A DNA stretch of 64,000 nt from Candidatus Gottesmanbacteria bacterium (GTDB taxonomy: Bacteria; Patescibacteriota; Microgenomatia; JAMCYU01). The stretch lies in contig JAZDMI010000028.1 in the NCBI GenBank assembly GCA_043801155.1, positions 35,389 through 99,388 of the forward strand, given 5' to 3'. Below are positions 1 to 64,000 of the stretch, one piece after another. How positions within the stretch are numbered: the first letter of the stretch is position 1; every line of letters begins with the position of its first letter. The notes beneath the pieces were generated by a model, which searched no databases, was not told the DNA's origin, and worked only from the letters and a program-made list of their open reading frames with translations. The position numbers and the translations under genes were made by a program.

Positions 1-627
1 GACGATAATAACTGTCAAGCCTATTTCTTGAGCCAACCGGGAAGCAATCGGATCGAAAGGCGCTGAAAGATTGGGACTCCATTTGTTGCCGACTATCTGG
101 CGATACTCATTCCAGTTTATTTTTTTAATCGGCCTGGCATTAGAATGTTTATGGGGATCTTTATCATAAACAGTCTCGATATTGGAAAGATTGATAAGTA
201 CCTTACTTTTATATCTTTGAGCCAGTAAAACCGCATCATAATCAGTTGACCAGCCCGGCTTCCAGCCGGCACCGATAACCACTGGCTGCGGTCCAAGCTT
301 ATATTCACGATCGTAATGAGTTACAAGCCGGGAGTTTGCAATATCTTTGAAAATTGTTCTTAGAAGATGAGCGTTCAAACGGGTGGCATGAATAGACAAC
401 CAGTCAAGTTCCACGGGCGGTATTTGCTTACCCAAAACAGTATCGGCGGCATCAGCATAATGTCTTGAGGTTCTTCCTCCCCCGCAAACAATAAAAAACC
501 GCTTGCCAGCGGTTATTTGTTTTCTTATGAATTCATTAAATCTCTTTAAGAATTCAGTATTAATCCCTCCGTTAGGGACAATTAATGAGCCGCCCAAAGA
601 CAAAATGACCGGTTCATCTTTACTCAT
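1..627 (-). CDS. pyrH: UMP kinase, archaeal/eukaryal type, amino-acid-kinase fold. Start ATG at 627; the C-terminus runs off the window edge.
   Basis: Own translation of the minus strand reads MSKDEPVILSLGGSLIVP...IVCGGGRTSRHYADAA...VVIGAGWKPGWSTDYDAVLLAQ. These match the glycine-rich motifs of the amino-acid-kinase family. The GGGRTSR pattern favours UMP kinase over isopentenyl phosphate kinase. The frame stays open to position 1. Confidence 0.7.
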   Translation of the reverse strand, partial: MSKDEPVILSLGGSLIVPNGGINTEFLKRFNEFIRKQITAGKRFFIVCGGGRTSRHYADAADTVLGKQIPPVELDWLSIHATRLNAHLLRTIFKDIANSRLVTHYDREYKLGPQPVVIGAGWKPGWSTDYDAVLLAQRYKSKVLINLSNIETVYDKDPHKHSNARPIKKINWNEYRQIVGNKWSPNLSAPFDPIASRLAQEIGLTVIIV

Positions 628-761
628 TTATTAAATAATGATTATACCCTAAGAAGGGGTAAATTGGCAAGTTTTTTCCTTATAGATAATTAAAATAAAA
701 GTCTATAATGATTATTTAGCAGATAAAGACAGCTAAAATTTGACATATAGAGTATAATTAT

Positions 762-995
762 ATGAGAGAGAGAAATATGACACCAGCAAAATTGGAAAGA
801 AGAATACCTAAACCATATGAACCGCTAGAGAATCAACCGGGAAAAACAGGTGATCTTTCCGGAAGACCAGATATTACTCTTAGTCAAGCAAAATTTAATA
901 TTGATGCAGAACATAGACTGCATATGGCTGATTTGGATGCGCGTGGAGAAACGAGTGATGGCGATAACGGTGAAGACACAGCAAATCATAGTTAA
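762..995 (+). CDS. hypothetical small acidic protein (77 aa)
   Basis: ORF from the six-frame track, sitting in the intergenic gap between divergent genes. No recognisable motif and a weak RBS. Confidence 0.3.
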   Translation: MRERNMTPAKLERRIPKPYEPLENQPGKTGDLSGRPDITLSQAKFNIDAEHRLHMADLDARGETSDGDNGEDTANHS

Positions 996-1070
996 CCCAC
1001 TTTACTTGTAAATCCTCTAGTTTTTTACTATAATCCCTTACACGAAAATAATTTTTGCCTGTCCTTCTAT

Positions 1071-3152
1071 ATGAATAAGGGCTTTCCTGGAGAATATGAA
1101 TTACCGCATAATTCCGAACGAAATAGTACCGGAGAGTATATTTTTAGACTCGATAATTATATTAGTAAAGCTCCAAGAATTATAGGTCTTCAAGAATTAC
1201 AAAAAGTCCAGCTTAAAGTCCCCGATCCTATTTTTATCATTGGTCATCAAGCATTTGAACGTTATAAAAAAAGCGGTTTAACAGGCCAATTATATAAAGA
1301 AGTTTTAAGTGCCTTTAGCCTAATTCGACAGGCCGATCCTAACCGAGGTTGCCATATTGGCCGAGGTTTTTTTATTCCGGGGATTGATAATCCTCCTGGT
1401 TTAAGAACATCAACTATCACCAACCCAGATATTTTTGTCGATAAAATTAAGGATTTTTATGAATTTGTACGTCAAAAAGGATACGATATTCCGGGCGCAG
1501 ATATTGCTCTTATAATTCATCCCTTTATAAATGCCGGGGATCCCTTAATGATTAAGGATCCTCCTCTTGAATTCCCCGGAGGGGTCATTTACTCTCCAAC
1601 TGATGGTAAAATAGAAATCCATTCAACCTTTGGGCCAGATGAATCATATCAAGGATTTCCCAAAGATACATACACAGTTAATCTGTTTGGTCAAAGAATT
1701 GAAATTACCAAACAAATTAGTCGAAAAAAAAGGACTCTGATTCCATCAGCTAAAGATCCCCTAGCCTACGATGAAATTGATATCCCCAAAGAATTTCAAT
1801 CAAGACAAGCCTTGCCTGACGAACAAATTCTTGAATTGGCAACAGCTTATTTAAAAGTATCTAATCATTATGGTCCTCGTCGAATGGAATTCTTAACTCA
1901 ACCGGATGGAATATATTTTAGAGAATGTCAGCCATTTAATATGAAAGCTAAAGATTTAATTCATCTTTCTTCAAAATCAGTTGAGGCTGAGGTTTTAGTT
2001 ATTAGAACAGCGTCTGATATTTCAAAAATTGATGCAAACACTAAACTCGTTCATTTACCCGAGGACCTTTTTCAACATCGACAAATTGGTATTTTTGCTG
2101 CTTGTGCTGCGACTATTCATCAATTAGCTCATGATTCGATAGTTCTTCCCCACGGTGATATTGTTACATCGCATATGCTCAGAAATTTTGCTGATCTTGG
2201 TATTACGGTTGTTTTTATTGGTAACAATCATCTTGAAAATGGTGAACGAATAAGGGTGTATCGAACTGATGGTAGAGTCGAATGGGAAAGAATTGAATCA
2301 ATTAATAAGCTATTCCTCTCTTTAAACGATAAAAAATTAGAGAATAGAATTGTCGGATCTAAGGCCTTAAATCTTTATTTATTAGCTGAAGCCGGATTGA
2401 TTACACCTCGAGGATATTGTTTAACTGCCGATGCCTTTGATAAATATATTTATAAGTTTAATTTAACATCAGCTATTGAAAAATTGGAAGGGTTAGAAGG
2501 AAAAAAGTTGAGTGTAGCTTTAAAACGGATTCGCGATAAAATCACTGGCGGAAAAATTAATCATAAGGATAAGGAATATATATTAAATGCTCTTAATGGT
2601 TTAAAGGTTAATAAATATTCAGTTCGTTCTTCGGCTAATGTTGAAGACCAAGAAGTGTCTTTCGCCGGACAATTCAGTAGCACCATTGGTATTCCCCAAG
2701 AACAGGTAATTTATGCAATTAAGCAAAGCTGGGCTTCAGTTTTTAATGAAGGATCAATACTTTATGCTCGGGGACTAAGAATTAGTCCATTAATGATTAA
2801 AATGGGTGTATTAACTCATGAAACTATTGAAGGAGAAAAAGCCGGTGTTATTTTTACCCGTCATCCGGAAACGGGCAATTTCGTTGTTTCCATATCTGAT
2901 AAAGCAGAAAATATTGTAGAAGGTCAAGCTTCACAATTTCAGCAAATAGAAATTGACAGAAAGACACGAATGATTTTGAAGCATCAATTACATACAAATA
3001 ACCGACAGCCAATTATGAATCAAGATGAAATACAGGAGCTATTTTCTATTGGTATGCTTATTGAACAAATATTTGGCAGGCCTCAAGACATTGAATGGGT
3101 AATTAATAAACAAACTGGCAAATTGGTCTGTCTTCAATCACGACCAGTTTAA
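1071..3152 (+). CDS. Predicted PEP-utilising-family dikinase or phosphotransferase with a permuted domain order: unknown N-terminal domain, then phosphohistidine swivel domain, then C-terminal PPDK_N ATP-grasp domain.
   Basis: Central motif GDIVTSHMLRNFADLGITVVFIGNN resembles the PEP-utilisers mobile-domain consensus GG.TSHAAIIARELGIPAVVG. C-terminal region SKALNLYLLAEAGLITPRGY...YSVRSSANVEDQEVSFAGQFSS resembles the PPDK_N nucleotide-binding domain of PEP synthase and rifampin phosphotransferase. Confidence 0.6.
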   Translation: MNKGFPGEYELPHNSERNSTGEYIFRLDNYISKAPRIIGLQELQKVQLKVPDPIFIIGHQAFERYKKSGLTGQLYKEVLSAFSLIRQADPNRGCHIGRGFFIPGIDNPPGLRTSTITNPDIFVDKIKDFYEFVRQKGYDIPGADIALIIHPFINAGDPLMIKDPPLEFPGGVIYSPTDGKIEIHSTFGPDESYQGFPKDTYTVNLFGQRIEITKQISRKKRTLIPSAKDPLAYDEIDIPKEFQSRQALPDEQILELATAYLKVSNHYGPRRMEFLTQPDGIYFRECQPFNMKAKDLIHLSSKSVEAEVLVIRTASDISKIDANTKLVHLPEDLFQHRQIGIFAACAATIHQLAHDSIVLPHGDIVTSHMLRNFADLGITVVFIGNNHLENGERIRVYRTDGRVEWERIESINKLFLSLNDKKLENRIVGSKALNLYLLAEAGLITPRGYCLTADAFDKYIYKFNLTSAIEKLEGLEGKKLSVALKRIRDKITGGKINHKDKEYILNALNGLKVNKYSVRSSANVEDQEVSFAGQFSSTIGIPQEQVIYAIKQSWASVFNEGSILYARGLRISPLMIKMGVLTHETIEGEKAGVIFTRHPETGNFVVSISDKAENIVEGQASQFQQIEIDRKTRMILKHQLHTNNRQPIMNQDEIQELFSIGMLIEQIFGRPQDIEWVINKQTGKLVCLQSRPV

Positions 3153-3159
3153 CTATTTT

Positions 3160-3210
3160 GGCAGGCGGGCCTGCCCGCAAAAGCCTGCGCTTTAGCGCTG
3201 GCAGGCGGGA
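3160..3210. repeat. GC-rich palindromic hairpin element overlapping the mutM stop codon. It contains the direct repeat GGCAGGCGGG twice and is related to the insert in the tRNA D-loop at 17246-17285.
   Basis: Inverted repeats GCCTGCGC-TTTA-GCGCTGGCAGGC. It aligns with 17246-17285 at about 26 of 36 positions (CCyGCAAAA..GCTTTAGC..GGCrGG). Confidence 0.45.
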
Positions 3211-4064
3211 CAATAAAATGTACCTCTTCCTCCAATGGTTATCCGTCTAATTATTCCGCCGTCATTTCGTAGACATTTCTCCCTTTCTCTTTGATAGACT
3301 TTAAAATGATTTTGATATTTTCCCGGCTCTGCTTCAACATTAATAAAGGCTTCGTCTCCACCGGTTGATCCCCCATATCTTAATCCCTCGTTGAGTACTT
3401 TTATTATTCCCTCCCTTAATTTCTTAATTTCTAAATTACCTAATTCCTTGGCTGGTTTATCCGGTCTAATCTTGGCTTCCCAAAGGGCATCGTTGGCATA
3501 GATATTCCCAACTCCGGCAATCTTTTCCTGATCCATCAAAACTAACTTTATCGACTTTGAAGTTTTACTAAAAATTTTCTGTAAATATTCTACGGTAAAC
3601 TCTTTGTCAAACGGTTCCGGCCCCAAATTCTGCAATTCTTTCGCTGTTCTTAATTCGCTATTCTTAATTATTTTTATCCATCCAAATTGCCTTGAATCAT
3701 TAAAAAACAGTCGTGATCCATTATCAAAGTAAAATATAATGTGTGTACTTTTAGCCGGTAATATATTCCCTCCCCCAAACGGTATCGGTGTGTTCAGTGT
3801 TACGTGTCCAGTGTTATGTTGATTTTCTACGAAGATCAACTGTCCTGTCATTTTTAAATGTATCAGTATATTTTCCCTATTATCCAGTTCAATTATGGTT
3901 ACTTTTCCTTTTCGTTTAACGTCTAATATTTCTGCTCCCTCAACGTCTTGAGGATTTCCTTTAAATTGTTTAGACAATAAAACCTCGATCTTTTTAATCG
4001 TTAATCCTTTGATTTTAGAAACGAGACCTCTTCTTATAGTTTCAACCTCTGGTAGTTCTGGCAT
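3192..4064 (-). CDS. mutM: formamidopyrimidine-DNA glycosylase (Fpg/MutM)
   Basis: N-terminus MPELPEVETIRRGL carries the catalytic Pro2 and Glu3. C-terminal zinc finger reads CPACQR. Confidence 0.9.
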   Translation of the reverse strand: MPELPEVETIRRGLVSKIKGLTIKKIEVLLSKQFKGNPQDVEGAEILDVKRKGKVTIIELDNRENILIHLKMTGQLIFVENQHNTGHVTLNTPIPFGGGNILPAKSTHIIFYFDNGSRLFFNDSRQFGWIKIIKNSELRTAKELQNLGPEPFDKEFTVEYLQKIFSKTSKSIKLVLMDQEKIAGVGNIYANDALWEAKIRPDKPAKELGNLEIKKLREGIIKVLNEGLRYGGSTGGDEAFINVEAEPGKYQNHFKVYQREREKCLRNDGGIIRRITIGGRGTFYCPACQR

Positions 4065-4073
4065 ACTCCTCCT

Positions 4074-5327
4074 TTACACTGAAAATTCTTTAGAATTTTT
4101 AGTGATTTTTTCTTCGATGAATTTTAACATATTATTTTTGAATTCATCTTTCCCAAACTTCTCTGCTTGTTGACGGCAATCATCTTCCTTAATATCTAAT
4201 CCGCCAGCTGACGGACTTAATTTTTCAATTGCCTCTATCAAACTCTCCACTGTCTGTTCATTATAAAAAACGCCAGTTTTATTTTCTATTACTGTTTCTA
4301 AATAGCCTCCACCACGAAAAGCAATCACCGGCCTGCCAGCTGCCTGCGCTTCAACCGGAGTGATACCAAAATCCTCATCTATAGCAGTACAAATTAGGGC
4401 CTTACAGTTTTTATAAATTTCGCTTAATTCGCTATCGCTTACCTGACCTAAAAATTTAATTGTCGGTCCGGAAATCGAACGTAAATATTTTTCTTGTGAG
4501 CCACTACCTACAATCCACAACTCTTCTTTTAGTTCATTACAGGCTTTAATTGTTAAATCAATGTTTTTGGCGGCCGCTAATCTAGAAACCACTAAGAAGT
4601 AAGATGCGGGGAGCCCGTTCAATTTTTGAGGAACGAAAGGAGTCCCGACTGAGTCGGGACGACTCCTCACGGGTTTTGTACCGAAAAAATTGCTAACGGG
4701 CGACTTCAGCATCTTACCAGCTTTAGAAAGGTAAACTGGGGGGTAAATTACCGTTGAATCTCTACGATAAAATTTCTTAATTCTTTCTTGGGTATTAATC
4801 GAATTAGCGATAAAATAGTCAACCCCGCCTGCAACGCCATGCGTAGCATTGCGGGCAGGTCTTTGTGCAGCGGTATAGTCGTATTGACGAAGCCAATGGG
4901 CTAAAATTTCTCCATAGATTCTTATGGGTAAAAATTTTTTCCATTCTCTGGCTGTTTGATAACCATAAAGCCATCTTGGCGGCGTATGACAATAGCAGAT
5001 ATGGACCGTCGGCGGCTTAGTAATGATACTTTTAGTGATGTACCAAGAGGCAGAAGAAATAACTAAATCAAAACTGCTGAAATCAAAACTTTCCCAGATT
5101 ATTGGCGTTAAAAACCGTAAGGGGCTAAATAAATTCTTCCACTGTAAAATCTGGTCAAATCCTGACGTAATTATTTTCTTTTGGGAAAAAGCCCGGCCGG
5201 CAGTTGAATCCTTATCACAAAAAGCCGTATAAATCGGCGCTTCGGGATATATTTCCGTCAGTGCTTCAAGTACCCTCTCGGCTCCACCGTATTCCTTTAA
5301 ATAATCATGAACTAGTGCGACTTTCAT
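4074..5327 (-). CDS. glycosyltransferase family 4 (GT-B fold)
   Basis: MKVALVHDYL..YGGAERV at the N-terminus and EDFGITPVEAQAAGRPVIAF near the C-terminus are typical of GT4 enzymes. It also contains an in-frame GC-rich palindromic insert at about 4625-4665. Confidence 0.85.
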   Translation of the reverse strand: MKVALVHDYLKEYGGAERVLEALTEIYPEAPIYTAFCDKDSTAGRAFSQKKIITSGFDQILQWKNLFSPLRFLTPIIWESFDFSSFDLVISSASWYITKSIITKPPTVHICYCHTPPRWLYGYQTAREWKKFLPIRIYGEILAHWLRQYDYTAAQRPARNATHGVAGGVDYFIANSINTQERIKKFYRRDSTVIYPPVYLSKAGKMLKSPVSNFFGTKPVRSRPDSVGTPFVPQKLNGLPASYFLVVSRLAAAKNIDLTIKACNELKEELWIVGSGSQEKYLRSISGPTIKFLGQVSDSELSEIYKNCKALICTAIDEDFGITPVEAQAAGRPVIAFRGGGYLETVIENKTGVFYNEQTVESLIEAIEKLSPSAGGLDIKEDDCRQQAEKFGKDEFKNNMLKFIEEKITKNSKEFSV

Positions 5328-5347
5328 AATTTATTATTCATTATTCA

Positions 5348-6400
5348 TTATTCTAATAAACTCATTTGTTCATCCTTTTTCTCATCCTCCGTCTTTTTAC
5401 TTATTACATCTTCCGGTTTTTTTGATAATCTGCCAATTAAGCTTTTAAACTCTAACTCCTCGAGGAATTTTATCACTTCTGGATTGCTAAAGTCGCCTAT
5501 CTGGCACTTTTTTAAATTGAGTTTTACCGAAACATTAGTAATAATCGTGGCTAATTGTTTACTTAACTTGGCATCTTGTTTACCCTTAATTAATCTATCT
5601 TTAATTATTTCATTCTGCAAAGCAGAAGTAGCGATCTTTGATCGCGTCTTTTTCAATTGTTCAATCTCTTTATAAAGTTTTTCTACTGTTCCGTATTGTG
5701 AAAGTAAATTAACCGCTGTTTTTGGTCCGATACCGGAAACACCCGAATAATTATCCGATTGATCACCGATTAAGGCCTTATAATCAGGAATCTGTGCTGG
5801 TCTAAGTCCGTATTTCTCAATAACTTTTTCTTCATCAAAAAGCGTTGCCTCGGTCAAACCACGAATTAACATATAAACTTTAGTGTGATTATCAACCAGT
5901 TGGAGCAAATCACGATCACCGGTAACAACAATAATTTCGAATTCAGAATTATGAATAGCGAATGGTGTACTAGTTTCTTTTTCTTTCTTAATTCTTAATT
6001 CGCTATTCGCCATTTCTGCCTGAAAGGCTAATGTACCTATGACATCATCTGCCTCATACCCTTCTTTTTCATAAATCGGGATACCCAAAGTCCTGACTAA
6101 TTCTTTAACTCGTTCAATTTGCCCCGACAGTTCATCAACCATTTTCGGCCTTTTGGCCTGATAACCAGCAAATAATTTTTTTCTAAAAGTCGGTTTGGGC
6201 AAATCAAAAGTAACCGCAAAACATGAAGGATTAAGTTCGTCTCTGACTTTCAAAAGCATCGAACAAAAACCATAGACAGCATTAACTAATTCACCCTTAG
6301 AAGTAGTTAGAGGAGGCATAGCATGATAAGCGCGGTGAAGAATAGCATTACCATCAATAATAATTAATCTTTGTTTATCCTGAGCTTGTCGAATAGACAT
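5348..6400 (-). CDS. 5'-3' exonuclease (stand-alone FEN/Pol I N-terminal domain-like)
   Basis: LIIIDGNAILHRAYHA and a helix-hairpin-helix region are present. There is no polymerase domain. Confidence 0.8.
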   Translation of the reverse strand: MSIRQAQDKQRLIIIDGNAILHRAYHAMPPLTTSKGELVNAVYGFCSMLLKVRDELNPSCFAVTFDLPKPTFRKKLFAGYQAKRPKMVDELSGQIERVKELVRTLGIPIYEKEGYEADDVIGTLAFQAEMANSELRIKKEKETSTPFAIHNSEFEIIVVTGDRDLLQLVDNHTKVYMLIRGLTEATLFDEEKVIEKYGLRPAQIPDYKALIGDQSDNYSGVSGIGPKTAVNLLSQYGTVEKLYKEIEQLKKTRSKIATSALQNEIIKDRLIKGKQDAKLSKQLATIITNVSVKLNLKKCQIGDFSNPEVIKFLEELEFKSLIGRLSKKPEDVISKKTEDEKKDEQMSLLE

Positions 6401-6463
6401 GAGGCTATTTTATCAAAAAAGGAATACTTGGACTTATTTTATCACAAAGTCCAGCAAAAGAAC

Positions 6464-8368
6464 CTAGGCTTTGATGATCGCGGGAGCTACTTTATTCTCT
6501 GTCATTAGTCTCTCAAACTCGTCACCCTCAATAGTTTCCTTTTTAACCAGTTCTTGGGCAACTAAGTCTAATCTATCTTTTGTCTTCTTTAAAACTTCCT
6601 GGGCTGTTTTATAAGCCTGAGTGATAAATTGGTTAATCTGGGCATCAATTTTACCGGCCATATCAGGTGAAACTTGCGTTGGCTCATACCACATTCTCCC
6701 GGTATCAGAAATATCACCTTGCGGCCCCAAGTTGACTGGCCCCAACTCGCTCATTCCATATTCAACCACCATTGTCCGGGCAATTTCGGTCGCTTTAGAA
6801 ATATCCGAAGCAGCTCCGGCGGTAAATTCCTTAAAAATCAGTTCCTCGGCTGCCCGTCCGCCTAAAAGACTGGCCATTTGTTCAATTAGATGTGATTTGG
6901 TTTCCGTATAACGATCTTTGGCTGGCGGAATAAGGGTAAATCCCAAAGCCAGTCCACGACTAACAATGGAAATCCGGTGAACCGGATCCATATGGGGTAG
7001 TTCATGAGTAACAATCGCATGTCCGGCTTCGTGATAGGCTGTCATTTTTTTATCTAAATCAGATTGTAATCGTTTTTTCTCTGGACCAAGCTTAACTTTA
7101 GTAGCTGCTTCTTCAATATCTTCCATATCAATCGCTCTTTTACCAATTCGAGCAGCCAGTATCGCTGACTCATTAAGCATATTTTCTAAATCAGCTCCGG
7201 AAAAGCCAACTGTTCGACGGGCAACTTTATCCCAATCAACTTCTTTAACAAATGGTTTACCGCGCATGTGGATTGATAGAATTGCTTTTCTGCCTTCAAT
7301 ATCCGGCATATCCAGAATTACCCGGCGGTCAAACCGACCTGGCCGCAGTAGTGCCGGATCAAGTAAATCTCCCCTATTGGTGGCAGCCACGACAATCACA
7401 TTTTCATTAGGAGTAAAACCGTCCATCTCGACTAAAATTTGGTTTAAGGTTTGTTCCCGTTCATCATGGCCACCCATGACGCCGACTGCCCTTACCCGAC
7501 CGATGGCGTCAATTTCATCGATAAAAATAATGGCCGGCGCGTTTTTTTTAGCCGTATTGAAAAGATCACGGACTCTTGAGGCTCCAACTCCAACTAACAT
7601 TTCCATGAATTCTGAACCGGCCATACTGAAAAAAGCCACACCCGCTTCTCCGGCGACAGCTCTAGCTAACAAGGTTTTACCCGTACCGGCCGGCCCAACT
7701 AATAAAACACCTTTGGGTGTACGGGCGCCTAGACTTCGATATTTACCGGGATGTTTTAAGAAGTCAACCACTTCTGATAATTCTTGTTTAGCTTCATCAA
7801 CTCCGGCAACATCGGCAAAGGTTATTTTAGGATTATCACGGTTAAAAAGTCTGGCTTTTGATTGGCCAAAAGAAAATAAAGTATCTTGCGCTCCCCGAGC
7901 TTGACGGAAAAGAAAAAAGAAAAACGCCACCATTAAAACCAAAGGCAAGACTGTTGACAAAATGTTAAACCAGACACCAGCCATACTCATATCCTTGATT
8001 TGAATCTCGGTTAAACCCGGATTAACACCAGACTTTTCTAAATCAGCAATTAATGAATCTTGAGGTTCTTTAAAAGAGACGTAGCTTTGCCCATTTTTAT
8101 AGGTAACCGTAAGTTTACTATCTTCGACAATGATTTGTTTGACTTTATTATTCTTAACGTCTTCAATTACTGTCGATAACGGTTTTTGCTCGGGATTTTT
8201 AACTCCTTGTTGGAAGGAAAGGAAGACTGATAGTCCGATAAGAAAGATAAAAAACCATAAAAAGACATTTTTGAGGTTAAAATTTATCCTATATTCAGCC
8301 ATTTTTCTAATTTGGCGGGGTTTTTGATTATTGTTTTCTTCCATTTGCGGAGTATTACCATTTTTCAT
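6464..8368 (-). CDS. ftsH: ATP-dependent zinc metalloprotease FtsH
   Basis: N-terminal transmembrane segments, Walker A motif GPAGTGKTLLARAVAGEA, and the zinc motif HEAGHA. Confidence 0.95.
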   Translation of the reverse strand: MKNGNTPQMEENNNQKPRQIRKMAEYRINFNLKNVFLWFFIFLIGLSVFLSFQQGVKNPEQKPLSTVIEDVKNNKVKQIIVEDSKLTVTYKNGQSYVSFKEPQDSLIADLEKSGVNPGLTEIQIKDMSMAGVWFNILSTVLPLVLMVAFFFFLFRQARGAQDTLFSFGQSKARLFNRDNPKITFADVAGVDEAKQELSEVVDFLKHPGKYRSLGARTPKGVLLVGPAGTGKTLLARAVAGEAGVAFFSMAGSEFMEMLVGVGASRVRDLFNTAKKNAPAIIFIDEIDAIGRVRAVGVMGGHDEREQTLNQILVEMDGFTPNENVIVVAATNRGDLLDPALLRPGRFDRRVILDMPDIEGRKAILSIHMRGKPFVKEVDWDKVARRTVGFSGADLENMLNESAILAARIGKRAIDMEDIEEAATKVKLGPEKKRLQSDLDKKMTAYHEAGHAIVTHELPHMDPVHRISIVSRGLALGFTLIPPAKDRYTETKSHLIEQMASLLGGRAAEELIFKEFTAGAASDISKATEIARTMVVEYGMSELGPVNLGPQGDISDTGRMWYEPTQVSPDMAGKIDAQINQFITQAYKTAQEVLKKTKDRLDLVAQELVKKETIEGDEFERLMTENKVAPAIIKA

Positions 8369-8427
8369 GAAAGAAGTATATCACAAATTTACACACTCGA
8401 CAATAAAAAAAGATGAAAAAAGAAGAA

Positions 8428-9408
8428 TTAGATTAACCCCATTTTTTGTTTAACTTCTTTTAAGGTTTCTTGGGCAATCTTTAAACAATATACTCGTCCT
8501 TCTTCTAGAATTTTCTCGACTATTTCAGGATGATCTTGATAATACTTTCTTTTCTCCTGAATCGGTTTCAGTTCCTTAAAAATCGCGTCGGCTAATTTAT
8601 CTTTTAATTCCTGGTACCTGATTCCTGTATCTTGATATCTTTTCTCGTATTCCGCTCGTTTCTCTTTTCCCTCAAATAATTCCACAAAAGTTAACAGAGC
8701 TGCTACTCCGCCCTCTTGGGGAATATTTTCACCCTTACCGATATCAGTCGGCGCTTTGGCCAATTTAGATTTTATAGTTTCCAAATCATCAGTTAAATTA
8801 ATGTAACTTCCTTCAATGCTCTTGCTCATCTTCCCCTCACCTAAAAGTGAAGGAACGTAACCAGCTTTAGTGGCAAAACGAGTAGGTTCTGGAAATGTCG
8901 AACCAAACGTTTGGTTAAATTTACGCGCAATTTCCCGGCTTACTTCAAGATGTGGTTCCTGATCATTTCCTACTGGTACCTTTTCACCTTTATAGACTAA
9001 TATATCTGCCGCCATTAAAACCGGATAGTAAAGAAGTCCCATATTAATATATTTCGGATGCAATTCCTTTTTCTCTTTATATGTTGGCAGGTCTTCCAAC
9101 CGGGATACAGGGTAGATGGTTCCTAATAAATAAGATAAAAGCACATGCTCCGGCACATATGACTGAATAGTCAGATGACATTTATTAATTGGTAAACCAG
9201 CGCCTAAATAATCTAAGACCACTTCATGGATATCTTGCTGCAATGTTTTCGGATTATAGGGCGTGGTAATCGTATGCAGATCAACCACCTGGAAAATGCA
9301 GTCATATTGACCGCCACTAACCAGTTCAATCATGCCTTTTATAGCACCCAAATAATTGCCTAAATGCAATCTTCCGGTTGCCCGGATACCAGCATAAACT
9401 CTTTTCAT
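8428..9408 (-). CDS. trpS: tryptophan--tRNA ligase
   Basis: HIGH-like motif GRLHLGNYLG and the KMSKS motif. A strong AAGGAGG Shine-Dalgarno precedes the start. Confidence 0.9.
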   Translation of the reverse strand: MKRVYAGIRATGRLHLGNYLGAIKGMIELVSGGQYDCIFQVVDLHTITTPYNPKTLQQDIHEVVLDYLGAGLPINKCHLTIQSYVPEHVLLSYLLGTIYPVSRLEDLPTYKEKKELHPKYINMGLLYYPVLMAADILVYKGEKVPVGNDQEPHLEVSREIARKFNQTFGSTFPEPTRFATKAGYVPSLLGEGKMSKSIEGSYINLTDDLETIKSKLAKAPTDIGKGENIPQEGGVAALLTFVELFEGKEKRAEYEKRYQDTGIRYQELKDKLADAIFKELKPIQEKRKYYQDHPEIVEKILEEGRVYCLKIAQETLKEVKQKMGLI

Positions 9409-9427
9409 ATTCCTCCTTATTATTGCA

Positions 9428-9613
9428 TTATTTCTTCAATGCTTCAACACTTCCCTGTAATCCAGAAGCTTGGCCTAAACCATTGTCTTTCTCTGTTTCC
9501 AAACCATGGGTACAGGGAACGACTGTTTCTTCCTCACCAAAAATATCTTTATCGATAAAGATAACATCTTTGCCGTCTTGTCGACATATTCTTTCAACTG
9601 TCATATCAATCAC
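9428..9613 (-). CDS. hypothetical small protein (61 aa)
   Basis: A strong Shine-Dalgarno AAGGAGGTGATTGAT precedes the ATG. The ORF is upstream of, and probably co-transcribed with, trpS. No family recognised. Confidence 0.45.
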   Translation of the reverse strand: MIDMTVERICRQDGKDVIFIDKDIFGEEETVVPCTHGLETEKDNGLGQASGLQGSVEALKK

Positions 9614-9691
9614 CTCCTTTATGGTGTAAAGCCGCTTAAAGCTTTACACCATGAACACTGAAAAATCGTTTAAATTTTTTAGTGTTTCCCA

Positions 9692-9730
9692 CTAAAAAAC
9701 TCGCTTTAAGCGAGTTTGGGTGTTTGTTCT
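9692..9730. terminator. Bidirectional rho-independent terminator-like hairpin, with a degenerate copy at about 9771-9800.
   Basis: ACTCGCT-TTA-AGCGAGT, with an A-run 5' and a T-run 3' (aaaaaACTCGCTTTAAGCGAGTttgggtgtttg). Confidence 0.5.
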
Positions 9731-10124
9731 TAAATTTACTTTATATTTCTCTTTCTAATTTAATAAACAGCACGATAAAACTCGCTTTTATGCGAAGTTA
9801 TACCAGTGCCAATTCTTAAGATCAGATAGAGTCATATTCTGTTTATTATTTTATATGAACAGCGTCAATCTGTCAAATTGTATTTTTAATGTTTTATCTT
9901 CAGTGCTTTTATCCTATCGTCAGAAGGTGGTTTTTTTTCCTCATCGGGTTGAGGAGCTACTTCTTCTCCTTCACAAAAGTCACCACCAATAAGAAATTGC
10001 CTACTAGGAAAAAGTACTTCTTTTACTCTGTGTAAAGCGGATAAAGTTATTTTTCTAATTTCTATACTAGCTACGGTCATAATTGGTTACGGCTAGAACC
10101 GTATAAAAGATAATATGATGTTAA

Positions 10125-10152
10125 GTGCTAGGGGTGGGAGTCGGACCCACGA
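10125..10152 (-). other. 3' segment of an outer tRNA-like gene (here called X): T-arm plus acceptor 3' strand
   Basis: Minus strand reads GTGGG-TCCGACT-CCCAC-CCCTAGC-A. CCCTAGC is the exact complement of GCTAGGG at 10524-10530. The organism-specific TCCGA T-loop is also seen in the tRNA at 17098. Confidence 0.4.
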
Positions 10153-10199
10153 CCTCGGACATAGACGCGGCGCTTCGCTAGCCGCTACTATTTGCTTTT

Positions 10200-10229
10200 G
10201 TGCCAATGAGAAGAGTCGAACTTCTGTCA
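10200..10229 (-). other. 3' segment of a middle tRNA-like gene (here called Y): T-arm plus acceptor 3' strand
   Basis: Minus strand reads AGAAG-TTCGACT-CTTCT-CATTGGC-A. CATTGGC is the exact complement of the GCCAATG 5' acceptor at 10418-10424. Confidence 0.4.
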
Positions 10230-10276
10230 ATCGCTTATAACTTTCTCCGCCTTCGGCGGAACGTTTTATCGGCAAG

Positions 10277-10348
10277 TGGCTACGGCTGGGATCGAACCAG
10301 CGACACATGGCTTATGATGCCACTGCTCTACCACTGAGCTACGCAGCC
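10277..10348 (-). tRNA. tRNA-Met (anticodon CAU; elongator or lysidine-Ile2 type), intact cloverleaf
   Basis: Minus strand reads GGCTGCG-TA-GCTCAGTGGTAGAGC-A-GTGGC-ATCATAA-GCCAT-GTGTC-GCTGG-TTCGATC-CCAGC-CGTAGCC-A. It is flanked by 14-16-bp inverted repeats at 10261-10274 and 10382-10397. Confidence 0.85.
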
Positions 10349-10397
10349 AAAAAAGTTAAATCGGATAAAAGTGCAAAGCACTTTGCCGATATGAAAC

Positions 10398-10424
10398 GAC
10401 CGCTCTGCCGTTGAGCTACATTGG
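10398..10424 (-). other. 5' segment of middle tRNA-like gene Y: acceptor 5' strand plus a complete D-arm
   Basis: Minus strand reads GCCAATG-TA-GCTC-AACGGCA-GAGC-G.. and then runs straight into the inverted-repeat helix. No anticodon arm follows. Confidence 0.4.
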
Positions 10425-10510
10425 CAAATAGGAAATCCTTGCTCCCTGCCCCGCCAATGCGACTCTTCGACGCGAAGCTGTAAGCTTCGGGAGAAGCGAG
10501 CATTTGTGGG

Positions 10511-10530
10511 GTGCCACTGAGCTACCCTAG
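10511..10530 (-). other. 5' segment of outer tRNA-like gene X: acceptor plus partial D-arm
   Basis: Minus strand reads GCTAGGG-TA-GCTC-AGTGGCA, then about 330 nt of inserted sequence before the matching 3' segment at 10125-10152. Confidence 0.4.
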
Positions 10531-10580
10531 CTTAGCCTCAATTTTAGCAGAAAAAAAGCAGGAAGTAAATTTATATAGAT

Positions 10581-11183
10581 CTATAGATTCGTGGCCGCTG
10601 GGGTTTTATTGCGGAATTTATCCTGAACGTATATTACTGTGATAGTAAAAACAATAATTAAAAATAGAGAGATACCGTAAACTGCTAATCGTTGGTTGAT
10701 TTGATAAACATAGCTGACCAATTGACTTAGAAGTGTTAGCATGTTAACCACCATTGCCAAGAAAAAAGCACCAGAAGTTAACTTATAAGATGGCTTGAAT
10801 TTCCCAAAAGAAACAAACAGGATCACGGCTAAAACAAACAAAGGAATATAGATAATTGTTTTAACTAATAAATCCTTTGTTTGATACGGCAGCACCTCTG
10901 CTTTTAAATAAGCATTATTAGCTTGCTCGTAGGTTGGATAAGAAACACCAAGGTATTGGTATTGGGACATGCCATTTGCTTGCAGATTATTATTGATTGC
11001 AAATACTGGTGTTTTTGGAGTCTCACCATATAAAGATTTGGTTAAATCACTAGCAATAAATTGAATAAAAACAATTAAGGAAATTCCCAAAAGGAAACTG
11101 ATAATAAGACTTACTCCGGAATATTGTGATTTCGTTACAGGAGTAGCATTAGATTGAGGCAAAGATTCTTCCATTAAATCCAT
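10581..11183 (-). CDS. hypothetical membrane protein (200 aa, multiple transmembrane segments)
   Basis: Hydrophobic segments. It sits between the tRNA-fMet-like repeat R2 and tRNA locus 1. Confidence 0.5.
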   Translation of the reverse strand: MDLMEESLPQSNATPVTKSQYSGVSLIISFLLGISLIVFIQFIASDLTKSLYGETPKTPVFAINNNLQANGMSQYQYLGVSYPTYEQANNAYLKAEVLPYQTKDLLVKTIIYIPLFVLAVILFVSFGKFKPSYKLTSGAFFLAMVVNMLTLLSQLVSYVYQINQRLAVYGISLFLIIVFTITVIYVQDKFRNKTPAATNL

Positions 11184-11232
11184 TAAATCATTTCCGCGTC
11201 TTACCTGTCAAGCCTTGGAAACCTAGGTTATT

Positions 11233-11262
11233 GGTTGCGGGAGTTGGAAGGAATACACACAT
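11233..11262. repeat. Direct repeat R2: partial copy of the tRNA-fMet 3' end (GTTGCGGGAGTTGGAAG) plus shared extension GGAATACACAC. Resembles an att-site or cassette boundary.
   Basis: Matches 13576-13592 (gttgcggggctgggag) and 11926-11952. Confidence 0.5.
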
Positions 11263-11266
11263 ATTT

Positions 11267-11845
11267 TTACCTTTTCAATTCGTCTAACCCCGATAATTTT
11301 TCTGAAGAATCTCGATATATCTGAGTATCAAATTTAATATTAGAAAATTTTCCTTTAAGATAAAATATTATATTTTTTAACGATCCTTTATCCCAATCAC
11401 TTATATAAATTTCTTCTTTGTGACCATCATTATGGTTGAATATTAACCATATTCGTACTATGGGTATAAATGTTTTTCCTGTAAACATTGGAACTACTTG
11501 TTGTCGGTATCCCACCAAATTAATATCCTTTAGATTAATAATTTTATCCTGAGAAGAGCCCAATACAGGTTTATAGTAATAATATAAGAACTGATCATCA
11601 ATTAAAATTTTATTTTTCTGTAATTGAATAAGTATTATTAAACCTGCGACAATCCAATAGATTGCTAATCCTCCTATAATAAAAATTAACACTTGCAGGG
11701 TTTCTTGAGATGGATATTCTTTATATAAATTAATCGCTTTTGGTAATAACCAAAATCCGAAAAGGATAGTAATAATAATCAACGAACTAACGAGAAGAAG
11801 TCTTCCAAATGAAAATAACGATGGTTTGAATTCAACCTTATTCAT
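11267..11845 (-). CDS. hypothetical membrane protein (192 aa, 2-3 transmembrane segments)
   Basis: Hydrophobic N-terminal half. Bounded by repeats R1 and R2. Confidence 0.5.
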   Translation of the reverse strand: MNKVEFKPSLFSFGRLLLVSSLIIITILFGFWLLPKAINLYKEYPSQETLQVLIFIIGGLAIYWIVAGLIILIQLQKNKILIDDQFLYYYYKPVLGSSQDKIINLKDINLVGYRQQVVPMFTGKTFIPIVRIWLIFNHNDGHKEEIYISDWDKGSLKNIIFYLKGKFSNIKFDTQIYRDSSEKLSGLDELKR

Positions 11846-11900
11846 ATGATCACTATACCAAATATGTAAATGAAATGAAAATAAATAAACAAATAGCGCC

Positions 11901-11952
11901 CTATTAGACGCTATTTTTATCTCGGTTGCGGGGGCTGGAAGAAATACGCACT
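11901..11952. repeat. Direct repeat R1: copy of the tRNA-fMet 3' end plus about 35 nt of its downstream flank. Resembles an att-site or cassette boundary.
   Basis: aaatagcgccctattagacgctatttttatctcGGTTGCGGGGGCTGGAAGaaatacgcac aligns with aaatagcgtcttatagcgctctaatttagatttGTTGCGGGGCTGGGAG at 13541-13592. Confidence 0.5.
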
Positions 11953-12003
11953 TACTTCCTGAGTTTTAAAATACAATTTTAGCCTTTTCTTGTAATTATA
12001 TTT

Positions 12004-13494
12004 TTAGTTAACATCATATTCGCTTACATCTTCAAGTATTACACTGTGTTCTTGGCTGTTAGGATCAAACCTAATTAAATCATTAATATCTTGTGAATTT
12101 CTGGTCATTCTAACATATGCCACTTGTGAACTTCTATTCCACATGGCGGTAAATACAGTCCCATAACTTAACTTCTTATTATTTTCTTCTTGCATTATAC
12201 CAAGTAGATTTATTCCAGACGTGGTTTTAGGCTTCAGAAAAACATATTCAGACACGTTAGTTTCTGAATTTTTTATTAAATACGACAACCACATTCCATT
12301 TGGAGACACAGAAGCGTTTGAGACGATTCCTTTATAACCTAAGATTTCCTGTTTTAATATATTATCTGAAGACCAAAGGCTAAATTTGAAATCATAATTA
12401 GGTCTGGTTTCCAAAACGTAGAACTGGTTATCACTAATCCATCCGACGTTATACGATTGACAGGTAACTGATATATCCAAAGGTAATTTTGTTAATTTTT
12501 TATTTGGAAACTCTAAAAGATAAGATTTATATCCCCAAGTATTAAAACATCCCCGAGCCGGAGTTGTAAATTGATAATATGCTATTGCTTTATTACCGTC
12601 GGGAGAAATAGTGACTCCACTCGGAATATTCCATTCCCCACCAGACCACTCTTCGCTTATGGGATCAGGAGTAAATTCCTTATCAAAACTTATAATACTA
12701 AAGTTACCACTTATATCCTCAACTAAAAAATGAATCTTGCTGTTCCAATCAAATGCAAGAACATTTTTGTCTCTTGCCCAGTTATATAAATCATATGACT
12801 GGGAATCTACAGATTTATTAACTAATTTATCTGCAATAGAAATCTCTCTATTGTTAACGAGGTCATAAATTTTTAAGTCATAAGATATTCCTGGAGGATT
12901 AAATGCAATCGAGTCGCCGCTATTTTTGACTTCCATTGGTTCATTTTTAACATCTTCTTTCCATTTCAATAATTTATTAATTGCATCTTTGCTTATTTCT
13001 AAATAAGCAATAATTCTACCATCTCCCGATATTCTCGGTTGGGTGAAAAAATCCTCATCCCACTTAGCATCAACATTATTACCTGTTAAGTAATGACGAG
13101 ATGTGTATTGAATTGGTGTGTGAGTTGTAATTTTAGTTTGATTATTTCCTTCAACAGAACTTGTCCAAACATCACCTCCCCGAATAAAAACTATATTTGA
13201 TGAATCTCTATTATTAACAACTCTGGCGCTGAATGCTTGTGGTTTAACTGGAGGTTTAACTAAAACGGTAGTATCTCTTTCTTTTAATATCTTAGGTGTT
13301 AATAGTCCAAAGCCAAATTTATATAAACAAAGTACTGTGCTAAGGAATACAAAAATGATTAAAAGTATGACCAATATAATTTTAAACTTGGAATTTTTTT
13401 TACTGTTATTTAAAGAAGAACTAGTTGGAGTTGTAATATTCAATTTATCTGATGCTGATAGAGAATTACTATCTACCTCCATTTTCATTTCCAT
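12004..13494 (-). CDS. Hypothetical secreted or anchored protein with an N-terminal transmembrane segment and TolB/PD40-like beta-propeller repeats.
   Basis: Repeated ..SPDGNKAIAY.. and ..SPNGMWLSY.. motifs and a WD-like periodicity after one transmembrane helix. Confidence 0.5.
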   Translation of the reverse strand: MEMKMEVDSNSLSASDKLNITTPTSSSLNNSKKNSKFKIILVILLIIFVFLSTVLCLYKFGFGLLTPKILKERDTTVLVKPPVKPQAFSARVVNNRDSSNIVFIRGGDVWTSSVEGNNQTKITTHTPIQYTSRHYLTGNNVDAKWDEDFFTQPRISGDGRIIAYLEISKDAINKLLKWKEDVKNEPMEVKNSGDSIAFNPPGISYDLKIYDLVNNREISIADKLVNKSVDSQSYDLYNWARDKNVLAFDWNSKIHFLVEDISGNFSIISFDKEFTPDPISEEWSGGEWNIPSGVTISPDGNKAIAYYQFTTPARGCFNTWGYKSYLLEFPNKKLTKLPLDISVTCQSYNVGWISDNQFYVLETRPNYDFKFSLWSSDNILKQEILGYKGIVSNASVSPNGMWLSYLIKNSETNVSEYVFLKPKTTSGINLLGIMQEENNKKLSYGTVFTAMWNRSSQVAYVRMTRNSQDINDLIRFDPNSQEHSVILEDVSEYDVN

Positions 13495-13575
13495 ATGATT
13501 TAAGTATCACATAACCCCAATAAAATATCAAAAAGAATACAAAATAGCGTCTTATAGCGCTCTAATTTAGATTTG

Positions 13576-13646
13576 TTGCGGGGCTGGGAGTCGCGCCCAG
13601 CCTAGGAGATTATGAGCCTCCTGTGCAACTCTACACTACCCCGCGA
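13576..13646 (-). tRNA. initiator tRNA-fMet (CAU)
   Basis: Minus strand reads CGCGGGG-TA-GTGT..GCAC-A-GGAGG-CTCATAA-TCTCC-TAGG-CTGGG-CGCGACT-CCCAG-CCCCGCA-AC. The C1:A72 mismatch and the CGCGGGG...CCCCGCAAC ends match bacterial initiator tRNAs such as E. coli tRNA-fMet. Confidence 0.8.
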
Positions 13647-13763
13647 TTCGTTAAAAGAACATAGGTATTATATAGAATTTGATGAGATTACACAAGAAAG
13701 ACATAATTATATGATCCTCATTTTAGAAAAATTTGTAGTAGGATTGAAGGCTTGAGGTTAAAT

Positions 13764-13931
13764 TTATTTAATTATTCCCATCCCCTTAGCTCGCTCTACG
13801 AGGCTCATTAATTGTTGTTGAAGGCTTTCAGCTTCTTCCTGACTTTTAGCATTTTTAAGTGCTTCCTGCACAGCATTAATTTGTTGGATTAGATTTTCTG
13901 CTTCTGGATTGCCACCCATTTCTGCATTCAT
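13764..13931 (-). CDS. possible small coiled-coil protein (55 aa) downstream of the ftsB-like gene
   Basis: Own translation MNAEMGGNPEAENLIQQINAVQEALKNAKSQEEAESLQQQLMSLVERAKGMGIIK. The Shine-Dalgarno is weak. Below the size cut-off of the ORF track. Confidence 0.3.
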   Translation of the reverse strand: MNAEMGGNPEAENLIQQINAVQEALKNAKSQEEAESLQQQLMSLVERAKGMGIIK

Positions 13932-13956
13932 AGATTGTTATTCTAACTTCTTTTCT

Positions 13957-14301
13957 TTAAAAAAACAAATTCCGCCATTTTTCCCAATTAGATAAATTTG
14001 CATCGTGTGCCCCACTTAGATCGATTACAGTATTTGGAGAAGGCATAATAACGACAATCTCTCCTTCTCTGGCTAATCCTAATTTTTCCCTGGCTGTTTT
14101 TTCCAGATAAGCCGGGCTTTCAACTTCAGCAAGCTTTTTTTTAAGATCTTTATTTTTATTCTGAAGCTCATTAACTTGGTTTTCGGTGTTTTTTATCCTA
14201 TCGCCTGCCTGCAAAATCTCTCTAATTGATCTAGTTAAATTGATAATTAAAAACAAACCGATAATTATAATTAGAAGGTTAATAATTTTCTTTTTAAACA
14301 T
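13957..14301 (-). CDS. septum formation initiator (FtsB/DivIC-like)
   Basis: N-terminal transmembrane segment, then a coiled coil NQVNELQNKNKDLKKKLAEVESPAYLEKTAREKLGLAREGE matching the FtsB/DivIC pattern. Confidence 0.6.
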   Translation of the reverse strand: MFKKKIINLLIIIIGLFLIINLTRSIREILQAGDRIKNTENQVNELQNKNKDLKKKLAEVESPAYLEKTAREKLGLAREGEIVVIMPSPNTVIDLSGAHDANLSNWEKWRNLFF

Positions 14302-14380
14302 AAGTTAGGGCAACGTATTATTAATTTAGTATTATCTATATTGACACATATCACTATGAATGATATTATGAGCTTTAATT

Positions 14381-15247
14381 ATGGCAACTCAAGCACTTGA
14401 TTTAATATCTACTAAACAGAAATTTGTTGAATACCTTCAGGGTCAACGCCGGGCCCAAGCTACTATTTTAGCATATCGAAAAGACATCGACCAGCTCGTT
14501 AGCTTCCTAACAGATATGGGTAAGCAGAATATTGATCAAATTGAGAAGATCGATTTGGAAAGCTTTCTCTCCAAGCTCGGGAAAGATGGTTATACGCCAA
14601 AATCACTTTCACGAAAGCTAAATTCGATTAAGACTTTTTATCGCTTTTTAAAATCATCAGGCTTAACTCAATTTGACCAGGCATCCGATATATCCCATCC
14701 TAAATATGAAATTAAACCGCCGAGAATATTGTCAAAAATGGAATATCGGGCTCTGCGGGATGCCTGCCGGGATGATATCAGAATTTCGGCCATTGTTGAG
14801 TTATTCTTACAAACTGGTTTACGAATTGGCGAGCTAGCTAGTTTACATCTTGAAGATATTAATAATAGTGAAATAACAATTAAGCCTTTTGAGTCACATG
14901 AAGGCCGAAATGTACCAATGAATAAGGCGGCCAAGGCAGCATTAGACCGATATCTTGAGGTTAGACCAAAAACCAAAGATTCTTCAATCTTTATTACTAA
15001 AACCGGGCGTCCACTACTTATACGAAATATCAGAACGGCAATTGACCGTTATTTTAAATTGGCTGGCATTGAGAAGGCTTGCGTTAATGATCTTCGGCAT
15101 ACATTTATTGCTCAACATTTAATGTCCGGCACGCCGCTAACGATTATTTCCAAACTCGCCGGCCACAAAAGGCTATCAACCACGGAAAAATATTTGGATT
15201 TAGTTAAGGATAAAGTCGAGGAAAACGTTAAGCTGGAAGAATTATAA
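14381..15247 (+). CDS. tyrosine site-specific recombinase, XerC/XerD-like
   Basis: N-terminal SAM-like domain. Catalytic residues are R in LRIGELASL, H-x-x-R in LRHTFIAQHL, and H..Y in GHKRLSTTEKYL. Confidence 0.85.
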   Translation: MATQALDLISTKQKFVEYLQGQRRAQATILAYRKDIDQLVSFLTDMGKQNIDQIEKIDLESFLSKLGKDGYTPKSLSRKLNSIKTFYRFLKSSGLTQFDQASDISHPKYEIKPPRILSKMEYRALRDACRDDIRISAIVELFLQTGLRIGELASLHLEDINNSEITIKPFESHEGRNVPMNKAAKAALDRYLEVRPKTKDSSIFITKTGRPLLIRNIRTAIDRYFKLAGIEKACVNDLRHTFIAQHLMSGTPLTIISKLAGHKRLSTTEKYLDLVKDKVEENVKLEEL

Positions 15248-15261
15248 AATATAATATAGAT

Positions 15262-15858
15262 ATGTCAGTAGATCCAGAAAGATTGGTACGAAAAGTAAAA
15301 GTAGCAACCGAACCACCTAAACAGGAAAAGGCTGCTCAATGGAAAATACCCATTGAGCATCAACCAAACCCAGAAGAACTAGAACTTACCGTTCAAAGAA
15401 GGATTTGGGAAGGCCTTAATCCTCGAAGAATATTACAAGTTATAAATGAAGGAGTTTTTGGTGGGAAAGGTGAAATCGAAGATGTCTATCTTACGACTGT
15501 TGATCTAAATTTCAGTATTAACTACAACACTTATGATCATAATCATTTTATAGGTTTACAATTCCCAAAGGGAACCGACCTATCAAGGACGGTTGGAAAT
15601 ATAGGTTTGGCTGTAGTAGCACATAGCATTTTAGTAATCGGAGGATATTGTCCTAAGGGTAATCGTTGTGTTAGAGTGCCTAGTCCGTGGGGAAAAGGGT
15701 ATGTAGATGAAGTCGAATTGGTTGGAAACGAATTCAAAAAATATTTAAATCCATCTGAACCAAATATTCAAGAACTATTAGAAGGTACTTTAGCCGAGGC
15801 TTCTAAAAACTCCTCTTACCAACCTCCTTCTTATGAACCACCAAATTATTTCGGATAA
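15262..15858 (+). CDS. hypothetical protein (198 aa)
   Basis: ORF immediately after the recombinase. No motif recognised. Confidence 0.45.
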   Translation: MSVDPERLVRKVKVATEPPKQEKAAQWKIPIEHQPNPEELELTVQRRIWEGLNPRRILQVINEGVFGGKGEIEDVYLTTVDLNFSINYNTYDHNHFIGLQFPKGTDLSRTVGNIGLAVVAHSILVIGGYCPKGNRCVRVPSPWGKGYVDEVELVGNEFKKYLNPSEPNIQELLEGTLAEASKNSSYQPPSYEPPNYFG

Positions 15859-15859
15859 G

Positions 15860-16387
15860 TTAAAGTATCTTTTCTAATATCCTCGCCTCTTGCACACTCC
15901 ATGGAGAATATTGCGTTGGATCCATTTTGATATTTTCTATTAATTCAATCCAGGGAATCCATTGCCAGTCAGCTACTTCTTCTGGATTGGGAGTAAAATT
16001 ATTATCATCTTCATAATCAACATAAGCAATAAAAATCGGACAGATTTCATTTTCGACAATTCCGCTTTTGTCTTTAAATCGATAGCGATAAGGTGAGGCT
16101 TCTTTAATTTCTCCGGTAAATCTTACATTCAGCTCGCTCTCAAGTCTTCGTCTGACGGCCTCCCCGATACTCTCACCCGGCATGGGATGTCCGCAAATCG
16201 TATTTGACCAAACACCGGGAAAAGTCTTTTTGGAAAAAGCTCTTTGTGTTAAGAGAAGTTCGTTTCTTGAATTAAAGAGGAAAAACGAAAATCCACGATG
16301 AAGAGGAGTATTTTTAGTATGGACAGTGGCTTTATCAGCCGTTCCTATCTCGCGATTTTTATCATCAACCAAAACAACCTTTTCCAT
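15860..16387 (-). CDS. idi: isopentenyl-diphosphate delta-isomerase, type 1 (Nudix fold)
   Basis: LHRGFSFFLFN..LLLTQRAFSKKTFPGVWSNTICGHPMPGES..RRRLESELNV and RFKDKSGIVENEICPIF match E. coli Idi ([51 protein letters not shown]). Confidence 0.85.
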   Translation of the reverse strand: MEKVVLVDDKNREIGTADKATVHTKNTPLHRGFSFFLFNSRNELLLTQRAFSKKTFPGVWSNTICGHPMPGESIGEAVRRRLESELNVRFTGEIKEASPYRYRFKDKSGIVENEICPIFIAYVDYEDDNNFTPNPEEVADWQWIPWIELIENIKMDPTQYSPWSVQEARILEKIL

Positions 16388-16432
16388 TCTGGAATTTTAA
16401 CATCTTGTATAAAATTGGACAAGATTTAAAAA

Positions 16433-16861
16433 TTAAATTCCTCTCCCTAAGTTTGTCCTAACTAGACTACAAAATTCCCTATATGTCTCAAAATCAATTT
16501 CGGGGACTAAGGGTTTGATATTATATTCAACTTGAGTAATGACGGGTACTTTTCTCCCTGGATGTATGAAATCATTTTGCCAGCTAGAATAGTATATCTT
16601 TTCTTCTCCAACTTTAACTGGCCCATTTTCATCAAATACTGGACAAGTTCTTAAGGCAGATACAAAGGCTTCGGAAAATTTTGCAGAGGTTTCATTTATT
16701 TGTCTAGGGTCTCTTTGCACAGTAATAAGACCAGTTCTTCTCCATACTTCTTCTAATATTTGATCACCTTGACATTCCTCCAAGGTTAAGCCATTCATTT
16801 TTTCCTCTATGCCTGGTTCTACCACGAATTGTTTTTTTAATGTTTCTTGGTCCATAACCAT
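16433..16861 (-). CDS. hypothetical protein (142 aa)
   Basis: ORF with a Shine-Dalgarno. No family recognised. Confidence 0.45.
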   Translation of the reverse strand: MVMDQETLKKQFVVEPGIEEKMNGLTLEECQGDQILEEVWRRTGLITVQRDPRQINETSAKFSEAFVSALRTCPVFDENGPVKVGEEKIYYSSWQNDFIHPGRKVPVITQVEYNIKPLVPEIDFETYREFCSLVRTNLGRGI

Positions 16862-17021
16862 ATGACTTATCTCCTTAAAGTAAAAAATCTCCTTAATGAA
16901 GATTTCGTAGTTGCGAATATTGGTGGAAAAGAAGAATCTACCGCCTTTATGGTGTAAAATCGTAAAAATTTTGCACCATTAATTCTACCTACAATATGTA
17001 TTATAGCACTAAATGCAAATT

Positions 17022-17063
17022 TGGTGGATCTGGAAGGAGTCGAACCATCTGCATCGACTTTAG
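17022..17063 (-). other. Orphan tRNA 3'-half-like segment: anticodon 3' strand, T-arm, and an acceptor 3' strand that includes an encoded CCA.
   Basis: Minus strand reads ..AGTCG-ATGCA-GATGG-TTCGACT-CCTTC-CAGATCC-A-CCA. AGTCG complements the CGACT anticodon stem of the 5' fragment at 17181-17217. The acceptor strand matches no 5' segment in the window. Confidence 0.3.
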
Positions 17064-17097
17064 CTTGTCAACAATTGACAAGCGCTTAAAATTTTTG

Positions 17098-17169
17098 TGG
17101 GCACACTTGGATTCGGACCAAGGACATCTACTTTATAAGAGTAGCGCTCTACCGCTGAGCTATGTGCCC
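17098..17169 (-). tRNA. tRNA-Ile (anticodon UAU), intact, flanked by 12-13-bp inverted repeats
   Basis: Minus strand reads GGGCACA-TA-GCTCAGCGGTAGAGC-G-CTACT-CTTATAA-AGTAG-ATGTC-CTTGG-TCCGAAT-CCAAG-TGTGCCC-A. Inverted repeats are cgcttaaaatttttg (17083-17097) and caaattttaagct (17172-17184). Confidence 0.75.
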
Positions 17170-17180
17170 TTCAAATTTTA

Positions 17181-17217
17181 AGCTAAGAGTCGCGTTCTAC
17201 CGGTGAACTACGGCTCC
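17181..17217 (-). pseudogene. 5' portion only of a tRNA (acceptor, D-arm and anticodon 5' strand ending CTTAGC). Either a split or intron-interrupted tRNA, or a pseudo-tRNA.
   Basis: Minus strand reads GGAGCCG-TA-GTTC-ACCGGTA-GAAC-G-CGACT-CTTAGC|, followed by helix-forming AGCTTAAAATTTG. Confidence 0.35.
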
Positions 17218-17226
17218 AAATTTATC

Positions 17227-17303
17227 AGCTAAGAATAGCGCTCTACCCGCCTGCAAAAACTGATGCTTTAGCATCTGCGGGCAGGCCGCTGAGCTACGAG
17301 CCC
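17227..17303 (-). pseudogene. 5' portion of a tRNA paralogous to tRNA-Ile (identical D-arm), interrupted by a 40-nt palindromic insertion at 17246-17285 in the D-loop.
   Basis: Minus strand reads GGGCTCG-TA-GCTCAGCGG-[CCTGCCCGCAGATGCTAAAGCATCAGTTTTTGCAGGCGGG]-TAGAGC-G-CTATT-CTTAGC|. No 3' half follows. Confidence 0.35.
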
Positions 17304-17317
17304 TGGAGGGAATTTTA

Positions 17318-19669
17318 TCATAGCCTGGCTCTTTGGGCAATTTCCGCTTCAACGAGTTCTCGGGGTTTTCCGTATTTCAAGGAAGACAGTCTTTTTATGG
17401 CCTCGGCAACTTTTTGATTAGCAGCTTTTCTCTCGGCAGCTATGTCACGGGTCATATCAACTGAAAAAGGAGGAACCGTTTCCATATTGACAATCGTACG
17501 AATAAAGGCATTATAACGGTCAACATTGATAAGATCCGCTTCAGAAAAGACCGGTTGAAACTCATGCTGGATGAAGTTGGCATCAGTAACTCCGACCCTA
17601 AAAGCAACCAGGGTACCAACGTTGCCAAAAACCGCGTTTTTAACTTCCTCTTCCATCTGACCAATAAACTGATTGGCAACGGTAATCGATAAATGATATT
17701 TTCTAGCTTCAGAAAGCATGGTGGCAAAATCAGGCGTAGCAAAATTTTGAAACTCATCAACATACAAAAAGAAGTCGCGTCGTTTCTCTTCAGCTACGTC
17801 AGTTCGCGACATGGCGGCCATTAAAATCTTCGGAACAATGATTGTTCCCAAAAAGCTGGTGTTTTCTTCTCCGATTTTGCCTTTGGCCAAATTGATCAAG
17901 ATTATTTTGCCCTCGTCCATGGCTTTTCTGAAATCAAAAGCTGTTTGCGATTGGCCGATAATGTTTCTGATAAGCTTATTGGTAACGAATCGGCCAAACT
18001 TGGAAACAATATAATCTAGTACTTCTGATTTATGGAAATCGGCTGTCTGAGCAATCTGATCCGTCCAATAACGGCGAACCATCGGATCAGTAACTTTCGG
18101 TAATAATTCCTGGACAAATGAGGAATCGGTCAAGGCCCGCACCACCTCAACAAAGGTGCTTCCCGGCTCTGCCATAACTGTCAAGATGGCATTTCTGATG
18201 GCATGTTCAAATCTTGGTCCGATGATACCGGTTTTATAAGGATCATAAAGCTTGTACATCAAACCAACAATTGAAGTTGTCACCATATGTTGTTGCTGCT
18301 CGGTATAAGCCTCAATCATATTAAGACCCATGGGTCGATCGGTATTTGAAGGATCAAAATAGATAACGTCTTCTGCCCTTTCCGGTGGAATCATGGGCAG
18401 GATTTTATCAATGGTATCGTGGGGATCAATAAAACAAATTCCCTCACCGTTTCTGATATCCTGCAATATCATTGAACTTAAAAGCTCTGATTTGCCGACA
18501 CCGGTTTTACCAATAACATAAACATGGCGGCTGCGATCCTCTTTGCCAATATAGATCGGTCTTTTAATCCCCCGATAAACGCTGTTACCTAAAAATAGGC
18601 CTGCGGTAGCAATTTGTTGGGGTGCCGGTGCCCGTTTGGCATTAAGCCAGAAAATATGAGGAGTTTCTACCTGTTTATTGGGAAAATGAAAAATCGTGGC
18701 CAACTCTTCACTATTTAAAACTGAGGTTTTGGCAAAAAACGGCGGATTAAATAATGGAAGATAACGATAAATGAAATCAACCATGAATAGTCTTTTAAAA
18801 ACAAGCTTGGCCTTTTTAAAACCATTTAGATCAGAGGAAAATTGTTCAAAGGCACCTACCAGATTTTGTAAATGAGCCTTGGCGGATTCTTCTGTATTTG
18901 AAGAAACAACAATTCTGATCGAGGTCTGAAAACCCGGCTTGCTGCATTTTTGATCAACCATTTCTAAAACCTTAGGGTCAACCGTATACTTAGCCTTTTC
19001 CGGATCGGATTCTCTCCTCTTAACTTTACCGATATAACCGCGGCCGGTGTCCCGCCATTTATTTTTCGCCGGAGAAATCATTATTTGGATAACTGCTCCT
19101 TCTCCCTCCCCCATTTTAGCCAAACCAGAAGTAATTAAAGATAAGGGGTCGGTTGGCAGGTCTTTATAGATTTTTATAGGGAAATAGTTAATATTTTTTA
19201 GTTTTAAAGAGGCAAAAGCGACTTTGCCATTCTCCGAGAAAATATTATATTCATCAATTTCTTTAATTTCGGCTCCGGGATAAGCACCATTGATTTGCTT
19301 TTCCACCAGGTCTTTATAATTTTTATGACAGTAAACATAAAAACGGATATCCTCTTTTTTACCGACGATTTCAAAAGAGACTTGTTCTTCAGTTTTTAAA
19401 AATGAGAAAAAACCGGATTTTTTTAGGGAATAAAGGCTGCTGGCCATCTGCTCGGCAGCATCAATCTTAATCTCATTATCCCGAGGAAGAGCTACTTGTA
19501 AAAGCACAGAATTTAAAGATTTTTCTTCACGATGGCGATATTTCCACAGTAGAAAAATATAATAGACTACCAAGATTAATCCGGCCAAAGCTAGAATAGC
19601 CACGGTCATACTTAGGATAAAGACTTCGGCTCGATAAATTAAATCACTAAACAGTGCGCTTGGATCCAT
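17318..19669 (-). CDS. Membrane-anchored P-loop ATPase of the FtsK/HerA/TraG-TraD (type IV coupling protein-like) superfamily.
   Basis: N-terminal transmembrane segment. Walker A HVYVIGKTGVGKSELL, Walker B FFLYVDEFQNF, and an ARKYHLSITVANQ motif typical of TraD/VirD4/DUF87-type ATPases. Confidence 0.55.
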   Translation of the reverse strand: MDPSALFSDLIYRAEVFILSMTVAILALAGLILVVYYIFLLWKYRHREEKSLNSVLLQVALPRDNEIKIDAAEQMASSLYSLKKSGFFSFLKTEEQVSFEIVGKKEDIRFYVYCHKNYKDLVEKQINGAYPGAEIKEIDEYNIFSENGKVAFASLKLKNINYFPIKIYKDLPTDPLSLITSGLAKMGEGEGAVIQIMISPAKNKWRDTGRGYIGKVKRRESDPEKAKYTVDPKVLEMVDQKCSKPGFQTSIRIVVSSNTEESAKAHLQNLVGAFEQFSSDLNGFKKAKLVFKRLFMVDFIYRYLPLFNPPFFAKTSVLNSEELATIFHFPNKQVETPHIFWLNAKRAPAPQQIATAGLFLGNSVYRGIKRPIYIGKEDRSRHVYVIGKTGVGKSELLSSMILQDIRNGEGICFIDPHDTIDKILPMIPPERAEDVIYFDPSNTDRPMGLNMIEAYTEQQQHMVTTSIVGLMYKLYDPYKTGIIGPRFEHAIRNAILTVMAEPGSTFVEVVRALTDSSFVQELLPKVTDPMVRRYWTDQIAQTADFHKSEVLDYIVSKFGRFVTNKLIRNIIGQSQTAFDFRKAMDEGKIILINLAKGKIGEENTSFLGTIIVPKILMAAMSRTDVAEEKRRDFFLYVDEFQNFATPDFATMLSEARKYHLSITVANQFIGQMEEEVKNAVFGNVGTLVAFRVGVTDANFIQHEFQPVFSEADLINVDRYNAFIRTIVNMETVPPFSVDMTRDIAAERKAANQKVAEAIKRLSSLKYGKPRELVEAEIAQRARL

Positions 19670-19764
19670 ATTCTTATTATATATGATTACATATCAGACA
19701 ATGTGGAGTGAAAAAATTCATCACTGCTAGCCCAAGTATTTTTCGTGCCGACCTCAGCAAAACG

Positions 19765-20265
19765 TCATTTAAATACAACCCTAATAATTCTGCCATGAAC
19801 TTTTTTTAATCGAATATGTACTTTCTTAAGTTGTCTTATACACCACTCCACTAGCCATCGCAAACTCGTGATGACCGGTGCCGTTGTTGCGGTTACAATT
19901 TTATCATCGTTTATAGGTAAATTAGCGGTAATTGGAGTAACTGGTTGATTAATATCACTTGGAACCACACCCATTTTTTGGACTGGTTCTGATATCTCCA
20001 CTTGTTCTTTTTTTACTTCGATACCAGCTTCTTTTACTTCAGGTGCCAGCTCCATTTCTTTTCTTAATTCCTCTAAGGCTGTTTCGTCTTGTTGGGCAAA
20101 AATTTCTTTTTCCTTTGCGCCAATGCTTGTCCCCTGAGGTTTTGCTGCTGATGGAACAGGCATATCGGGAGGTAACATCTGTGGTATTGGATTGTTGCTT
20201 GTCTGGTTGGTTTTATCGATGACCTTTGTTTTTTTTGATGTATTAGGCAGTTTAACCATACCCAA
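19765..20265 (-). CDS. hypothetical protein (166 aa)
   Basis: ORF only. No motif recognised. Confidence 0.4.
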   Translation of the reverse strand: MGMVKLPNTSKKTKVIDKTNQTSNNPIPQMLPPDMPVPSAAKPQGTSIGAKEKEIFAQQDETALEELRKEMELAPEVKEAGIEVKKEQVEISEPVQKMGVVPSDINQPVTPITANLPINDDKIVTATTAPVITSLRWLVEWCIRQLKKVHIRLKKVHGRIIRVVFK

Positions 20266-20274
20266 ATTCTAACA

Positions 20275-21141
20275 CTAGCCCAGGTATTTCTCAACTAATT
20301 TTACTTCCCCCAAAATCTCTTGCTCAGTAACCTCAGCTGAATGTTCAAGGATTAATATCGGCATCGGTGCTAACTTTTTTATTCCCTTAAACATTTTGTC
20401 CAAATTAAGTATTCCCTGCCCCAAAACCCGATGGTCATGTAATTTTTGATTAACATCATCAATATGCATTTCAATAATTCTTGGGCCAAAATCAAAGAAT
20501 TTATAACAATCGTCTTTATGAACAATATATCCATGGCCAAAATCAAAAAGAAAATTCAGATCAGGGAATTCATTTAAAAAATTCTCAAATTCAGAGAAAT
20601 TAGTTAGCGTTGTTGACGTACCTTCCCAACCAATAATATTTTCTAAAGCAACTTTAAGATGATTTTCTTTGGCTTTAATAAGCATCAAGCCTAAAAATTC
20701 TTTCATATTATTCAAAGCCTTTGGTTGAGGAATTTTATCAACCGACACAAATTCTTTAAAACCACCCCATTGCTTAGATATGCCTTTATAGGTAAAGGTC
20801 GAATTTAAGCCGGTATGAAAACTAATAATTCTGCTATTTAAAATCTTAGCCGCCTTAAAAATTGCATCAATAACCTGCTGGTTTTCATTAGATAATCCTT
20901 GGGCAGAGTTGGAAAAAAAATTACCAAGAACCGGCGGAAAGAAACAATGCTGGGTAAAAGTAGCATCAGGAAAATCGTGACGGATATTATTAATAGTTGC
21001 AAAAAGATTACCTTCAAGGCTATGATTTGCTCCCAGTTCAATTAAACGAAAGCCCAATTCGTATGCTCTTTTTACTGAATCGTAAATAGAAAATCCTCTA
21101 GCGCTGAAGTAAGACGTGGAAAGACCTAAGTTTTGCAGCAT
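20275..21141 (-). CDS. xylose-isomerase-like TIM-barrel protein (sugar-phosphate isomerase/epimerase family)
   Basis: GFRLIELGANH..HTGL..LALENI..FDFGHGYI pattern of the AP-endonuclease-2/xylose-isomerase TIM-barrel family. It overlaps the upstream ORF by 44 nt, so the true start may lie downstream. Confidence 0.5.
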   Translation of the reverse strand: MLQNLGLSTSYFSARGFSIYDSVKRAYELGFRLIELGANHSLEGNLFATINNIRHDFPDATFTQHCFFPPVLGNFFSNSAQGLSNENQQVIDAIFKAAKILNSRIISFHTGLNSTFTYKGISKQWGGFKEFVSVDKIPQPKALNNMKEFLGLMLIKAKENHLKVALENIIGWEGTSTTLTNFSEFENFLNEFPDLNFLFDFGHGYIVHKDDCYKFFDFGPRIIEMHIDDVNQKLHDHRVLGQGILNLDKMFKGIKKLAPMPILILEHSAEVTEQEILGEVKLVEKYLG

Positions 21142-21631
21142 ACAAAGATTTTACCACTTCTACGATGCCAAATGAAACCGGCACGAAGAATAGATTACCC
21201 AATAAATTCAATTTCAAGAAAGGTATCCCCATAATATAGGCTTCTATTAAACCGCCAAGTGTCCTTGGATACATGCCCCAACTGTCCAGCGCCCAAACGC
21301 CGAAGTTTGTCCACAGGAAGAAAAAGACACTGGCAAAAATACCAGCGCCCGCTGCTCGTATGATTTTCCCTTTTAGGTTACCTAAGTAACCCAAACAACC
21401 TACGACTAAATAAGCACTCCAGGTAAAAAGAAAAATATTGGTATTACCAATTATTGTGTCAGACAAAACCATAATCGCAAAAGGAACTAAAATTGCGTAT
21501 TTTTTACCTAAATATGCTCCGGCTAAAAGAGAAGCCGCGGTTACAAATTCAATATTCGGAGCAATATGGCCGACAGTTCGTAGAATTATGGCGATTGATA
21601 TTAATATAGCAGCAAAAATAATTTTTTTCAT
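21098..21631 (-). CDS. Small polytopic membrane protein (177 aa), ECF-transporter S-component or BtuM-like.
   Basis: About 6 predicted transmembrane helices and a conserved Cys in VVGCLGY. It lies in a B12-riboswitch-controlled operon. Confidence 0.45.
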   Translation of the reverse strand: MKKIIFAAILISIAIILRTVGHIAPNIEFVTAASLLAGAYLGKKYAILVPFAIMVLSDTIIGNTNIFLFTWSAYLVVGCLGYLGNLKGKIIRAAGAGIFASVFFFLWTNFGVWALDSWGMYPRTLGGLIEAYIMGIPFLKLNLLGNLFFVPVSFGIVEVVKSLYAAKLRSFHVLLQR

Positions 21632-21676
21632 CTTAGTTATTCTCCTTTTGGATATTAACTGATATTAATAATAATT

Positions 21677-23011
21677 TCAAGTCCCTTTTGCCAGCCAAAA
21701 TTTTAAAGCAATTAAAATCAAAATCCCTCCAGGAATTATTAACCATATTTTTTTAGAATTTGACTTTTGATTTTCTTCTACTTGATTCTTTTCCTTCGTT
21801 TGACTACTTACAGTTGCTTCTCCTAGAACTTGGGGGGTTGGACTAGGATAAGTATAAATAATTTGTGGTGATGGACTAGGCACCGATGACGACGTCGGTG
21901 TTGATGATGATGAAGGACTCGGCGACGGATCAGCAGACGGAGTTGGGGTCGGTGTAGGACTGGGTGAGGGACTTGGCGTGGAAGTCGGACTGGGGGTTGG
22001 AGTTGGGGTCGGCGTAGGACTGGGTGAGGGTTCGACTGACGGAGTGGGCGATGGACTTGCAGACGGTGTAAAAATATTCAATATCCAACTTTTACCTAAA
22101 AGGGCAATAATAGATTGAGCCGTTGTGGTTGTGTCTTCGCCGCTCCAGGTTAAAAAACCTCCATCTGTCTGTTGATTAGTAATAAGCCAGTTTCTGGCAT
22201 TAATGGCTTGGTCAGAATTTCCCAGTCCTAAAACATTTAAAGCCATCAGTCCCCAAGAAGTCGTATCGCTATCGCTAGTCCCCGACCAGCCGGGAAATCC
22301 ACCATCAGCATTTTGATGAACTAAAAGATAATCTCTAGCTAGCAAGATGGCATTGTCCAAACCATCGTTAGTTAAATCATTGTCTTTAGCTGCTTGTAAT
22401 GATTGTATGGCCGCGGCTGTCATGTCAATGGTCGTTCCGCAATAAGCACAAGTCGTATCCGGCGACCAGCTAAAACCACCATCAGATGCCTGATGAGTAA
22501 TAATAAAATTAAGAGTGTCTTTCTTAACTTGTAAATCAGAACTAACCCCACAACTAATTAAGGCTAAAAGTCCGAAGAAATCTTCATTAAGCGAAGTTAT
22601 ATCGCCAATTTGCTGGTTATTGTAAAAACTTTCTAATTTTTGTACGTAATTTACCCCATTAAAATTTGTCGGGTCATCACCTATTGCCACAATGGCCAAA
22701 ATTCTTGATTCCCAATCAGTGGCCGAACTATTATCCCCAGGTTTATCGTTTAAAAGAAAATCCCGTAAAGAAGATGAGTTAGTCGAAATTTTTACATCTG
22801 CCGGATTGATATTATTAGCCATAAAAGCGATGGCTGACCATTGGGAAGGACTGGAAAAACCATTAGTAATTTTTCCGGTTGCATCCTGCTTAGATTTTAA
22901 AAAGTTAAGACCATTATCAATAACTGCGTCTGCCAGGGCAATTCTAACAGTTAAAAAAAATAAAATAGCAATTAATAGAACAGTTTTTTTCATGAGCCTA
23001 AATATTTCCAT
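21677..23011 (-). CDS. Cell-surface protein. Signal peptide, then alpha/alpha-toroid repeats (prenyltransferase/squalene-cyclase-like QxxDGGF/W), a Pro/Ser/Thr-rich linker, and a C-terminal transmembrane anchor.
   Basis: Repeats [19 protein letters not shown] and [10 protein letters not shown]. Linker [31 protein letters not shown].... C-terminal [24 protein letters not shown]. Confidence 0.6.
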
Positions 23012-23592
23012 TCAATCTTGTCGCCATTATTAGCTTTAATATAACTGCATCCCTGGGCCGGAGACACACTATTGATCGTATAAGTCCACCAAACAGAATT
23101 TTCCTTACCAATTCCATTAATCTGATAGACAGCAAAGCTACCCAAAGAATTATTGAATTGCATATTAAGACTATCAATCTTCCCCTGTTCTTTGGCTTTA
23201 GTTAATACATCACACTGATTATTTCCCTGGTCAATATTGACTGTAAAGCTTGAACCGCCATTAATTGACAGATTAATTTGTAACGGCTGACTAGCTGGTG
23301 GAGGATTAGCCATGGGACTAGCTTCGGGAGATGGCGAGTTGGAATTCGCCGGTACATTAGAACTCTCAACTAATGGAGTCGGATTAGGACTGGAAATTTG
23401 AACAACCAGAGATGAAGTTACAACTGCAGATATAGATGGTGAATTCTTTGGTTTAGCAGATGGTTCTTCTTTTATCTGGACTCCGGATACTTGACTATTA
23501 TTTTTCTTTTTAACTTCGGGATAAAGAGAAAAAGCAATTAAGCCAAGTCCAATAATAAAAATAATTAAAGCGATTAGTCGTTTTTTATTCAT
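22990..23592 (-). CDS. DUF4430-like protein (transcobalamin-like C-terminal beta-domain), with N-terminal transmembrane segment and S/P-rich linker.
   Basis: C-terminal ..[33 protein letters not shown] matches the DUF4430 pattern W.Y.vNg...G...y.l.dGD.I.W.Y. It is the first gene after the B12 riboswitch. Confidence 0.55.
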
Positions 23593-23595
23593 AAC

Positions 23596-23778
23596 CTTCT
23601 CGTTTTCCCCTCGAGAAGGTTATCATCGGCCACTAAAAAAGACCCTTGCTCGAGAGATTCCTTAAGACGGTTCCTGACTTTGGTTCGCCGTAGCTTAATG
23701 CGAAGGCGACCTTTTACAGTTGCGGCACAGTCCCAGATTCTCACTGGGTTCCCGTAACCTTAAGGACCAATTTAAAAA
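23596..23778 (-). ncRNA. Cobalamin (AdoCbl) riboswitch, with an expression platform that sequesters the Shine-Dalgarno of the 22990-23592 gene.
   Basis: Minus strand reads CCTTAAGG(P1)..ACGGGAACCCAGTGAGAATCTGGGACTGTGCCGCAACTGTAAAAGG...AAGTCAGGAACC(B12 box)..CTTAAGG(P1'). Then CCTTCTCG-AGGGGAAAA-CGAGAAGG pairs over the GAGAAGG Shine-Dalgarno just before the ATG at 23592. Confidence 0.75.
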
Positions 23779-23812
23779 TAACAATCTTTAACCTTTTTGT
23801 CAATCCTTAATT

Positions 23813-24133
23813 TCAATAATCCATTCTTCCAATCTTATGAGCTCTTCTTGATAATCTTTGGGCTTTCCTACGGTTACCAGCCTTTAGTTCTAATTTTGCT
23901 TTTTCTTCAAAAGCTCCCATCATCATGGCTGCCTTATAATCTCCTGATATTCCATGATCTACCCCTGGATACTTAGAAGCTTTTATGTAAACAGCTGTTC
24001 CCACACGATCTCCTATTTCCGAAAACTTCCACGCTGTATTCCAAGCTTCTACCCCACCTGCTCCTTCTATAAAACAAATCTCATGTCCTTTAGCAAATTG
24101 ATTAATTATATCTCTAACTCTTTCATGACTCAT
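23813..24133 (-). CDS. hypothetical small protein (106 aa), paralog of the ORF at 24199-24561
   Basis: Strong AAAGGAGG Shine-Dalgarno. Shares VEAWNTAW..GD..TA and a basic helical C-terminus with its neighbour. Locally higher GC. Confidence 0.5.
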   Translation of the reverse strand: MSHERVRDIINQFAKGHEICFIEGAGGVEAWNTAWKFSEIGDRVGTAVYIKASKYPGVDHGISGDYKAAMMMGAFEEKAKLELKAGNRRKAQRLSRRAHKIGRMDY

Positions 24134-24198
24134 ATTTCTCGCCTCCTTTGGACAGTAAATTTTGTCAATAAACTATTTTTAAGCTATAAATCCGAGAT

Positions 24199-24561
24199 CT
24201 AAATCATCCTTGATATTTCTTCTGCTCTGGTAGAAAGAAATGTTGCTTTTGCAGCATCTCTTCTTTTCCGTGCTTTCTCTGCGGCTTTATGAAAGGCTTC
24301 CGACAGTATTACGGCTCTCGGATCGGGTAGCGGTTCCTCCCTAACTGGGGGTACTTCTACTACTTGCAAAAAAGCCGCTGTCCGAGTTAAGTCACCTTCT
24401 CTAGCATATGATCGAGCTAAATCCCACGCAGATAATCCATGAGCATTATGGGATACCAAATTTCTAGCATATCCCTCATGATCCATATTATACTGAGTCG
24501 TTAAACCCTCAATTACCTGGGCAATTGTCTCTGTTGACGAATCAACTGTTTCGCGTGGCAT
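24199..24561 (-). CDS. hypothetical small protein (120 aa), paralog of the ORF at 23813-24133
   Basis: The 5' leader is a near-duplicate of its neighbour's (CAAATTTTCTGTTCAAAGGAGGAGAAAAATATG versus CAAAATTTACTGTCCAAAGGAGGCGAGAAATATG). Confidence 0.5.
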   Translation of the reverse strand: MPRETVDSSTETIAQVIEGLTTQYNMDHEGYARNLVSHNAHGLSAWDLARSYAREGDLTRTAAFLQVVEVPPVREEPLPDPRAVILSEAFHKAAEKARKRRDAAKATFLSTRAEEISRMI

Positions 24562-24621
24562 ATTTTTCTCCTCCTTTGAACAGAAAATTTGCTTTGATTG
24601 TAATTAACCTATCTATGAAAA

Positions 24622-25143
24622 TCAATAATCAATTCCTTTTTTTGCTTTTCCGTTTTTTTTAAATGGGTGTTTGATTTCTTTGAATTCGGTTACCAGGTCA
24701 GCTACTTCGACAAGCTCAGTATGAGCCCACCGACCGGTTAAGACTAAATCCACGCCTTTTTCTTTTGCAATCATAATTAATTCCAAAACTTTATTTACTT
24801 TTATCAATCCGAATTTTAAAGCTACATTTATCTCGTCCAAAACAATGATGTCGAATAGTGAATTATAAATAGCAGATAGCGAATAATCAAACCCCTTTTT
24901 TGCTTCTAAATAATCTATTTCTCGGAGGTGTTTTAGGTCAACGAGTTCTTTTGTCCCAAATCTTTTAATTCTTAACTCATAATTCATAATTCTTAATTCA
25001 TTTAACACTTTTACCTCTCCACTGATTCTTTTTTTTAGGAATTGAACTATAAGAACCCTCTTCCCCCACCCCACTGACCGCAAGATCAGTCCCAATGCAG
25101 CCGTGGTTTTCCCCTTTCCATTCCCGGTATAAACAATAATCAT
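24622..25143 (-). CDS. cobA: cob(I)yrinic acid a,c-diamide / corrinoid adenosyltransferase (CobA/BtuR/CobO type)
   Basis: P-loop VYTGNGKGKTTAALG, VQFLK, LDEIN, and the C-terminal LVLTGR..ADLVTEFKEIKH characteristic of the CobA family. Confidence 0.85.
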   Translation of the reverse strand: MIIVYTGNGKGKTTAALGLILRSVGWGKRVLIVQFLKKRISGEVKVLNELRIMNYELRIKRFGTKELVDLKHLREIDYLEAKKGFDYSLSAIYNSLFDIIVLDEINVALKFGLIKVNKVLELIMIAKEKGVDLVLTGRWAHTELVEVADLVTEFKEIKHPFKKNGKAKKGIDY

Positions 25144-25874
25144 ATTCCCCTAACCTCTGTTTTTGGTATAAATTTTCTTAGTTCTGGTAAAACTTTATCA
25201 TAAAAACTTTTAGGATACGGTTTTATTTTCTCAAAACTAGAATCCAAGCATTTATCCGGCCGAAAATTTTGTAAAAACCACTTGAATTTAGGGTTTAGGG
25301 TCGAGGGTTTAGGGTATAGTGAATTTAACTCTTGAGCCATCGCAATAAGATCTTCCTTTATATGAAGTGTCGGTACAACTGTAGTTCGTAGTTCAAAAGG
25401 CATTTCGTTTTTTACCAAAATATTTATTATCTTTTTAACTGTACCCTTTACCCTATACCCTATATCCTTCCCAATATATTTGTAATATTTATAAAATGGT
25501 CCCTTGTAATCTACTGCTATATAATCCACTAATCCATTCTTTATTAGCTCTTCTACCATTCCTGGATTGGTTCCATTAGTATCAAGCTTTACCAGATATT
25601 TCATATCTTTAATCTTGGCAATAAATTCTGGTAAGTCGTTTTGGATTGTTGGTTCGCCGCCGGTAATAACGACTCCCTCAAGCTTCCCTGCTCTGCTTTT
25701 TAGGAACTTAAATATTTCTTCTTCGTCAATGTTTGGTAGTTTATCATTGTCTATTACTAAGTCTGGATTTTGACAAAAGGGACAACGGAAATTGCATCCG
25801 GAAGTGAAAATAATACCAGCAATCTTACCTGGGTAATCCAGAAGGGTGGTTTTTTGCAGACCCCGAATGTTCAT
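25140..25874 (-). CDS. nrdG: anaerobic ribonucleoside-triphosphate reductase activating protein (radical SAM)
   Basis: GCNFRCPFCQNP CxxxCxxC radical-SAM motif of NrdG/PflA-type activases. It overlaps the cobA start by 4 nt, which indicates operon coupling. Confidence 0.85.
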   Translation of the reverse strand: MNIRGLQKTTLLDYPGKIAGIIFTSGCNFRCPFCQNPDLVIDNDKLPNIDEEEIFKFLKSRAGKLEGVVITGGEPTIQNDLPEFIAKIKDMKYLVKLDTNGTNPGMVEELIKNGLVDYIAVDYKGPFYKYYKYIGKDIGYRVKGTVKKIINILVKNEMPFELRTTVVPTLHIKEDLIAMAQELNSLYPKPSTLNPKFKWFLQNFRPDKCLDSSFEKIKPYPKSFYDKVLPELRKFIPKTEVRGI

Positions 25875-25898
25875 AGGATAGTTATAATTAACTATAAA

Positions 25899-28040
25899 TT
25901 ATTGTAGGGGCAGACTTTCTTTTAGTTGTAATTGTTTATTGTATGTTTTCCGATCTTTAAATTCTGTTTGTTTCCCGGCATTCCATTGGACAATTGGCCG
26001 AAGATACCCAACCACTCTGGACCATACTTCGCATGTTTTTCCGCATTCTGGACAATTTTTTTGTTCACCTTTAAGATATCCATGCGTCGGACATACGCTA
26101 AACGTTGGTGTTAACGTATAATACGGTAAATGATATGTCTTAGCTATTTTTTTAACTAATGCTTTAACTGCCTCTTTGTCAACCATGCTTTCCCCTAAAA
26201 ATCCGTGTAACACCGTTCCGCCGGTATATTTAGTTTGCAATTCGTCCTGCAAATCAAGTGCCTGGAAAATGTCATCGGTAAAATTAACCGGCAGATGGGT
26301 TGAATTAGTATAATAAGGTTCAGCGTGATCGGTTTTAATTTCTTCTTCATTCGCACAAATTATTTCCGGATAATTTTTCTTATCCAGTTTGGCTAAATTG
26401 TAAGCGGTCCCCTCAGCTGGCGTGGCCTCAAGATTAAACATTTGATCAGTTTCCTTTTGATAGATTAAGATTTTCGTTCGCATAAAATCCATAACGTCAA
26501 TAGCAAAGGCTTTCCCCTCCTCTTCGCCAATACTCTTACCTATAAAATTAACTAAGGATTCATTCATGCCAATAAGGCCAATAGTATTGAAATGATTTTT
26601 CCAATATTCACCAAAGCGGTCTTTAATGGCGGCTAAATAAACTTTAGAATACGGATAAAGCCCTTCTTCAGTAAACTTTTCCACAATGGCTCGCTTAAGC
26701 AGTAATGCTTCTTTAGCCATATCCATAAGATGTGATAATTTTTCAAAATAATCCTTTTTAGTTTTGGATAAAAATCCCAGCCGGGGAAGGTTTATCGTTA
26801 CTACTCCGAGACTACCGGTTAACGGATTGGAGCCAAACAGCCCACCCCCCCGCTTAACTAACTCCCGATTGTCTAAACGCAACCGACAACACATACTTCG
26901 GGCATCTTCGGGCTTCATGTCCGAATTAATAAAATTAGAAAAGTATGGAATCCCGTATTTCCGCGTCATTTCCCAAATACCATCAAAGTCCGGATTATCC
27001 CAAGTGAAATCCTTGGTGATATTATAAGTGGGAATCGGGAAGGTAAATACCCTGCCTTTAGCATCTCCCTCAAGCATGACCTCGGCGTAGGCTTTATTAA
27101 AAAGACTGACTTCTTTTTGAAAATCGGTATAACTTTTATTTTGTGGTTTACCACCAATCATCACCGGCTCTTTTTCTAAAAATTTAGGAACGACCAGATC
27201 TAAAGTTATATTGGTAAAGGGAGTCTGAAAACCAACCCGGGTCGGAACGTTCATATTGAAAACAAATTCTTGTAGGGCTTGTTTAATTTCTGGATACGAT
27301 AATTTATCATAGGCAATAAAAGGAGCCAGCAAAGTATCGAAATTAGAAACAGCTACGGCTCCGGCAATTTCTCCCTGCAGAGTATAAAAGAAGTTAACTA
27401 ACTGACCCAATGCTGTGCGAAAATGTTTTGGCGGCCGGCATTCAATCTTTCCCGGTACTCCGCCGAACCCGCGGAAGAGCAGATCCCGAAGATCCCAACC
27501 ACAACAATAAGCAGCCAACATTTGTAGGTTATGAATATGGAGATCACCGTTAATATGAGCTTGTCTAATTTGCGGAGGATAGATTTTATTTAACCAGTAA
27601 TTGGCGGAAATTTCCGAGGCAACATGATTATTTAAACCCTGAAGAGAATAGGCCATGTTACTATTTTCTCTAACGCGCCAATCAAGTTTTGAAAGATAAT
27701 TACCAACTAATTCATCAGAATCAATTAATGAGTATATATCGCGGGTTCGTCGTTTTAATTCACGGTACAAAATATATGCCCGCGCTACATTATAATGGCC
27801 ATGATGCATTAATACTTCTTCGACAATATTTTGAATTTCTTCAACTTGAGGAATAAGCTTACCATCATAACGGATCTCAAGCTTTTCAATTACTTTGTCG
27901 GCTAAATATTTAACTCTTTCGCCGTCTTTTTCACCAATAGCTTGGAAGGCTTTTTCTAAAGCCTTAATAATCCTTTGAGGATTAAATCTAACCAACCTGC
28001 CGTTACGTTTTTGAATTTTAGTCACGGTTATTTTTATCAT
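25899..28040 (-). CDS. nrdD: anaerobic (class III) ribonucleoside-triphosphate reductase
   Basis: N-terminal ATP-cone, a C-terminal zinc ribbon CPTHG..CPECG, and the glycyl-radical region SRVVGYLRP. Confidence 0.9.
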   Translation of the reverse strand: MIKITVTKIQKRNGRLVRFNPQRIIKALEKAFQAIGEKDGERVKYLADKVIEKLEIRYDGKLIPQVEEIQNIVEEVLMHHGHYNVARAYILYRELKRRTRDIYSLIDSDELVGNYLSKLDWRVRENSNMAYSLQGLNNHVASEISANYWLNKIYPPQIRQAHINGDLHIHNLQMLAAYCCGWDLRDLLFRGFGGVPGKIECRPPKHFRTALGQLVNFFYTLQGEIAGAVAVSNFDTLLAPFIAYDKLSYPEIKQALQEFVFNMNVPTRVGFQTPFTNITLDLVVPKFLEKEPVMIGGKPQNKSYTDFQKEVSLFNKAYAEVMLEGDAKGRVFTFPIPTYNITKDFTWDNPDFDGIWEMTRKYGIPYFSNFINSDMKPEDARSMCCRLRLDNRELVKRGGGLFGSNPLTGSLGVVTINLPRLGFLSKTKKDYFEKLSHLMDMAKEALLLKRAIVEKFTEEGLYPYSKVYLAAIKDRFGEYWKNHFNTIGLIGMNESLVNFIGKSIGEEEGKAFAIDVMDFMRTKILIYQKETDQMFNLEATPAEGTAYNLAKLDKKNYPEIICANEEEIKTDHAEPYYTNSTHLPVNFTDDIFQALDLQDELQTKYTGGTVLHGFLGESMVDKEAVKALVKKIAKTYHLPYYTLTPTFSVCPTHGYLKGEQKNCPECGKTCEVWSRVVGYLRPIVQWNAGKQTEFKDRKTYNKQLQLKESLPLQ

Positions 28041-28483
28041 GTTAGTTTCTCAATTGTTTCTTCAAAGTCTGATAAATCTTCAAAATCAAGATAGACGCTG
28101 GCGTATCTTAGATAAGCAACCTTGTCAATTTTTTTTAATTTTTTTAAAACCATATTGCCAATTGTTTTTGAGGGAATCTCGGTTGATTCTTTACCTCGCA
28201 GTTCTTTCTCAATGTCATCAACTAAACTCTCAATTAGATCAATACTAACAGGTCTTTTCTCACAAGCTTTTATAATACCGATACGCAGTTTTTCTCTAGA
28301 AAATGATTCCCGACGCCCATCTTTTTTAATTACTAGAAGCGGTATATTCTCTACCCTCTCATAAGTTGTAAACCGCTTCTGGCATTGAATACATTCTCTG
28401 CGCCTGCGTGTCACTGCCAACTCTTCGCTTTCTCTAGTTTCAACTACCTCTGTTTCCTGACTTTCACAATATGGACACTTCAT
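28037..28483 (-). CDS. nrdR: transcriptional repressor NrdR
   Basis: MKCPYCESQETEVVETRE...RRRECIQCQKRFTTYERVE zinc ribbon followed by an ATP-cone. Confidence 0.9.
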   Translation of the reverse strand: MKCPYCESQETEVVETRESEELAVTRRRRECIQCQKRFTTYERVENIPLLVIKKDGRRESFSREKLRIGIIKACEKRPVSIDLIESLVDDIEKELRGKESTEIPSKTIGNMVLKKLKKIDKVAYLRYASVYLDFEDLSDFEETIEKLT

Positions 28484-28552
28484 CGTTCATTACCTCGCTC
28501 TTCAATGCTTGCACTGTAAAACCGTCAAAGTTTTACAGTGTGAAAACAAAAA

Positions 28553-28568
28553 ACACTATATCTAGTGT
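28553..28568. promoter_or_regulatory. NrdR box upstream of nrdR-nrdD-nrdG
   Basis: ACACTATATCTAGTGT matches the palindromic NrdR-box consensus acaCwAtATaTwGtgt. It lies about 70 nt upstream of the nrdR start. Confidence 0.6.
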
Positions 28569-28807
28569 TCTTAACCATAGTAGTACCCTATATGGGGGAT
28601 GTCAACTAGGCAGTTTAATATCAAAATATATCAAGTAAAAAATTAGCCACGAAAGTACTTCCACTTAATATAACTTAATTTTTATGGGATAAAAATGAAT
28701 ACAGAAATTATGGTATTAGAAAGTGCTGAAGAATTTTTTTATTCAAAAATAAAGGATTATCATCTCTATATCTCTAACCCCTGATACCTAATCTTTAAAC
28801 CCTTAGT

Positions 28808-29575
28808 CTATCCAGTTAACCATCCCCCATCAACATAAAAGGTGGCCCCGGTACAATAGTCTGATTCATCACTGGCCAAAAAAACGGCCATCGCGCCTAT
28901 ATCTTGGGGCCGTCCGATTCTGCCTTTAGGAATTCTCATAAGCATCGCTTGTAAGGCTTGTTTATCCATTAAAGACACCTTAGCCATATCAGTATCAATT
29001 GCACCTGGGGCAATAGCATTGACATTAATTTTGTGTTTCCCCAACTCCAACGCCATTGCTTCAGTCATAGCAATAACCCCTCCTTTGGAAGCACAATAAT
29101 GAGCAATACTGGGAAAACTAATGCCTACCTGACCGGAAGCAATTGAAGCAATATTAATAATTTTTCCTCCGCTTCCCTGTTTTACTATCTGATTAGCCAC
29201 TGCTTGTGCTACTAAAAACTGTCCTTTAAGATTAACGGAAATTATTTTATCCCATGTTTCTTCTTTCATCTCTAAAAACGGTTCATAAGACAAGATTCCA
29301 GCATTATTAACAAGGATATCAATCTTACCTAATTTAGCGATAATTTGTTGAATCATAAATTCAACATCTTTCTTTTGCGAAACATCAGCTCTGATCGTTA
29401 GGCTTTGTCTACCTAACAGTTTTATTTCTTGGGTAACTTTTTCTGCTTCCGGTTCTGAAGATATATAGTTAACAACCACATCTGCTCCGGATTGAGCTAA
29501 CGCCAAAGAGATTCCCCGGCCAATACCTCTTGAGGCACCGGTTACTAAAGCAACTTTTCCTGAAAGATTAAACAT
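28808..29575 (-). CDS. short-chain dehydrogenase/reductase (3-oxoacyl-ACP reductase FabG-like)
   Basis: LSGKVALVTGASRGIGRGISLALA Rossmann motif, catalytic YCASKGGV, and an NNAG segment. Confidence 0.8.
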   Translation of the reverse strand: MFNLSGKVALVTGASRGIGRGISLALAQSGADVVVNYISSEPEAEKVTQEIKLLGRQSLTIRADVSQKKDVEFMIQQIIAKLGKIDILVNNAGILSYEPFLEMKEETWDKIISVNLKGQFLVAQAVANQIVKQGSGGKIINIASIASGQVGISFPSIAHYCASKGGVIAMTEAMALELGKHKINVNAIAPGAIDTDMAKVSLMDKQALQAMLMRIPKGRIGRPQDIGAMAVFLASDESDYCTGATFYVDGGWLTG

Positions 29576-29581
29576 TTTTTG

Positions 29582-30142
29582 TTACCTTTTAAGGTTTAAA
29601 ACTTTTTGATATTGTTTTTGGGCAACTGATAATAAATTCTCAAAATCAGGTTTCGTCGTTCCGGATACTTTTGACGATAATTCAATCAGCATCTCGATAT
29701 GCTTTTGCGATGCTTTCTCAAGATTGTCTAATTGGCTATTGACATTTTTCCCTTGTTTTTTTGTCTGTTCTGACTCGGTAACTGCCCGTTCAAAATAGTT
29801 TTCTCCTTTGGAAATTGTTGTAATTCCCAAACTAACTTTAGTTCCATCAATTAGCATTTTGCCAGCCGCAATGCGTTTATCAGACATAAGTAATAAAAAT
29901 TCGATTCTTTTGACAGGATCTTTGATTATTAAGTCGAGAATTTTATCACGAAGCATTTTAAGAGAATATAATGGGTGGTCTGGTAAAATCCCCGGATAAG
30001 GCATAGGATAATCAACCGGTTGAATAATTGATACTACTGGTGCTGGGGTTAATCGTGGGGTTATGGCTGAGGTAGATGTGGCAACTACAAAAGGTAATAA
30101 GAAAATAAAAATAAAAGCAAAACCGAAGGTCGGTTTTTTCAT
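29582..30142 (-). CDS. hypothetical secreted protein (signal peptide, 186 aa)
   Basis: N-terminal hydrophobic signal peptide. No motif recognised. Confidence 0.45.
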   Translation of the reverse strand: MKKPTFGFAFIFIFLLPFVVATSTSAITPRLTPAPVVSIIQPVDYPMPYPGILPDHPLYSLKMLRDKILDLIIKDPVKRIEFLLLMSDKRIAAGKMLIDGTKVSLGITTISKGENYFERAVTESEQTKKQGKNVNSQLDNLEKASQKHIEMLIELSSKVSGTTKPDFENLLSVAQKQYQKVLNLKR

Positions 30143-30218
30143 GAGTTAATAACTATTATATACAAAATGTCAATCCAAATGCTACAATGAAATTGTTATG
30201 GGTTAAAAGAAATGGGTT

Positions 30219-32180
30219 ATGAGTATATTAAAAAAAATTATGAGAAGATTTTTGATCATTACTCTATTTTTAATAACTACTCAATTACTTATCCCGCAAC
30301 TAGCGGGAGTAGCGATCTTTGATCGCGTCCATTTATTGATTTCTTCTCCGGTCGTGGCCGCCACTAAAGATTACTCTTTCCCGCAAATTAATATTGATAT
30401 TACCGTAAATCCCGATTCTTCATTTAATGTTAGCGAGGATCGGACTGTTTCTTTTACCGGCTCATTTTCCGAACTTCATTGGGAATTTCCCAATAAATCA
30501 GGATACGGATCTTACCAAGACTTCCAGGTTTTTGAAGGTGCTATCCCCTATACCCTAAACCCTATACCCTCTTCTGACCGTCCACCTAATACCTATTACT
30601 TTACCCAAAGCAGTCAAAGCAATTATGTACAACTCTACTACCGGGCAACTGACGAGACCAGAACGTTTACTCTAAAATATAAAGTCGTCGGCGGTATTAA
30701 GAAATATCAAGATGTTGGAGAACTTTATTGGCAGGTTATTGGCGATAAATGGGAAAAATCCGCTGGCAATGTAAATATTACTGTCCATTTACCAACCAAT
30801 CCGTCAGTTGGCGGAGGCCAAATTTATGTCTGGGGCCACGGACCTTTATCTGGCCAGGCAAAAATTATTGATCATGAAACGGCACAATTTACCGTTCCTT
30901 CTTTACCCTCTAAAACATTTATTGAAATAAGAACACTTTTTCCAACCAATCTAATTACTGGTCAAACAATAGCAGAGAATGCTTTACCTCGGATTCAAAA
31001 AGAAGAACAGGGTTTTCAAAATGAAACAAAAACTAAGGGGTTTTTTATCTTTATTCTTCCTTTTATCGGAGTTGCTATTGTTTTGGGCTGGTTAATAATT
31101 ATGTTTTATGTCTGGCAAAAATATGGCAAAGAATATACACCAGTATCTATTCCAGCCTATGTTAAAGAACCGCCGTCAAAATTAGCACCGGCTTTGGTAG
31201 AACTATTAGTTAGCCAGTTAAACATTATTTCTACGAATTCATTTTCGGCGGTAATCTTAGATTTAGCTAGACGTCATTTCTTAAAAATTAAGGAAGAACA
31301 AATTGTAAAATCAGGATTTTTTGGCGCTAATATTTCTTATAAATACCAGTTAGTTTTAGATAAAGAAGACTTCCCAGACGATAATTCTCTTATGGATTTT
31401 GAAAAATCACTTTTAGATCTTCTTTTTAATCAAGTTGCCTCTAGTGCCAGTCCTGATTTTAATAATAAAAGTCTTTATCTTGATGATTTTAAAAAATATG
31501 GAAAGTCGAATCCGCTAATTATGAAAAATTGGTTTGAAAAGTGGAAAGATATGATCAAAGAACACGGCAAACAGATGGGATTTTTAGAGACTCCGGCAAT
31601 AAAATTTATTAGCTTTTTCCCACTCATTACAGTCTTAGTTTTCGCCTTCTCGTTAACTTTAATTTGTATTAGCTGGCAAACTTTACCCCAAACAATTTAT
31701 GGGTTTTTAATTCAGGAAACTTATATAACTTTAGGAATTGCTTTATTTGGTGGATGGCTAATTTATAGTTTTGTTAAAAATGCTTCTCAACGCTGGTCCT
31801 TCCATTATTCTCAAGAGGCTTATAAATGGCTAGCTTTTAAAAACTTTTTAAAGGATTTCTCCCATTTCCCTGAAGAGGTTCCCCATGCTTTAATTATTTG
31901 GGAAGAATATTTAGTCTATGGTACGGCTTTAGGTATAGCTTCTTTGGTTATTAAATATCTTTCGCCGATTCTTTTAGCCAATAATGTTAATGCCTCATGG
32001 TATATCACCAGCGGAAGCAGTCCAGGTAATATTTCTACATCTGGATTTTCTACATCTTTTGCCAACAGCCTTAATAGTCTAAACAGCGCCTTTACTTCAT
32101 CTTTCTCTTCCGGTTCAGGTGGTGGTTTTTCTGGTGGTGGTGGCGGAGGCGGCGGTGGAGGCGGAGGAGGGGCCAGCTGA
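30219..32180 (+). CDS. DUF2207-like membrane protein with a glycine-rich C-terminus
   Basis: Signal peptide, a large extracellular domain, several transmembrane segments, and a C-terminal SGSGGGFSGGGGGGGGGGGGGAS tail typical of DUF2207 proteins. Confidence 0.6.
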   Translation: MSILKKIMRRFLIITLFLITTQLLIPQLAGVAIFDRVHLLISSPVVAATKDYSFPQINIDITVNPDSSFNVSEDRTVSFTGSFSELHWEFPNKSGYGSYQDFQVFEGAIPYTLNPIPSSDRPPNTYYFTQSSQSNYVQLYYRATDETRTFTLKYKVVGGIKKYQDVGELYWQVIGDKWEKSAGNVNITVHLPTNPSVGGGQIYVWGHGPLSGQAKIIDHETAQFTVPSLPSKTFIEIRTLFPTNLITGQTIAENALPRIQKEEQGFQNETKTKGFFIFILPFIGVAIVLGWLIIMFYVWQKYGKEYTPVSIPAYVKEPPSKLAPALVELLVSQLNIISTNSFSAVILDLARRHFLKIKEEQIVKSGFFGANISYKYQLVLDKEDFPDDNSLMDFEKSLLDLLFNQVASSASPDFNNKSLYLDDFKKYGKSNPLIMKNWFEKWKDMIKEHGKQMGFLETPAIKFISFFPLITVLVFAFSLTLICISWQTLPQTIYGFLIQETYITLGIALFGGWLIYSFVKNASQRWSFHYSQEAYKWLAFKNFLKDFSHFPEEVPHALIIWEEYLVYGTALGIASLVIKYLSPILLANNVNASWYITSGSSPGNISTSGFSTSFANSLNSLNSAFTSSFSSGSGGGFSGGGGGGGGGGGGGAS

Positions 32181-32217
32181 CATTGACAAACTACTATCTA
32201 AGCTTTAATCTTAGATT

Positions 32218-32466
32218 ATGACCCATAAATATTTAAACCGTCGTTTTTTACCAATAATTATTTTTATCATCATCCTTCTTTTAACCATTCCTCTTCTTAT
32301 TTGGGGCGTTTCCCAAAGACAGGAACTGCGCAACAAAGCTGCCGGTGAGGATATTTTTCCTTATACTGACTTAAATAATGATGGCGTCATTAATAATGTT
32401 GATTTAAGAATTTATCTTGAAAAATATAGTTCGCCTAGTCCAAAAGATTCTCCATTAAATCCTTAA
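32218..32466 (+). CDS. small membrane-anchored protein with a dockerin-like Ca-binding repeat
   Basis: DLNNDGVINNVDLRIY resembles the dockerin/EF-hand-like loop DxNxDGxVNxxD, after an N-terminal transmembrane segment. Confidence 0.4.
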   Translation: MTHKYLNRRFLPIIIFIIILLLTIPLLIWGVSQRQELRNKAAGEDIFPYTDLNNDGVINNVDLRIYLEKYSSPSPKDSPLNP

Positions 32467-32467
32467 T

Positions 32468-33007
32468 ATGATCAGTCTTTTGAATTTATTTGTTGTCTCA
32501 GCTGCATCAGCAGCGATGTCCTTTAGCCAACCGCCGGTAAATGTCCCTGTCGGCCAGGAATTTAAGGTGGCTGTTCTTGCCTCATCAGGAGGGACACAAA
32601 CCCTAGGAACTGATGCTGTAATAACCTATGATCCGAAGATGTTAACGGTGACTAAAATTTCCCGAGGTAGTCTTTACGCTCTCTATCCGCCAAATCTTGA
32701 AGATATTGATAATGTTCTTGGAAAGGCTAAATTTTCCGGTACGTCTAACACCATAAGCCCGCAAATTATTGATGGTATTTTAGGCTGGATATACTTTCGG
32801 GGCAAAAAAATTGGTGATACCCAAATTAGTATTGATTGGCGACCAGGCAGTACCAATGATTCAAATATCGTTCCTCTTACTGGTGAGATTGATCTTTTAA
32901 CCGTAGAACCAGCTAAAATTAGTGTCAATTTTGTCGAGGCAACCACAACCCAAGGGTTCTTTAATTTTATTCATCGTCTCCTAACGCTTGAGTTTTTGAA
33001 TATTTAA
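32468..33007 (+). CDS. secreted protein, possibly cohesin-like beta-sandwich
   Basis: Signal peptide, then VPVGQEFKVAVLASSGG..TDAVITYDPKMLTV, which matches the cohesin-domain pattern. It starts 1 nt after the previous stop codon, in a different frame. Confidence 0.35.
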   Translation: MISLLNLFVVSAASAAMSFSQPPVNVPVGQEFKVAVLASSGGTQTLGTDAVITYDPKMLTVTKISRGSLYALYPPNLEDIDNVLGKAKFSGTSNTISPQIIDGILGWIYFRGKKIGDTQISIDWRPGSTNDSNIVPLTGEIDLLTVEPAKISVNFVEATTTQGFFNFIHRLLTLEFLNI

Positions 33008-33008
33008 C

Positions 33009-34184
33009 TCATCGCAACTTGAAAAAAATTAATCCAAACGCAGCTATCAACGAAAGAATCGCGTCAAAATAAAAAGCCGTGGCCGGATTAAATGCCTGCC
33101 ATAACCAACCGGCGATTAATGAAGCTGGCAATAATGTACCCCCAATTACTAAATTATAAATTCCAAAGGCAGTCCCCCGCTTGGCCGGACCGACTAAGTC
33201 AGCTATCAGGGCTTTGGCTACTCCTTCGGCTAACCCCATATAAATACCATAAGTAAAGAAAAGAACAATGATTACTGAAAGAGAATTTACCTGACTAAAA
33301 CCAAAGTACGATATGCTATAGATTAACCACCCAAAAAATAGGAGTTTTTTTCGGCCGATTCGATCGGACAAATTTCCGGCTGGAACAGAAATTATGGCAG
33401 CCATAAAGTTAAGCAGGGCTAGAAGGAAAAATATTACAGCCAATGACACACCAATATTTTGCGCCCGCAGTACTAAAAACCCATCTGAAGAATTCGCTAA
33501 TGAGAAAATAAAAGTTAAAATTAAAAAATGATAATATTTTGGACTTAATTTTTCTTCAAGATTAATTCTATTTGAAATTTCGATACTTTTTTCTTCTTTA
33601 ACGAAAAAAACTATGGCGATAATCGCTAAAATTAATGGAATTACGGCTAAAAGTACAATTTTAGTAAATGTTGACTCCTGCAAACGGGCAATATTTCCCT
33701 GGGATAAGATAACAATAATTCCGGCTACAACCAGACCAAAAACAGCACCGGCATCATCAAAAGCCCGATTCAAACTAAAAGATCGGCCTTTTTCTTTTTC
33801 ATCCGAGGAAGCAGCGATTAAGGCATCGCGGGGAGCACCATTAATTCCCTTGCCGGATCGATCCAAGAATCTAACAATCAGTACTTGTCCCCAACTGGTC
33901 GCCCAAAATAGAAAAATTACTGCTGATCGGATTATTTGCCCAAAGAGAACCAACGCTTTTCTTTTTTTAAATTTATCTGATAACCAGCCGGATATTGGTT
34001 GAAAAATTTGTGGCGTCGCCTCGGCCACCCCCTCTACCAATCCGACGATATCAGTTTTAACTCCTAAGACATTCGTCAAAAATAAAGGAATAGTTCGCTT
34101 GATTGTTTCTCCGCCAATATCATTCAAGAAGGAAACTAATGAAAGAATAAAAACGTTGCTGGGGAAACCTAAGATTTTTTTCAT
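33009..34184 (-). CDS. MFS transporter
   Basis: 12 predicted transmembrane segments and the N-terminal LSLVSFLNDIGGETIKRTIPLFL motif region. Confidence 0.8.
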   Translation of the reverse strand: MKKILGFPSNVFILSLVSFLNDIGGETIKRTIPLFLTNVLGVKTDIVGLVEGVAEATPQIFQPISGWLSDKFKKRKALVLFGQIIRSAVIFLFWATSWGQVLIVRFLDRSGKGINGAPRDALIAASSDEKEKGRSFSLNRAFDDAGAVFGLVVAGIIVILSQGNIARLQESTFTKIVLLAVIPLILAIIAIVFFVKEEKSIEISNRINLEEKLSPKYYHFLILTFIFSLANSSDGFLVLRAQNIGVSLAVIFFLLALLNFMAAIISVPAGNLSDRIGRKKLLFFGWLIYSISYFGFSQVNSLSVIIVLFFTYGIYMGLAEGVAKALIADLVGPAKRGTAFGIYNLVIGGTLLPASLIAGWLWQAFNPATAFYFDAILSLIAAFGLIFFKLR

Positions 34185-34352
34185 TTAATGAGATAAATTT
34201 AAAAAAGTTTAGAGGGGATGCTGTGTCACAATTTTTGATATCCCCACACTTATGCTTCTTTCCTTTATTTTAAAAAAACTCCGTGCTAGTGCGTAAGACA
34301 TTAATTTACTTAAAACAATGTGGGGTGAAAAAATTCGTGACCAGCAGCCCTG

Positions 34353-34940
34353 CTAGCTACTATGATTATAATATCCGAGGGCTTGAAGCACAATATCGAG
34401 GGTTTCCTGGGGACTATGAGAGTAAGTATTGATGACCAGATCATAATATTTATTATCCCAAAAATCAGTTATCGGAACCCGGTAAATCCTTACCCACTTT
34501 TCTAGATTTTTATCTTCTCTGTCTTTGATTAAATTCTTGGCGTCTTCCACTTTCATCATATCCCGATTTACAATCCGATCAATACGCAGCGCATCATCAC
34601 AAATAAGTAAGATTTTAAGTACGTGTTTTAAACCCCTCATATTCCAACCGGCAATCCATGATTCAACACAATAATGGCCACCGCTTTCCAACTTTTCTCT
34701 CATGGCCACATCAATTTCGTGGTCGACTTCATCCCCATAAACTGTGGCATAGTGGTGTTTTACATCTTTAGGGTCATGAAGATTATGATCTATCGCATAT
34801 TGTCTTGACCATTCGCCGCCGGAGAAAAATTCAAAGCCCAAAGGAGTAAGTGCTGTTTTAAGGTTATTAAACAGTGTGGTTCTACCAACACCTGGTTTGC
34901 CGGAGATAGCCACCGATTGATACTTAAGCTTCTTCTCCAT
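34353..34940 (-). CDS. P-loop nucleotide-kinase-like protein (archaeal-type cytidylate-kinase family, Cytidylate_kin2/AAA_18-like)
   Basis: VAISGKPGVGRTTLFNNL Walker A, then ..FFSGGEWSRQYA.., resembling the archaeal CMP-kinase N-terminus. Confidence 0.45.
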   Translation of the reverse strand: MEKKLKYQSVAISGKPGVGRTTLFNNLKTALTPLGFEFFSGGEWSRQYAIDHNLHDPKDVKHHYATVYGDEVDHEIDVAMREKLESGGHYCVESWIAGWNMRGLKHVLKILLICDDALRIDRIVNRDMMKVEDAKNLIKDREDKNLEKWVRIYRVPITDFWDNKYYDLVINTYSHSPQETLDIVLQALGYYNHSS

Positions 34941-35052
34941 GAAGAAATACTACATTAACTTTTTAAAAATTACAACTATTAATTGGCATTCCCCTTTTTA
35001 ACTGATATAAACCTTCTTAATCCCGCCCAAAGAGGACGGGTTTTTATTAAAA

Positions 35053-35847
35053 ATGACTCCCTTAGTCGAACAAAGAGTATTTTCTGTTAAAGATATAAGT
35101 TTCTATAACGAAAAAACTCATCTCCATACTTTTACTGGTCAAGATAAAGAAGGAAGATCTACCCAGGAACGTTATTTGGTAATGGGACAATTAGTGGCAG
35201 AATCTCTTGTCAGATCATTAGCACTGGAAGTTGAAAAAAGCGGGTTTTCTCCAGATGTTATTATCGGTGTTACCCGAGGAGGGTTTGATCCTGGCCGAAA
35301 AATGGCTGATTATCTAAATGACCTACAGATAGTCGTGATAACCTTAGCTTCTGGCTATAATCCTGATCATACCAGAGTTCCCCCAGTTTTTATTCAAAAA
35401 TTACCTTCGTTGCTTCAGACAGAAAAAAAACTTAAGAAACTTAGAAAACTTAATTCACATCAAGGGATTAAAAGAGTCTTAGTTGTTGAAGAAATTATTG
35501 ATCAGGGAGATAGTGTGAAAAAAATCAACCAACATATTGAAAGAAAATGGCATTTATCTCGAACCCAACGCCAAATTAGATATGCAACTCTGGTTGCCAG
35601 AGACGCTGGTTTAAAAACCGGCTTAGTTGATTATTACAAGCTGAAAACTGAAAATTGGGTGATCTTCCCATGGGAAAGAAGAGAGTCATTTAAAAAACTG
35701 TTTAAGATCTGGAAAGCATACAAAAATCCTTTACCAGATAGCTGTATTAAGGAAAGGTTTACAGAATTAGGTTACTCAAAAAAAGATATTGATTGGTTTG
35801 GAAAAGACTTATTCCGCCCCTCAAGATCCCCGATTAAATCGGGGTGA
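35053..35847 (+). CDS. phosphoribosyltransferase-domain protein
   Basis: VLVVEEIIDQGDSVKK resembles the type I PRTase PRPP-binding motif (VLVVDDVLDTGGT). Confidence 0.55.
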   Translation: MTPLVEQRVFSVKDISFYNEKTHLHTFTGQDKEGRSTQERYLVMGQLVAESLVRSLALEVEKSGFSPDVIIGVTRGGFDPGRKMADYLNDLQIVVITLASGYNPDHTRVPPVFIQKLPSLLQTEKKLKKLRKLNSHQGIKRVLVVEEIIDQGDSVKKINQHIERKWHLSRTQRQIRYATLVARDAGLKTGLVDYYKLKTENWVIFPWERRESFKKLFKIWKAYKNPLPDSCIKERFTELGYSKKDIDWFGKDLFRPSRSPIKSG

Positions 35848-35873
35848 ATCGAGGTAAGGAAAAAGACAGAATA

Positions 35874-37364
35874 TTATTCTGGCTTATTTAATACCACTGG
35901 TTTAAATCGGGTCATTGCCTCAAGCGTATATTTAACACCCTGAACTCCGACGCCACTGCCTTTAATGCCTAAAAAGGGAAAGTGATCCGGACCTCGTTGC
36001 GGTTTGGAATTAATCTGGACTGTCCCTACATTTATTCTTTGAGCTAATTTTATGGCTGTTCCTTCATCTTTAGTAAAAATACAAGCTTGTAAACCATATA
36101 ATGAGTCATTAATAATTTTTACTGCCTCATTAATATTACTTACGGAAATTAACGAAACTACCGGCCCAAAAGTTTCGATTTTAACAATTTCCCAGTAAGA
36201 TTTAACTCCATCAAGAATTGTTGGTTCGTAATATAAGCCTCGGCGACGGCCACCGCGAACAATTTCTGCTCCGGCAACCTTGGCTTTAATAATACGGTTC
36301 TCAACTATTTCGACAGCGTCTTTACTGATAAGCGGTCCAACCATTTTAGTGGTTTTTTCTCGTGGATCTCCTAGTTTAACCAATTTTTCTAATTCGTCTA
36401 ATAACATTGGTTTAAGTTTATCAAGTACTTCCCTTTGGGCTAAAACATATTTTATGGCCGTACAACGCTGTCCGGAGAAGGAATATGCACCTTTAATAAT
36501 TTCCTTAGCCGTTAAATCTAAATCAGCATCGGGTAAAACTATGGCTGGGTTATTACCTCCACACTCGAAAAGCAAAGGAATCATGCCTGCTTTACGAGCT
36601 ATCTTTTCCCCAACTAAACTTGAACCGGTAAAAGAAATCATTGATACCCGCGGATGAGTAACTAAATAATCGCCAATTTCTGCTCCGGTTCCGGTTACGG
36701 TATTTAATATCCCCGGCGGTAAACCGGCTTTACGGAAAACCTCAACCAAGTGAAGAGCGCTTAAAGAACCATAAGTTGCCGGTTTAAGGACCACGGCGTT
36801 ACCGGTAATTAATGCCGGAGCAATTTTTGAGGCCGATAAATTAACCGGATAATTAAAAGGTGAAATTGATAAAACTACACCAACAGGTACCCGGGAAATA
36901 ACTGCCTGTTTACCTTTTTCGTAACCGGGGAAGGAATCAGAATCTAAAGTTTCACCCTGGAGACTTCTGCCGGCTTCAGCAAAATAATCAATTAAGTCAG
37001 CCGTTCTGATAATTTCGTCTTCTGCTTCGGCAATATTTTTTCCAATTTCCAAAATTAATAGATTAGATAGATATTCTTTATGCTCTTTTAACCAATCAGC
37101 TGCCAGATGAAGAATCCGGGCACGTTTTTCTAGAGGAGTTTTTTGCCAAATCTGTTGGGCCCAAAAAGCTGCTTCCATCGCCTCATCAATTTCCGCCTGG
37201 TTTAGGCTTTGGATCTTGCCAACGATCTCATCAGTGACTGGGGAAAAGATATCAACCGTTTTACCGCTTTTGCTGGTTAACCATTCACCATCACAAAAAT
37301 ATTTATATATCGGGGGTCCGCCAGCTGGCGGATTGGTATAAATCTCTTCAAAAAAATTAGGCAT
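35874..37364 (-). CDS. NAD(P)-dependent aldehyde dehydrogenase (GapN-like non-phosphorylating family is possible)
   Basis: FTGSSLVGEKIA, the catalytic Glu region LFECGGNNP, and catalytic Cys GQRCTA. Confidence 0.85.
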   Translation of the reverse strand: MPNFFEEIYTNPPAGGPPIYKYFCDGEWLTSKSGKTVDIFSPVTDEIVGKIQSLNQAEIDEAMEAAFWAQQIWQKTPLEKRARILHLAADWLKEHKEYLSNLLILEIGKNIAEAEDEIIRTADLIDYFAEAGRSLQGETLDSDSFPGYEKGKQAVISRVPVGVVLSISPFNYPVNLSASKIAPALITGNAVVLKPATYGSLSALHLVEVFRKAGLPPGILNTVTGTGAEIGDYLVTHPRVSMISFTGSSLVGEKIARKAGMIPLLFECGGNNPAIVLPDADLDLTAKEIIKGAYSFSGQRCTAIKYVLAQREVLDKLKPMLLDELEKLVKLGDPREKTTKMVGPLISKDAVEIVENRIIKAKVAGAEIVRGGRRRGLYYEPTILDGVKSYWEIVKIETFGPVVSLISVSNINEAVKIINDSLYGLQACIFTKDEGTAIKLAQRINVGTVQINSKPQRGPDHFPFLGIKGSGVGVQGVKYTLEAMTRFKPVVLNKPE

Positions 37365-37489
37365 TAATTAAATAATACCACAATTATTAAAAAAATATAG
37401 AGTTATTTTTTCTTCTTGTGTTTTGCACATGTTTTGCACATAAAATTTTCCTCCTATAATTTATCATAACACAATTTTGGTATATAATA

Positions 37490-39811
37490 TTGCCAATGAA
37501 AAAGAAAAGAACTAAGAAATCTTTGCTTCGCTCACGAAAGTCCATTAAGTTTCTTACTTGGTGGCATAGTTTATCGACCAGAAAAAAAGACATTATTGGT
37601 TTAGGTCTTATCTTTTCCTTTTTCTTATTTGTCTTTTATGTTTTTATTTTAAAGGATCTTCCCCTACCCACATCATTAGCTAGTCGGGATATTCTCCAAA
37701 CAACGCAAATCTTAGACCGAAACGGCAAATTACTTTTTAATATTTATACTGACCAGGATCGAACTATTGTAAATTTAAGTGAAGTTCCTTTACAACTCCG
37801 ACAGGCAACAATTGCTATTGAGGATAAGGATTTTTACAAACATGGCAGTATTGCTTTTGAAGGGATTATTAGGGCGCTCCGGGAAATTGTTATTCATCGT
37901 CAACTCCAGGGAGGTTCAACCATTACCCAACAATTAGTTAAGTCCGCCCTTTTAACACCGGAACGAACGATTCAGCGAAAAATCAAAGAGGCAATTTTAT
38001 CTTTTTTTGTCGATAAGATTTATACCAAAGACCAAATACTAGAAATGTATTTGAATCAAGTTTCTTATGGTGGAACAGCTTGGGGTGTTGAAGCAGCTTC
38101 AAATAAGTATTTTGGTAAACTAGTTAAGGATTTAAATCTAGCTGAATGTTCGCTCCTGGCTGGTCTACCAGCTGCTCCCACATACTATTCTCCTTATGGG
38201 GCTCACCCGGAATTAGCCAAGCAAAGACAAGCAGAGGTACTGCGCCGAATGGCTGAAGATGGTTACATTTCTTCCTCTGATATTCAACAAGCAAAAAACT
38301 ATAAATTAACTTATAAACCACAGGCCGGAATTAAAGCTCCGCATTTTGTTATGTATGTTAAAGATCAGTTGGTTAAAAAATACGGCGAAAAGTTAGTTGA
38401 ACAAGGAGGTTTAAAGGTAATTACCACCCTTGATTTAGATATCCAAGAATTTGCCCAAAATACGGTCGCTACTGAAGTTGCCAGTTTAAAAGAACTTAAG
38501 GTCGGCAACGGGGCGGCGTTAGTTACCCGCCCGCCAACCGGAGAGATTTTGGCAATGGTAGGCTCTAAAGATTATTTCGGAGCGGAAGCGGAGAAAGTAG
38601 CGTCTAGCGCCAGCGACGCGTCTTTTGATGAAACCTTCCAGGGTAATTTTAATGTCACTATTGCTCATCGTCAACCAGGTTCATCGATCAAACCAATTAA
38701 TTATGCAGTCGGTTTAGCCAGCGGTAAAATTACACCAGCTTCCCTTATTTTAGACATTCCAACTTGTTTTTCTGTTTTGGGCCAATCTCTTTATTGCCCG
38801 CAAAATTATGATGGACAGTTTCATGGAGCGGTACAAATGCGTTTTGCTTTAGGTAATTCCTATAATATCCCGGCGGTTAAAACACTGGCTCTAAACGGTG
38901 TTGATCAAATGATTGCTACCGCGTCGGCTATGGGTATTACAACTTTCAAGGACCCATCACGCTATGGTTTGTCACTCACTTTAGGCGGTGGTGAAGTAAT
39001 GATGACTGATATGGCAACTGCTTTTGGCGTTTTTGCTAATACCGGTATTAAAAAAGACTTAGTATCTATCCTAAAAGTTGAAGATAATCAAAAAAAGGTG
39101 CTTGAAGAATATCAAAATCCAAATTGGCAAAAGGACCTTAAAGATCTCTCCTACCCTTCGGTTTTACAAATTGACGGGCCAAGAGTATTATCAACTGAAG
39201 TCAGTTTTCTAATTTCTCATATACTCCTTGACCAAAATGCCAGATCGGCAGCCTTTGGACAAAGTTATTTACCTATTTCCGGTAAAGCTGTTTCTGTTAA
39301 AACAGGTACCACTGATGATAAGCGTGATAACTGGACGATTGGTTTTACTCCCAATTTCTTAGTCGCTACCTGGGTTGGCAATAACAATAACCAACCGATG
39401 AATCAATGGTTAACCTCGGGCGTTACCGGTGCAGCTCCCATGTGGAATAAGATTATGACCTATATTTTGAAAAATGAACCTGATTTATGGCCCAAAAAAC
39501 CTGAAGGCGTCGTCGGAGCGACTATTTGTTCTCTATCCGGTAAATTGCCTGGTGATTCAAATTGTCCTACCCGTTTTGAATATTTTATCAATGGAACTGT
39601 ACCGCAAGAAACAGAAAATTTAAAAAGACAAATTTTAGTAGAAAAAGGTACTGACCGGCAGGCAATTTTTATGCAAAACCCTACCCAACCGCCGATGCCA
39701 ACTGATAATTTTGAAATGAAAGAAAAACAGGTACTCTCTGACTGGTTTACTCCAGAATATTGTCTCGATTGTCCCCACGGCGGCGACAGACCAGTGATTG
39801 TCAAACCATAA
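37490..39811 (+). CDS. penicillin-binding protein 1A (bifunctional transglycosylase and transpeptidase)
   Basis: GT51 motifs EDKDFYKHGS and QGGSTITQQLVKS, and the transpeptidase SSIKP (SxxK) and KTGTT motifs. Confidence 0.9.
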   Translation: MPMKKKRTKKSLLRSRKSIKFLTWWHSLSTRKKDIIGLGLIFSFFLFVFYVFILKDLPLPTSLASRDILQTTQILDRNGKLLFNIYTDQDRTIVNLSEVPLQLRQATIAIEDKDFYKHGSIAFEGIIRALREIVIHRQLQGGSTITQQLVKSALLTPERTIQRKIKEAILSFFVDKIYTKDQILEMYLNQVSYGGTAWGVEAASNKYFGKLVKDLNLAECSLLAGLPAAPTYYSPYGAHPELAKQRQAEVLRRMAEDGYISSSDIQQAKNYKLTYKPQAGIKAPHFVMYVKDQLVKKYGEKLVEQGGLKVITTLDLDIQEFAQNTVATEVASLKELKVGNGAALVTRPPTGEILAMVGSKDYFGAEAEKVASSASDASFDETFQGNFNVTIAHRQPGSSIKPINYAVGLASGKITPASLILDIPTCFSVLGQSLYCPQNYDGQFHGAVQMRFALGNSYNIPAVKTLALNGVDQMIATASAMGITTFKDPSRYGLSLTLGGGEVMMTDMATAFGVFANTGIKKDLVSILKVEDNQKKVLEEYQNPNWQKDLKDLSYPSVLQIDGPRVLSTEVSFLISHILLDQNARSAAFGQSYLPISGKAVSVKTGTTDDKRDNWTIGFTPNFLVATWVGNNNNQPMNQWLTSGVTGAAPMWNKIMTYILKNEPDLWPKKPEGVVGATICSLSGKLPGDSNCPTRFEYFINGTVPQETENLKRQILVEKGTDRQAIFMQNPTQPPMPTDNFEMKEKQVLSDWFTPEYCLDCPHGGDRPVIVKP

Positions 39812-39887
39812 AAAATTATTTTTCTTCACCCTGAGTTTACCGAAGGGTCTTCACAAAGCCAAAAACTTGTGCTAATATGCTTGCGTC

Positions 39888-42212
39888 ATGCCCAGAAAGA
39901 CGAAAATGAAGCGTCAATTACAAGATAAACCTCTTGATTTAATACTCGATAGCATCTTTATTCCTCTTATTTTTATTGCCGTTATCTTAATCAAAATTGG
40001 CAATATCCCGAGATTAATTTTAAGAATTTTGTTTCAATTTTTATTATGGTTTGGCAACTTAAATTTAAAAATATTTACCAAAATAGCTGCCTCGGTAGTT
40101 TATCTATTTCATCATCTTAAAATAAAACAGCCCCATATAAAATTGCCTTCTTTACCAAAGATTAAATTACCAAAATATACAATTCAAAAACCAACTTTAC
40201 CATCAATTATTATCCCCCCATTACCGTCTGTTTATCTTCCCGAAATCCCCTTCCCGACATTATCTCTTAAGATACGCTGGTTTATTATTGGTGTTTTTTT
40301 TACGTTAATTTTTATTTTTTTACCTTTCCAAATTTGGTCTTGGTTATCGCAACTACCCAATCCCCAGTTGTTAACTAATAGAGAGATTCCGCTTACCAGT
40401 AAAATTTTTGACCGTCATGGTACCCTACTTTATGAAATTTATACTGACCAAAATCGTACACCGGTTACTCTCGCTAATATTCCTCAAGATTTAATCAAGG
40501 CAACCATTGCCATTGAAGATAAGCAATTTTATAATCACCCGGGATTTTCTTTACGGGGTATTCTGCGGGCCGCTAAAGAAACTATTGTTAATAAAAGACT
40601 TCAGGGTGGATCAACTATTACCCAACAACTTGTAAGAAGTGCCCTCTTAACTCCTCAACCAACCTTAGAAAGAAAAATCAAAGAAATACTTTTGTCATTT
40701 TGGGCAGAAAGACTTTTTACTAAAGAGCAAATTCTCGAAATGTATTTTAATCAAGTTCCTTACGGTGGCACCAGCTGGGGAATTGAGGCCACTACAGAAA
40801 CATATTTTGGTAAATCGGTTAAGAATCTTTCCTTAGCCGAAGCGTCATTTTTGGCAGCACTACCGGCTTCTCCCAGTGTTTATTCTCCCTTTGGCACTCA
40901 TCCGGAACAGGGTTTGGCTCGGCAAAAAGAGGTTTTAAGGCTTATGCGGGAGCAAGGCTATATATCCAATGAGCAGGAAATTATGGCTCTAAACCAAAAA
41001 CTGGTTTTTCTCCCAGCTAAAACTAATATTAAGGCGCCGCATTTTGTTATGTATATCAAGGATCTATTGGAGAAAAAATATGGGACGCGAAAAGTCGCCC
41101 AGGGAGGTTTACAGGTTATTACCAGTTTAGACCTTTCAATCCAGGAAATGGCTCAAAAGATTGTTACTGATGAAATTACTAATTTGTCTTCGCTTAATGT
41201 TGGCGACGGAGCTGCCTTAATAACCGATCCAAAGTCCGGCCAAATTTTGGCTATGGTCGGCTCCAAAGATTATTTTGATCTTGATGCTGGCGGTAATGTT
41301 AATATAACTTTATCTCTTCAACAACCTGGTTCATCGATTAAGGTCGTTAACTATACCTTGGCCTTAGAAAAAGGCCTGACAGCAGCTAGTATATTAGATG
41401 ATTCACCAATAGCCTTTCAGGTGGCCAGCCAGCCAAATTATATCCCGGTTAATTATGACGGTAAATTCCATGGAAAAGTTACTTTACGGCAAGCATTGGC
41501 TAGTTCTTTTAATATTCCTGCCGTTAAAGTTTTGGCTAGTTTAGGGGTAGAAAATATGATTAATCAAGGACGGTTAATGGGCATTACTACCTGGCGGGAC
41601 ATTGACCGTTATGGTTTATCTTTAACCTTAGGCGGTGGTGATGTAACCATGCTGGATATGGCCAAGGTTTACGGAGTATTAGCTGATCAAGGAAAGAGAC
41701 AAGATATAACACCCATTTTAAAAATTACCGATTATAAAAATCAAATCTTAGAACAAGCATCACCCCAGGATGAGAATGCAGTCGTTAACCCGGGGGTGGC
41801 TTTTATCTTAGCTAATATCTTAAGCGATGATAACGCCAGGAGTGCTGCTTTTGGAACAAATTCACTCCTTAACATTCCCGGAAAATCCGTATCCGTTAAA
41901 ACCGGAACTAGTAATGACCTCCGTGATAATTGGGCGATTGGTTTTACACCATCATATGTGGTAACTACGTGGGTTGGTAATATCGATAACAGTCCGATGG
42001 GAAGGATTGCTTCGGGAATAACTGGAGCCACTCCAATCTGGCACAATATTATGGTTAATTTGCTAAAAGATAAGCCGAATGAACCAATATTGCCCCCAGA
42101 AAATGTTGTCAGAATTGATGCTTGTGGCCGAAGCGAATATTTCTTAAAAGGAACAGAAAAAAATATTAGTTGTGCACCACCACCTACTCCATCCCCCAGC
42201 CCGGTTCAATAA
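39888..42212 (+). CDS. penicillin-binding protein 1A paralog with an extended Pro-rich N-terminus
   Basis: EDKQFYNHPG, QGGSTITQQLVRS, SSIKV and KTGTS motifs. It lies in tandem with the preceding PBP1A gene. Confidence 0.9.
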   Translation: MPRKTKMKRQLQDKPLDLILDSIFIPLIFIAVILIKIGNIPRLILRILFQFLLWFGNLNLKIFTKIAASVVYLFHHLKIKQPHIKLPSLPKIKLPKYTIQKPTLPSIIIPPLPSVYLPEIPFPTLSLKIRWFIIGVFFTLIFIFLPFQIWSWLSQLPNPQLLTNREIPLTSKIFDRHGTLLYEIYTDQNRTPVTLANIPQDLIKATIAIEDKQFYNHPGFSLRGILRAAKETIVNKRLQGGSTITQQLVRSALLTPQPTLERKIKEILLSFWAERLFTKEQILEMYFNQVPYGGTSWGIEATTETYFGKSVKNLSLAEASFLAALPASPSVYSPFGTHPEQGLARQKEVLRLMREQGYISNEQEIMALNQKLVFLPAKTNIKAPHFVMYIKDLLEKKYGTRKVAQGGLQVITSLDLSIQEMAQKIVTDEITNLSSLNVGDGAALITDPKSGQILAMVGSKDYFDLDAGGNVNITLSLQQPGSSIKVVNYTLALEKGLTAASILDDSPIAFQVASQPNYIPVNYDGKFHGKVTLRQALASSFNIPAVKVLASLGVENMINQGRLMGITTWRDIDRYGLSLTLGGGDVTMLDMAKVYGVLADQGKRQDITPILKITDYKNQILEQASPQDENAVVNPGVAFILANILSDDNARSAAFGTNSLLNIPGKSVSVKTGTSNDLRDNWAIGFTPSYVVTTWVGNIDNSPMGRIASGITGATPIWHNIMVNLLKDKPNEPILPPENVVRIDACGRSEYFLKGTEKNISCAPPPTPSPSPVQ

Positions 42213-42224
42213 ATTTCCGCTATA

Positions 42225-42713
42225 TTATGTATACCGATCGGCGACTTTTGATGCGCAATAAGAATCTGGTTTTATTTGAACTTTGAACCCTGAACCTCTG
42301 ATCATGCCGACAATTTCGTTGATCATTTCTTTCGTCGGACCATATTCACCAATATCAACATGGATTTCAACATCAAAACGACTGATACCATCATTACGGG
42401 TAGCTTCTAGAAATTCATCCGCCAATGCCAGGGATAGCGTTGCTTCTTGATATATACGTTGCCGCAGGACGTAAGTCTTGTTTTCAATTTTCCTTTGCCA
42501 AAAGTAAATTCCCCCCCGTCCGATTCGATGGACAACAATTGCCGAGACAAAATCTGTCTGGCCGGTGTTTTTTCCTTGAGAATCTGAACCAATCACCAGT
42601 TGATATTTTTGTTCTGGTTCTCCCGCCATAAACTCAAGAATTCTCCTTCTGACACCTTCAAGATCCAAAACACCACAGGTTGGACTATTAAAAAACTTAC
42701 CATCTTTGCTCAT
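42225..42713 (-). CDS. hypothetical protein, possibly YkuK/DUF458 (RNase-H-like) family
   Basis: LVIGSDSQ...SAIVVHRIGRGGIYF pattern. Confidence 0.35.
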   Translation of the reverse strand: MSKDGKFFNSPTCGVLDLEGVRRRILEFMAGEPEQKYQLVIGSDSQGKNTGQTDFVSAIVVHRIGRGGIYFWQRKIENKTYVLRQRIYQEATLSLALADEFLEATRNDGISRFDVEIHVDIGEYGPTKEMINEIVGMIRGSGFKVQIKPDSYCASKVADRYT

Positions 42714-42778
42714 AAAAAACTTCTCTTCGAAGGTGGCGCTATTTTATCATTTTTGAGGCTAAAAAAAAAGCTTTACAA

Positions 42779-42808
42779 AATCTTCCGTCAATTGACGGAA
42801 GATTTTTT
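42779..42808. terminator. bidirectional rho-independent terminator
   Basis: CTTCCGTCAATTGACGGAAG perfect hairpin, flanked by A-run and T-run (aaaaTCTTCCGTCAATTGACGGAAGAtttttt). Confidence 0.55.
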
Positions 42809-42838
42809 CATAACAAATTGAGTATTAAAATGTTAATA

Positions 42839-43000
42839 TCAGACGCTCATGACTTTTTCTTGTGCTTCCCAATCAGTAATATCCATCTGATGCATATCCT
42901 TTACATGTTTTTTAATCATGTCTTTAACTTCATCTTCATTGTGACTTCTAACCATAAAGCCATCATTACACATTGCTTGTTTTAGACCATCTTTCATCAT
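42839..43000 (-). CDS. small protein (53 aa), DUF1059-like predicted metal-binding protein
   Basis: Own translation MMKDGLKQAMCNDGFMVRSHNEDEVKDMIKKHVKDMHQMDITDWEAQEKVMSV. Strong Shine-Dalgarno AAGGAGGTGAATAAT. Below the size cut-off of the ORF track. Confidence 0.5.
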   Translation of the reverse strand: MMKDGLKQAMCNDGFMVRSHNEDEVKDMIKKHVKDMHQMDITDWEAQEKVMSV

Positions 43001-43039
43001 ATATTATTCACCTCCTTTTTATTCAGAGAAAAGCTCTGC

Positions 43040-43456
43040 TTATTTAACAATGATTTCTCCTGTTTGGCTTGGCTGTAAGTGGTTGTGATAACCATAAGTT
43101 CCTGGCTTATCAAAAATTAAAGTGACGGAATTCCCATCCTCGACAATCCCCAGATTTAATGGTGGATATAATAAATGGGTTGGGTGATTATTGGAATTAA
43201 TCGATATGGCCTGACCACTAGTATTACTCCAGGTCACCTTACTTCCACTTTTAATATTTACCGTCCCCGGACTAAAGCCATCAGCAGTAGCTTTGACTAT
43301 CACCTGACTGGCGTTATTACTGGTTAGAGAAGAACCGAACGGATTAATTCGCTGGTTGTTTGCTTGGATATATCCAGATTGTTTACCTAAAATATACCAC
43401 ATAGCTAAACCAACAATGATTATGGCGAATATACCTATAATAACTTTGGTATTCAT
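43040..43456 (-). CDS. membrane-anchored cupredoxin-fold protein (the Cys ligand appears to be missing)
   Basis: N-terminal transmembrane segment, then the beta-sandwich segment GSKVTWSN..DKPGTYGYHNHLQPSQTGEI, which resembles the plastocyanin-like CxxHxxxM region but has HNH and no Cys. Confidence 0.45.
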   Translation of the reverse strand: MNTKVIIGIFAIIIVGLAMWYILGKQSGYIQANNQRINPFGSSLTSNNASQVIVKATADGFSPGTVNIKSGSKVTWSNTSGQAISINSNNHPTHLLYPPLNLGIVEDGNSVTLIFDKPGTYGYHNHLQPSQTGEIIVK

Positions 43457-43555
43457 ATTTTAAATCTCCTTTCTAAAAGATTTAATGATTTGTATTTTTT
43501 CATAGTCTTACAATATAATAAATGTGATAATGATGCTGTAATATAGATTACATAT

Positions 43556-44239
43556 ATGGATAACACGCTCAATGACAAATTAGAGAATTTTTTTTCCCAA
43601 TTTAAACAAGTTACTTTTAGCAAAGGTGAAATAATTATCCGTCCCGACAATACGCCTCAAGGCGTATATTTTATTAAGGAAGGTTATGCCCGGATGTATT
43701 CAACTTTTGCCGACGGCCGGGAATTAACTTTGAATATATTTAAACCGAGGACCTACTTTTCCATGATGTGGGCCTTGGCTGACATTGCCAATACTTATTA
43801 TTTCCAGGCCCATACGCGAGTTATCGTGCAAAAAGCACCCCAAGGTCAGGTTAAAGAATTTTTACAGGCTAATCCTGATATTCTTTTTAATCTGACTAAA
43901 CGGATTCTGGTTGGTCTTGATGGAATTTTAACCAATATTGAATATCTGCTGTCCGGCCAGGCCGCTCATCGGGTAATGGCGGCTTTGTTTCTCTCGGCTA
44001 AACGTTTTGGCCAGCCAAAAGAAAATAACGAAGTCATTATTAATTTGCCACTAACCCATCAGGATATTGCCAATTTGGCCGGACTGACCCGGGAAACAAC
44101 CAGTATTGAAATGGGTAAGTTAACCAAGAAAAAACTTATTTCTTATAACAAGCGATTAATAATTATTAATGATATTGCCAAACTAGAAGCGGAAATCATT
44201 ATTTATAAGAATGACCATTCCCTTCCCTATACTCTTTAA
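43556..44239 (+). CDS. Crp/Fnr-family transcriptional regulator
   Basis: cNMP-binding beta-barrel FSKGEIIIRPDNTPQGVYFIKEGYARMY and a C-terminal helix-turn-helix THQDIANLAGLTRETTSIEMGKL. Confidence 0.8.
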   Translation: MDNTLNDKLENFFSQFKQVTFSKGEIIIRPDNTPQGVYFIKEGYARMYSTFADGRELTLNIFKPRTYFSMMWALADIANTYYFQAHTRVIVQKAPQGQVKEFLQANPDILFNLTKRILVGLDGILTNIEYLLSGQAAHRVMAALFLSAKRFGQPKENNEVIINLPLTHQDIANLAGLTRETTSIEMGKLTKKKLISYNKRLIIINDIAKLEAEIIIYKNDHSLPYTL

Positions 44240-44241
44240 TT

Positions 44242-45027
44242 ATGAACTTTTTACAAGCCGCCATTTTAGGCATAGTCGAGGGTTTAACCGAATATTTACC
44301 GATTTCTTCAACCTTTCATTTAATTTGGACTGCTAAACTTCTAAGGATAACGCAAACAGATTTTCAAAAAACCTTTGAAATCATCATCCAATCTGGAGCG
44401 ATAATGGCTGTTTTAGTTCTCTATCTAAAAACCATACTTCGGGATTTTAATTTAATTAAAAAGCTAGTTGTGTCGTTTTTCCCGACCGCCATTATTGGTC
44501 TAATCTTATATAAAGTTATTAAAAACGTCTTTTTTGAGAGTTTTTTTGTTCAGATTGCTATTTTTGCTTTAGTCGGGCTTTTATTTATTGTCCTAGAAAA
44601 AATCTGGGCTAAAAAACAATTTTTTAGATTAGCCAATCAAATAAGTTATCCCGAGGCTCTGATGATAGGATTAGCTCAAGCCTTGGCTGTTTTTCCCGGG
44701 GTTTCTCGAGCCGGAGCGGTTATTTTAAGTTTAATGTTTTTGGGTGTTAAAAGGGATGAAGCGGCTAAATACTCATTCTTATTGGCTGTTCCCACCCTGC
44801 TTTCTGCTTCTGCCCTGGATTTAGTTAAATCCAGATCAATTCTTCTGCAACAAGCAAACAACATTCCTTTATTATTGGTTGGATTTATGGCGTCATTTGT
44901 GAGTGCTTTAATCGTGGTTAGGTGGTTTATTAATTATCTGCAAAACAATAAGCTATCTTCTTTTGGATGGTATCGACTTATAGTGGTCACCATTCTTATT
45001 GGCCTTTTGATAAGTAACTTAATATAG
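44242..45027 (+). CDS. uppP: undecaprenyl-diphosphatase
   Basis: MNFLQAAILGIVEGLTEYLPISSTFHL and SRAGAV motifs of the BacA/UppP family. Confidence 0.9.
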   Translation: MNFLQAAILGIVEGLTEYLPISSTFHLIWTAKLLRITQTDFQKTFEIIIQSGAIMAVLVLYLKTILRDFNLIKKLVVSFFPTAIIGLILYKVIKNVFFESFFVQIAIFALVGLLFIVLEKIWAKKQFFRLANQISYPEALMIGLAQALAVFPGVSRAGAVILSLMFLGVKRDEAAKYSFLLAVPTLLSASALDLVKSRSILLQQANNIPLLLVGFMASFVSALIVVRWFINYLQNNKLSSFGWYRLIVVTILIGLLISNLI

Positions 45028-45066
45028 AAATAAATTTCGTTCATTTCTATTGAGAACTTGGATATC

Positions 45067-45840
45067 TTAAACATTAGCTTGCTTGGTCGCTTTGATCACT
45101 AATCTAGTATGAGGATATTGCATGTATCTTGCATATTCTGACGGATCGATATCTTTTGCCTCCGGCGGTAAATTTAATTCCTCAAGCGCCTCCAGCTTAA
45201 AACCAGTATTTTCTACTGCTTTGGTAAAATCTTCCAGCCTGCGGTAATAATTTGGGCCATCTCCACCCCAAGGAAAATGGACAGTAAAGACGCCAGGTTC
45301 TTTTAACCCGCTGGTTGCCTGCATTTTGTCCGGATGAGTAGTGATAAAGAAAAAAGTGCCTCCCGGTTTTAACCATTTATAAGTATTCTCCATCGCTTTG
45401 GTTAATTGCTCGGGATCCAGGAATTCTAAAACCATATTAGAAATTGCTAAATCGAATTTTTCTTGGGGTAACTTTACTTGAGTGATATCTCCGGTGATAA
45501 AAGTAGCTTCGGGAATATTTTTTCTGGCAATTTCGGCTTGATCCGGGCTTATTTCCACGCCGGTAAAACTTTTTGCCGGTATTCCTTTACTCATCAAAAA
45601 TTGTTCAACTCGGCCGCTGGCACATCCTAAATCTAATATTTTCAGTTCCTTTTGATGATAAAATTCTGTTAAGTGGCGGTCATAAGCTGGAATACCTAAG
45701 GTTACCCACCAAACTAATTGGGGGGCTTGATCAGCAAATGGTTTGGCCTCGCGGTCATAAAGCTTACCCATGTCACCCAATTGTTTATCATTGGCGTTTT
45801 CTGTCATTGTCATATCTGCTCCTTTGCTCTTTTTAATCAT
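45067..45840 (-). CDS. class I SAM-dependent methyltransferase
   Basis: ILDLGCASGRV motif I and a DxxxxN...VLEF motif region. Confidence 0.8.
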   Translation of the reverse strand: MIKKSKGADMTMTENANDKQLGDMGKLYDREAKPFADQAPQLVWWVTLGIPAYDRHLTEFYHQKELKILDLGCASGRVEQFLMSKGIPAKSFTGVEISPDQAEIARKNIPEATFITGDITQVKLPQEKFDLAISNMVLEFLDPEQLTKAMENTYKWLKPGGTFFFITTHPDKMQATSGLKEPGVFTVHFPWGGDGPNYYRRLEDFTKAVENTGFKLEALEELNLPPEAKDIDPSEYARYMQYPHTRLVIKATKQANV

Positions 45841-45965
45841 TTTCGTGATGGTAATGTTATCTTACAAATCAACTGGTGTCAATTAATTAGTTTTAACTAT
45901 AAAAAGGCTCAAGAAGTGGGATGGTTTTGACTAATTCGCCAGCTACTGTATAATTTCGATAGATT

Positions 45966-46712
45966 ATGAGTGAACTAAATCCTGAATACGAAGATCAATT
46001 AATAGAAAATAAGCGACTTGCCAGTTGGGAACGTGAACAAATGATGGAGAATTATTTACCATATAATTTCTACGGAAGAAGTTATGGAGATTATGAAAAC
46101 TCAATTGGACTCTCTACAGGCCTAATCGGTACATTTATTGATGGCTTACCTTCAGAAAGGAGATTCGCTTTAGACGTAGGAGCAGATACAAGTGCATTAA
46201 GAAAAGTAAATATTGCCGGAGTTGCTATAGGATTATTTGACCCTCGAAGTTATCAAAGAAGAAATCTTGTAGATGATGATCTAAAAGCAAATCGACATAT
46301 GATTGTAGCTGATGTTTTAAGTTCTTTAACCTGGATAGAACTTGAATCCAAGATGCAAAAGTTTGGATTTGCCGAAGGATTCCCTCTGGTTACCATGGTA
46401 CCCGAATGTGGTTTGCGTCAGCTGACTCAAAATCCCCGTATCCATTTTGACCTTCTGAACAGACTTTGGTCAGTACTAAATCCATTACAAGGTCTAATGG
46501 TTGTTGAACTGGAAGAAAAAGCAGTCCTATCACCATCAGACAATTCAAATTTATTTAAACTACCAATTTTTGAGATAATAAAACAAAATAAGTGGAATAG
46601 CGTACTAAAAGAACATGGTATAGATGGACAACTGGTCAAGGGTGGTTTTATTTTAGAACGCTCACGTCAATCTCCTGACACTCTTCCCAGCATCCCAAAT
46701 TTGACAAGATAG
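45966..46712 (+). CDS. hypothetical protein (248 aa)
   Basis: ORF only. Confidence 0.45.
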   Translation: MSELNPEYEDQLIENKRLASWEREQMMENYLPYNFYGRSYGDYENSIGLSTGLIGTFIDGLPSERRFALDVGADTSALRKVNIAGVAIGLFDPRSYQRRNLVDDDLKANRHMIVADVLSSLTWIELESKMQKFGFAEGFPLVTMVPECGLRQLTQNPRIHFDLLNRLWSVLNPLQGLMVVELEEKAVLSPSDNSNLFKLPIFEIIKQNKWNSVLKEHGIDGQLVKGGFILERSRQSPDTLPSIPNLTR

Positions 46713-46778
46713 TCTATTTTTTTGTAAGTAAAAGGGGTTCAATTGTTGCTCCCCCTCTTGGACCGACGTCAGAATCTA

Positions 46779-47147
46779 TTATTTTACATGTGTACCAATT
46801 TTTCGCCAACCAACAATCAGGGGTAAAACAAAAGTTAGAATATAATATAAATAGACATCTAATTTATAATATCCGTCGGCTGGCTTGAATAGTTTAACTA
46901 ACAATAAGTAATCAAGAATTATAGCAATAAAAGTCCAAGCAACTGCAATTTTAAAAAAGTTAACCAATGAACCACTTTCTACCTTTTTAAATAAAACAAA
47001 AAGCGTAATAATTGTGCCTATTGGCATAATGACCCAGCCGATTATTGATGAAGGAACAAACGGAAATAATATTATGCCCAAGGTATAACCAATGAGCCAT
47101 AAAAGGAATCCCCAACCGACTGCATCCCTAAATAATTGTTTTGTCAT
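46779..47147 (-). CDS. hypothetical membrane protein (122 aa, 4 transmembrane segments)
   Basis: Hydrophobic helices. Confidence 0.5.
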   Translation of the reverse strand: MTKQLFRDAVGWGFLLWLIGYTLGIILFPFVPSSIIGWVIMPIGTIITLFVLFKKVESGSLVNFFKIAVAWTFIAIILDYLLLVKLFKPADGYYKLDVYLYYILTFVLPLIVGWRKIGTHVK

Positions 47148-47162
47148 AATTCTGAATCAGCA

Positions 47163-47996
47163 TTATCGCGGAATAGTTCCCATTGATTTTTGCAGGGAAA
47201 TACTAGCTATAAGAAGTGAAAGTCTATTGGAAGTATCCTTTCTTTGTGCGTGAGGTAAGGCTTGCAAGGCTCTTTCCATAACTGGATACCATGACGGATC
47301 GCTACTTAAAGATATTGCCCAGTATTTAAATAAATGGGCTGCGTCTTCAATGTCTTTAGGTCTTCTTCTATGAGGAAACCAGTCGGAAAGTTTCTGGACA
47401 AACAAAATCGCTGGATGGACTGTCGCAACAGTGTGCGGATTGCCGTGTTCGTCTCCGAACTTAACCTGATAGGCAGTATCTATTAAGAACTGCCTGTCAA
47501 GATACATACCAACCCAATATTTTTGCGGGGTAACCGTATCAACTCCAAGTTTTCGGTAATCTGGTGACGGATCTAAACTAACTATATCTAAATCATGATG
47601 GTGGCGTTTAAAACCGGTAATCAACTCAATGGCTACTCCCGATGTTAATAGGTACCGCATATTCCCTTTATTATCAACTTGTGGAAGCCTGGCTATGAAT
47701 TCTAATAACCCATTGATGTCTCCCTTGACTAACTCAACCTCTGGAAATATATTTATTATTTCCGGCTTCTTGGGAAGAAAATTGATTATATTATCTAAGT
47801 TATTTTTATTAATTTGCGGTAATATCTTTTCCCACAAACTATGTTCATTAATTTGATTAAACAGTATCTTCTTATCCTTTATAATAGGAATATCCAAAAG
47901 AGGCTTTTTGTTAAAAAAATTTAATTCATTATCTTTGAACTTAGAAATAATTATTTTGGGGTTTAACTTTTCTGTGAAAAGATCATCTTCTCCCAT
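47163..47996 (-). CDS. hypothetical protein, possibly nucleotidyltransferase-fold
   Basis: GVAIELITGF..HHHDLDIVSLD resembles the Pol-beta-like nucleotidyltransferase G[SG]...DhDh signature. Confidence 0.3.
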   Translation of the reverse strand: MGEDDLFTEKLNPKIIISKFKDNELNFFNKKPLLDIPIIKDKKILFNQINEHSLWEKILPQINKNNLDNIINFLPKKPEIINIFPEVELVKGDINGLLEFIARLPQVDNKGNMRYLLTSGVAIELITGFKRHHHDLDIVSLDPSPDYRKLGVDTVTPQKYWVGMYLDRQFLIDTAYQVKFGDEHGNPHTVATVHPAILFVQKLSDWFPHRRRPKDIEDAAHLFKYWAISLSSDPSWYPVMERALQALPHAQRKDTSNRLSLLIASISLQKSMGTIPR

Positions 47997-48236
47997 AAAG
48001 CGTATTATATCAAAAAAGAAAAAATCAGAAGATTTCTCTCAAGAAGGCTTCCCGGTCTTAATTCGATTATTAAGCTACTTAACCTGATTTTATCAAAACA
48101 TATCCGATCAATCAAAGTATAAAACCCCAAATCAAGGTGTCCTAATTACATGAAAAATTTATTTGCTCGCTCTCTGGGACGACCCGTGATAGTTAATCTA
48201 ACCATTTTTGAATGACTAACTATTCTTTCTAATCTT

Positions 48237-48821
48237 TTACGTTACTATTTTTGTCGTACTTAACTGCTCAAGCTTGGCGATAAGTTCTTCATTTGTATAG
48301 ACAGAAGTATCAATTTGTTTATTTTCAAAGATTCTTAATCCCTCAATCATTCTGCGGGCAAAGACTGCTTCCTTGGTTCTCAAATTTCTTATCCTTATTT
48401 CATTATCTTCAAAGGTTCTGGAAATGATAACCAGCTGCGAAAAGAAAAGCGTCCTATTGATAAAGACGTTTGAAATGTCTTTAATATCAACGCTGTGTAC
48501 TTCGGAAGAAAGAAAATGGCGGGTTATTATGGTAATTCTCCCCTCTTCGATATTAATGGTGTCGGGAAATAAGTCAAATGGTAGCGCATGCGAGGATATA
48601 CTTAGTAAAATCCTATTAGATTTTCTGACCAAATCGGTTACGGTTCGATTGTCCCTCCTTTTATGCTGATCAGCCGAACGAACATCTTCTTCTATTGCCT
48701 TGTCTTGAGAAGAAAGTTTATCCTGCCTTTTATCCATTAAATCATCTACTTCGTGCTGTGTGTAAAGCTTTTCTGACCACACAGTCACGTTCTCCTTTTG
48801 ATTATTTGTTTTAGTATCCAT
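48237..48821 (-). CDS. hypothetical protein (194 aa)
   Basis: ORF only. Confidence 0.45.
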   Translation of the reverse strand: MDTKTNNQKENVTVWSEKLYTQHEVDDLMDKRQDKLSSQDKAIEEDVRSADQHKRRDNRTVTDLVRKSNRILLSISSHALPFDLFPDTINIEEGRITIITRHFLSSEVHSVDIKDISNVFINRTLFFSQLVIISRTFEDNEIRIRNLRTKEAVFARRMIEGLRIFENKQIDTSVYTNEELIAKLEQLSTTKIVT

Positions 48822-48839
48822 ATTTAATTTAATTAATTA

Positions 48840-48983
48840 TTATTTGATTATCCCCAGCCCGAGAAGTCCGACAATGATTAAGTAGGCTGCTATCAGATAG
48901 TTAAGAAATTTCGGAAAAATAAGAATCAATATCCCGAAAAGTAATGATGCCAAAGGACTTAAACTTGTAAAAGATAAGCTCAT
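48840..48983 (-). CDS. small membrane protein (47 aa)
   Basis: Own translation MSLSFTSLSPLASLLFGILILIFPKFLNYLIAAYLIIVGLLGLGIIK. Strong Shine-Dalgarno AAGGAGGTGACAACAT. Confidence 0.5.
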   Translation of the reverse strand: MSLSFTSLSPLASLLFGILILIFPKFLNYLIAAYLIIVGLLGLGIIK

Positions 48984-49013
48984 ATGTTGTCACCTCCTTA
49001 ATTAATAATATTT

Positions 49014-49160
49014 TTATATACTTACGCCTAGAAATCGGGCGACTAAGACAATAATCGCGATTACAAGCAATAGATGAATTAGCTCTCCACCAACATGAAG
49101 AGAAAATCCCCCCAACCAGGCAATCACTAGCACTATTATAATAATGTCTAATAAGCTCAT
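49014..49160 (-). CDS. Lmo0937-family small membrane protein (48 aa)
   Basis: Own translation MSLLDIIIIVLVIAWLGGFSLHVGGELIHLLLVIAIIVLVARFLGVSI. Strong Shine-Dalgarno AAGGAGGTGAGAAAT. Confidence 0.55.
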   Translation of the reverse strand: MSLLDIIIIVLVIAWLGGFSLHVGGELIHLLLVIAIIVLVARFLGVSI

Positions 49161-49190
49161 ATTTCTCACCTCCTTACTTTATTCCAAGTC

Positions 49191-49604
49191 TTACTCCGTT
49201 TTCTGTTGTTCACCGGAGAGTATCCGTAGTAGTTTTACAATTCCCCAAGCCAAAACAGCGTACACTATAATTGCGACCAGTGTTGATGGCTCAAGAACTG
49301 AAGTTGTTTCTACACCTTGGGCAAACCCCCTCCGGAATATTCCTTCAAATGGTAAGATAAAAACTCCGGTTAAACCGTAGATTAATCCCACAAAAGCGCT
49401 TGAGATACTCGCTCCCGTTAACTTAAGAATAAGACGGAAAGCTAAGAGTATTTCCAGTACTCCAAAGAAGAAATAGACTAAATATTCAACCGTCTGAGAA
49501 CTAGTGGCTGTACTTTTAACTGAAATGTCTTTAGTTGTGGTATTCACCACCGGATTGATATTATTTCCTTGTGTAGTTATTGTTTCTTTTGAAATTTCTG
49601 CCAT
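49191..49604 (-). CDS. YggT-family membrane protein
   Basis: YLVYFFFGVLEILLAFRLILKL and a second hydrophobic repeat. Strong Shine-Dalgarno. Confidence 0.55.
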   Translation of the reverse strand: MAEISKETITTQGNNINPVVNTTTKDISVKSTATSSQTVEYLVYFFFGVLEILLAFRLILKLTGASISSAFVGLIYGLTGVFILPFEGIFRRGFAQGVETTSVLEPSTLVAIIVYAVLAWGIVKLLRILSGEQQKTE

Positions 49605-49664
49605 ATTTTTCCACCTCCTTTCAATAAATTAATTTATTTTTATCCTAAACCCGCCCTGTAACCG

Positions 49665-49877
49665 TTATTTAGGTTGTACTATATTCACGTTTACTTTATC
49701 GGGTAATACTACCTGGGTGGCCGGAATGCTTACCTGAACTGGCCCTATCCGCCTTGTTGCCGGAATAACAAAATACATTAGTACAGCGACAAATCCAACA
49801 AGCACGATAATCCCGATCAGAAAACCATACCCTTTCGCTTCTGCTGGAGGAGCTTGACTATTTACAATTGTTGTCAT
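49665..49877 (-). CDS. small membrane protein (70 aa), paralog of the ORF at 50397-50618
   Basis: MTTIVNSQAPP..GFLIGIIVLVGFVAVLMYFVIPA. The leader at 49878-49990 is a near-duplicate of the one at 50619-50720. Confidence 0.55.
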   Translation of the reverse strand: MTTIVNSQAPPAEAKGYGFLIGIIVLVGFVAVLMYFVIPATRRIGPVQVSIPATQVVLPDKVNVNIVQPK

Positions 49878-50038
49878 ATATTTTTCACCGCCTTTATTAT
49901 TATTAAATTATTAATGTTTTTTATACCCCATTTTTGGTAATTTGAGTTTAAGGATCAAAATCCTTCCTGATTGCCACTTTCCTGATTATCGCCTCTTTAG
50001 CTAAGGGAGGATATGGTACCTTACCTTATTATTTGTTT

Positions 50039-50290
50039 TTAACCTTTTCGTAACATCCGGCCACCATAAATAACGACAACTGCACCAATCACGGCAACAA
50101 CAAGACTATAAATGTTGAATCCCGTAACACCTGATTGACCAACTAATCCCATGAGAAAACCACCTACCACAGCTCCAACTACACCCATAATTATGTCCGT
50201 TATTGTACCTTGATTAGAATCGGTTTTCATAATGATCGATGCAATCCATCCTGCCAGTGCTCCAAAAATTATCCAAAGTACTATACCCAT
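50039..50290 (-). CDS. GlsB/YeaQ/YmgE-family stress-response membrane protein
   Basis: MGIVLWIIFGALAGWIASIIM...GVVGAVVGGFLMGLVG signature. Confidence 0.8.
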   Translation of the reverse strand: MGIVLWIIFGALAGWIASIIMKTDSNQGTITDIIMGVVGAVVGGFLMGLVGQSGVTGFNIYSLVVAVIGAVVVIYGGRMLRKG

Positions 50291-50396
50291 ATTTTTTCAC
50301 CTCCTTTAATTAATAAATTTAGTTTTCTTCCTAAGCCTGCCATTTAGTTACTTTTTTATATTACTGTCTAACAATAGGTTTATAATCTGTTTTCGA

Positions 50397-50618
50397 TTAC
50401 TTCGGTTGAGTCACATTCACGTCTATCTTGCTTGGCACATTGACCTGTGGTGCCGGAACGTTCACCTGAACTGCCCCCATGTTTCTTATTGCCGGAATAG
50501 CGAAATATAATAGTACCGCTACAAATCCTATAAGGACTATGATACCGATGAGAAAACCAAACCCTCCTGTATCTTGTGTGGGAGCCTGGGGAGCTGGATT
50601 ATTTACAACTGTTGTCAT
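50397..50618 (-). CDS. small membrane protein (73 aa), paralog of the ORF at 49665-49877
   Basis: MTTVVNNPAPQ..GFLIGIIVLIGFVAVLLYFAIPA. Confidence 0.55.
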   Translation of the reverse strand: MTTVVNNPAPQAPTQDTGGFGFLIGIIVLIGFVAVLLYFAIPAIRNMGAVQVNVPAPQVNVPSKIDVNVTQPK

Positions 50619-50689
50619 ATATTTTTCACCTCCTTCATTATTTTTAAATTATTAATGTTTTTTTATACCCAGACTTTGGTAATTTGAGT

Positions 50690-50875
50690 TTAAGGATTAA
50701 AATCCTCTCTAATTTCAGGTTTCCTCATGACTATTTCTTCGGGTAAATATTTAGCTAAAGCTCTTTCTGCTAGAGCGGTTAAGGTTATTCCCTCAACAAT
50801 AGCTTGTGCCCTGGCGTGTGTTAATAGGTTCGGATTAATAAAGAGTGTCACCCGTTGTTTGCTATTAGTTGCCAT
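50690..50875 (-). CDS. possible ribbon-helix-helix DNA-binding protein (61 aa)
   Basis: KQRVTLFINPNLLTHARAQAIVEGITLTALAERALAKYL has the beta-strand-then-two-helices pattern of CopG/Arc/antitoxin-like proteins. No toxin partner is seen. It overlaps the conserved leader of the 50397-50618 gene by about 30 nt. Confidence 0.35.
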   Translation of the reverse strand: MATNSKQRVTLFINPNLLTHARAQAIVEGITLTALAERALAKYLPEEIVMRKPEIREDFNP

Positions 50876-50963
50876 ACTTCATATACTACCACAAGTTGTA
50901 GTAGTTGTCAAGTAACATTATATTAGGTTAAGGACTTGTCTGTTTTGATGATATAATTGTTTT

Positions 50964-51308
50964 ATGGATCAAGCATTAACTTGTCCCAAGTGTCAAAATA
51001 GTATTGATATCACAGATTTTTTCTGCGGAGTTTGTGGCTATAAGTTAAAAGAAGAACTACTTTCGACGTCATTTTTAAAACAGCTATCAATCTATTTAAT
51101 TAGTTTCCTTCTGCCCCCTTTTGGACTTATCCCTGCCCTAAAATACCTTCGGCAAGACGAGAGTCAAGCAAAATGGGTTGGTATAATTGCTATTATTCTC
51201 ACCCTAATCTCGGCAATAATTTCCATTTGGCTCTTGCAAAATTTTATGGACACATTCAATAAAGTCATGGATAGTCAATTGGGTACCTACGAAAATCTTC
51301 CTTTCTAA
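50964..51308 (+). CDS. membrane protein with an N-terminal zinc-ribbon
   Basis: CPKCQNSIDITDFFCGVCGY, followed by two transmembrane helices. Confidence 0.5.
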   Translation: MDQALTCPKCQNSIDITDFFCGVCGYKLKEELLSTSFLKQLSIYLISFLLPPFGLIPALKYLRQDESQAKWVGIIAIILTLISAIISIWLLQNFMDTFNKVMDSQLGTYENLPF

Positions 51309-51432
51309 ACTCATTGGAGCATTCATGTGGTTTACTAAAAATGTAAATTCCGAGGTATATGATTTTTTTAAATGGGCTCGCTCGATGGGTCTTCTTCGCT
51401 AAAGCTACGAAAGACGGCACGACGATTCCAGA

Positions 51433-51714
51433 TCAATTTTTATGGGAAGATAGGTGTTTATTGGAGATACGGATCTCGCTATGGACGTGATAAAGAGCCA
51501 CAAGAATAGCAAGGGATAAATACACATTCCATATTGGGAGATCGTAGTATGTTGCACATGGGCTGTTTGAAATCGGCGAAACTAACCCACAAACAAAACT
51601 ATAAAGTATCCTGTCAAAATTAAACAGATCAATAATGGCAACCACAAAGAAAAGGATAAGAAAGATGAAGAACAAACTATGATAACGTAATACACCTAAA
51701 AATTTCATATACAT
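51433..51714 (-). CDS. hypothetical membrane protein (93 aa)
   Basis: Hydrophobic ORF. Confidence 0.4.
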   Translation of the reverse strand: MYMKFLGVLRYHSLFFIFLILFFVVAIIDLFNFDRILYSFVCGLVSPISNSPCATYYDLPIWNVYLSLAILVALYHVHSEIRISNKHLSSHKN

Positions 51715-51842
51715 TAATCATATGTATTTTTTTTAAAAAATGCAAGTAGTGAAGCAAAGTAGCAAACACGTAGGCTTTATTTGGTTGTTTGCTTCCCTAG
51801 TATACAAACTTCGAGATTGGTTTGTTTTAAATTCAACAGATC

Positions 51843-52217
51843 TTATCGTAGAGTTAAACTTATCCAAAAATAGAACGCTCCAATTAGAAAGATAATAAAT
51901 CCCCAAAATGTTTGCCTGCCTTTGAATATTTGGGCTATCTTATTTACACGATCGGGAAAGGTAATTTTTTCAATTCCTTTTAATAAGGTCGTCCATCCTA
52001 GAATGGTAATTGCCACCCTCCAGTCGGCAGTCCAAATATTATGAAGGGTAACTGTAATTAATCCTAAAAGAAATGTGATATACCCCGTGGAAACGGTGAT
52101 AGTCTTATCTTCCGTATATTCTATTACCCTACCCAATAACTTTGCCAGGACGGAACCCAACCCAAGGATTATAAACAAACTTCCCCAAAACCTGGCCAGA
52201 TAAATTGAAATTTCCAT
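51843..52217 (-). CDS. hypothetical membrane protein (124 aa)
   Basis: Hydrophobic ORF. Confidence 0.45.
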   Translation of the reverse strand: MEISIYLARFWGSLFIILGLGSVLAKLLGRVIEYTEDKTITVSTGYITFLLGLITVTLHNIWTADWRVAITILGWTTLLKGIEKITFPDRVNKIAQIFKGRQTFWGFIIFLIGAFYFWISLTLR

Positions 52218-52274
52218 ATTTTAATTATACTATATTCGCCGGATGGGACGATTTTCGGACTACGAACTAATTTT

Positions 52275-52979
52275 CTAACCGATATTAGTCTGATTTGATG
52301 ATTTTAGTACCACTGGACTATTGTTCAAATCATTGAATTTATAAATCAAATCATGCAATTTTCTTTTTAAAATTAGTATCGTCAAGGATAGTCCAGCAAA
52401 GAAGTAAAAAATAAATATAACTGGATACATATCTTTCTGATTCCAGAATTTTAGCAAAGCCATAATGTGCAGAATAGTCAGAATAGCAAACGGAGCCTTA
52501 AGGGGAATTCTTATTTTTATAATAATCTCTGCTATCTTTAACAGAATAAATATAACTATTGACCAGAAAGAAAAAAATTTCACCACGTCTTCTATTCCCA
52601 TATCAAATGTACCGCGACCGTTTATACCAAGAGTAGGGGTATTAGCGATAAACCAAATCAGAATTTTTTCTGCCCCTATTCCGATAACCACCATAAATGC
52701 TACCGTTGTAACCTCTAAGATAAGGAATACATAAAAAGGAGCCGTGATAAAAGTAAGAAAACTATCAAATAGATTAAATAGAATGACAGGAAGGGTTTTC
52801 CCCATAATTCCAGTATAGCATAAGAGAAGTAGCGCTATAACACTCCATCTTTTTCCTAGCTCGAGAATCGTAACTCTAATATAAGAACCTTTCGCTTCGC
52901 TCAAGAACCTTGCTGCTTCGCAGTAACCACACAATTGTCTTGTACTTGTGGTGAGCTTGCCGAAAACAGGTCTTGACAA
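52275..52979 (-). CDS. Hypothetical membrane protein. The annotated N-terminus probably belongs to a repeat element, and the true start is likely near 52805 (internal Met, MGKTLPV).
   Basis: Its first 58 or so codons are encoded by repeat family A (52859-52945), which is intergenic at its other two copies. Confidence 0.45.
   Translation of the reverse strand: MSRPVFGKLTTSTRQLCGYCEAARFLSEAKGSYIRVTILELGKRWSVIALLLLCYTGIMGKTLPVILFNLFDSFLTFITAPFYVFLILEVTTVAFMVVIGIGAEKILIWFIANTPTLGINGRGTFDMGIEDVVKFFSFWSIVIFILLKIAEIIIKIRIPLKAPFAILTILHIMALLKFWNQKDMYPVIFIFYFFAGLSLTILILKRKLHDLIYKFNDLNNSPVVLKSSNQTNIG
52859..52945. repeat. Repeat family A, copy 1: core GCTCGAGAATCGTAACTCTAATAT plus about 60 nt of extended similarity to copy 3.
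   Basis: Exact 24-nt core shared with 55040-55063 and 57615-57638. The extension aagaacctttcgcttcgc..aaccttgctgcttcgcagtaacca matches 57639-57700. Confidence 0.6.
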
Positions 52980-53009
52980 AGATGGTCCTGTTCTTCTATC
53001 CTATAGAAG

Positions 53010-54488
53010 ATGAAGGCCCTCTTTAAAATCTTCTTTGTTCTCTTAACCATTGGTGTAATTTATTTAATCTCACGCTCTCCAGCGATAACCATAAAAGAAA
53101 CATTGGCTTATAATAAGCCAAACTTTGTCTTCATCCTCACCGATGACCTGGATTTAAGCGGGCTACAATATATGCCCAAAATCAAAGCTCTCATTGCAGA
53201 TGCCGGCATTACCTTTTCTAATTTTTTTATTAGCAATTCTCTCTGCTGTCCTTCGCGCTCTTCTATTTTAAGAGGCCAATATGGTCATAATACCAAAGTT
53301 ATGCATAATATCGGGCCAGAGGGCGGCTTCCAGCGCTTTCATACCGAAGGTAATGAGAATTCAACCGTAGCTACCTGGCTTAAGGCGGCGGGTTACAGGA
53401 CGGGCATTTTCGGAAAGTATCTTAACGGTTATCCCAATCGTGATTTCAACATATCTCCAACATACATTCCCCCCGGATGGGACCAGTGGTTTGTCCCAAT
53501 CATCGACACTGCTTATAACAGCTACAAATATATCATGAACCAAAACGGCCTCTTAGTCTATTACGGCAGTGGTCCTTCCGCTTACATAACCGATGTTATT
53601 TCTAATAAAGCGACTAATTTTATAAAAACAACTCAAACTGGTAAACCGTTCTTTGCGTATATTACTACCTACGCCCCCCATTCTCCATCGAACCCGGCAC
53701 CACGACATGTTAACATGACTTTCAACCCCATGCCTGTCCCTCCCACCCCGCCATCCTTTAATGAGGCTGATGTCAGTGATAAACCAATTGAGCTTCAACG
53801 AATCCTTCTGCCAGACGAGACGATCGCCACCGGAAGCGCTTATTACTTGAAAAAGATTCGTTCACTCCAAGCGATTGATGATCTGGTTGAAGCAGTGATT
53901 AACGCCCTCACCGCAAAAGGTGTTCTGAACAATACCTATGTAATCTTTACCTCCGATAATGGTTTTCATCTGGGCATTCATCGTTTAATTCAGGGAAAAA
54001 CAACTGCTTATGAGGAGGATATTCGTGTACCGTTTGTTGTTCGCGGCCCCGGGCTTACTCCCTGCAGCGTCAGGGATGATTTCGTTGGTAACATTGACCT
54101 GGCCCCGACCTTTGCACAACTGGCAGGAGTCACGATTCCTGATTGGGTCGATGGCCGCTCATTTGTTACTCCTTCCACCCGCAAGGCTTACCTTTTAGAG
54201 CATGGTAATCCTCCAAAGAGTATACCCGATTATGACACTGATTTAGAAAAATATGCCCAAGGAATCATTCCGGCTTATGCAGGTCTTCGGACGACTGATT
54301 GGATGTACACGGAATATGTCACCGGCTCTAAAGAACTTTATAATTTGGTTAATGACCCGTATGAACTGGAGAATAAAGCCAACCAAGCAGAGTATGCGGA
54401 TATCCAAAATCGCTTAGCCACAAAGTTGTCAGAGCTTTCCACTTGCGCTGGCTCTTCCTGCCGCACCGCCGAGGATACTCCTTTCTAA
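53010..54488 (+). CDS. sulfatase (formylglycine-dependent arylsulfatase family)
   Basis: Signal peptide. Sulfatase signature SLCCPSRSSILRGQYGHNT (C-x-P-x-R) and a downstream GKYLNGY region. Confidence 0.85.
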   Translation: MKALFKIFFVLLTIGVIYLISRSPAITIKETLAYNKPNFVFILTDDLDLSGLQYMPKIKALIADAGITFSNFFISNSLCCPSRSSILRGQYGHNTKVMHNIGPEGGFQRFHTEGNENSTVATWLKAAGYRTGIFGKYLNGYPNRDFNISPTYIPPGWDQWFVPIIDTAYNSYKYIMNQNGLLVYYGSGPSAYITDVISNKATNFIKTTQTGKPFFAYITTYAPHSPSNPAPRHVNMTFNPMPVPPTPPSFNEADVSDKPIELQRILLPDETIATGSAYYLKKIRSLQAIDDLVEAVINALTAKGVLNNTYVIFTSDNGFHLGIHRLIQGKTTAYEEDIRVPFVVRGPGLTPCSVRDDFVGNIDLAPTFAQLAGVTIPDWVDGRSFVTPSTRKAYLLEHGNPPKSIPDYDTDLEKYAQGIIPAYAGLRTTDWMYTEYVTGSKELYNLVNDPYELENKANQAEYADIQNRLATKLSELSTCAGSSCRTAEDTPF

Positions 54489-54698
54489 CTAGAACTTCTT
54501 CAAAAAAAACTTTTTGGTAAAAAGAGAAAGCCTATTTATATGTTCTGATAATCTTATTTTTAAATTATCAGTAATTCCAACATAGAAAGTTTTTCCATCG
54601 CAAAGAAGCATGTAAATATACCAAGTCTTACCTTTATACATAAATGTGGCTTGCGCTGAGCTTTTCGAAGTGCTCCACCTCGTGGACGACCTTAAAAC

Positions 54699-54968
54699 CT
54701 ATTTCTTCCAGTTTGTAACTCGTTGATTTATCTTAAAGACTACTAACGATACAATAAAATAGATTATTAAAGAAAAAACTAGCATTAGAAAAAACAAACC
54801 AATGGTATTTGTCTCTCTTAAAGAAAAAAGTAACACTTCTATTGGCTTATACCATGTCACGTATTGTCCTCCGTTATATTGCTCTCTAAATAATGGAAGA
54901 TAGAGAATAATAACTGTAATTAGGACATTAAGTAATTTAGGTTTTAAAAAACTAAAATTAACTCGCAT
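54699..54968 (-). CDS. hypothetical small membrane protein (89 aa)
   Basis: Two hydrophobic helices. Confidence 0.4.
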   Translation of the reverse strand: MRVNFSFLKPKLLNVLITVIILYLPLFREQYNGGQYVTWYKPIEVLLFSLRETNTIGLFFLMLVFSLIIYFIVSLVVFKINQRVTNWKK

Positions 54969-55039
54969 TTACCATTATTATACATCGGAGGTTCTACTGT
55001 CCTACTAGGGGTCTCCCAAAAACGAGGCTAAAATGTCTG

Positions 55040-55063
55040 GCTCGAGAATCGTAACTCTAATAT
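55040..55063. repeat. Repeat family A, copy 2 (core only)
   Basis: GCTCGAGAATCGTAACTCTAATAT, exact. Confidence 0.6.
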
Positions 55064-55230
55064 AACCACAAAACTAACATGTATTTTAAAAATTTTGAAG
55101 ATTTCCACCTTATCCTACAACTCAGAGATAAGATCGACAAAGTAAAACCTGTTATAGTAATAACACCTTAAAAACTCTTGTATTTCCTACTTCTTAATAG
55201 TACATTAAATACATAGTAAGAAAATAATCT

Positions 55231-56487
55231 ATGCGTCCAAAAAAGAAATACTCTAAACTCTTCTGGATCTTCACGATTGGTATATGTGTAATTTTATCTG
55301 GGTTAGCATTTTTAGGATTTTCCATAAGTAAACAATTTGATGATGCAGTAGCTAGTATTCAGTCTAATTTAGTAGATGCGGCAAATGCCAAGATTGTGGG
55401 AGATTTAGTTCGAAGAGGAACGCAGATTAAAGGGGAAACGATGGAAACAGTCGAAGCTAAAGCGATGACTTCTGCTAAAAATTTATCCGAAGTTTCAGTG
55501 CCTGATGACCTGAAGAATTATCAAGCAGTTGCCTCAATCTGGTCTATCAGGATAGCGGCAGCAGCCAGTCAATCAAACGGTTGGGTGAATTTGAAAAATC
55601 AGCCTGACCCTTTCCCTTTAGTTATTAGTGATATTAAAGCCTCAAATCTATTAAAACCAATACTAAAAAATATTTCTGATCTGAAAACAGAGGGATCAAC
55701 AGCGATTCAAAACAAAGACCGCGATGCCATGCGCCAAATTGCCGCCAAACTAATAGTCCAGAACCATTTTCTTAACGCTATTTTGCATTCCCAAGAAGAA
55801 GAAAAAACTACCCTGATCCCTTTTGCCTTAGCGGCTGGTTCAACACTGCAATCAATACCTGATGTTAAGGGAGTTGATGTTACTTGTTCAATTTGTGATT
55901 ACCCTGATGCTTATAAAGTTCATTGGACAGATGCCTTAAAAAAACAATATGGTTGTGACAGCAGGTGTCATAAACAAAATCAACCCGTCCAAGAAGAAGT
56001 AAAATATTCAGAATCTTTATCTTCCTATAGTTATAGCGATAGCAAGCGAGTTGTTTGCACAAACACTAATAAAAGCGGTTCGTTTTGCGTGGAAAAAGCT
56101 GCCCAGGTAACTAATGAACTTATTGACGCCGCTATTGGTTTTACTGAAGGCAGCAGAAATTTTACAGTAGAGCAATGGAATGGCGCGGTTGCTTATGCCA
56201 CAGGTGAAGTAGGAACGCCACCCAGCTGGCCATCAGCAGAAGGCGGGCATAAAGAAGGTGGCATGGGAACTATCAATCAAGGAGATCCGAACCAACCTCA
56301 ACAAAATACCAATTCAAGAAGTTCCCAGTGTGAATTTTACAACAAAGATTGTCCATCTATAATTAATACTCAAAGGCTTGCATGCGCATTGGGAAGTTTG
56401 GGTGATGAAGATAAGAAAACCTATTGTGATAGTATAACTTGTGCAAGTATGTATCAGAATTGCTTAAATGGTAAGGAACCTTATTAG
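55231..56487 (+). CDS. hypothetical secreted Cys-rich protein (418 aa)
   Basis: N-terminal transmembrane segment or signal peptide, and many Cys in the C-terminal half. Confidence 0.45.
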   Translation: MRPKKKYSKLFWIFTIGICVILSGLAFLGFSISKQFDDAVASIQSNLVDAANAKIVGDLVRRGTQIKGETMETVEAKAMTSAKNLSEVSVPDDLKNYQAVASIWSIRIAAAASQSNGWVNLKNQPDPFPLVISDIKASNLLKPILKNISDLKTEGSTAIQNKDRDAMRQIAAKLIVQNHFLNAILHSQEEEKTTLIPFALAAGSTLQSIPDVKGVDVTCSICDYPDAYKVHWTDALKKQYGCDSRCHKQNQPVQEEVKYSESLSSYSYSDSKRVVCTNTNKSGSFCVEKAAQVTNELIDAAIGFTEGSRNFTVEQWNGAVAYATGEVGTPPSWPSAEGGHKEGGMGTINQGDPNQPQQNTNSRSSQCEFYNKDCPSIINTQRLACALGSLGDEDKKTYCDSITCASMYQNCLNGKEPY

Positions 56488-56570
56488 ATTTGGTAAATAA
56501 AAAATCTGACTTTAAAATTGAAACGGCTCTTTTTTAGCTACGGTTTTAATAAATTTAGTTAGAATATCAC

Positions 56571-56672
56571 ATTATTTGCTCGCTTCGTGGGACGATTTTC
56601 GAACTACTGACTGGTTAGAGATTATAGAACATCCAGAGCTAATTCAACGAACCGATAAGTTACTTACTTCTT
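56571..56672 (+). repeat. Repeat family B copy. It encodes the conserved C-terminal peptide ..YLLASWDDFRTTDWLEIIEHPELIQRTDKLLTS* with no start codon.
   Basis: Nucleotide and peptide similarity to 58870-58980, 62484-62609 and 63095-63190. Confidence 0.5.
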
Positions 56673-56763
56673 AAAATCCTAGAAGATCTTAGATTTGTTC
56701 TGCTTCTGCTCGTGTTTTTGTCTTAATCGAGCTGGTCTTGGGTCAACTTGCATGAAACAAAAG

Positions 56764-57522
56764 TTAACCTTTAACTTCAAAAAAGAGGATAGCAATGCCA
56801 AGAATAAAAGCCAGTGCACCAACGATTCTAGCGATCTTTTCTTTTGATTTGCTTTTTTTTAAAGCCATTGGGCCTAAATATCCACCGATTGCCGCACCTA
56901 TCGGTAGAATATAAATAAGGGGTGAATTTGGCCATTTATTGATCCAAACCCATACGGCAAAGCTAGCTAGACAAATTGGCACTTCGGCAAAATCAGTGAC
57001 GACAATTGAATTTTTGCTTTCTCTTCCGACGACAATTTGTCCTGTTGACATTAATGGTCCGTAGCCTCCACCGGAAACAGCTTTGTTAAATGCGCTTATT
57101 ATGCTTAGAATAACCATTTTCCCCCAGCTAAAGGAAAATGATATTTTTAGCAAAACACTTCCTCCCATTATTAAACATAAAATACCGATATAATTTTTCA
57201 GCCATATTCTAGAAATCATGCTTGCCCCGATAAACGCACCAATTAAGGTGGCCACTATACCTAAGGATGCAATAAGCAAAGTTATTTTAAAATCTTCAGA
57301 ATCTTTTTTGAAAATTAATGCATTTTTTAATTTATTATGCCGCCAAGAAGCAATAGCGCCTCCAACCGCTTGAGAAATAAGTATCGAAGGAATAACTAGT
57401 TTTGGATCATAACCAGCAATTATTAATACTGGGGATAGAATTGTTCCATACATCATGCCCAAGTAGCTGTCGATAAATTCGCAGCCAATAGTGATGATTA
57501 GAATTAATAAAACAATGGTCAT
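56764..57522 (-). CDS. TauE/SafE-family (DUF81) membrane transporter
   Basis: Two-repeat polytopic membrane protein with Gly-rich helices (..ISQAVGGAIASW.., ..GAAIGGYLGP..). Confidence 0.6.
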   Translation of the reverse strand: MTIVLLILIITIGCEFIDSYLGMMYGTILSPVLIIAGYDPKLVIPSILISQAVGGAIASWRHNKLKNALIFKKDSEDFKITLLIASLGIVATLIGAFIGASMISRIWLKNYIGILCLIMGGSVLLKISFSFSWGKMVILSIISAFNKAVSGGGYGPLMSTGQIVVGRESKNSIVVTDFAEVPICLASFAVWVWINKWPNSPLIYILPIGAAIGGYLGPMALKKSKSKEKIARIVGALAFILGIAILFFEVKG

Positions 57523-57614
57523 TTTTTGATGATCGTGTATATTATGATATAAAAATCATTCCGAAAACAGTATCAAAATCTTAATAGAATCTAGTAGGCT
57601 TTCTAAAAAATATA

Positions 57615-57715
57615 GCTCGAGAATCGTAACTCTAATATCAAGAACTTTTCTCCGCCAGCTGGTGGATCAAAAACCTTGTTGCTTCGCAATAAGCAAAGCT
57701 TTTACTTCGTAATAA
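57615..57715. repeat. Repeat family A, copy 3: core plus extension. It also contains CCGTAGCTTTAGCGAAGG, which is inverted at 51391-51407.
   Basis: GCTCGAGAATCGTAACTCTAATAT is exact, and the extension matches copy 1. Confidence 0.6.
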
Positions 57716-57843
57716 CCACTCAATTAGTTTGTATTACTTGCCCTTCCGTAGCTTTAGCGAAGGAGGATCAAGGCTTTCTCTGACTTTAGGCTTGTTCAGC
57801 AAATTCGGGAAGAGATAGAGAAAGTGAAACCTTGTATAGTTAT

Positions 57844-58869
57844 TTAAGGAAGCGTCTCGGTAATTAACTCTCCCGACGGTTTATACACCGTTCTAAATTT
57901 ACCGGTTTCATCTGCATCAAGACAATATGCCGTATCGGTCGGACAAGGTTCTTTAAATCCACTTAATTTTCTGTAGCTAAATCCGCCAGAGCTAATTTTT
58001 ACATCACCAACCATTCCTAAAAACTTTTCTTTACCCGTATCAGTATTTATTATTAGTATTCCTTCTTTTAACGAATAGGGGGAGCAATTAAAACAAAGGC
58101 CGAGCGACAAAACAAGATATTTATCTTCAACTTGTAATATGTCAGCTGCTCCTGCAAACCCATCAACGGTATATTTGTTGGATTCCTTTGTTAATTTGTT
58201 TGACCATACTTCTTTATTAGTTACATTTTGTAGGTCTATTTTGTATATTTTATTTACATAATTTGGTTCAGGAACCCCAAGGTCTAACATAAGAGAAACA
58301 TAGATTGCATCATTGCCATTACGCATAGCACTAACCGCCAATCCTATCAAATTGGGAAAGTCGGTTGCAATCATTCTCGGATTTTGTAGCTTTCTAAAAT
58401 CATAGGGATTTGAGTATCCAAGCGATTTAGTTCCTACTGCAGCCATAGCGCCAGTATATGGACCCGACTCAACTTTTACGCCTCCAGTGCCTGAGCCTCC
58501 CTGGTTTGCATGACTATTGGTATAAAAAATAACTTCTTTATCCTCATATGTGCCTAAATACAAACTATTTTCCTTCGGCACATTACTTGTATTTTGTGTT
58601 GGAATTACAGAAACAGAAGTAGGGGAAGGTTTTAGTGATTGTATCTTTTGTTCATTGGTATAGTTTTTTCTATTAGAATAAATTAAAAACCAAGCTGTAG
58701 ATAACAACCAGAGAAAAAAAACTGCAAAAAAGCCAATTTTCCAATAACTAAGAGACGATTTAATTTTTACATCAGGAGATTCTGATTGCAGGTTTGAACC
58801 GGCAGAATCACCAATTGGATTAACTTCGTTCATATTTTTATTATACCAATTTGGTATATTAAGTGCCAA
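57844..58869 (-). CDS. hypothetical membrane-anchored or secreted protein (341 aa)
   Basis: N-terminal transmembrane segment. No motif recognised. Confidence 0.45.
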   Translation of the reverse strand: MALNIPNWYNKNMNEVNPIGDSAGSNLQSESPDVKIKSSLSYWKIGFFAVFFLWLLSTAWFLIYSNRKNYTNEQKIQSLKPSPTSVSVIPTQNTSNVPKENSLYLGTYEDKEVIFYTNSHANQGGSGTGGVKVESGPYTGAMAAVGTKSLGYSNPYDFRKLQNPRMIATDFPNLIGLAVSAMRNGNDAIYVSLMLDLGVPEPNYVNKIYKIDLQNVTNKEVWSNKLTKESNKYTVDGFAGAADILQVEDKYLVLSLGLCFNCSPYSLKEGILIINTDTGKEKFLGMVGDVKISSGGFSYRKLSGFKEPCPTDTAYCLDADETGKFRTVYKPSGELITETLP

Positions 58870-58980
58870 CTGGCTCGCACGATGGTATGATTATCGGAAA
58901 ACAGACTGGTCTTCCGAACTGGAATATCCTGAGTTTACGACAAAAGAGGTAAAGAGGTTTCTATCTTCTAACTACTCTTA
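58870..58980 (+). repeat. Repeat family B copy encoding ..LARWYDYRKTDWSSELEYPEFTTKEVKRFLSSNYS*. It overlaps the 3' end of the P-type ATPase gene on the opposite strand.
   Basis: Similar to 63095-63190 at about 80 percent nucleotide identity. Confidence 0.5.
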
Positions 58981-61393
58981 GATGATAAACAAACTTAAAT
59001 GTCTCCACCACAAAAAACATAAAAATTGATAGACCTATTGCAATCAACCAATAAGCAGGGTTAAGACTGCTTAATCCAAAAAATTGTCTTAAGGAAGGAA
59101 GGGAAAATGGTAAAACTTGTAATCCAAACCCAGCAATAACTGCCACGATTAGCCAGCGATTTTCAAAAAGATGATTTTTCCAGAAAGGGGTCATGAGCGC
59201 TCTTACTGAAAAGACATAAACAAGCGAATTTAAGCCTAGCATCATAAATGCCACAGACCGAGCTGTTACAAGATCGTTGGACACTTTATAGACAACAATA
59301 AAAGAAGTTAAGGTTATCAAACCAGCTATTAAGCTCACAAGCCCTATTAAAGTAGACATCCATTTATTTACCAAGCGTTCACCAGGAAGACGAGGTTTTT
59401 CCTTCATAATGTCAACCCTTTTAGGATCAATTGTCAACGCAAGATCAGGAAATCCATCAGAGACGAGATTCACCCATAAAATTTGCATGGCGGTTATAGG
59501 TAAGGGTAAACCAAGAACAATGCCACCTAAAATGACGACTATCTCTGCAAAAGCGTCACACATAAGATATAAGATAATTTTTCTGATATTCTCAAACATT
59601 GCTCTTCCTTCTTCAATTGCTCCCACTATCGTAGAAAAATTAGAATCAAGAAGCACTAAATCAGCAGACTCCTTGGCAACATCAGTGGCTTCCCCCACAG
59701 CAATACCGATATCTGCCTCATGTAAGGCTGGAGCATCGTTAACACCATCACCCATCATGGCTACTATTTCGCCCCTTTTCTTTAACGCCTCGACGATTGC
59801 TAGCTTTTGATCTGGTGTGGTTTTGGCAAATAAACGGATAATATTTACTTTTCGAGCCAACTCTTCCGCCGAGAGAGCTTCCAGTTCATCACCTGTAATA
59901 ACCTCTTTACTAGAAAGAGAAATACCCAGTTCAGATAAAACGAACTCTGAGGTTTTTGAATAGTCACCAGTAATAACTACTGTGCGGATACCAGCACCCA
60001 TCGCTTGTTCAAGAGCATCTTTGACCCCAACACGGACTGGATCAGAAAAAGCCAACATACCAACCCAAGTAAGCCCACCTTTCCCATCAGAAGCATCTAA
60101 GTCCTGTTTGTCGCTTAATACATCTTTTCGAGCAAATCCAATAAGCCTCTTTCCTTGTTTGGTGAGATTATCGATAATTGAAAAAACTTCCTTTTTCTCC
60201 TTCTCTGATAAGGTTGTCCATTGAAGCAATAGGTCTGGCGCTCCGTTTACATAAAGCCTATTACCACTATCTGACCATTTATGAAGGCTACAGAAAAACC
60301 TCTCCTTAGAAGAAAAAGGTATACTGTCAAGTCTTTGGTGTTCAGAAACGAAATCACTGATAATTGTTCTTCCCCACTCAAAAGCAGCAATGACAATTGG
60401 ATCGTCTAAATCGTTTGCCAAAAGCACCTGTTCCGCCAAATCTTTTTTCTTTCCGATAGTATCAACTACAGTCATTTTCCCTTGAGTTAAGGTTCCTGTC
60501 TTATCAACACAAATAACGGTTACTCCTCCCAAAGTTTCAGCTGCAGCAAGTTTTCTCACCAAACCACGACGCTTTAGAATCTTTTGCATGCCAATAGCTA
60601 ATACAACCGTTAGCGAAACGATCAACCCCTCTGGAATACTGGACACGGCTAAAGCTACAGAAGTGATGAACATGTCCATAACACTGAATCGATAAAGAAT
60701 ACCGATCACAAACACAAGGGTAGTTAATACACCAACTACCACAACTAATTGCCGACTAAACCCCTTAAGTTGCCTCTGAAGGGGAGTATCCTCTTCCGCT
60801 TCTTGTATTTGCAGTGCTATTGCCCCCATTTTAGTATTTGCCCCCGTGCTTTCGACCAACATGACAGCTTGTCCAGCAGAAATCGTCGTTCCCATAAAAA
60901 CTGAGTCACTTTGTATTTTTTTAACAGACACGCTCTCCCCAGTAAGCATAGATTCGTCGAGATAGAGACGGTTCGCATAAGTCAATTTGCCGTCAGCAGG
61001 AACTTTTACCCCTTGACTCAAGATCACAATGTCTCCTGGAACAATTTGTGAAGTTTCAATAGATGCCCGTTTCCCATTCCGAACAACAGTTATCTGATTG
61101 GTAACATAGTGCTTTAAGGCATGCAGGGCATTAGTGGCTTTTCTTTCTTGAATAAATCCCAAGGCAGTGTTAACCACTACGGCTAAAAAGATAATCGTTG
61201 TATCGGGAAGATGTCCAATAATCAGAGTCACTAATCCAGCCAAAAGCAGGACATAAACTAAAGGATTTTTAAGTTGTTGGACAATAAGGAAAAAATGGTT
61301 AGGAGGAGGTTTTTCAGGTAAAACATTCAGACCATATTGTTGCTGTCTTCTTGTTGCCTCTTCCTTTGATAATCCTTGTTCATTTGGAAACAT
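58961..61393 (-). CDS. cation-transporting P-type ATPase (Ca2+/Mg2+-type, P2 subfamily-like)
   Basis: Phosphorylation motif ICVDKTGTLT, GDGVNDAPAL, a TGES-like actuator region, and 10 transmembrane helices. Confidence 0.9.
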   Translation of the reverse strand: MFPNEQGLSKEEATRRQQQYGLNVLPEKPPPNHFFLIVQQLKNPLVYVLLLAGLVTLIIGHLPDTTIIFLAVVVNTALGFIQERKATNALHALKHYVTNQITVVRNGKRASIETSQIVPGDIVILSQGVKVPADGKLTYANRLYLDESMLTGESVSVKKIQSDSVFMGTTISAGQAVMLVESTGANTKMGAIALQIQEAEEDTPLQRQLKGFSRQLVVVVGVLTTLVFVIGILYRFSVMDMFITSVALAVSSIPEGLIVSLTVVLAIGMQKILKRRGLVRKLAAAETLGGVTVICVDKTGTLTQGKMTVVDTIGKKKDLAEQVLLANDLDDPIVIAAFEWGRTIISDFVSEHQRLDSIPFSSKERFFCSLHKWSDSGNRLYVNGAPDLLLQWTTLSEKEKKEVFSIIDNLTKQGKRLIGFARKDVLSDKQDLDASDGKGGLTWVGMLAFSDPVRVGVKDALEQAMGAGIRTVVITGDYSKTSEFVLSELGISLSSKEVITGDELEALSAEELARKVNIIRLFAKTTPDQKLAIVEALKKRGEIVAMMGDGVNDAPALHEADIGIAVGEATDVAKESADLVLLDSNFSTIVGAIEEGRAMFENIRKIILYLMCDAFAEIVVILGGIVLGLPLPITAMQILWVNLVSDGFPDLALTIDPKRVDIMKEKPRLPGERLVNKWMSTLIGLVSLIAGLITLTSFIVVYKVSNDLVTARSVAFMMLGLNSLVYVFSVRALMTPFWKNHLFENRWLIVAVIAGFGLQVLPFSLPSLRQFFGLSSLNPAYWLIAIGLSIFMFFVVETFKFVYHLRVVRR

Positions 61394-61523
61394 AATAATT
61401 CCTTAAGGTTTTATAAACACTGAATGGTTTTTCATATTTGGTATTTTCAGTATACGATATTTTAAGCACAAATATAAAACTTCTAGTGGTCATTACCTAA
61501 GCAAATTTATTATAATGTGATAT

Positions 61524-62462
61524 ATGATCTGGTTATTGTATTTTTGTGTCGGCGTCATTGTTCTTTTACTTTCTACCCATGCCCTGGTTAAACTAACCGA
61601 AAGGCTATCATCAGATTTGCGAATCTCCCCACTAATTATCGGGACAACTGTCGTAGCCCTGGGGACATCACTACCCGAACTTACCGTTTCATTGATTGCT
61701 TCAACAAGGCACGATCTTGGACTGGCACTTGGCAATATCATTGGTTCAAATATCGTCAACATCTTTATGGTGCTGCCCGTAGGCATTCTAATCGGGAAAC
61801 TGAGGATTGGATCAACAAAAACGCAGAGAAACGCTTTACTTCTCTTGGGTGCTACAGTCCTATTTGTTGCCCTACGAATACTTCATTTGCCTGATTTATT
61901 TTCTGGTTTACTTCTAATCGCATTAGCGCTTTTTTTTACGATTGGTGAATATCAACTAGGTGTCTTCGGAAGAACCCACGAAGACGCAAAAGCATTCAAA
62001 AAACATACAAACGGAAGACTAACCTTTGGAGGGATAGCATCCATTATATTCGCTGTTGCGGGGATCATTTTGGGAGGGATTTTGGTAGTTAGCTCGGTTG
62101 AAAACATATCTATAATAACCGATTATTCTACTACAATTCTCGGACTGTCTTTGACTGCCATTGTTACTTCTTTGCCTGAGTTGCTAACCACCATTTTTGC
62201 TCAGAAGGAACACCAAGAAAAAATTACCGTTGGTAATATAATCGGGAGCAATATGTACAATCTCTTATTTATCGGGGGTGTAATAACTCTTTTCTCTCCC
62301 CCAATGATGGTTCCGTTTAGGAACTTTATGTGGTTGATTGCTGCCACTTTATGTTTTGTCTTCATTCTGCGCCGTTTTAGCGGTAAACCTGTCCCCAAAG
62401 GTGTTGGGTTATTACTACTACTCTCCCTGATCGTCTACCTGCTATCGCTAGTTTATATGTAA
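61524..62462 (+). CDS. CaCA-family cation/Ca2+ exchanger (YrbG-like)
   Basis: Two alpha-repeats, GTSLPELTVSLIA and GLSLTAIVTSLPELLTTIFA. Confidence 0.8.
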   Translation: MIWLLYFCVGVIVLLLSTHALVKLTERLSSDLRISPLIIGTTVVALGTSLPELTVSLIASTRHDLGLALGNIIGSNIVNIFMVLPVGILIGKLRIGSTKTQRNALLLLGATVLFVALRILHLPDLFSGLLLIALALFFTIGEYQLGVFGRTHEDAKAFKKHTNGRLTFGGIASIIFAVAGIILGGILVVSSVENISIITDYSTTILGLSLTAIVTSLPELLTTIFAQKEHQEKITVGNIIGSNMYNLLFIGGVITLFSPPMMVPFRNFMWLIAATLCFVFILRRFSGKPVPKGVGLLLLLSLIVYLLSLVYM

Positions 62463-62483
62463 CAACTTATTAAAGAACATTAG

Positions 62484-62624
62484 ATGCTTGATAATTATCT
62501 CATTCACTACTTCAGACGGAACTTGGAAAAATGGTCACAATTTCGGACAACTGACTGGGCAAATTACCTGGAATACCCAAGGTTCACCGCAAAACAAACA
62601 CAGCAATTATTAAACATTCACTAA
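62484..62624 (+). repeat. Repeat family B copy with an intact mini-ORF MLDNYLIHYFRRNLEKWSQFRTTDWANYLEYPRFTAKQTQQLLNIH* (46 aa)
   Basis: The ATG at 62484 follows an in-frame TAG. The peptide is conserved with the other B copies. Confidence 0.45.
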
Positions 62625-62630
62625 TAAAGC

Positions 62631-63038
62631 CTAAATTAACCCCTCCCAGGGTGGAAGTTCATAATTGCCAGCTGGTTCTGTCCTGACACTTTTCTCACTA
62701 CCAGTTCTCCTAATAAAAATCACATCGAGCATACCATCTTGTTTGAGCTTGAAGGCAGCCTCTCCGATATTTATCTCTGTCTGCTCAGGAAAATAATCAG
62801 AAGATATTGTTCTTGCAGTTCTTGCTATCTCAATTGCTCCGCAACATGATTCGCGAGACCATAAACGTTTAGGAGTTTTTTCGAAAAGCTCATGAAGAAA
62901 ATTTAGAAAAGAATTTGCTGTTTTAGAATCTAATCCTTCTAGGGATATAAACGGGCGAACTTGCCCAAAGGTTAGAGGTTTTCTTTGCCTTGTCTCCAGG
63001 GCCCCTAGACTCTTCTCGCTTTCCAAACCCTGAGCCAT
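62631..63038 (-). CDS. hypothetical protein (135 aa)
   Basis: ORF only. Confidence 0.45.
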   Translation of the reverse strand: MAQGLESEKSLGALETRQRKPLTFGQVRPFISLEGLDSKTANSFLNFLHELFEKTPKRLWSRESCCGAIEIARTARTISSDYFPEQTEINIGEAAFKLKQDGMLDVIFIRRTGSEKSVRTEPAGNYELPPWEGLI

Positions 63039-63094
63039 AAACAGAGTATAACAACACTGTGTTCATATTTCAAGCTATAGGACTTATGCTCGCA

Positions 63095-63196
63095 CGATGG
63101 TATGATTATAGAACAATTGACTGGGCAAATGAGCTTGAATACCCAGAATTTACAACGAAGGAAGTTCAGAGATTCCTAACAAATTAAAACTGTGTG
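63095..63196 (+). repeat. Repeat family B copy with the mini-ORF MLARWYDYRTIDWANELEYPEFTTKEVQRFLTN* (33 aa)
   Basis: Starts at an ATG. The peptide is conserved with the copy at 58870-58980. Confidence 0.45.
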
Positions 63197-63203
63197 CAAT
63201 AAT

Positions 63204-63971
63204 CTACCAGAATCTCCATCCTTTTAAAGCTCTTTCATAAACTCGATAGGGTTTAGCACCAATAAACACTTTACCGTTGATAAAAATGGTCGGTGTCCCA
63301 TAGATGTGGGTTTTTTGAAGTTCATTCATCTGGTTATCAACTGCATCACGAGTAGAGGGATCAGCTATACACTCTCTGATATCAGAAAGATTATAACCAA
63401 CATTTGAGGCGAATTTCTCGATATTGTCAATGTTACCAATATCGTTTTTATCGGCAGCGAATATCTTGTCATTAAGCTGCCAAAACTTATCCTTATCTTG
63501 TTTGTAGGCACAATAACCAAATTCAGACAAGAAATTAGTCTGGTCTTTAACTGGAAAATGGGCAAAGATAAAACTCACTTTGTTATTTTTAACCAACTTT
63601 TGAATCAATGGATAAGCCTTGCGGGTGTAATCACAGCTATAGCAACCAATAAAAACAATCTTATCTTTGGCGTCGTCACCCTTTGTAGGGAAAAGGCTAA
63701 GGTCAACATTATTGAGGATCAAATCTTTTTCTGTCGGCTTCTCTAGATTACATTGAGTAGCAACTTGAGAGACTTTATTGTTCTCGCCCGCAGGATCAAA
63801 GGCACAAAAACCGCTTTGGTTCAATCCGTTACAACTGCCATAGAGATAATAGTTGTAGGCGCCTTTCACCGTAAAAAAGGTGCTTCCAACCGTCAGAATG
63901 ACAAAAATCCAAGAAATAATCTCAAAATGTTTATTAAAAATACGGGCAGCAATTACAGAACGGTTTAACAA
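63204..63971 (-). CDS. DsbA-like thiol:disulfide oxidoreductase with an N-terminal transmembrane anchor. A TTG start is likely.
   Basis: CxxC motif GCYSCDY in a thioredoxin-fold context and the C-terminal GTPTIFINGK motif. The first in-frame start after the upstream stop is TTG at 63969-63971. Confidence 0.6.
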   Translation of the reverse strand: MLNRSVIAARIFNKHFEIISWIFVILTVGSTFFTVKGAYNYYLYGSCNGLNQSGFCAFDPAGENNKVSQVATQCNLEKPTEKDLILNNVDLSLFPTKGDDAKDKIVFIGCYSCDYTRKAYPLIQKLVKNNKVSFIFAHFPVKDQTNFLSEFGYCAYKQDKDKFWQLNDKIFAADKNDIGNIDNIEKFASNVGYNLSDIRECIADPSTRDAVDNQMNELQKTHIYGTPTIFINGKVFIGAKPYRVYERALKGWRFW

Positions 63972-64000
63972 CCTTCCGATAACCTTGCCTTTAATTTTCT

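Follow-up and report, generated by a model that had tools for sequence, protein, structure and literature searches.

The right-hand part of the window (the whole 64-kb stretch of DNA analysed here, from a Candidatus Gottesmanbacteria contig) holds four copies of a sequence of ~100 nt, accompanied by one or two truncated ones, all on the + strand and all in one reading frame. The four copies share the frame L[AE][RKS]W..[FY]R[TK][TI]DW...[LI]E[YH]P[ER][FL]...L, closed by a stop codon, and a DNA profile drawn mainly from other genomes matches them with E values of 5e-14 to 2e-27, only one remnant otherwise falling below 1e-4 in the window. The copies, their remnants and the genes between them are as follows.

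48159-48189, + strand: probable c1-like remnant, YLLALWDDP then stop; 22 of 26 bases as in c1, including the left flank ttatt
51376-51388, + strand: doubtful remnant, GCTCGCTCGATGG only, a 13-mer with one mismatch (E 8, not significant)
52232-52270, + strand: truncated remnant, IFAGWDDFRTTN then stop, site part only (E 9e-6 with a site-only profile)
56576-56674, + strand: copy c1, core TTGCTC, ~34-nt site part at 56578-56611, tail codons up to a TAA stop, peptide LLASWDDFRTTDWLEIIEHPELIQRTDKLLTS then stop (nhmmer E 5e-14)
56675-58850: cargo unit c1-c2, with a TauE/SafE exporter gene (56764-57522, - strand) and the gene of a 341-aa membrane protein (57844-58869, - strand)
58851-58873: left arm of c2, 23 nt, ttggtatattaagtgccaactgg, translating as GILSANW
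58871-58981 (58851-58981 with the left arm), + strand: copy c2, TGG-CTC core at 58871-58876, tail LARWYDYRKTDWSSELEYPEFTTKEVKRFLSSNYS then stop, no canonical start codon (E 1e-24)
58961-62462: cargo unit c2-c3, with a P-type ATPase gene (58961-61393, - strand) and a Na/Ca exchanger gene (61524-62462, + strand)
62523-62624, + strand: copy c3, within a 46-aa ATG ORF (62484-62624), tail from 62523 LEKWSQFRTTDWANYLEYPRFTAKQTQQLLNIH then stop (E 3e-16)
62631-63038, - strand: cargo unit c3-c4, a 135-aa protein without a Pfam match
63086-63187, + strand: copy c4, a 33-aa ATG ORF, MLARWYDYRTIDWANELEYPEFTTKEVQRFLTN then stop, core ATGCTC (E 2e-27, the best profile match)

The four copies and their common frame had been described in the initial annotation, and the profile places them far beyond chance. 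Three shorter remnants were also listed there: that at 52232-52270 is significant and shows the same type of truncation, after WDDFRT, as two copies at locus L001 (at 2549 and 3307); that at 48159-48189 went undetected by the general profile in the window search and is probably real on the strength of its similarity to c1; that at 51376-51388 is doubtful. The stop was said to lie at the same position, which is only approximately so (codon 32-37), and the statement that two copies begin with ATG and the others lack starts is correct for c3, c4 and c2, c1 having a TTG start and a 32-aa ORF. Nor do the copies always lie between convergent or divergent genes, as c2 and c4 are each found between two - strand genes; c2 and the 3' end of the P-type ATPase gene have 21 nt in common, among them the c2 stop. 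The placement of all copies on a single strand had gone unnoticed. The source annotation apparently has no ORF for c1 and c2, since its accession numbering leaves no gap, and the peptides of c3 and c4 are absent from the protein collection. Related peptides occur in 119 database proteins. Within the 64-kb window, no recombinase gene or tRNA adjoins the copies. Neither the cargo of the window (ATPase, exchanger, DsbA, sulfatase) nor its GC content looks plainly foreign, which counts against an integrative-element origin; at other loci the cargo is island-like, including restriction-modification genes, AAA_21, HTH_17, DUF5677 and an IS transposase.

Homology places the motif at the very C-terminal end of large serine recombinases (LSRs) from Patescibacteria. 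Full-length parent genes ending in the motif, a search for which had been suggested at the outset, were found at two loci. Locus L035 carries an intact 528-aa ORF (257-1843) that matches Resolvase (PF00239, 73.5 bits), Recombinase (PF07508, 55.2) and Zn_ribbon_recom (PF13408, 37.2) above the curated cut-offs, and the open frame of 540 codons at L051 encodes the same three domains, its catalytic motif being AFVRVSTNEQ. No other intact integrase-plus-tail gene was seen; the ~30 further recombinases that end in the motif, representing at least five subfamilies, are fragments, all of them N-terminally truncated. In L006 and ~30 proteins the motif follows straight after the LSR C-terminal sequence ...KPFD.IL.YADRQ.W, PF07508 and PF13408 are matched in relatives, and a tail profile matches the last 33 residues of L035, L051, P0193, P0299, P0181, P0013 and others with 50-77 bits. 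Diverged tail homologues (IEYPTIY, IPHPSVY) accompany diverged recombinases. The LSR domains themselves are absent from the window copies, all domain matches coming from parents elsewhere. Several window copies keep an integrase 3' remnant of 8-13 codons on their left. The left flank of c1 (56555-56578) translates as ...LVRISHYL, similar to the recombinase C-termini ...DLVRISSNW (L049, adjoining a tRNA-Asn) and VRIRNGW (P0317). The left arm of c2 is identical in DNA over 23 nt to the sites at L024, L053 and L088, where the frame reads ...NEAKLGILSANW, the C-terminus of P0166/P0135-type LSRs. The first 13 codons of the c3 ORF, MLDNYLIHYFRRN, correspond to a degenerate recombinase C-terminus (compare PFDTILNYADRQAW), and its left arm falls into one class with those of P0007, L074, L080 and L098.

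It has to be asked whether the copies could instead be genes for an independent peptide of ~33 aa, e.g., a regulator or directionality factor that works on the recombinase in trans, a reading akin to the tiny secreted or regulatory peptides of the initial annotation. The tail frame is under purifying selection, 85 of ~111 copies have an intact frame that stops at codon 33-40, and c3 and c4 have an ATG start, as does the boundary codon of ~15% of copies. However, function as a recombinase C-terminus explains the selection equally well, and this boundary ATG is only ~1.7-fold above the expectation from base composition, much of it supplied by one left-arm class, so that starts are not clearly enriched. 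The boundary codon varies among 95 copies (W 26, M 14, L 13, K 10 and others), c2 and many other copies have no start, the copies show no consistent promoter or ribosome-binding site, and the motif has no Pfam family. Moreover, in all 240 database proteins examined it is C-terminal, never N-terminal or internal, and it is in frame with any preceding recombinase remnant. An independent small-protein gene was rejected on these grounds, and a trans-acting peptide is highly improbable.

The conservation of the copies falls into two parts. Among 95 non-redundant copies, information content jumps from ~0.1 to more than 1 bit at -10 (GCTCG), and the conservation of solo copies begins abruptly at the TGG-CTC core. 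Between -10 and +23 even sites with four- or six-fold degeneracy are fixed (CTC 91%, CGA 92%, ACA 88%), whereas from +27 on degenerate sites vary freely. In the same vein, pS is 0.47 in the site part versus 0.72 in the distal part, where pN/pS is 0.28/0.72 across the 95 copies; in a stretch unused for retrieval, pN/pS is 0.44 in frame versus 0.77 and 1.36 out of frame. Constraint acts on the DNA itself over the first ~34 nt and on the protein alone over the following ~60 nt. The earlier remark that nucleotide changes are often codon-compatible, with Ka/Ks proposed as a check, is borne out by these ratios and by c2 versus c4, which past the first 30 nt differ by 12 synonymous and 4 non-synonymous codons.

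The 138 DNA-level copies at 98 loci are all co-oriented within their locus, with none of ~40 secondary copies inverted. This orientation and the sharp 5' boundary bear on the possibility that the copies are ordinary pseudogene debris, i.e., that recombinase genes were randomly deleted and their last 100 nt survived without any site-specific process. In keeping with such decay, ~15% of the copies elsewhere are frameshifted or truncated, and the remnants preceding the tails vary in length, from 8 codons in c2 to ~175 aa in L006 and ~300 aa in P0299. Yet random deletion predicts neither the common boundary at -10 in 95 copies, nor strict co-orientation, nor an exact left arm of ~23 nt that is identical across genomes, and truncated copies always keep the same first ~30 nt. 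We regard this explanation as unlikely. Random frame-disrupting indels, together with an IS-end or MITE structure bearing terminal inverted repeats, had been named beforehand as refuting evidence; the disrupted copies supply only half of this, since the copies have no inverted repeats, and a MITE or IS end was rejected on this basis and on the co-orientation of 138 of 138 copies. The earlier suggestions of a decayed insertion element 3' end or a C-terminal recombination cassette came close: the copies are a recombinase gene 3' end plus a site, cut off at a sharp, site-specific 5' boundary and not at random, and the parent is an LSR integrative element, not an IS. Two further candidates were discarded. 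An integron attC array has only co-orientation in common with the copies, whose fold z-scores lie between -1.1 and +1.3 for either strand and which come with no IntI. A structured RNA is not indicated, as a search of Rfam was empty at gathering thresholds and, for 56300-63400, also at E<=1, and folding energy is not significant.

As a rule, LSRs act on two half-sites that form an imperfect inverted repeat around a central dinucleotide. When 10 of the present sites were scanned for dyads, no symmetry between left and right arms was detected (40-50% complementarity at best, with no common centre), and the left-arm class conserved over 23 nt does not repeat the right arm in inverted form. Two thirds of solo copies have a left flank without a recognisable recombinase remnant, so whether a given site is attL or attP-like is uncertain. 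The one presence/absence polymorphism, that of a 2.7-kb unit between loci L057 and L093, hints at recombination at the site, but homologous recombination accounts for it just as well because its junction lies inside a 27-nt identical stretch.

In these LSR families there are two kinds of ending, the frame running either into the motif tail or into a tRNA 3' end in reverse complement. Both kinds join the recombinase in constant register, at the common TGG-CTC core, and in 35 of 36 tRNA-type tails DSN (GATTCGAAC, the reverse complement of the T-loop) stands exactly 4 residues past the W. The integrase 3' end is overlapped antisense by tRNA genes at L018 (Gln) and at L042, L047 and L049 (Asn). 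The latter three, all metagenome loci, each contain, in this order, a solo tail, 4-6 kb of cargo and a recombinase remnant reading into tRNA-Asn, all co-oriented. This is the layout of an element flanked by attL and attR with the integrase beside its target; it is not visible inside the window, and L029 and L096 have no junction at the downstream tRNA-Asn. In native tails GAAC lies at +13 to +16 versus +8 to +11 in tRNA tails, i.e., 5 bp farther from the core. According to the published rule for attP versus attB, the zinc-ribbon-domain motif lies 5 bp farther out in attP (PMC3783163). The GAAC displacement agrees with this rule but is no more than suggestive, the T-loop being universal in tRNAs.

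These tails also bear on a reading in which the copies are a dispersed host-encoded target, either a small gene or a repeat resembling attB, for insertion of recombinase elements, the fusions being accidental and the tail not native. Solo copies do far outnumber recombinase-linked ones, and most left flanks are unrelated sequence. However, an attB needs a conserved left half-site, and information upstream of -10 is close to zero; the tail is in frame with the recombinase, and purifying selection acts on that frame, in at least five subfamilies and two intact genes, diverged tails follow diverged recombinases, and the first 30 nt of the tail mimic a tRNA 3' end with the attP-type 5-bp shift. 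Such a host target is very unlikely.

We consider it likely that each copy is the far side of an LSR attachment site plus the ~33 codons with which the recombinase frame is completed across that site, and that the window holds a co-oriented array of relics. The integrase gene would lie at one end of the element, reading outward, with attP within its last ~35 codons. In the uninterrupted P-O-P' form the gene would end in ...W followed by L(E/A)(R/K)W..FRT.DW...LEYPEF..K.....L and a stop. Integration would occur at the TGG-CTC/GCTC core, which is also a tRNA gene 3' end read antisense; that recombination takes place there is our inference. The integrase frame would afterwards enter the tRNA (...W followed by LPRxDSN...), and the native tail-coding segment would be moved to the opposite end of the element. 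Recurrent integrations at the same place, with loss of integrase bodies, would leave co-oriented site-plus-tail relics bounding blocks of cargo. In the window the array would span at least 56.5-63.2 kb, probably starting from 48 kb, and presumably ends at a tRNA beyond 64 kb. By their sequence, the window copies with a left integrase remnant look like integrase-less P-O-P' sites. The tail may matter to integrase function, e.g., if the full protein is made from the excised form only.

Like the sites of known LSRs (LI/A118, Bxb1 and phiC31), the present ones go with a parent of Resolvase, Recombinase and zinc-ribbon domains, are short and DNA-constrained (~34 nt on one side and ~23 nt on the other) and carry a conserved motif whose distance from the core is 5 bp greater in the element than in the target (PMC3783163). 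Unlike them, they lie inside the integrase's own 3' coding end, have tRNA gene 3' ends as targets, show no inverted-repeat symmetry in the 10-site dyad scan and encode a conserved 33-aa C-terminal extension across the crossover. The archaeal SSV-type 'suicidal' integrases are tyrosine recombinases whose gene is split by integration into a tRNA gene, its parts coming to lie at opposite ends of the element (PMC8371274). An attachment site within an integrase gene that is partitioned by tRNA integration is common to both systems, whereas here the enzyme is a bacterial (patescibacterial) serine recombinase and the last ~33 codons alone are separated; an SSV-type integrase proper was rejected because the parents are serine, not tyrosine, recombinases, and the likeness is one of mechanism only. 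As in the Islander tandem arrays of tRNA-gene genomic islands, co-oriented att repeats bound successive cargo blocks beside a conserved target gene, and older units are without the integrase and increasingly decayed with distance (PMC4383910), the repeats here being the integrase's own tail and not tRNA fragments. In mycobacteriophage integration-dependent immunity, which relies on a tyrosine integrase, attP lies in the repressor ORF and integration removes a degradation tag (PMC3694055). There too integration at an attP inside an ORF alters the C-terminus of a protein, whereas here the ORF is that of the serine integrase itself and the functional effect of the swap is putative. Integron cassette arrays (attC) resemble the window in their co-oriented sites between short cargo units without a recombinase of their own, and differ in having IntI and hairpin-forming palindromic attC sites; the present cargo is multi-gene and on both strands, and the site is protein-coding. 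Tandem accretion with integrase-less members, to which the present array can be likened, is known from CIME/ICE accretion and SCC composite islands.

It is possible, and proposed here tentatively, that Patescibacteria possess a broad LSR family with attP in its own 3' coding end and attB in a generic tRNA 3' end (CCA/acceptor plus T-loop, antisense), in which integration would swap off a conserved C-terminal domain of 33 aa and the complete enzyme would come from the excised form only. If this is true, the archaeal 'suicidal' integrases would have a bacterial counterpart among serine recombinases, one with a built-in directionality switch, and integrase-less cassettes bounded by these sites would accumulate in integron-like co-oriented arrays, as in this window. 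The finding points to bacterial integrases that carry the attachment site in their own gene and insert at tRNA gene ends.

The window belongs to a 107-kb contig of a Candidatus Gottesmanbacteria MAG (Microgenomates/Patescibacteria), and two proteins encoded in it match NCBI records of this MAG exactly. Reading and translating the sequence confirmed that the window holds four genuine copies of one unit of about 100 nt, accompanied by shorter stretches of unequal standing:

56576-56674, + strand: copy c1, from sequence reading and translation
58871-58981, + strand: copy c2, from sequence reading and translation
62523-62624, + strand: copy c3, within a 46-aa ATG ORF starting at 62484
63086-63187, + strand: copy c4, a 33-aa ATG ORF
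52232-52270, + strand: shortened copy, statistically supported
48159-48189, + strand: shortened copy, with a likeness specific to c1
51376-51388, + strand: candidate shortened copy, not significant

On translation, c1-c4 share the frame L-[AE]-[RKS]-W-x-x-[FY]-R-[TK]-[TI]-D-W-x3-[LI]-E-[YH]-P-[ER]-[FL]...L, followed by a stop. All window copies lie on the + strand, a regularity that the initial annotation did not mention. Two of its other statements do not hold: it had granted start codons to two copies only, and c1 begins with TTG; it had placed the copies always between convergent or divergent genes, and c2 and c4 each lie between same-strand genes. Enrichment of start codons at the boundary codon is weak. 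No terminal inverted repeats were found at the window copies, no Pfam family matched the four peptides, and Rfam gave no relevant hit at gathering thresholds and none at all at E<=1. Because neither strand folds better than shuffled sequence, an RNA element, a terminator or a MITE hairpin was ruled out; an alternative genetic code was rejected since long ORFs read normally in table 11. The composition of the array region is not distinct in the GC profile, and the promoter scan gave no excess over shuffles.

A peptide profile search yielded 12 and then 119 database proteins with the motif; these 119 are 33-228 aa long, lack annotation and in all cases carry the motif at the extreme C-terminus. 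Scans of reference genomes and JGI metagenomes added 14 and 80 loci, the named genomes being mostly Patescibacteria MAGs (Woesebacteria, Roizmanbacteria, Dojkabacteria, Saccharibacteria), with a few bins labelled Bacteroidales or Gammaproteobacteria. As many as 30 of the 80 metagenome copies lie <=300 nt from a contig end, versus at most 16 expected, an excess compatible with a junction, repeated or variable among strains, at which assemblies break. No relative was found in viral contigs, and the circularity test revealed no circular contigs.

At one of these loci, L006, the frame 5' of the motif encodes the coiled-coil region at the C-terminus of a large serine recombinase. A search with this fragment retrieved 120 relatives with Recombinase (PF07508) and recombinase zinc-ribbon (PF13408) domains, all ending in '...KPFD.IL.YADRQ.W' and then one of a few continuations. 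The first is the window motif (database proteins P0013, P0036, P0098 and others), the second comprises other conserved tails, e.g., LPLVDAFRNREIEF..., and the third (LPRLDSNQGP, CARQDSNLQPTD, RPQRDSNPCFRRERAMS) corresponds to a tRNA 3' end read in reverse complement, in which W is TGG, i.e., CCA, and DSN is GATTCGAAC, i.e., the T-loop. At least five different subfamilies of recombinases have C-termini that are followed by the motif. The initial annotation had suggested looking for full-length genes that end in it, and these do exist: locus L035 (257-1843) encodes an intact 528-aa ATG ORF with Resolvase, Recombinase and Zn_ribbon_recom domains above Pfam cut-offs and the C-terminus ...SSNSYW-LERWYDYRTTDWVNYLEYPEFTTKEVNRFLQI before the stop, and locus L051 contains an unbroken frame of 540 codons with the catalytic motif VRVSTNEQ and the window motif at its end. 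Only these two intact integrase-plus-tail genes were seen. When recombinase proteins were compared with the window (tblastn), they matched the tails only; neither a recombinase body nor any remnant exceeding ~13 codons was present, and within the window no tRNA or recombinase is visible beside the array. An AlphaFold2 prediction for P0193 (11 sequences) has a helical tail, but with pLDDT <40 the model is unusable.

A second conserved recombinase tail (W-LPLVDAFRNREIEFGFSLQNVRTVFE...; L011 3107-3199, P0074, P0110, P0118, P0196) occurs solo and also adjoining the first type, and P0196 carries both types in tandem in one frame. The tail families seem modular in their sequences, with a common W..D.FR(T/N) site part and differing distal parts. 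Additionally, the 385-aa ORF P0242 (L099 10001-11158), in which a DDE transposase fragment is in frame with the C-terminal half of a recombinase and its tail, is an IS-disrupted integrase.

The anatomy of the repeat was resolved by aligning 95 non-redundant copies on the invariant W codon, with position 0 at its first base:

5' of -10: conservation absent
-10 (GCTCG): conservation begins abruptly
-10 to ~+23: four- and six-fold degenerate positions fixed (Leu CTC 91%, Arg CGA 92%, Thr ACA 88%)
+27 to the stop: degenerate positions free, codon positions 1 and 2 conserved

The fixation of CTC, CGA and ACA between -10 and ~+23 occurs in a genome of 37% GC. Pairwise counts gave pS = 0.47 in this first part, pS = 0.72 (saturated) with pN = 0.28 in the distal part, and ~0.7 for each in the upstream control. 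Together with the pattern at degenerate sites, these values indicate that the unit is bipartite: a DNA site of ~34 nt, which is coding as well, is followed by ~60 nt conserved as protein only. Over ten codons without a role in retrieval, pN/pS is 0.44 in frame versus 0.77 and 1.36 in the other frames. The shortened copies in the window and in locus L001 retain the site part only. Of ~111 distinct copies, ~85 have kept the frame intact, and roughly 15% carry a frameshift or truncation.

The junction with tRNA genes is held in a single register: in 35 of 36 tRNA-type tails, irrespective of the tRNA, DSN stands exactly four residues past W. At the DNA level, ...tcgtcaagctTGGCTC is continued by ctcgggtaggattcgaacc (tRNA-Asn, antisense) in L047 and by gagaaatggtcacaatttcgg (tail) in L006, and the last four bases of tRNA-Asn read GCTC in reverse complement. 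A tRNA gene overlaps the 3' end of the recombinase in L018 (Gln) and in L042, L047 and L049 (Asn). The GAAC motif lies 5 bp farther from the core, TGG-CTC, in native tails than in tRNA tails, which fits the published shift of the zinc-ribbon-domain motif between attP (element site) and attB (target site) in serine-integrase sites (PMC3783163). A scan of 10 sites for dyad symmetry found no common centre; the putative crossover dinucleotide is within or adjoining TGG-CTC. The window itself carries a tRNA-Ile gene with anticodon TAT (17097-17169), which is uncommon in bacteria, and two tRNA-Met genes (10276-10348 and 13575-13645), all on the - strand and none adjoining a tail copy.

Orientation is uniform well beyond the window: all 138 DNA-level copies point in the same direction as the others in their own locus, with none inverted among ~40 secondary copies, and the spacing varies between ~0.1 kb and several kb. 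Three loci (L047, L042 and L049) have a recombinase remnant running into tRNA-Asn and, 4-6 kb upstream of this remnant, a solo tail (one lacking the recombinase body). Units of this kind carry, among other cargo, restriction-modification genes, an AAA_21 protein, HTH_17/MerR excisionase-like genes, DUF5677 and an IS transposase. To the left of one third of the copies, 8-15 codons of a recombinase C-terminus are recognisable. In the window, c2 shares all of its left 23 nt (58851-58873) with sites in L024, L053 and L088 reading ...NEAKLGILSANW, the c1 left flank LVRISHYL is similar to DLVRISSNW beside tRNA-Asn in L049, and the c3 left flank MLDNYLIHYFRRN is similar to PFDTILNYADRQAW. Judging by these left-arm remnants, the window copies resemble joins at which the right end of an integrase-less unit meets the left end of the unit that follows. 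In the other two thirds of copies the left flanks are unrelated, as expected for outer (attL-type) or eroded junctions. A 2.7-kb integrase-less unit between two tail sites in L057 (3228-5902) is precisely absent from a related contig (L093, position 2297), where the left arm of site B meets the tail of site C; because this junction falls within a 27-nt identical stretch, the comparison does not discriminate between site-specific and homologous recombination, which account for it equally.

Several further features accompany the array or lie elsewhere in the window:

58840-58869, - strand: strong sigma-70-like promoter match (TTGGCA-18-TATAAT with TG, 11/12), serving a divergent 341-aa gene and overlapping the conserved c2 left arm
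52859-52882, 55040-55063 and 57615-57638, + strand: exact 24-mer GCTCGAGAATCGTAACTCTAATAT, three times in the window
57650-57790, also 52885-52935, + strand: run of short GC-rich hairpins (ccgccagctggtgg, ttgcttcgcaataagcaa, cccttccgtagctttagcgaaggagg) 3' of the 24-mer
3168-3209 and 17246-17287: palindrome pair similar to these hairpins
54489-54641, - strand: 50-aa ORF (MYKGKTWYIYMLLCDGKTFYVGITDNLKIRLSEH...) directly after a sulfatase gene, inside the array region
49600-50730: ~740-bp tandem duplication (repeat families D1, D7, D9, D11; 75-92% identity) with paralogous small membrane-protein genes at 49665-49877 and 50397-50618, both on the - strand
38330-42000: pair of neighbouring paralogues 2.7 kb apart, with stretches 72-82% identical (D3, D6, D12)
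23648-23778, - strand: cobalamin riboswitch (Rfam RF00174, 40.7 bits, exceeding the gathering score)
21897-22030: short-period repeat of GG(A/T)GT(T/A)GG-type units at spacings of 12-18 nt, probably a low-complexity coding repeat

The 24-mer recurs exactly in L046, L047 and L064 and with one mismatch in L029, in these four 0.5-1 kb upstream of a tail, and it is always co-oriented with tails. Its first two window copies and that of L047 lie ~140-190 nt 5' of a + strand gene and, since it ends in TAATAT, it could be either a promoter or a further site of the island system to which the tails belong. The hairpins that follow it are partly common to its copies and have no Rfam match. By eye, the 50-aa ORF looks like a fragment of a GIY-YIG nuclease.

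We conclude with high confidence that the supposed 'mini-peptide' is a detachable tail that forms the C-terminus of serine integrases and is fused to the attachment site of these enzymes, and that the window contains an array of such relics. An exchange of tails at the att site is a likely, if less secure, route to it: attP would be embedded in the final ~35 codons of the integrase gene, integration at a tRNA 3' end would substitute tRNA-derived codons for the tail, and the native tail would be relocated to the opposite end of the element. A co-oriented array could then arise through recurrent events combined with loss of the integrase body. The distal tail probably matters for the enzyme, because it is under protein-level selection; conceivably, a complete integrase would be encoded by the excised form alone. 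A regulatory role of the tail is doubtful.

Short sites and independence of host factors make serine integrases prized tools for genome engineering. The window array resembles tandem islands at tRNA genes and SCC-type composite islands. The parent protein belongs to the large serine recombinases. As of 2014, no serine integrase was on record as targeting tRNA genes (PMC4383910), and a 2021 paper described integrases that split their own gene as confined to archaea (PMC8371274). The closest mechanistic parallels are the archaeal SSV-type 'suicidal' tyrosine integrases (PMC8371274) and integration-dependent immunity, in which attP lies within a repressor ORF and integration strips a C-terminal tag (PMC3694055). 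Nothing relevant on serine recombinases in the Candidate Phyla Radiation (CPR) turned up in the literature collection that was searched. If the proposed mechanism is true, this integrase family would recognise features common to many tRNA 3' ends, accepting different tRNAs in one register (35/36), and would rewrite its own C-terminus upon integration, a natural state-dependent switch; such integrases might possibly find ready-made landing sites in any genome. For CPR annotation, this reading accounts for hundreds of orphan 'hypothetical proteins' of 30-150 aa and for many contig breaks, and it provides a marker, the tail, delimiting genomic islands where composition is uninformative.
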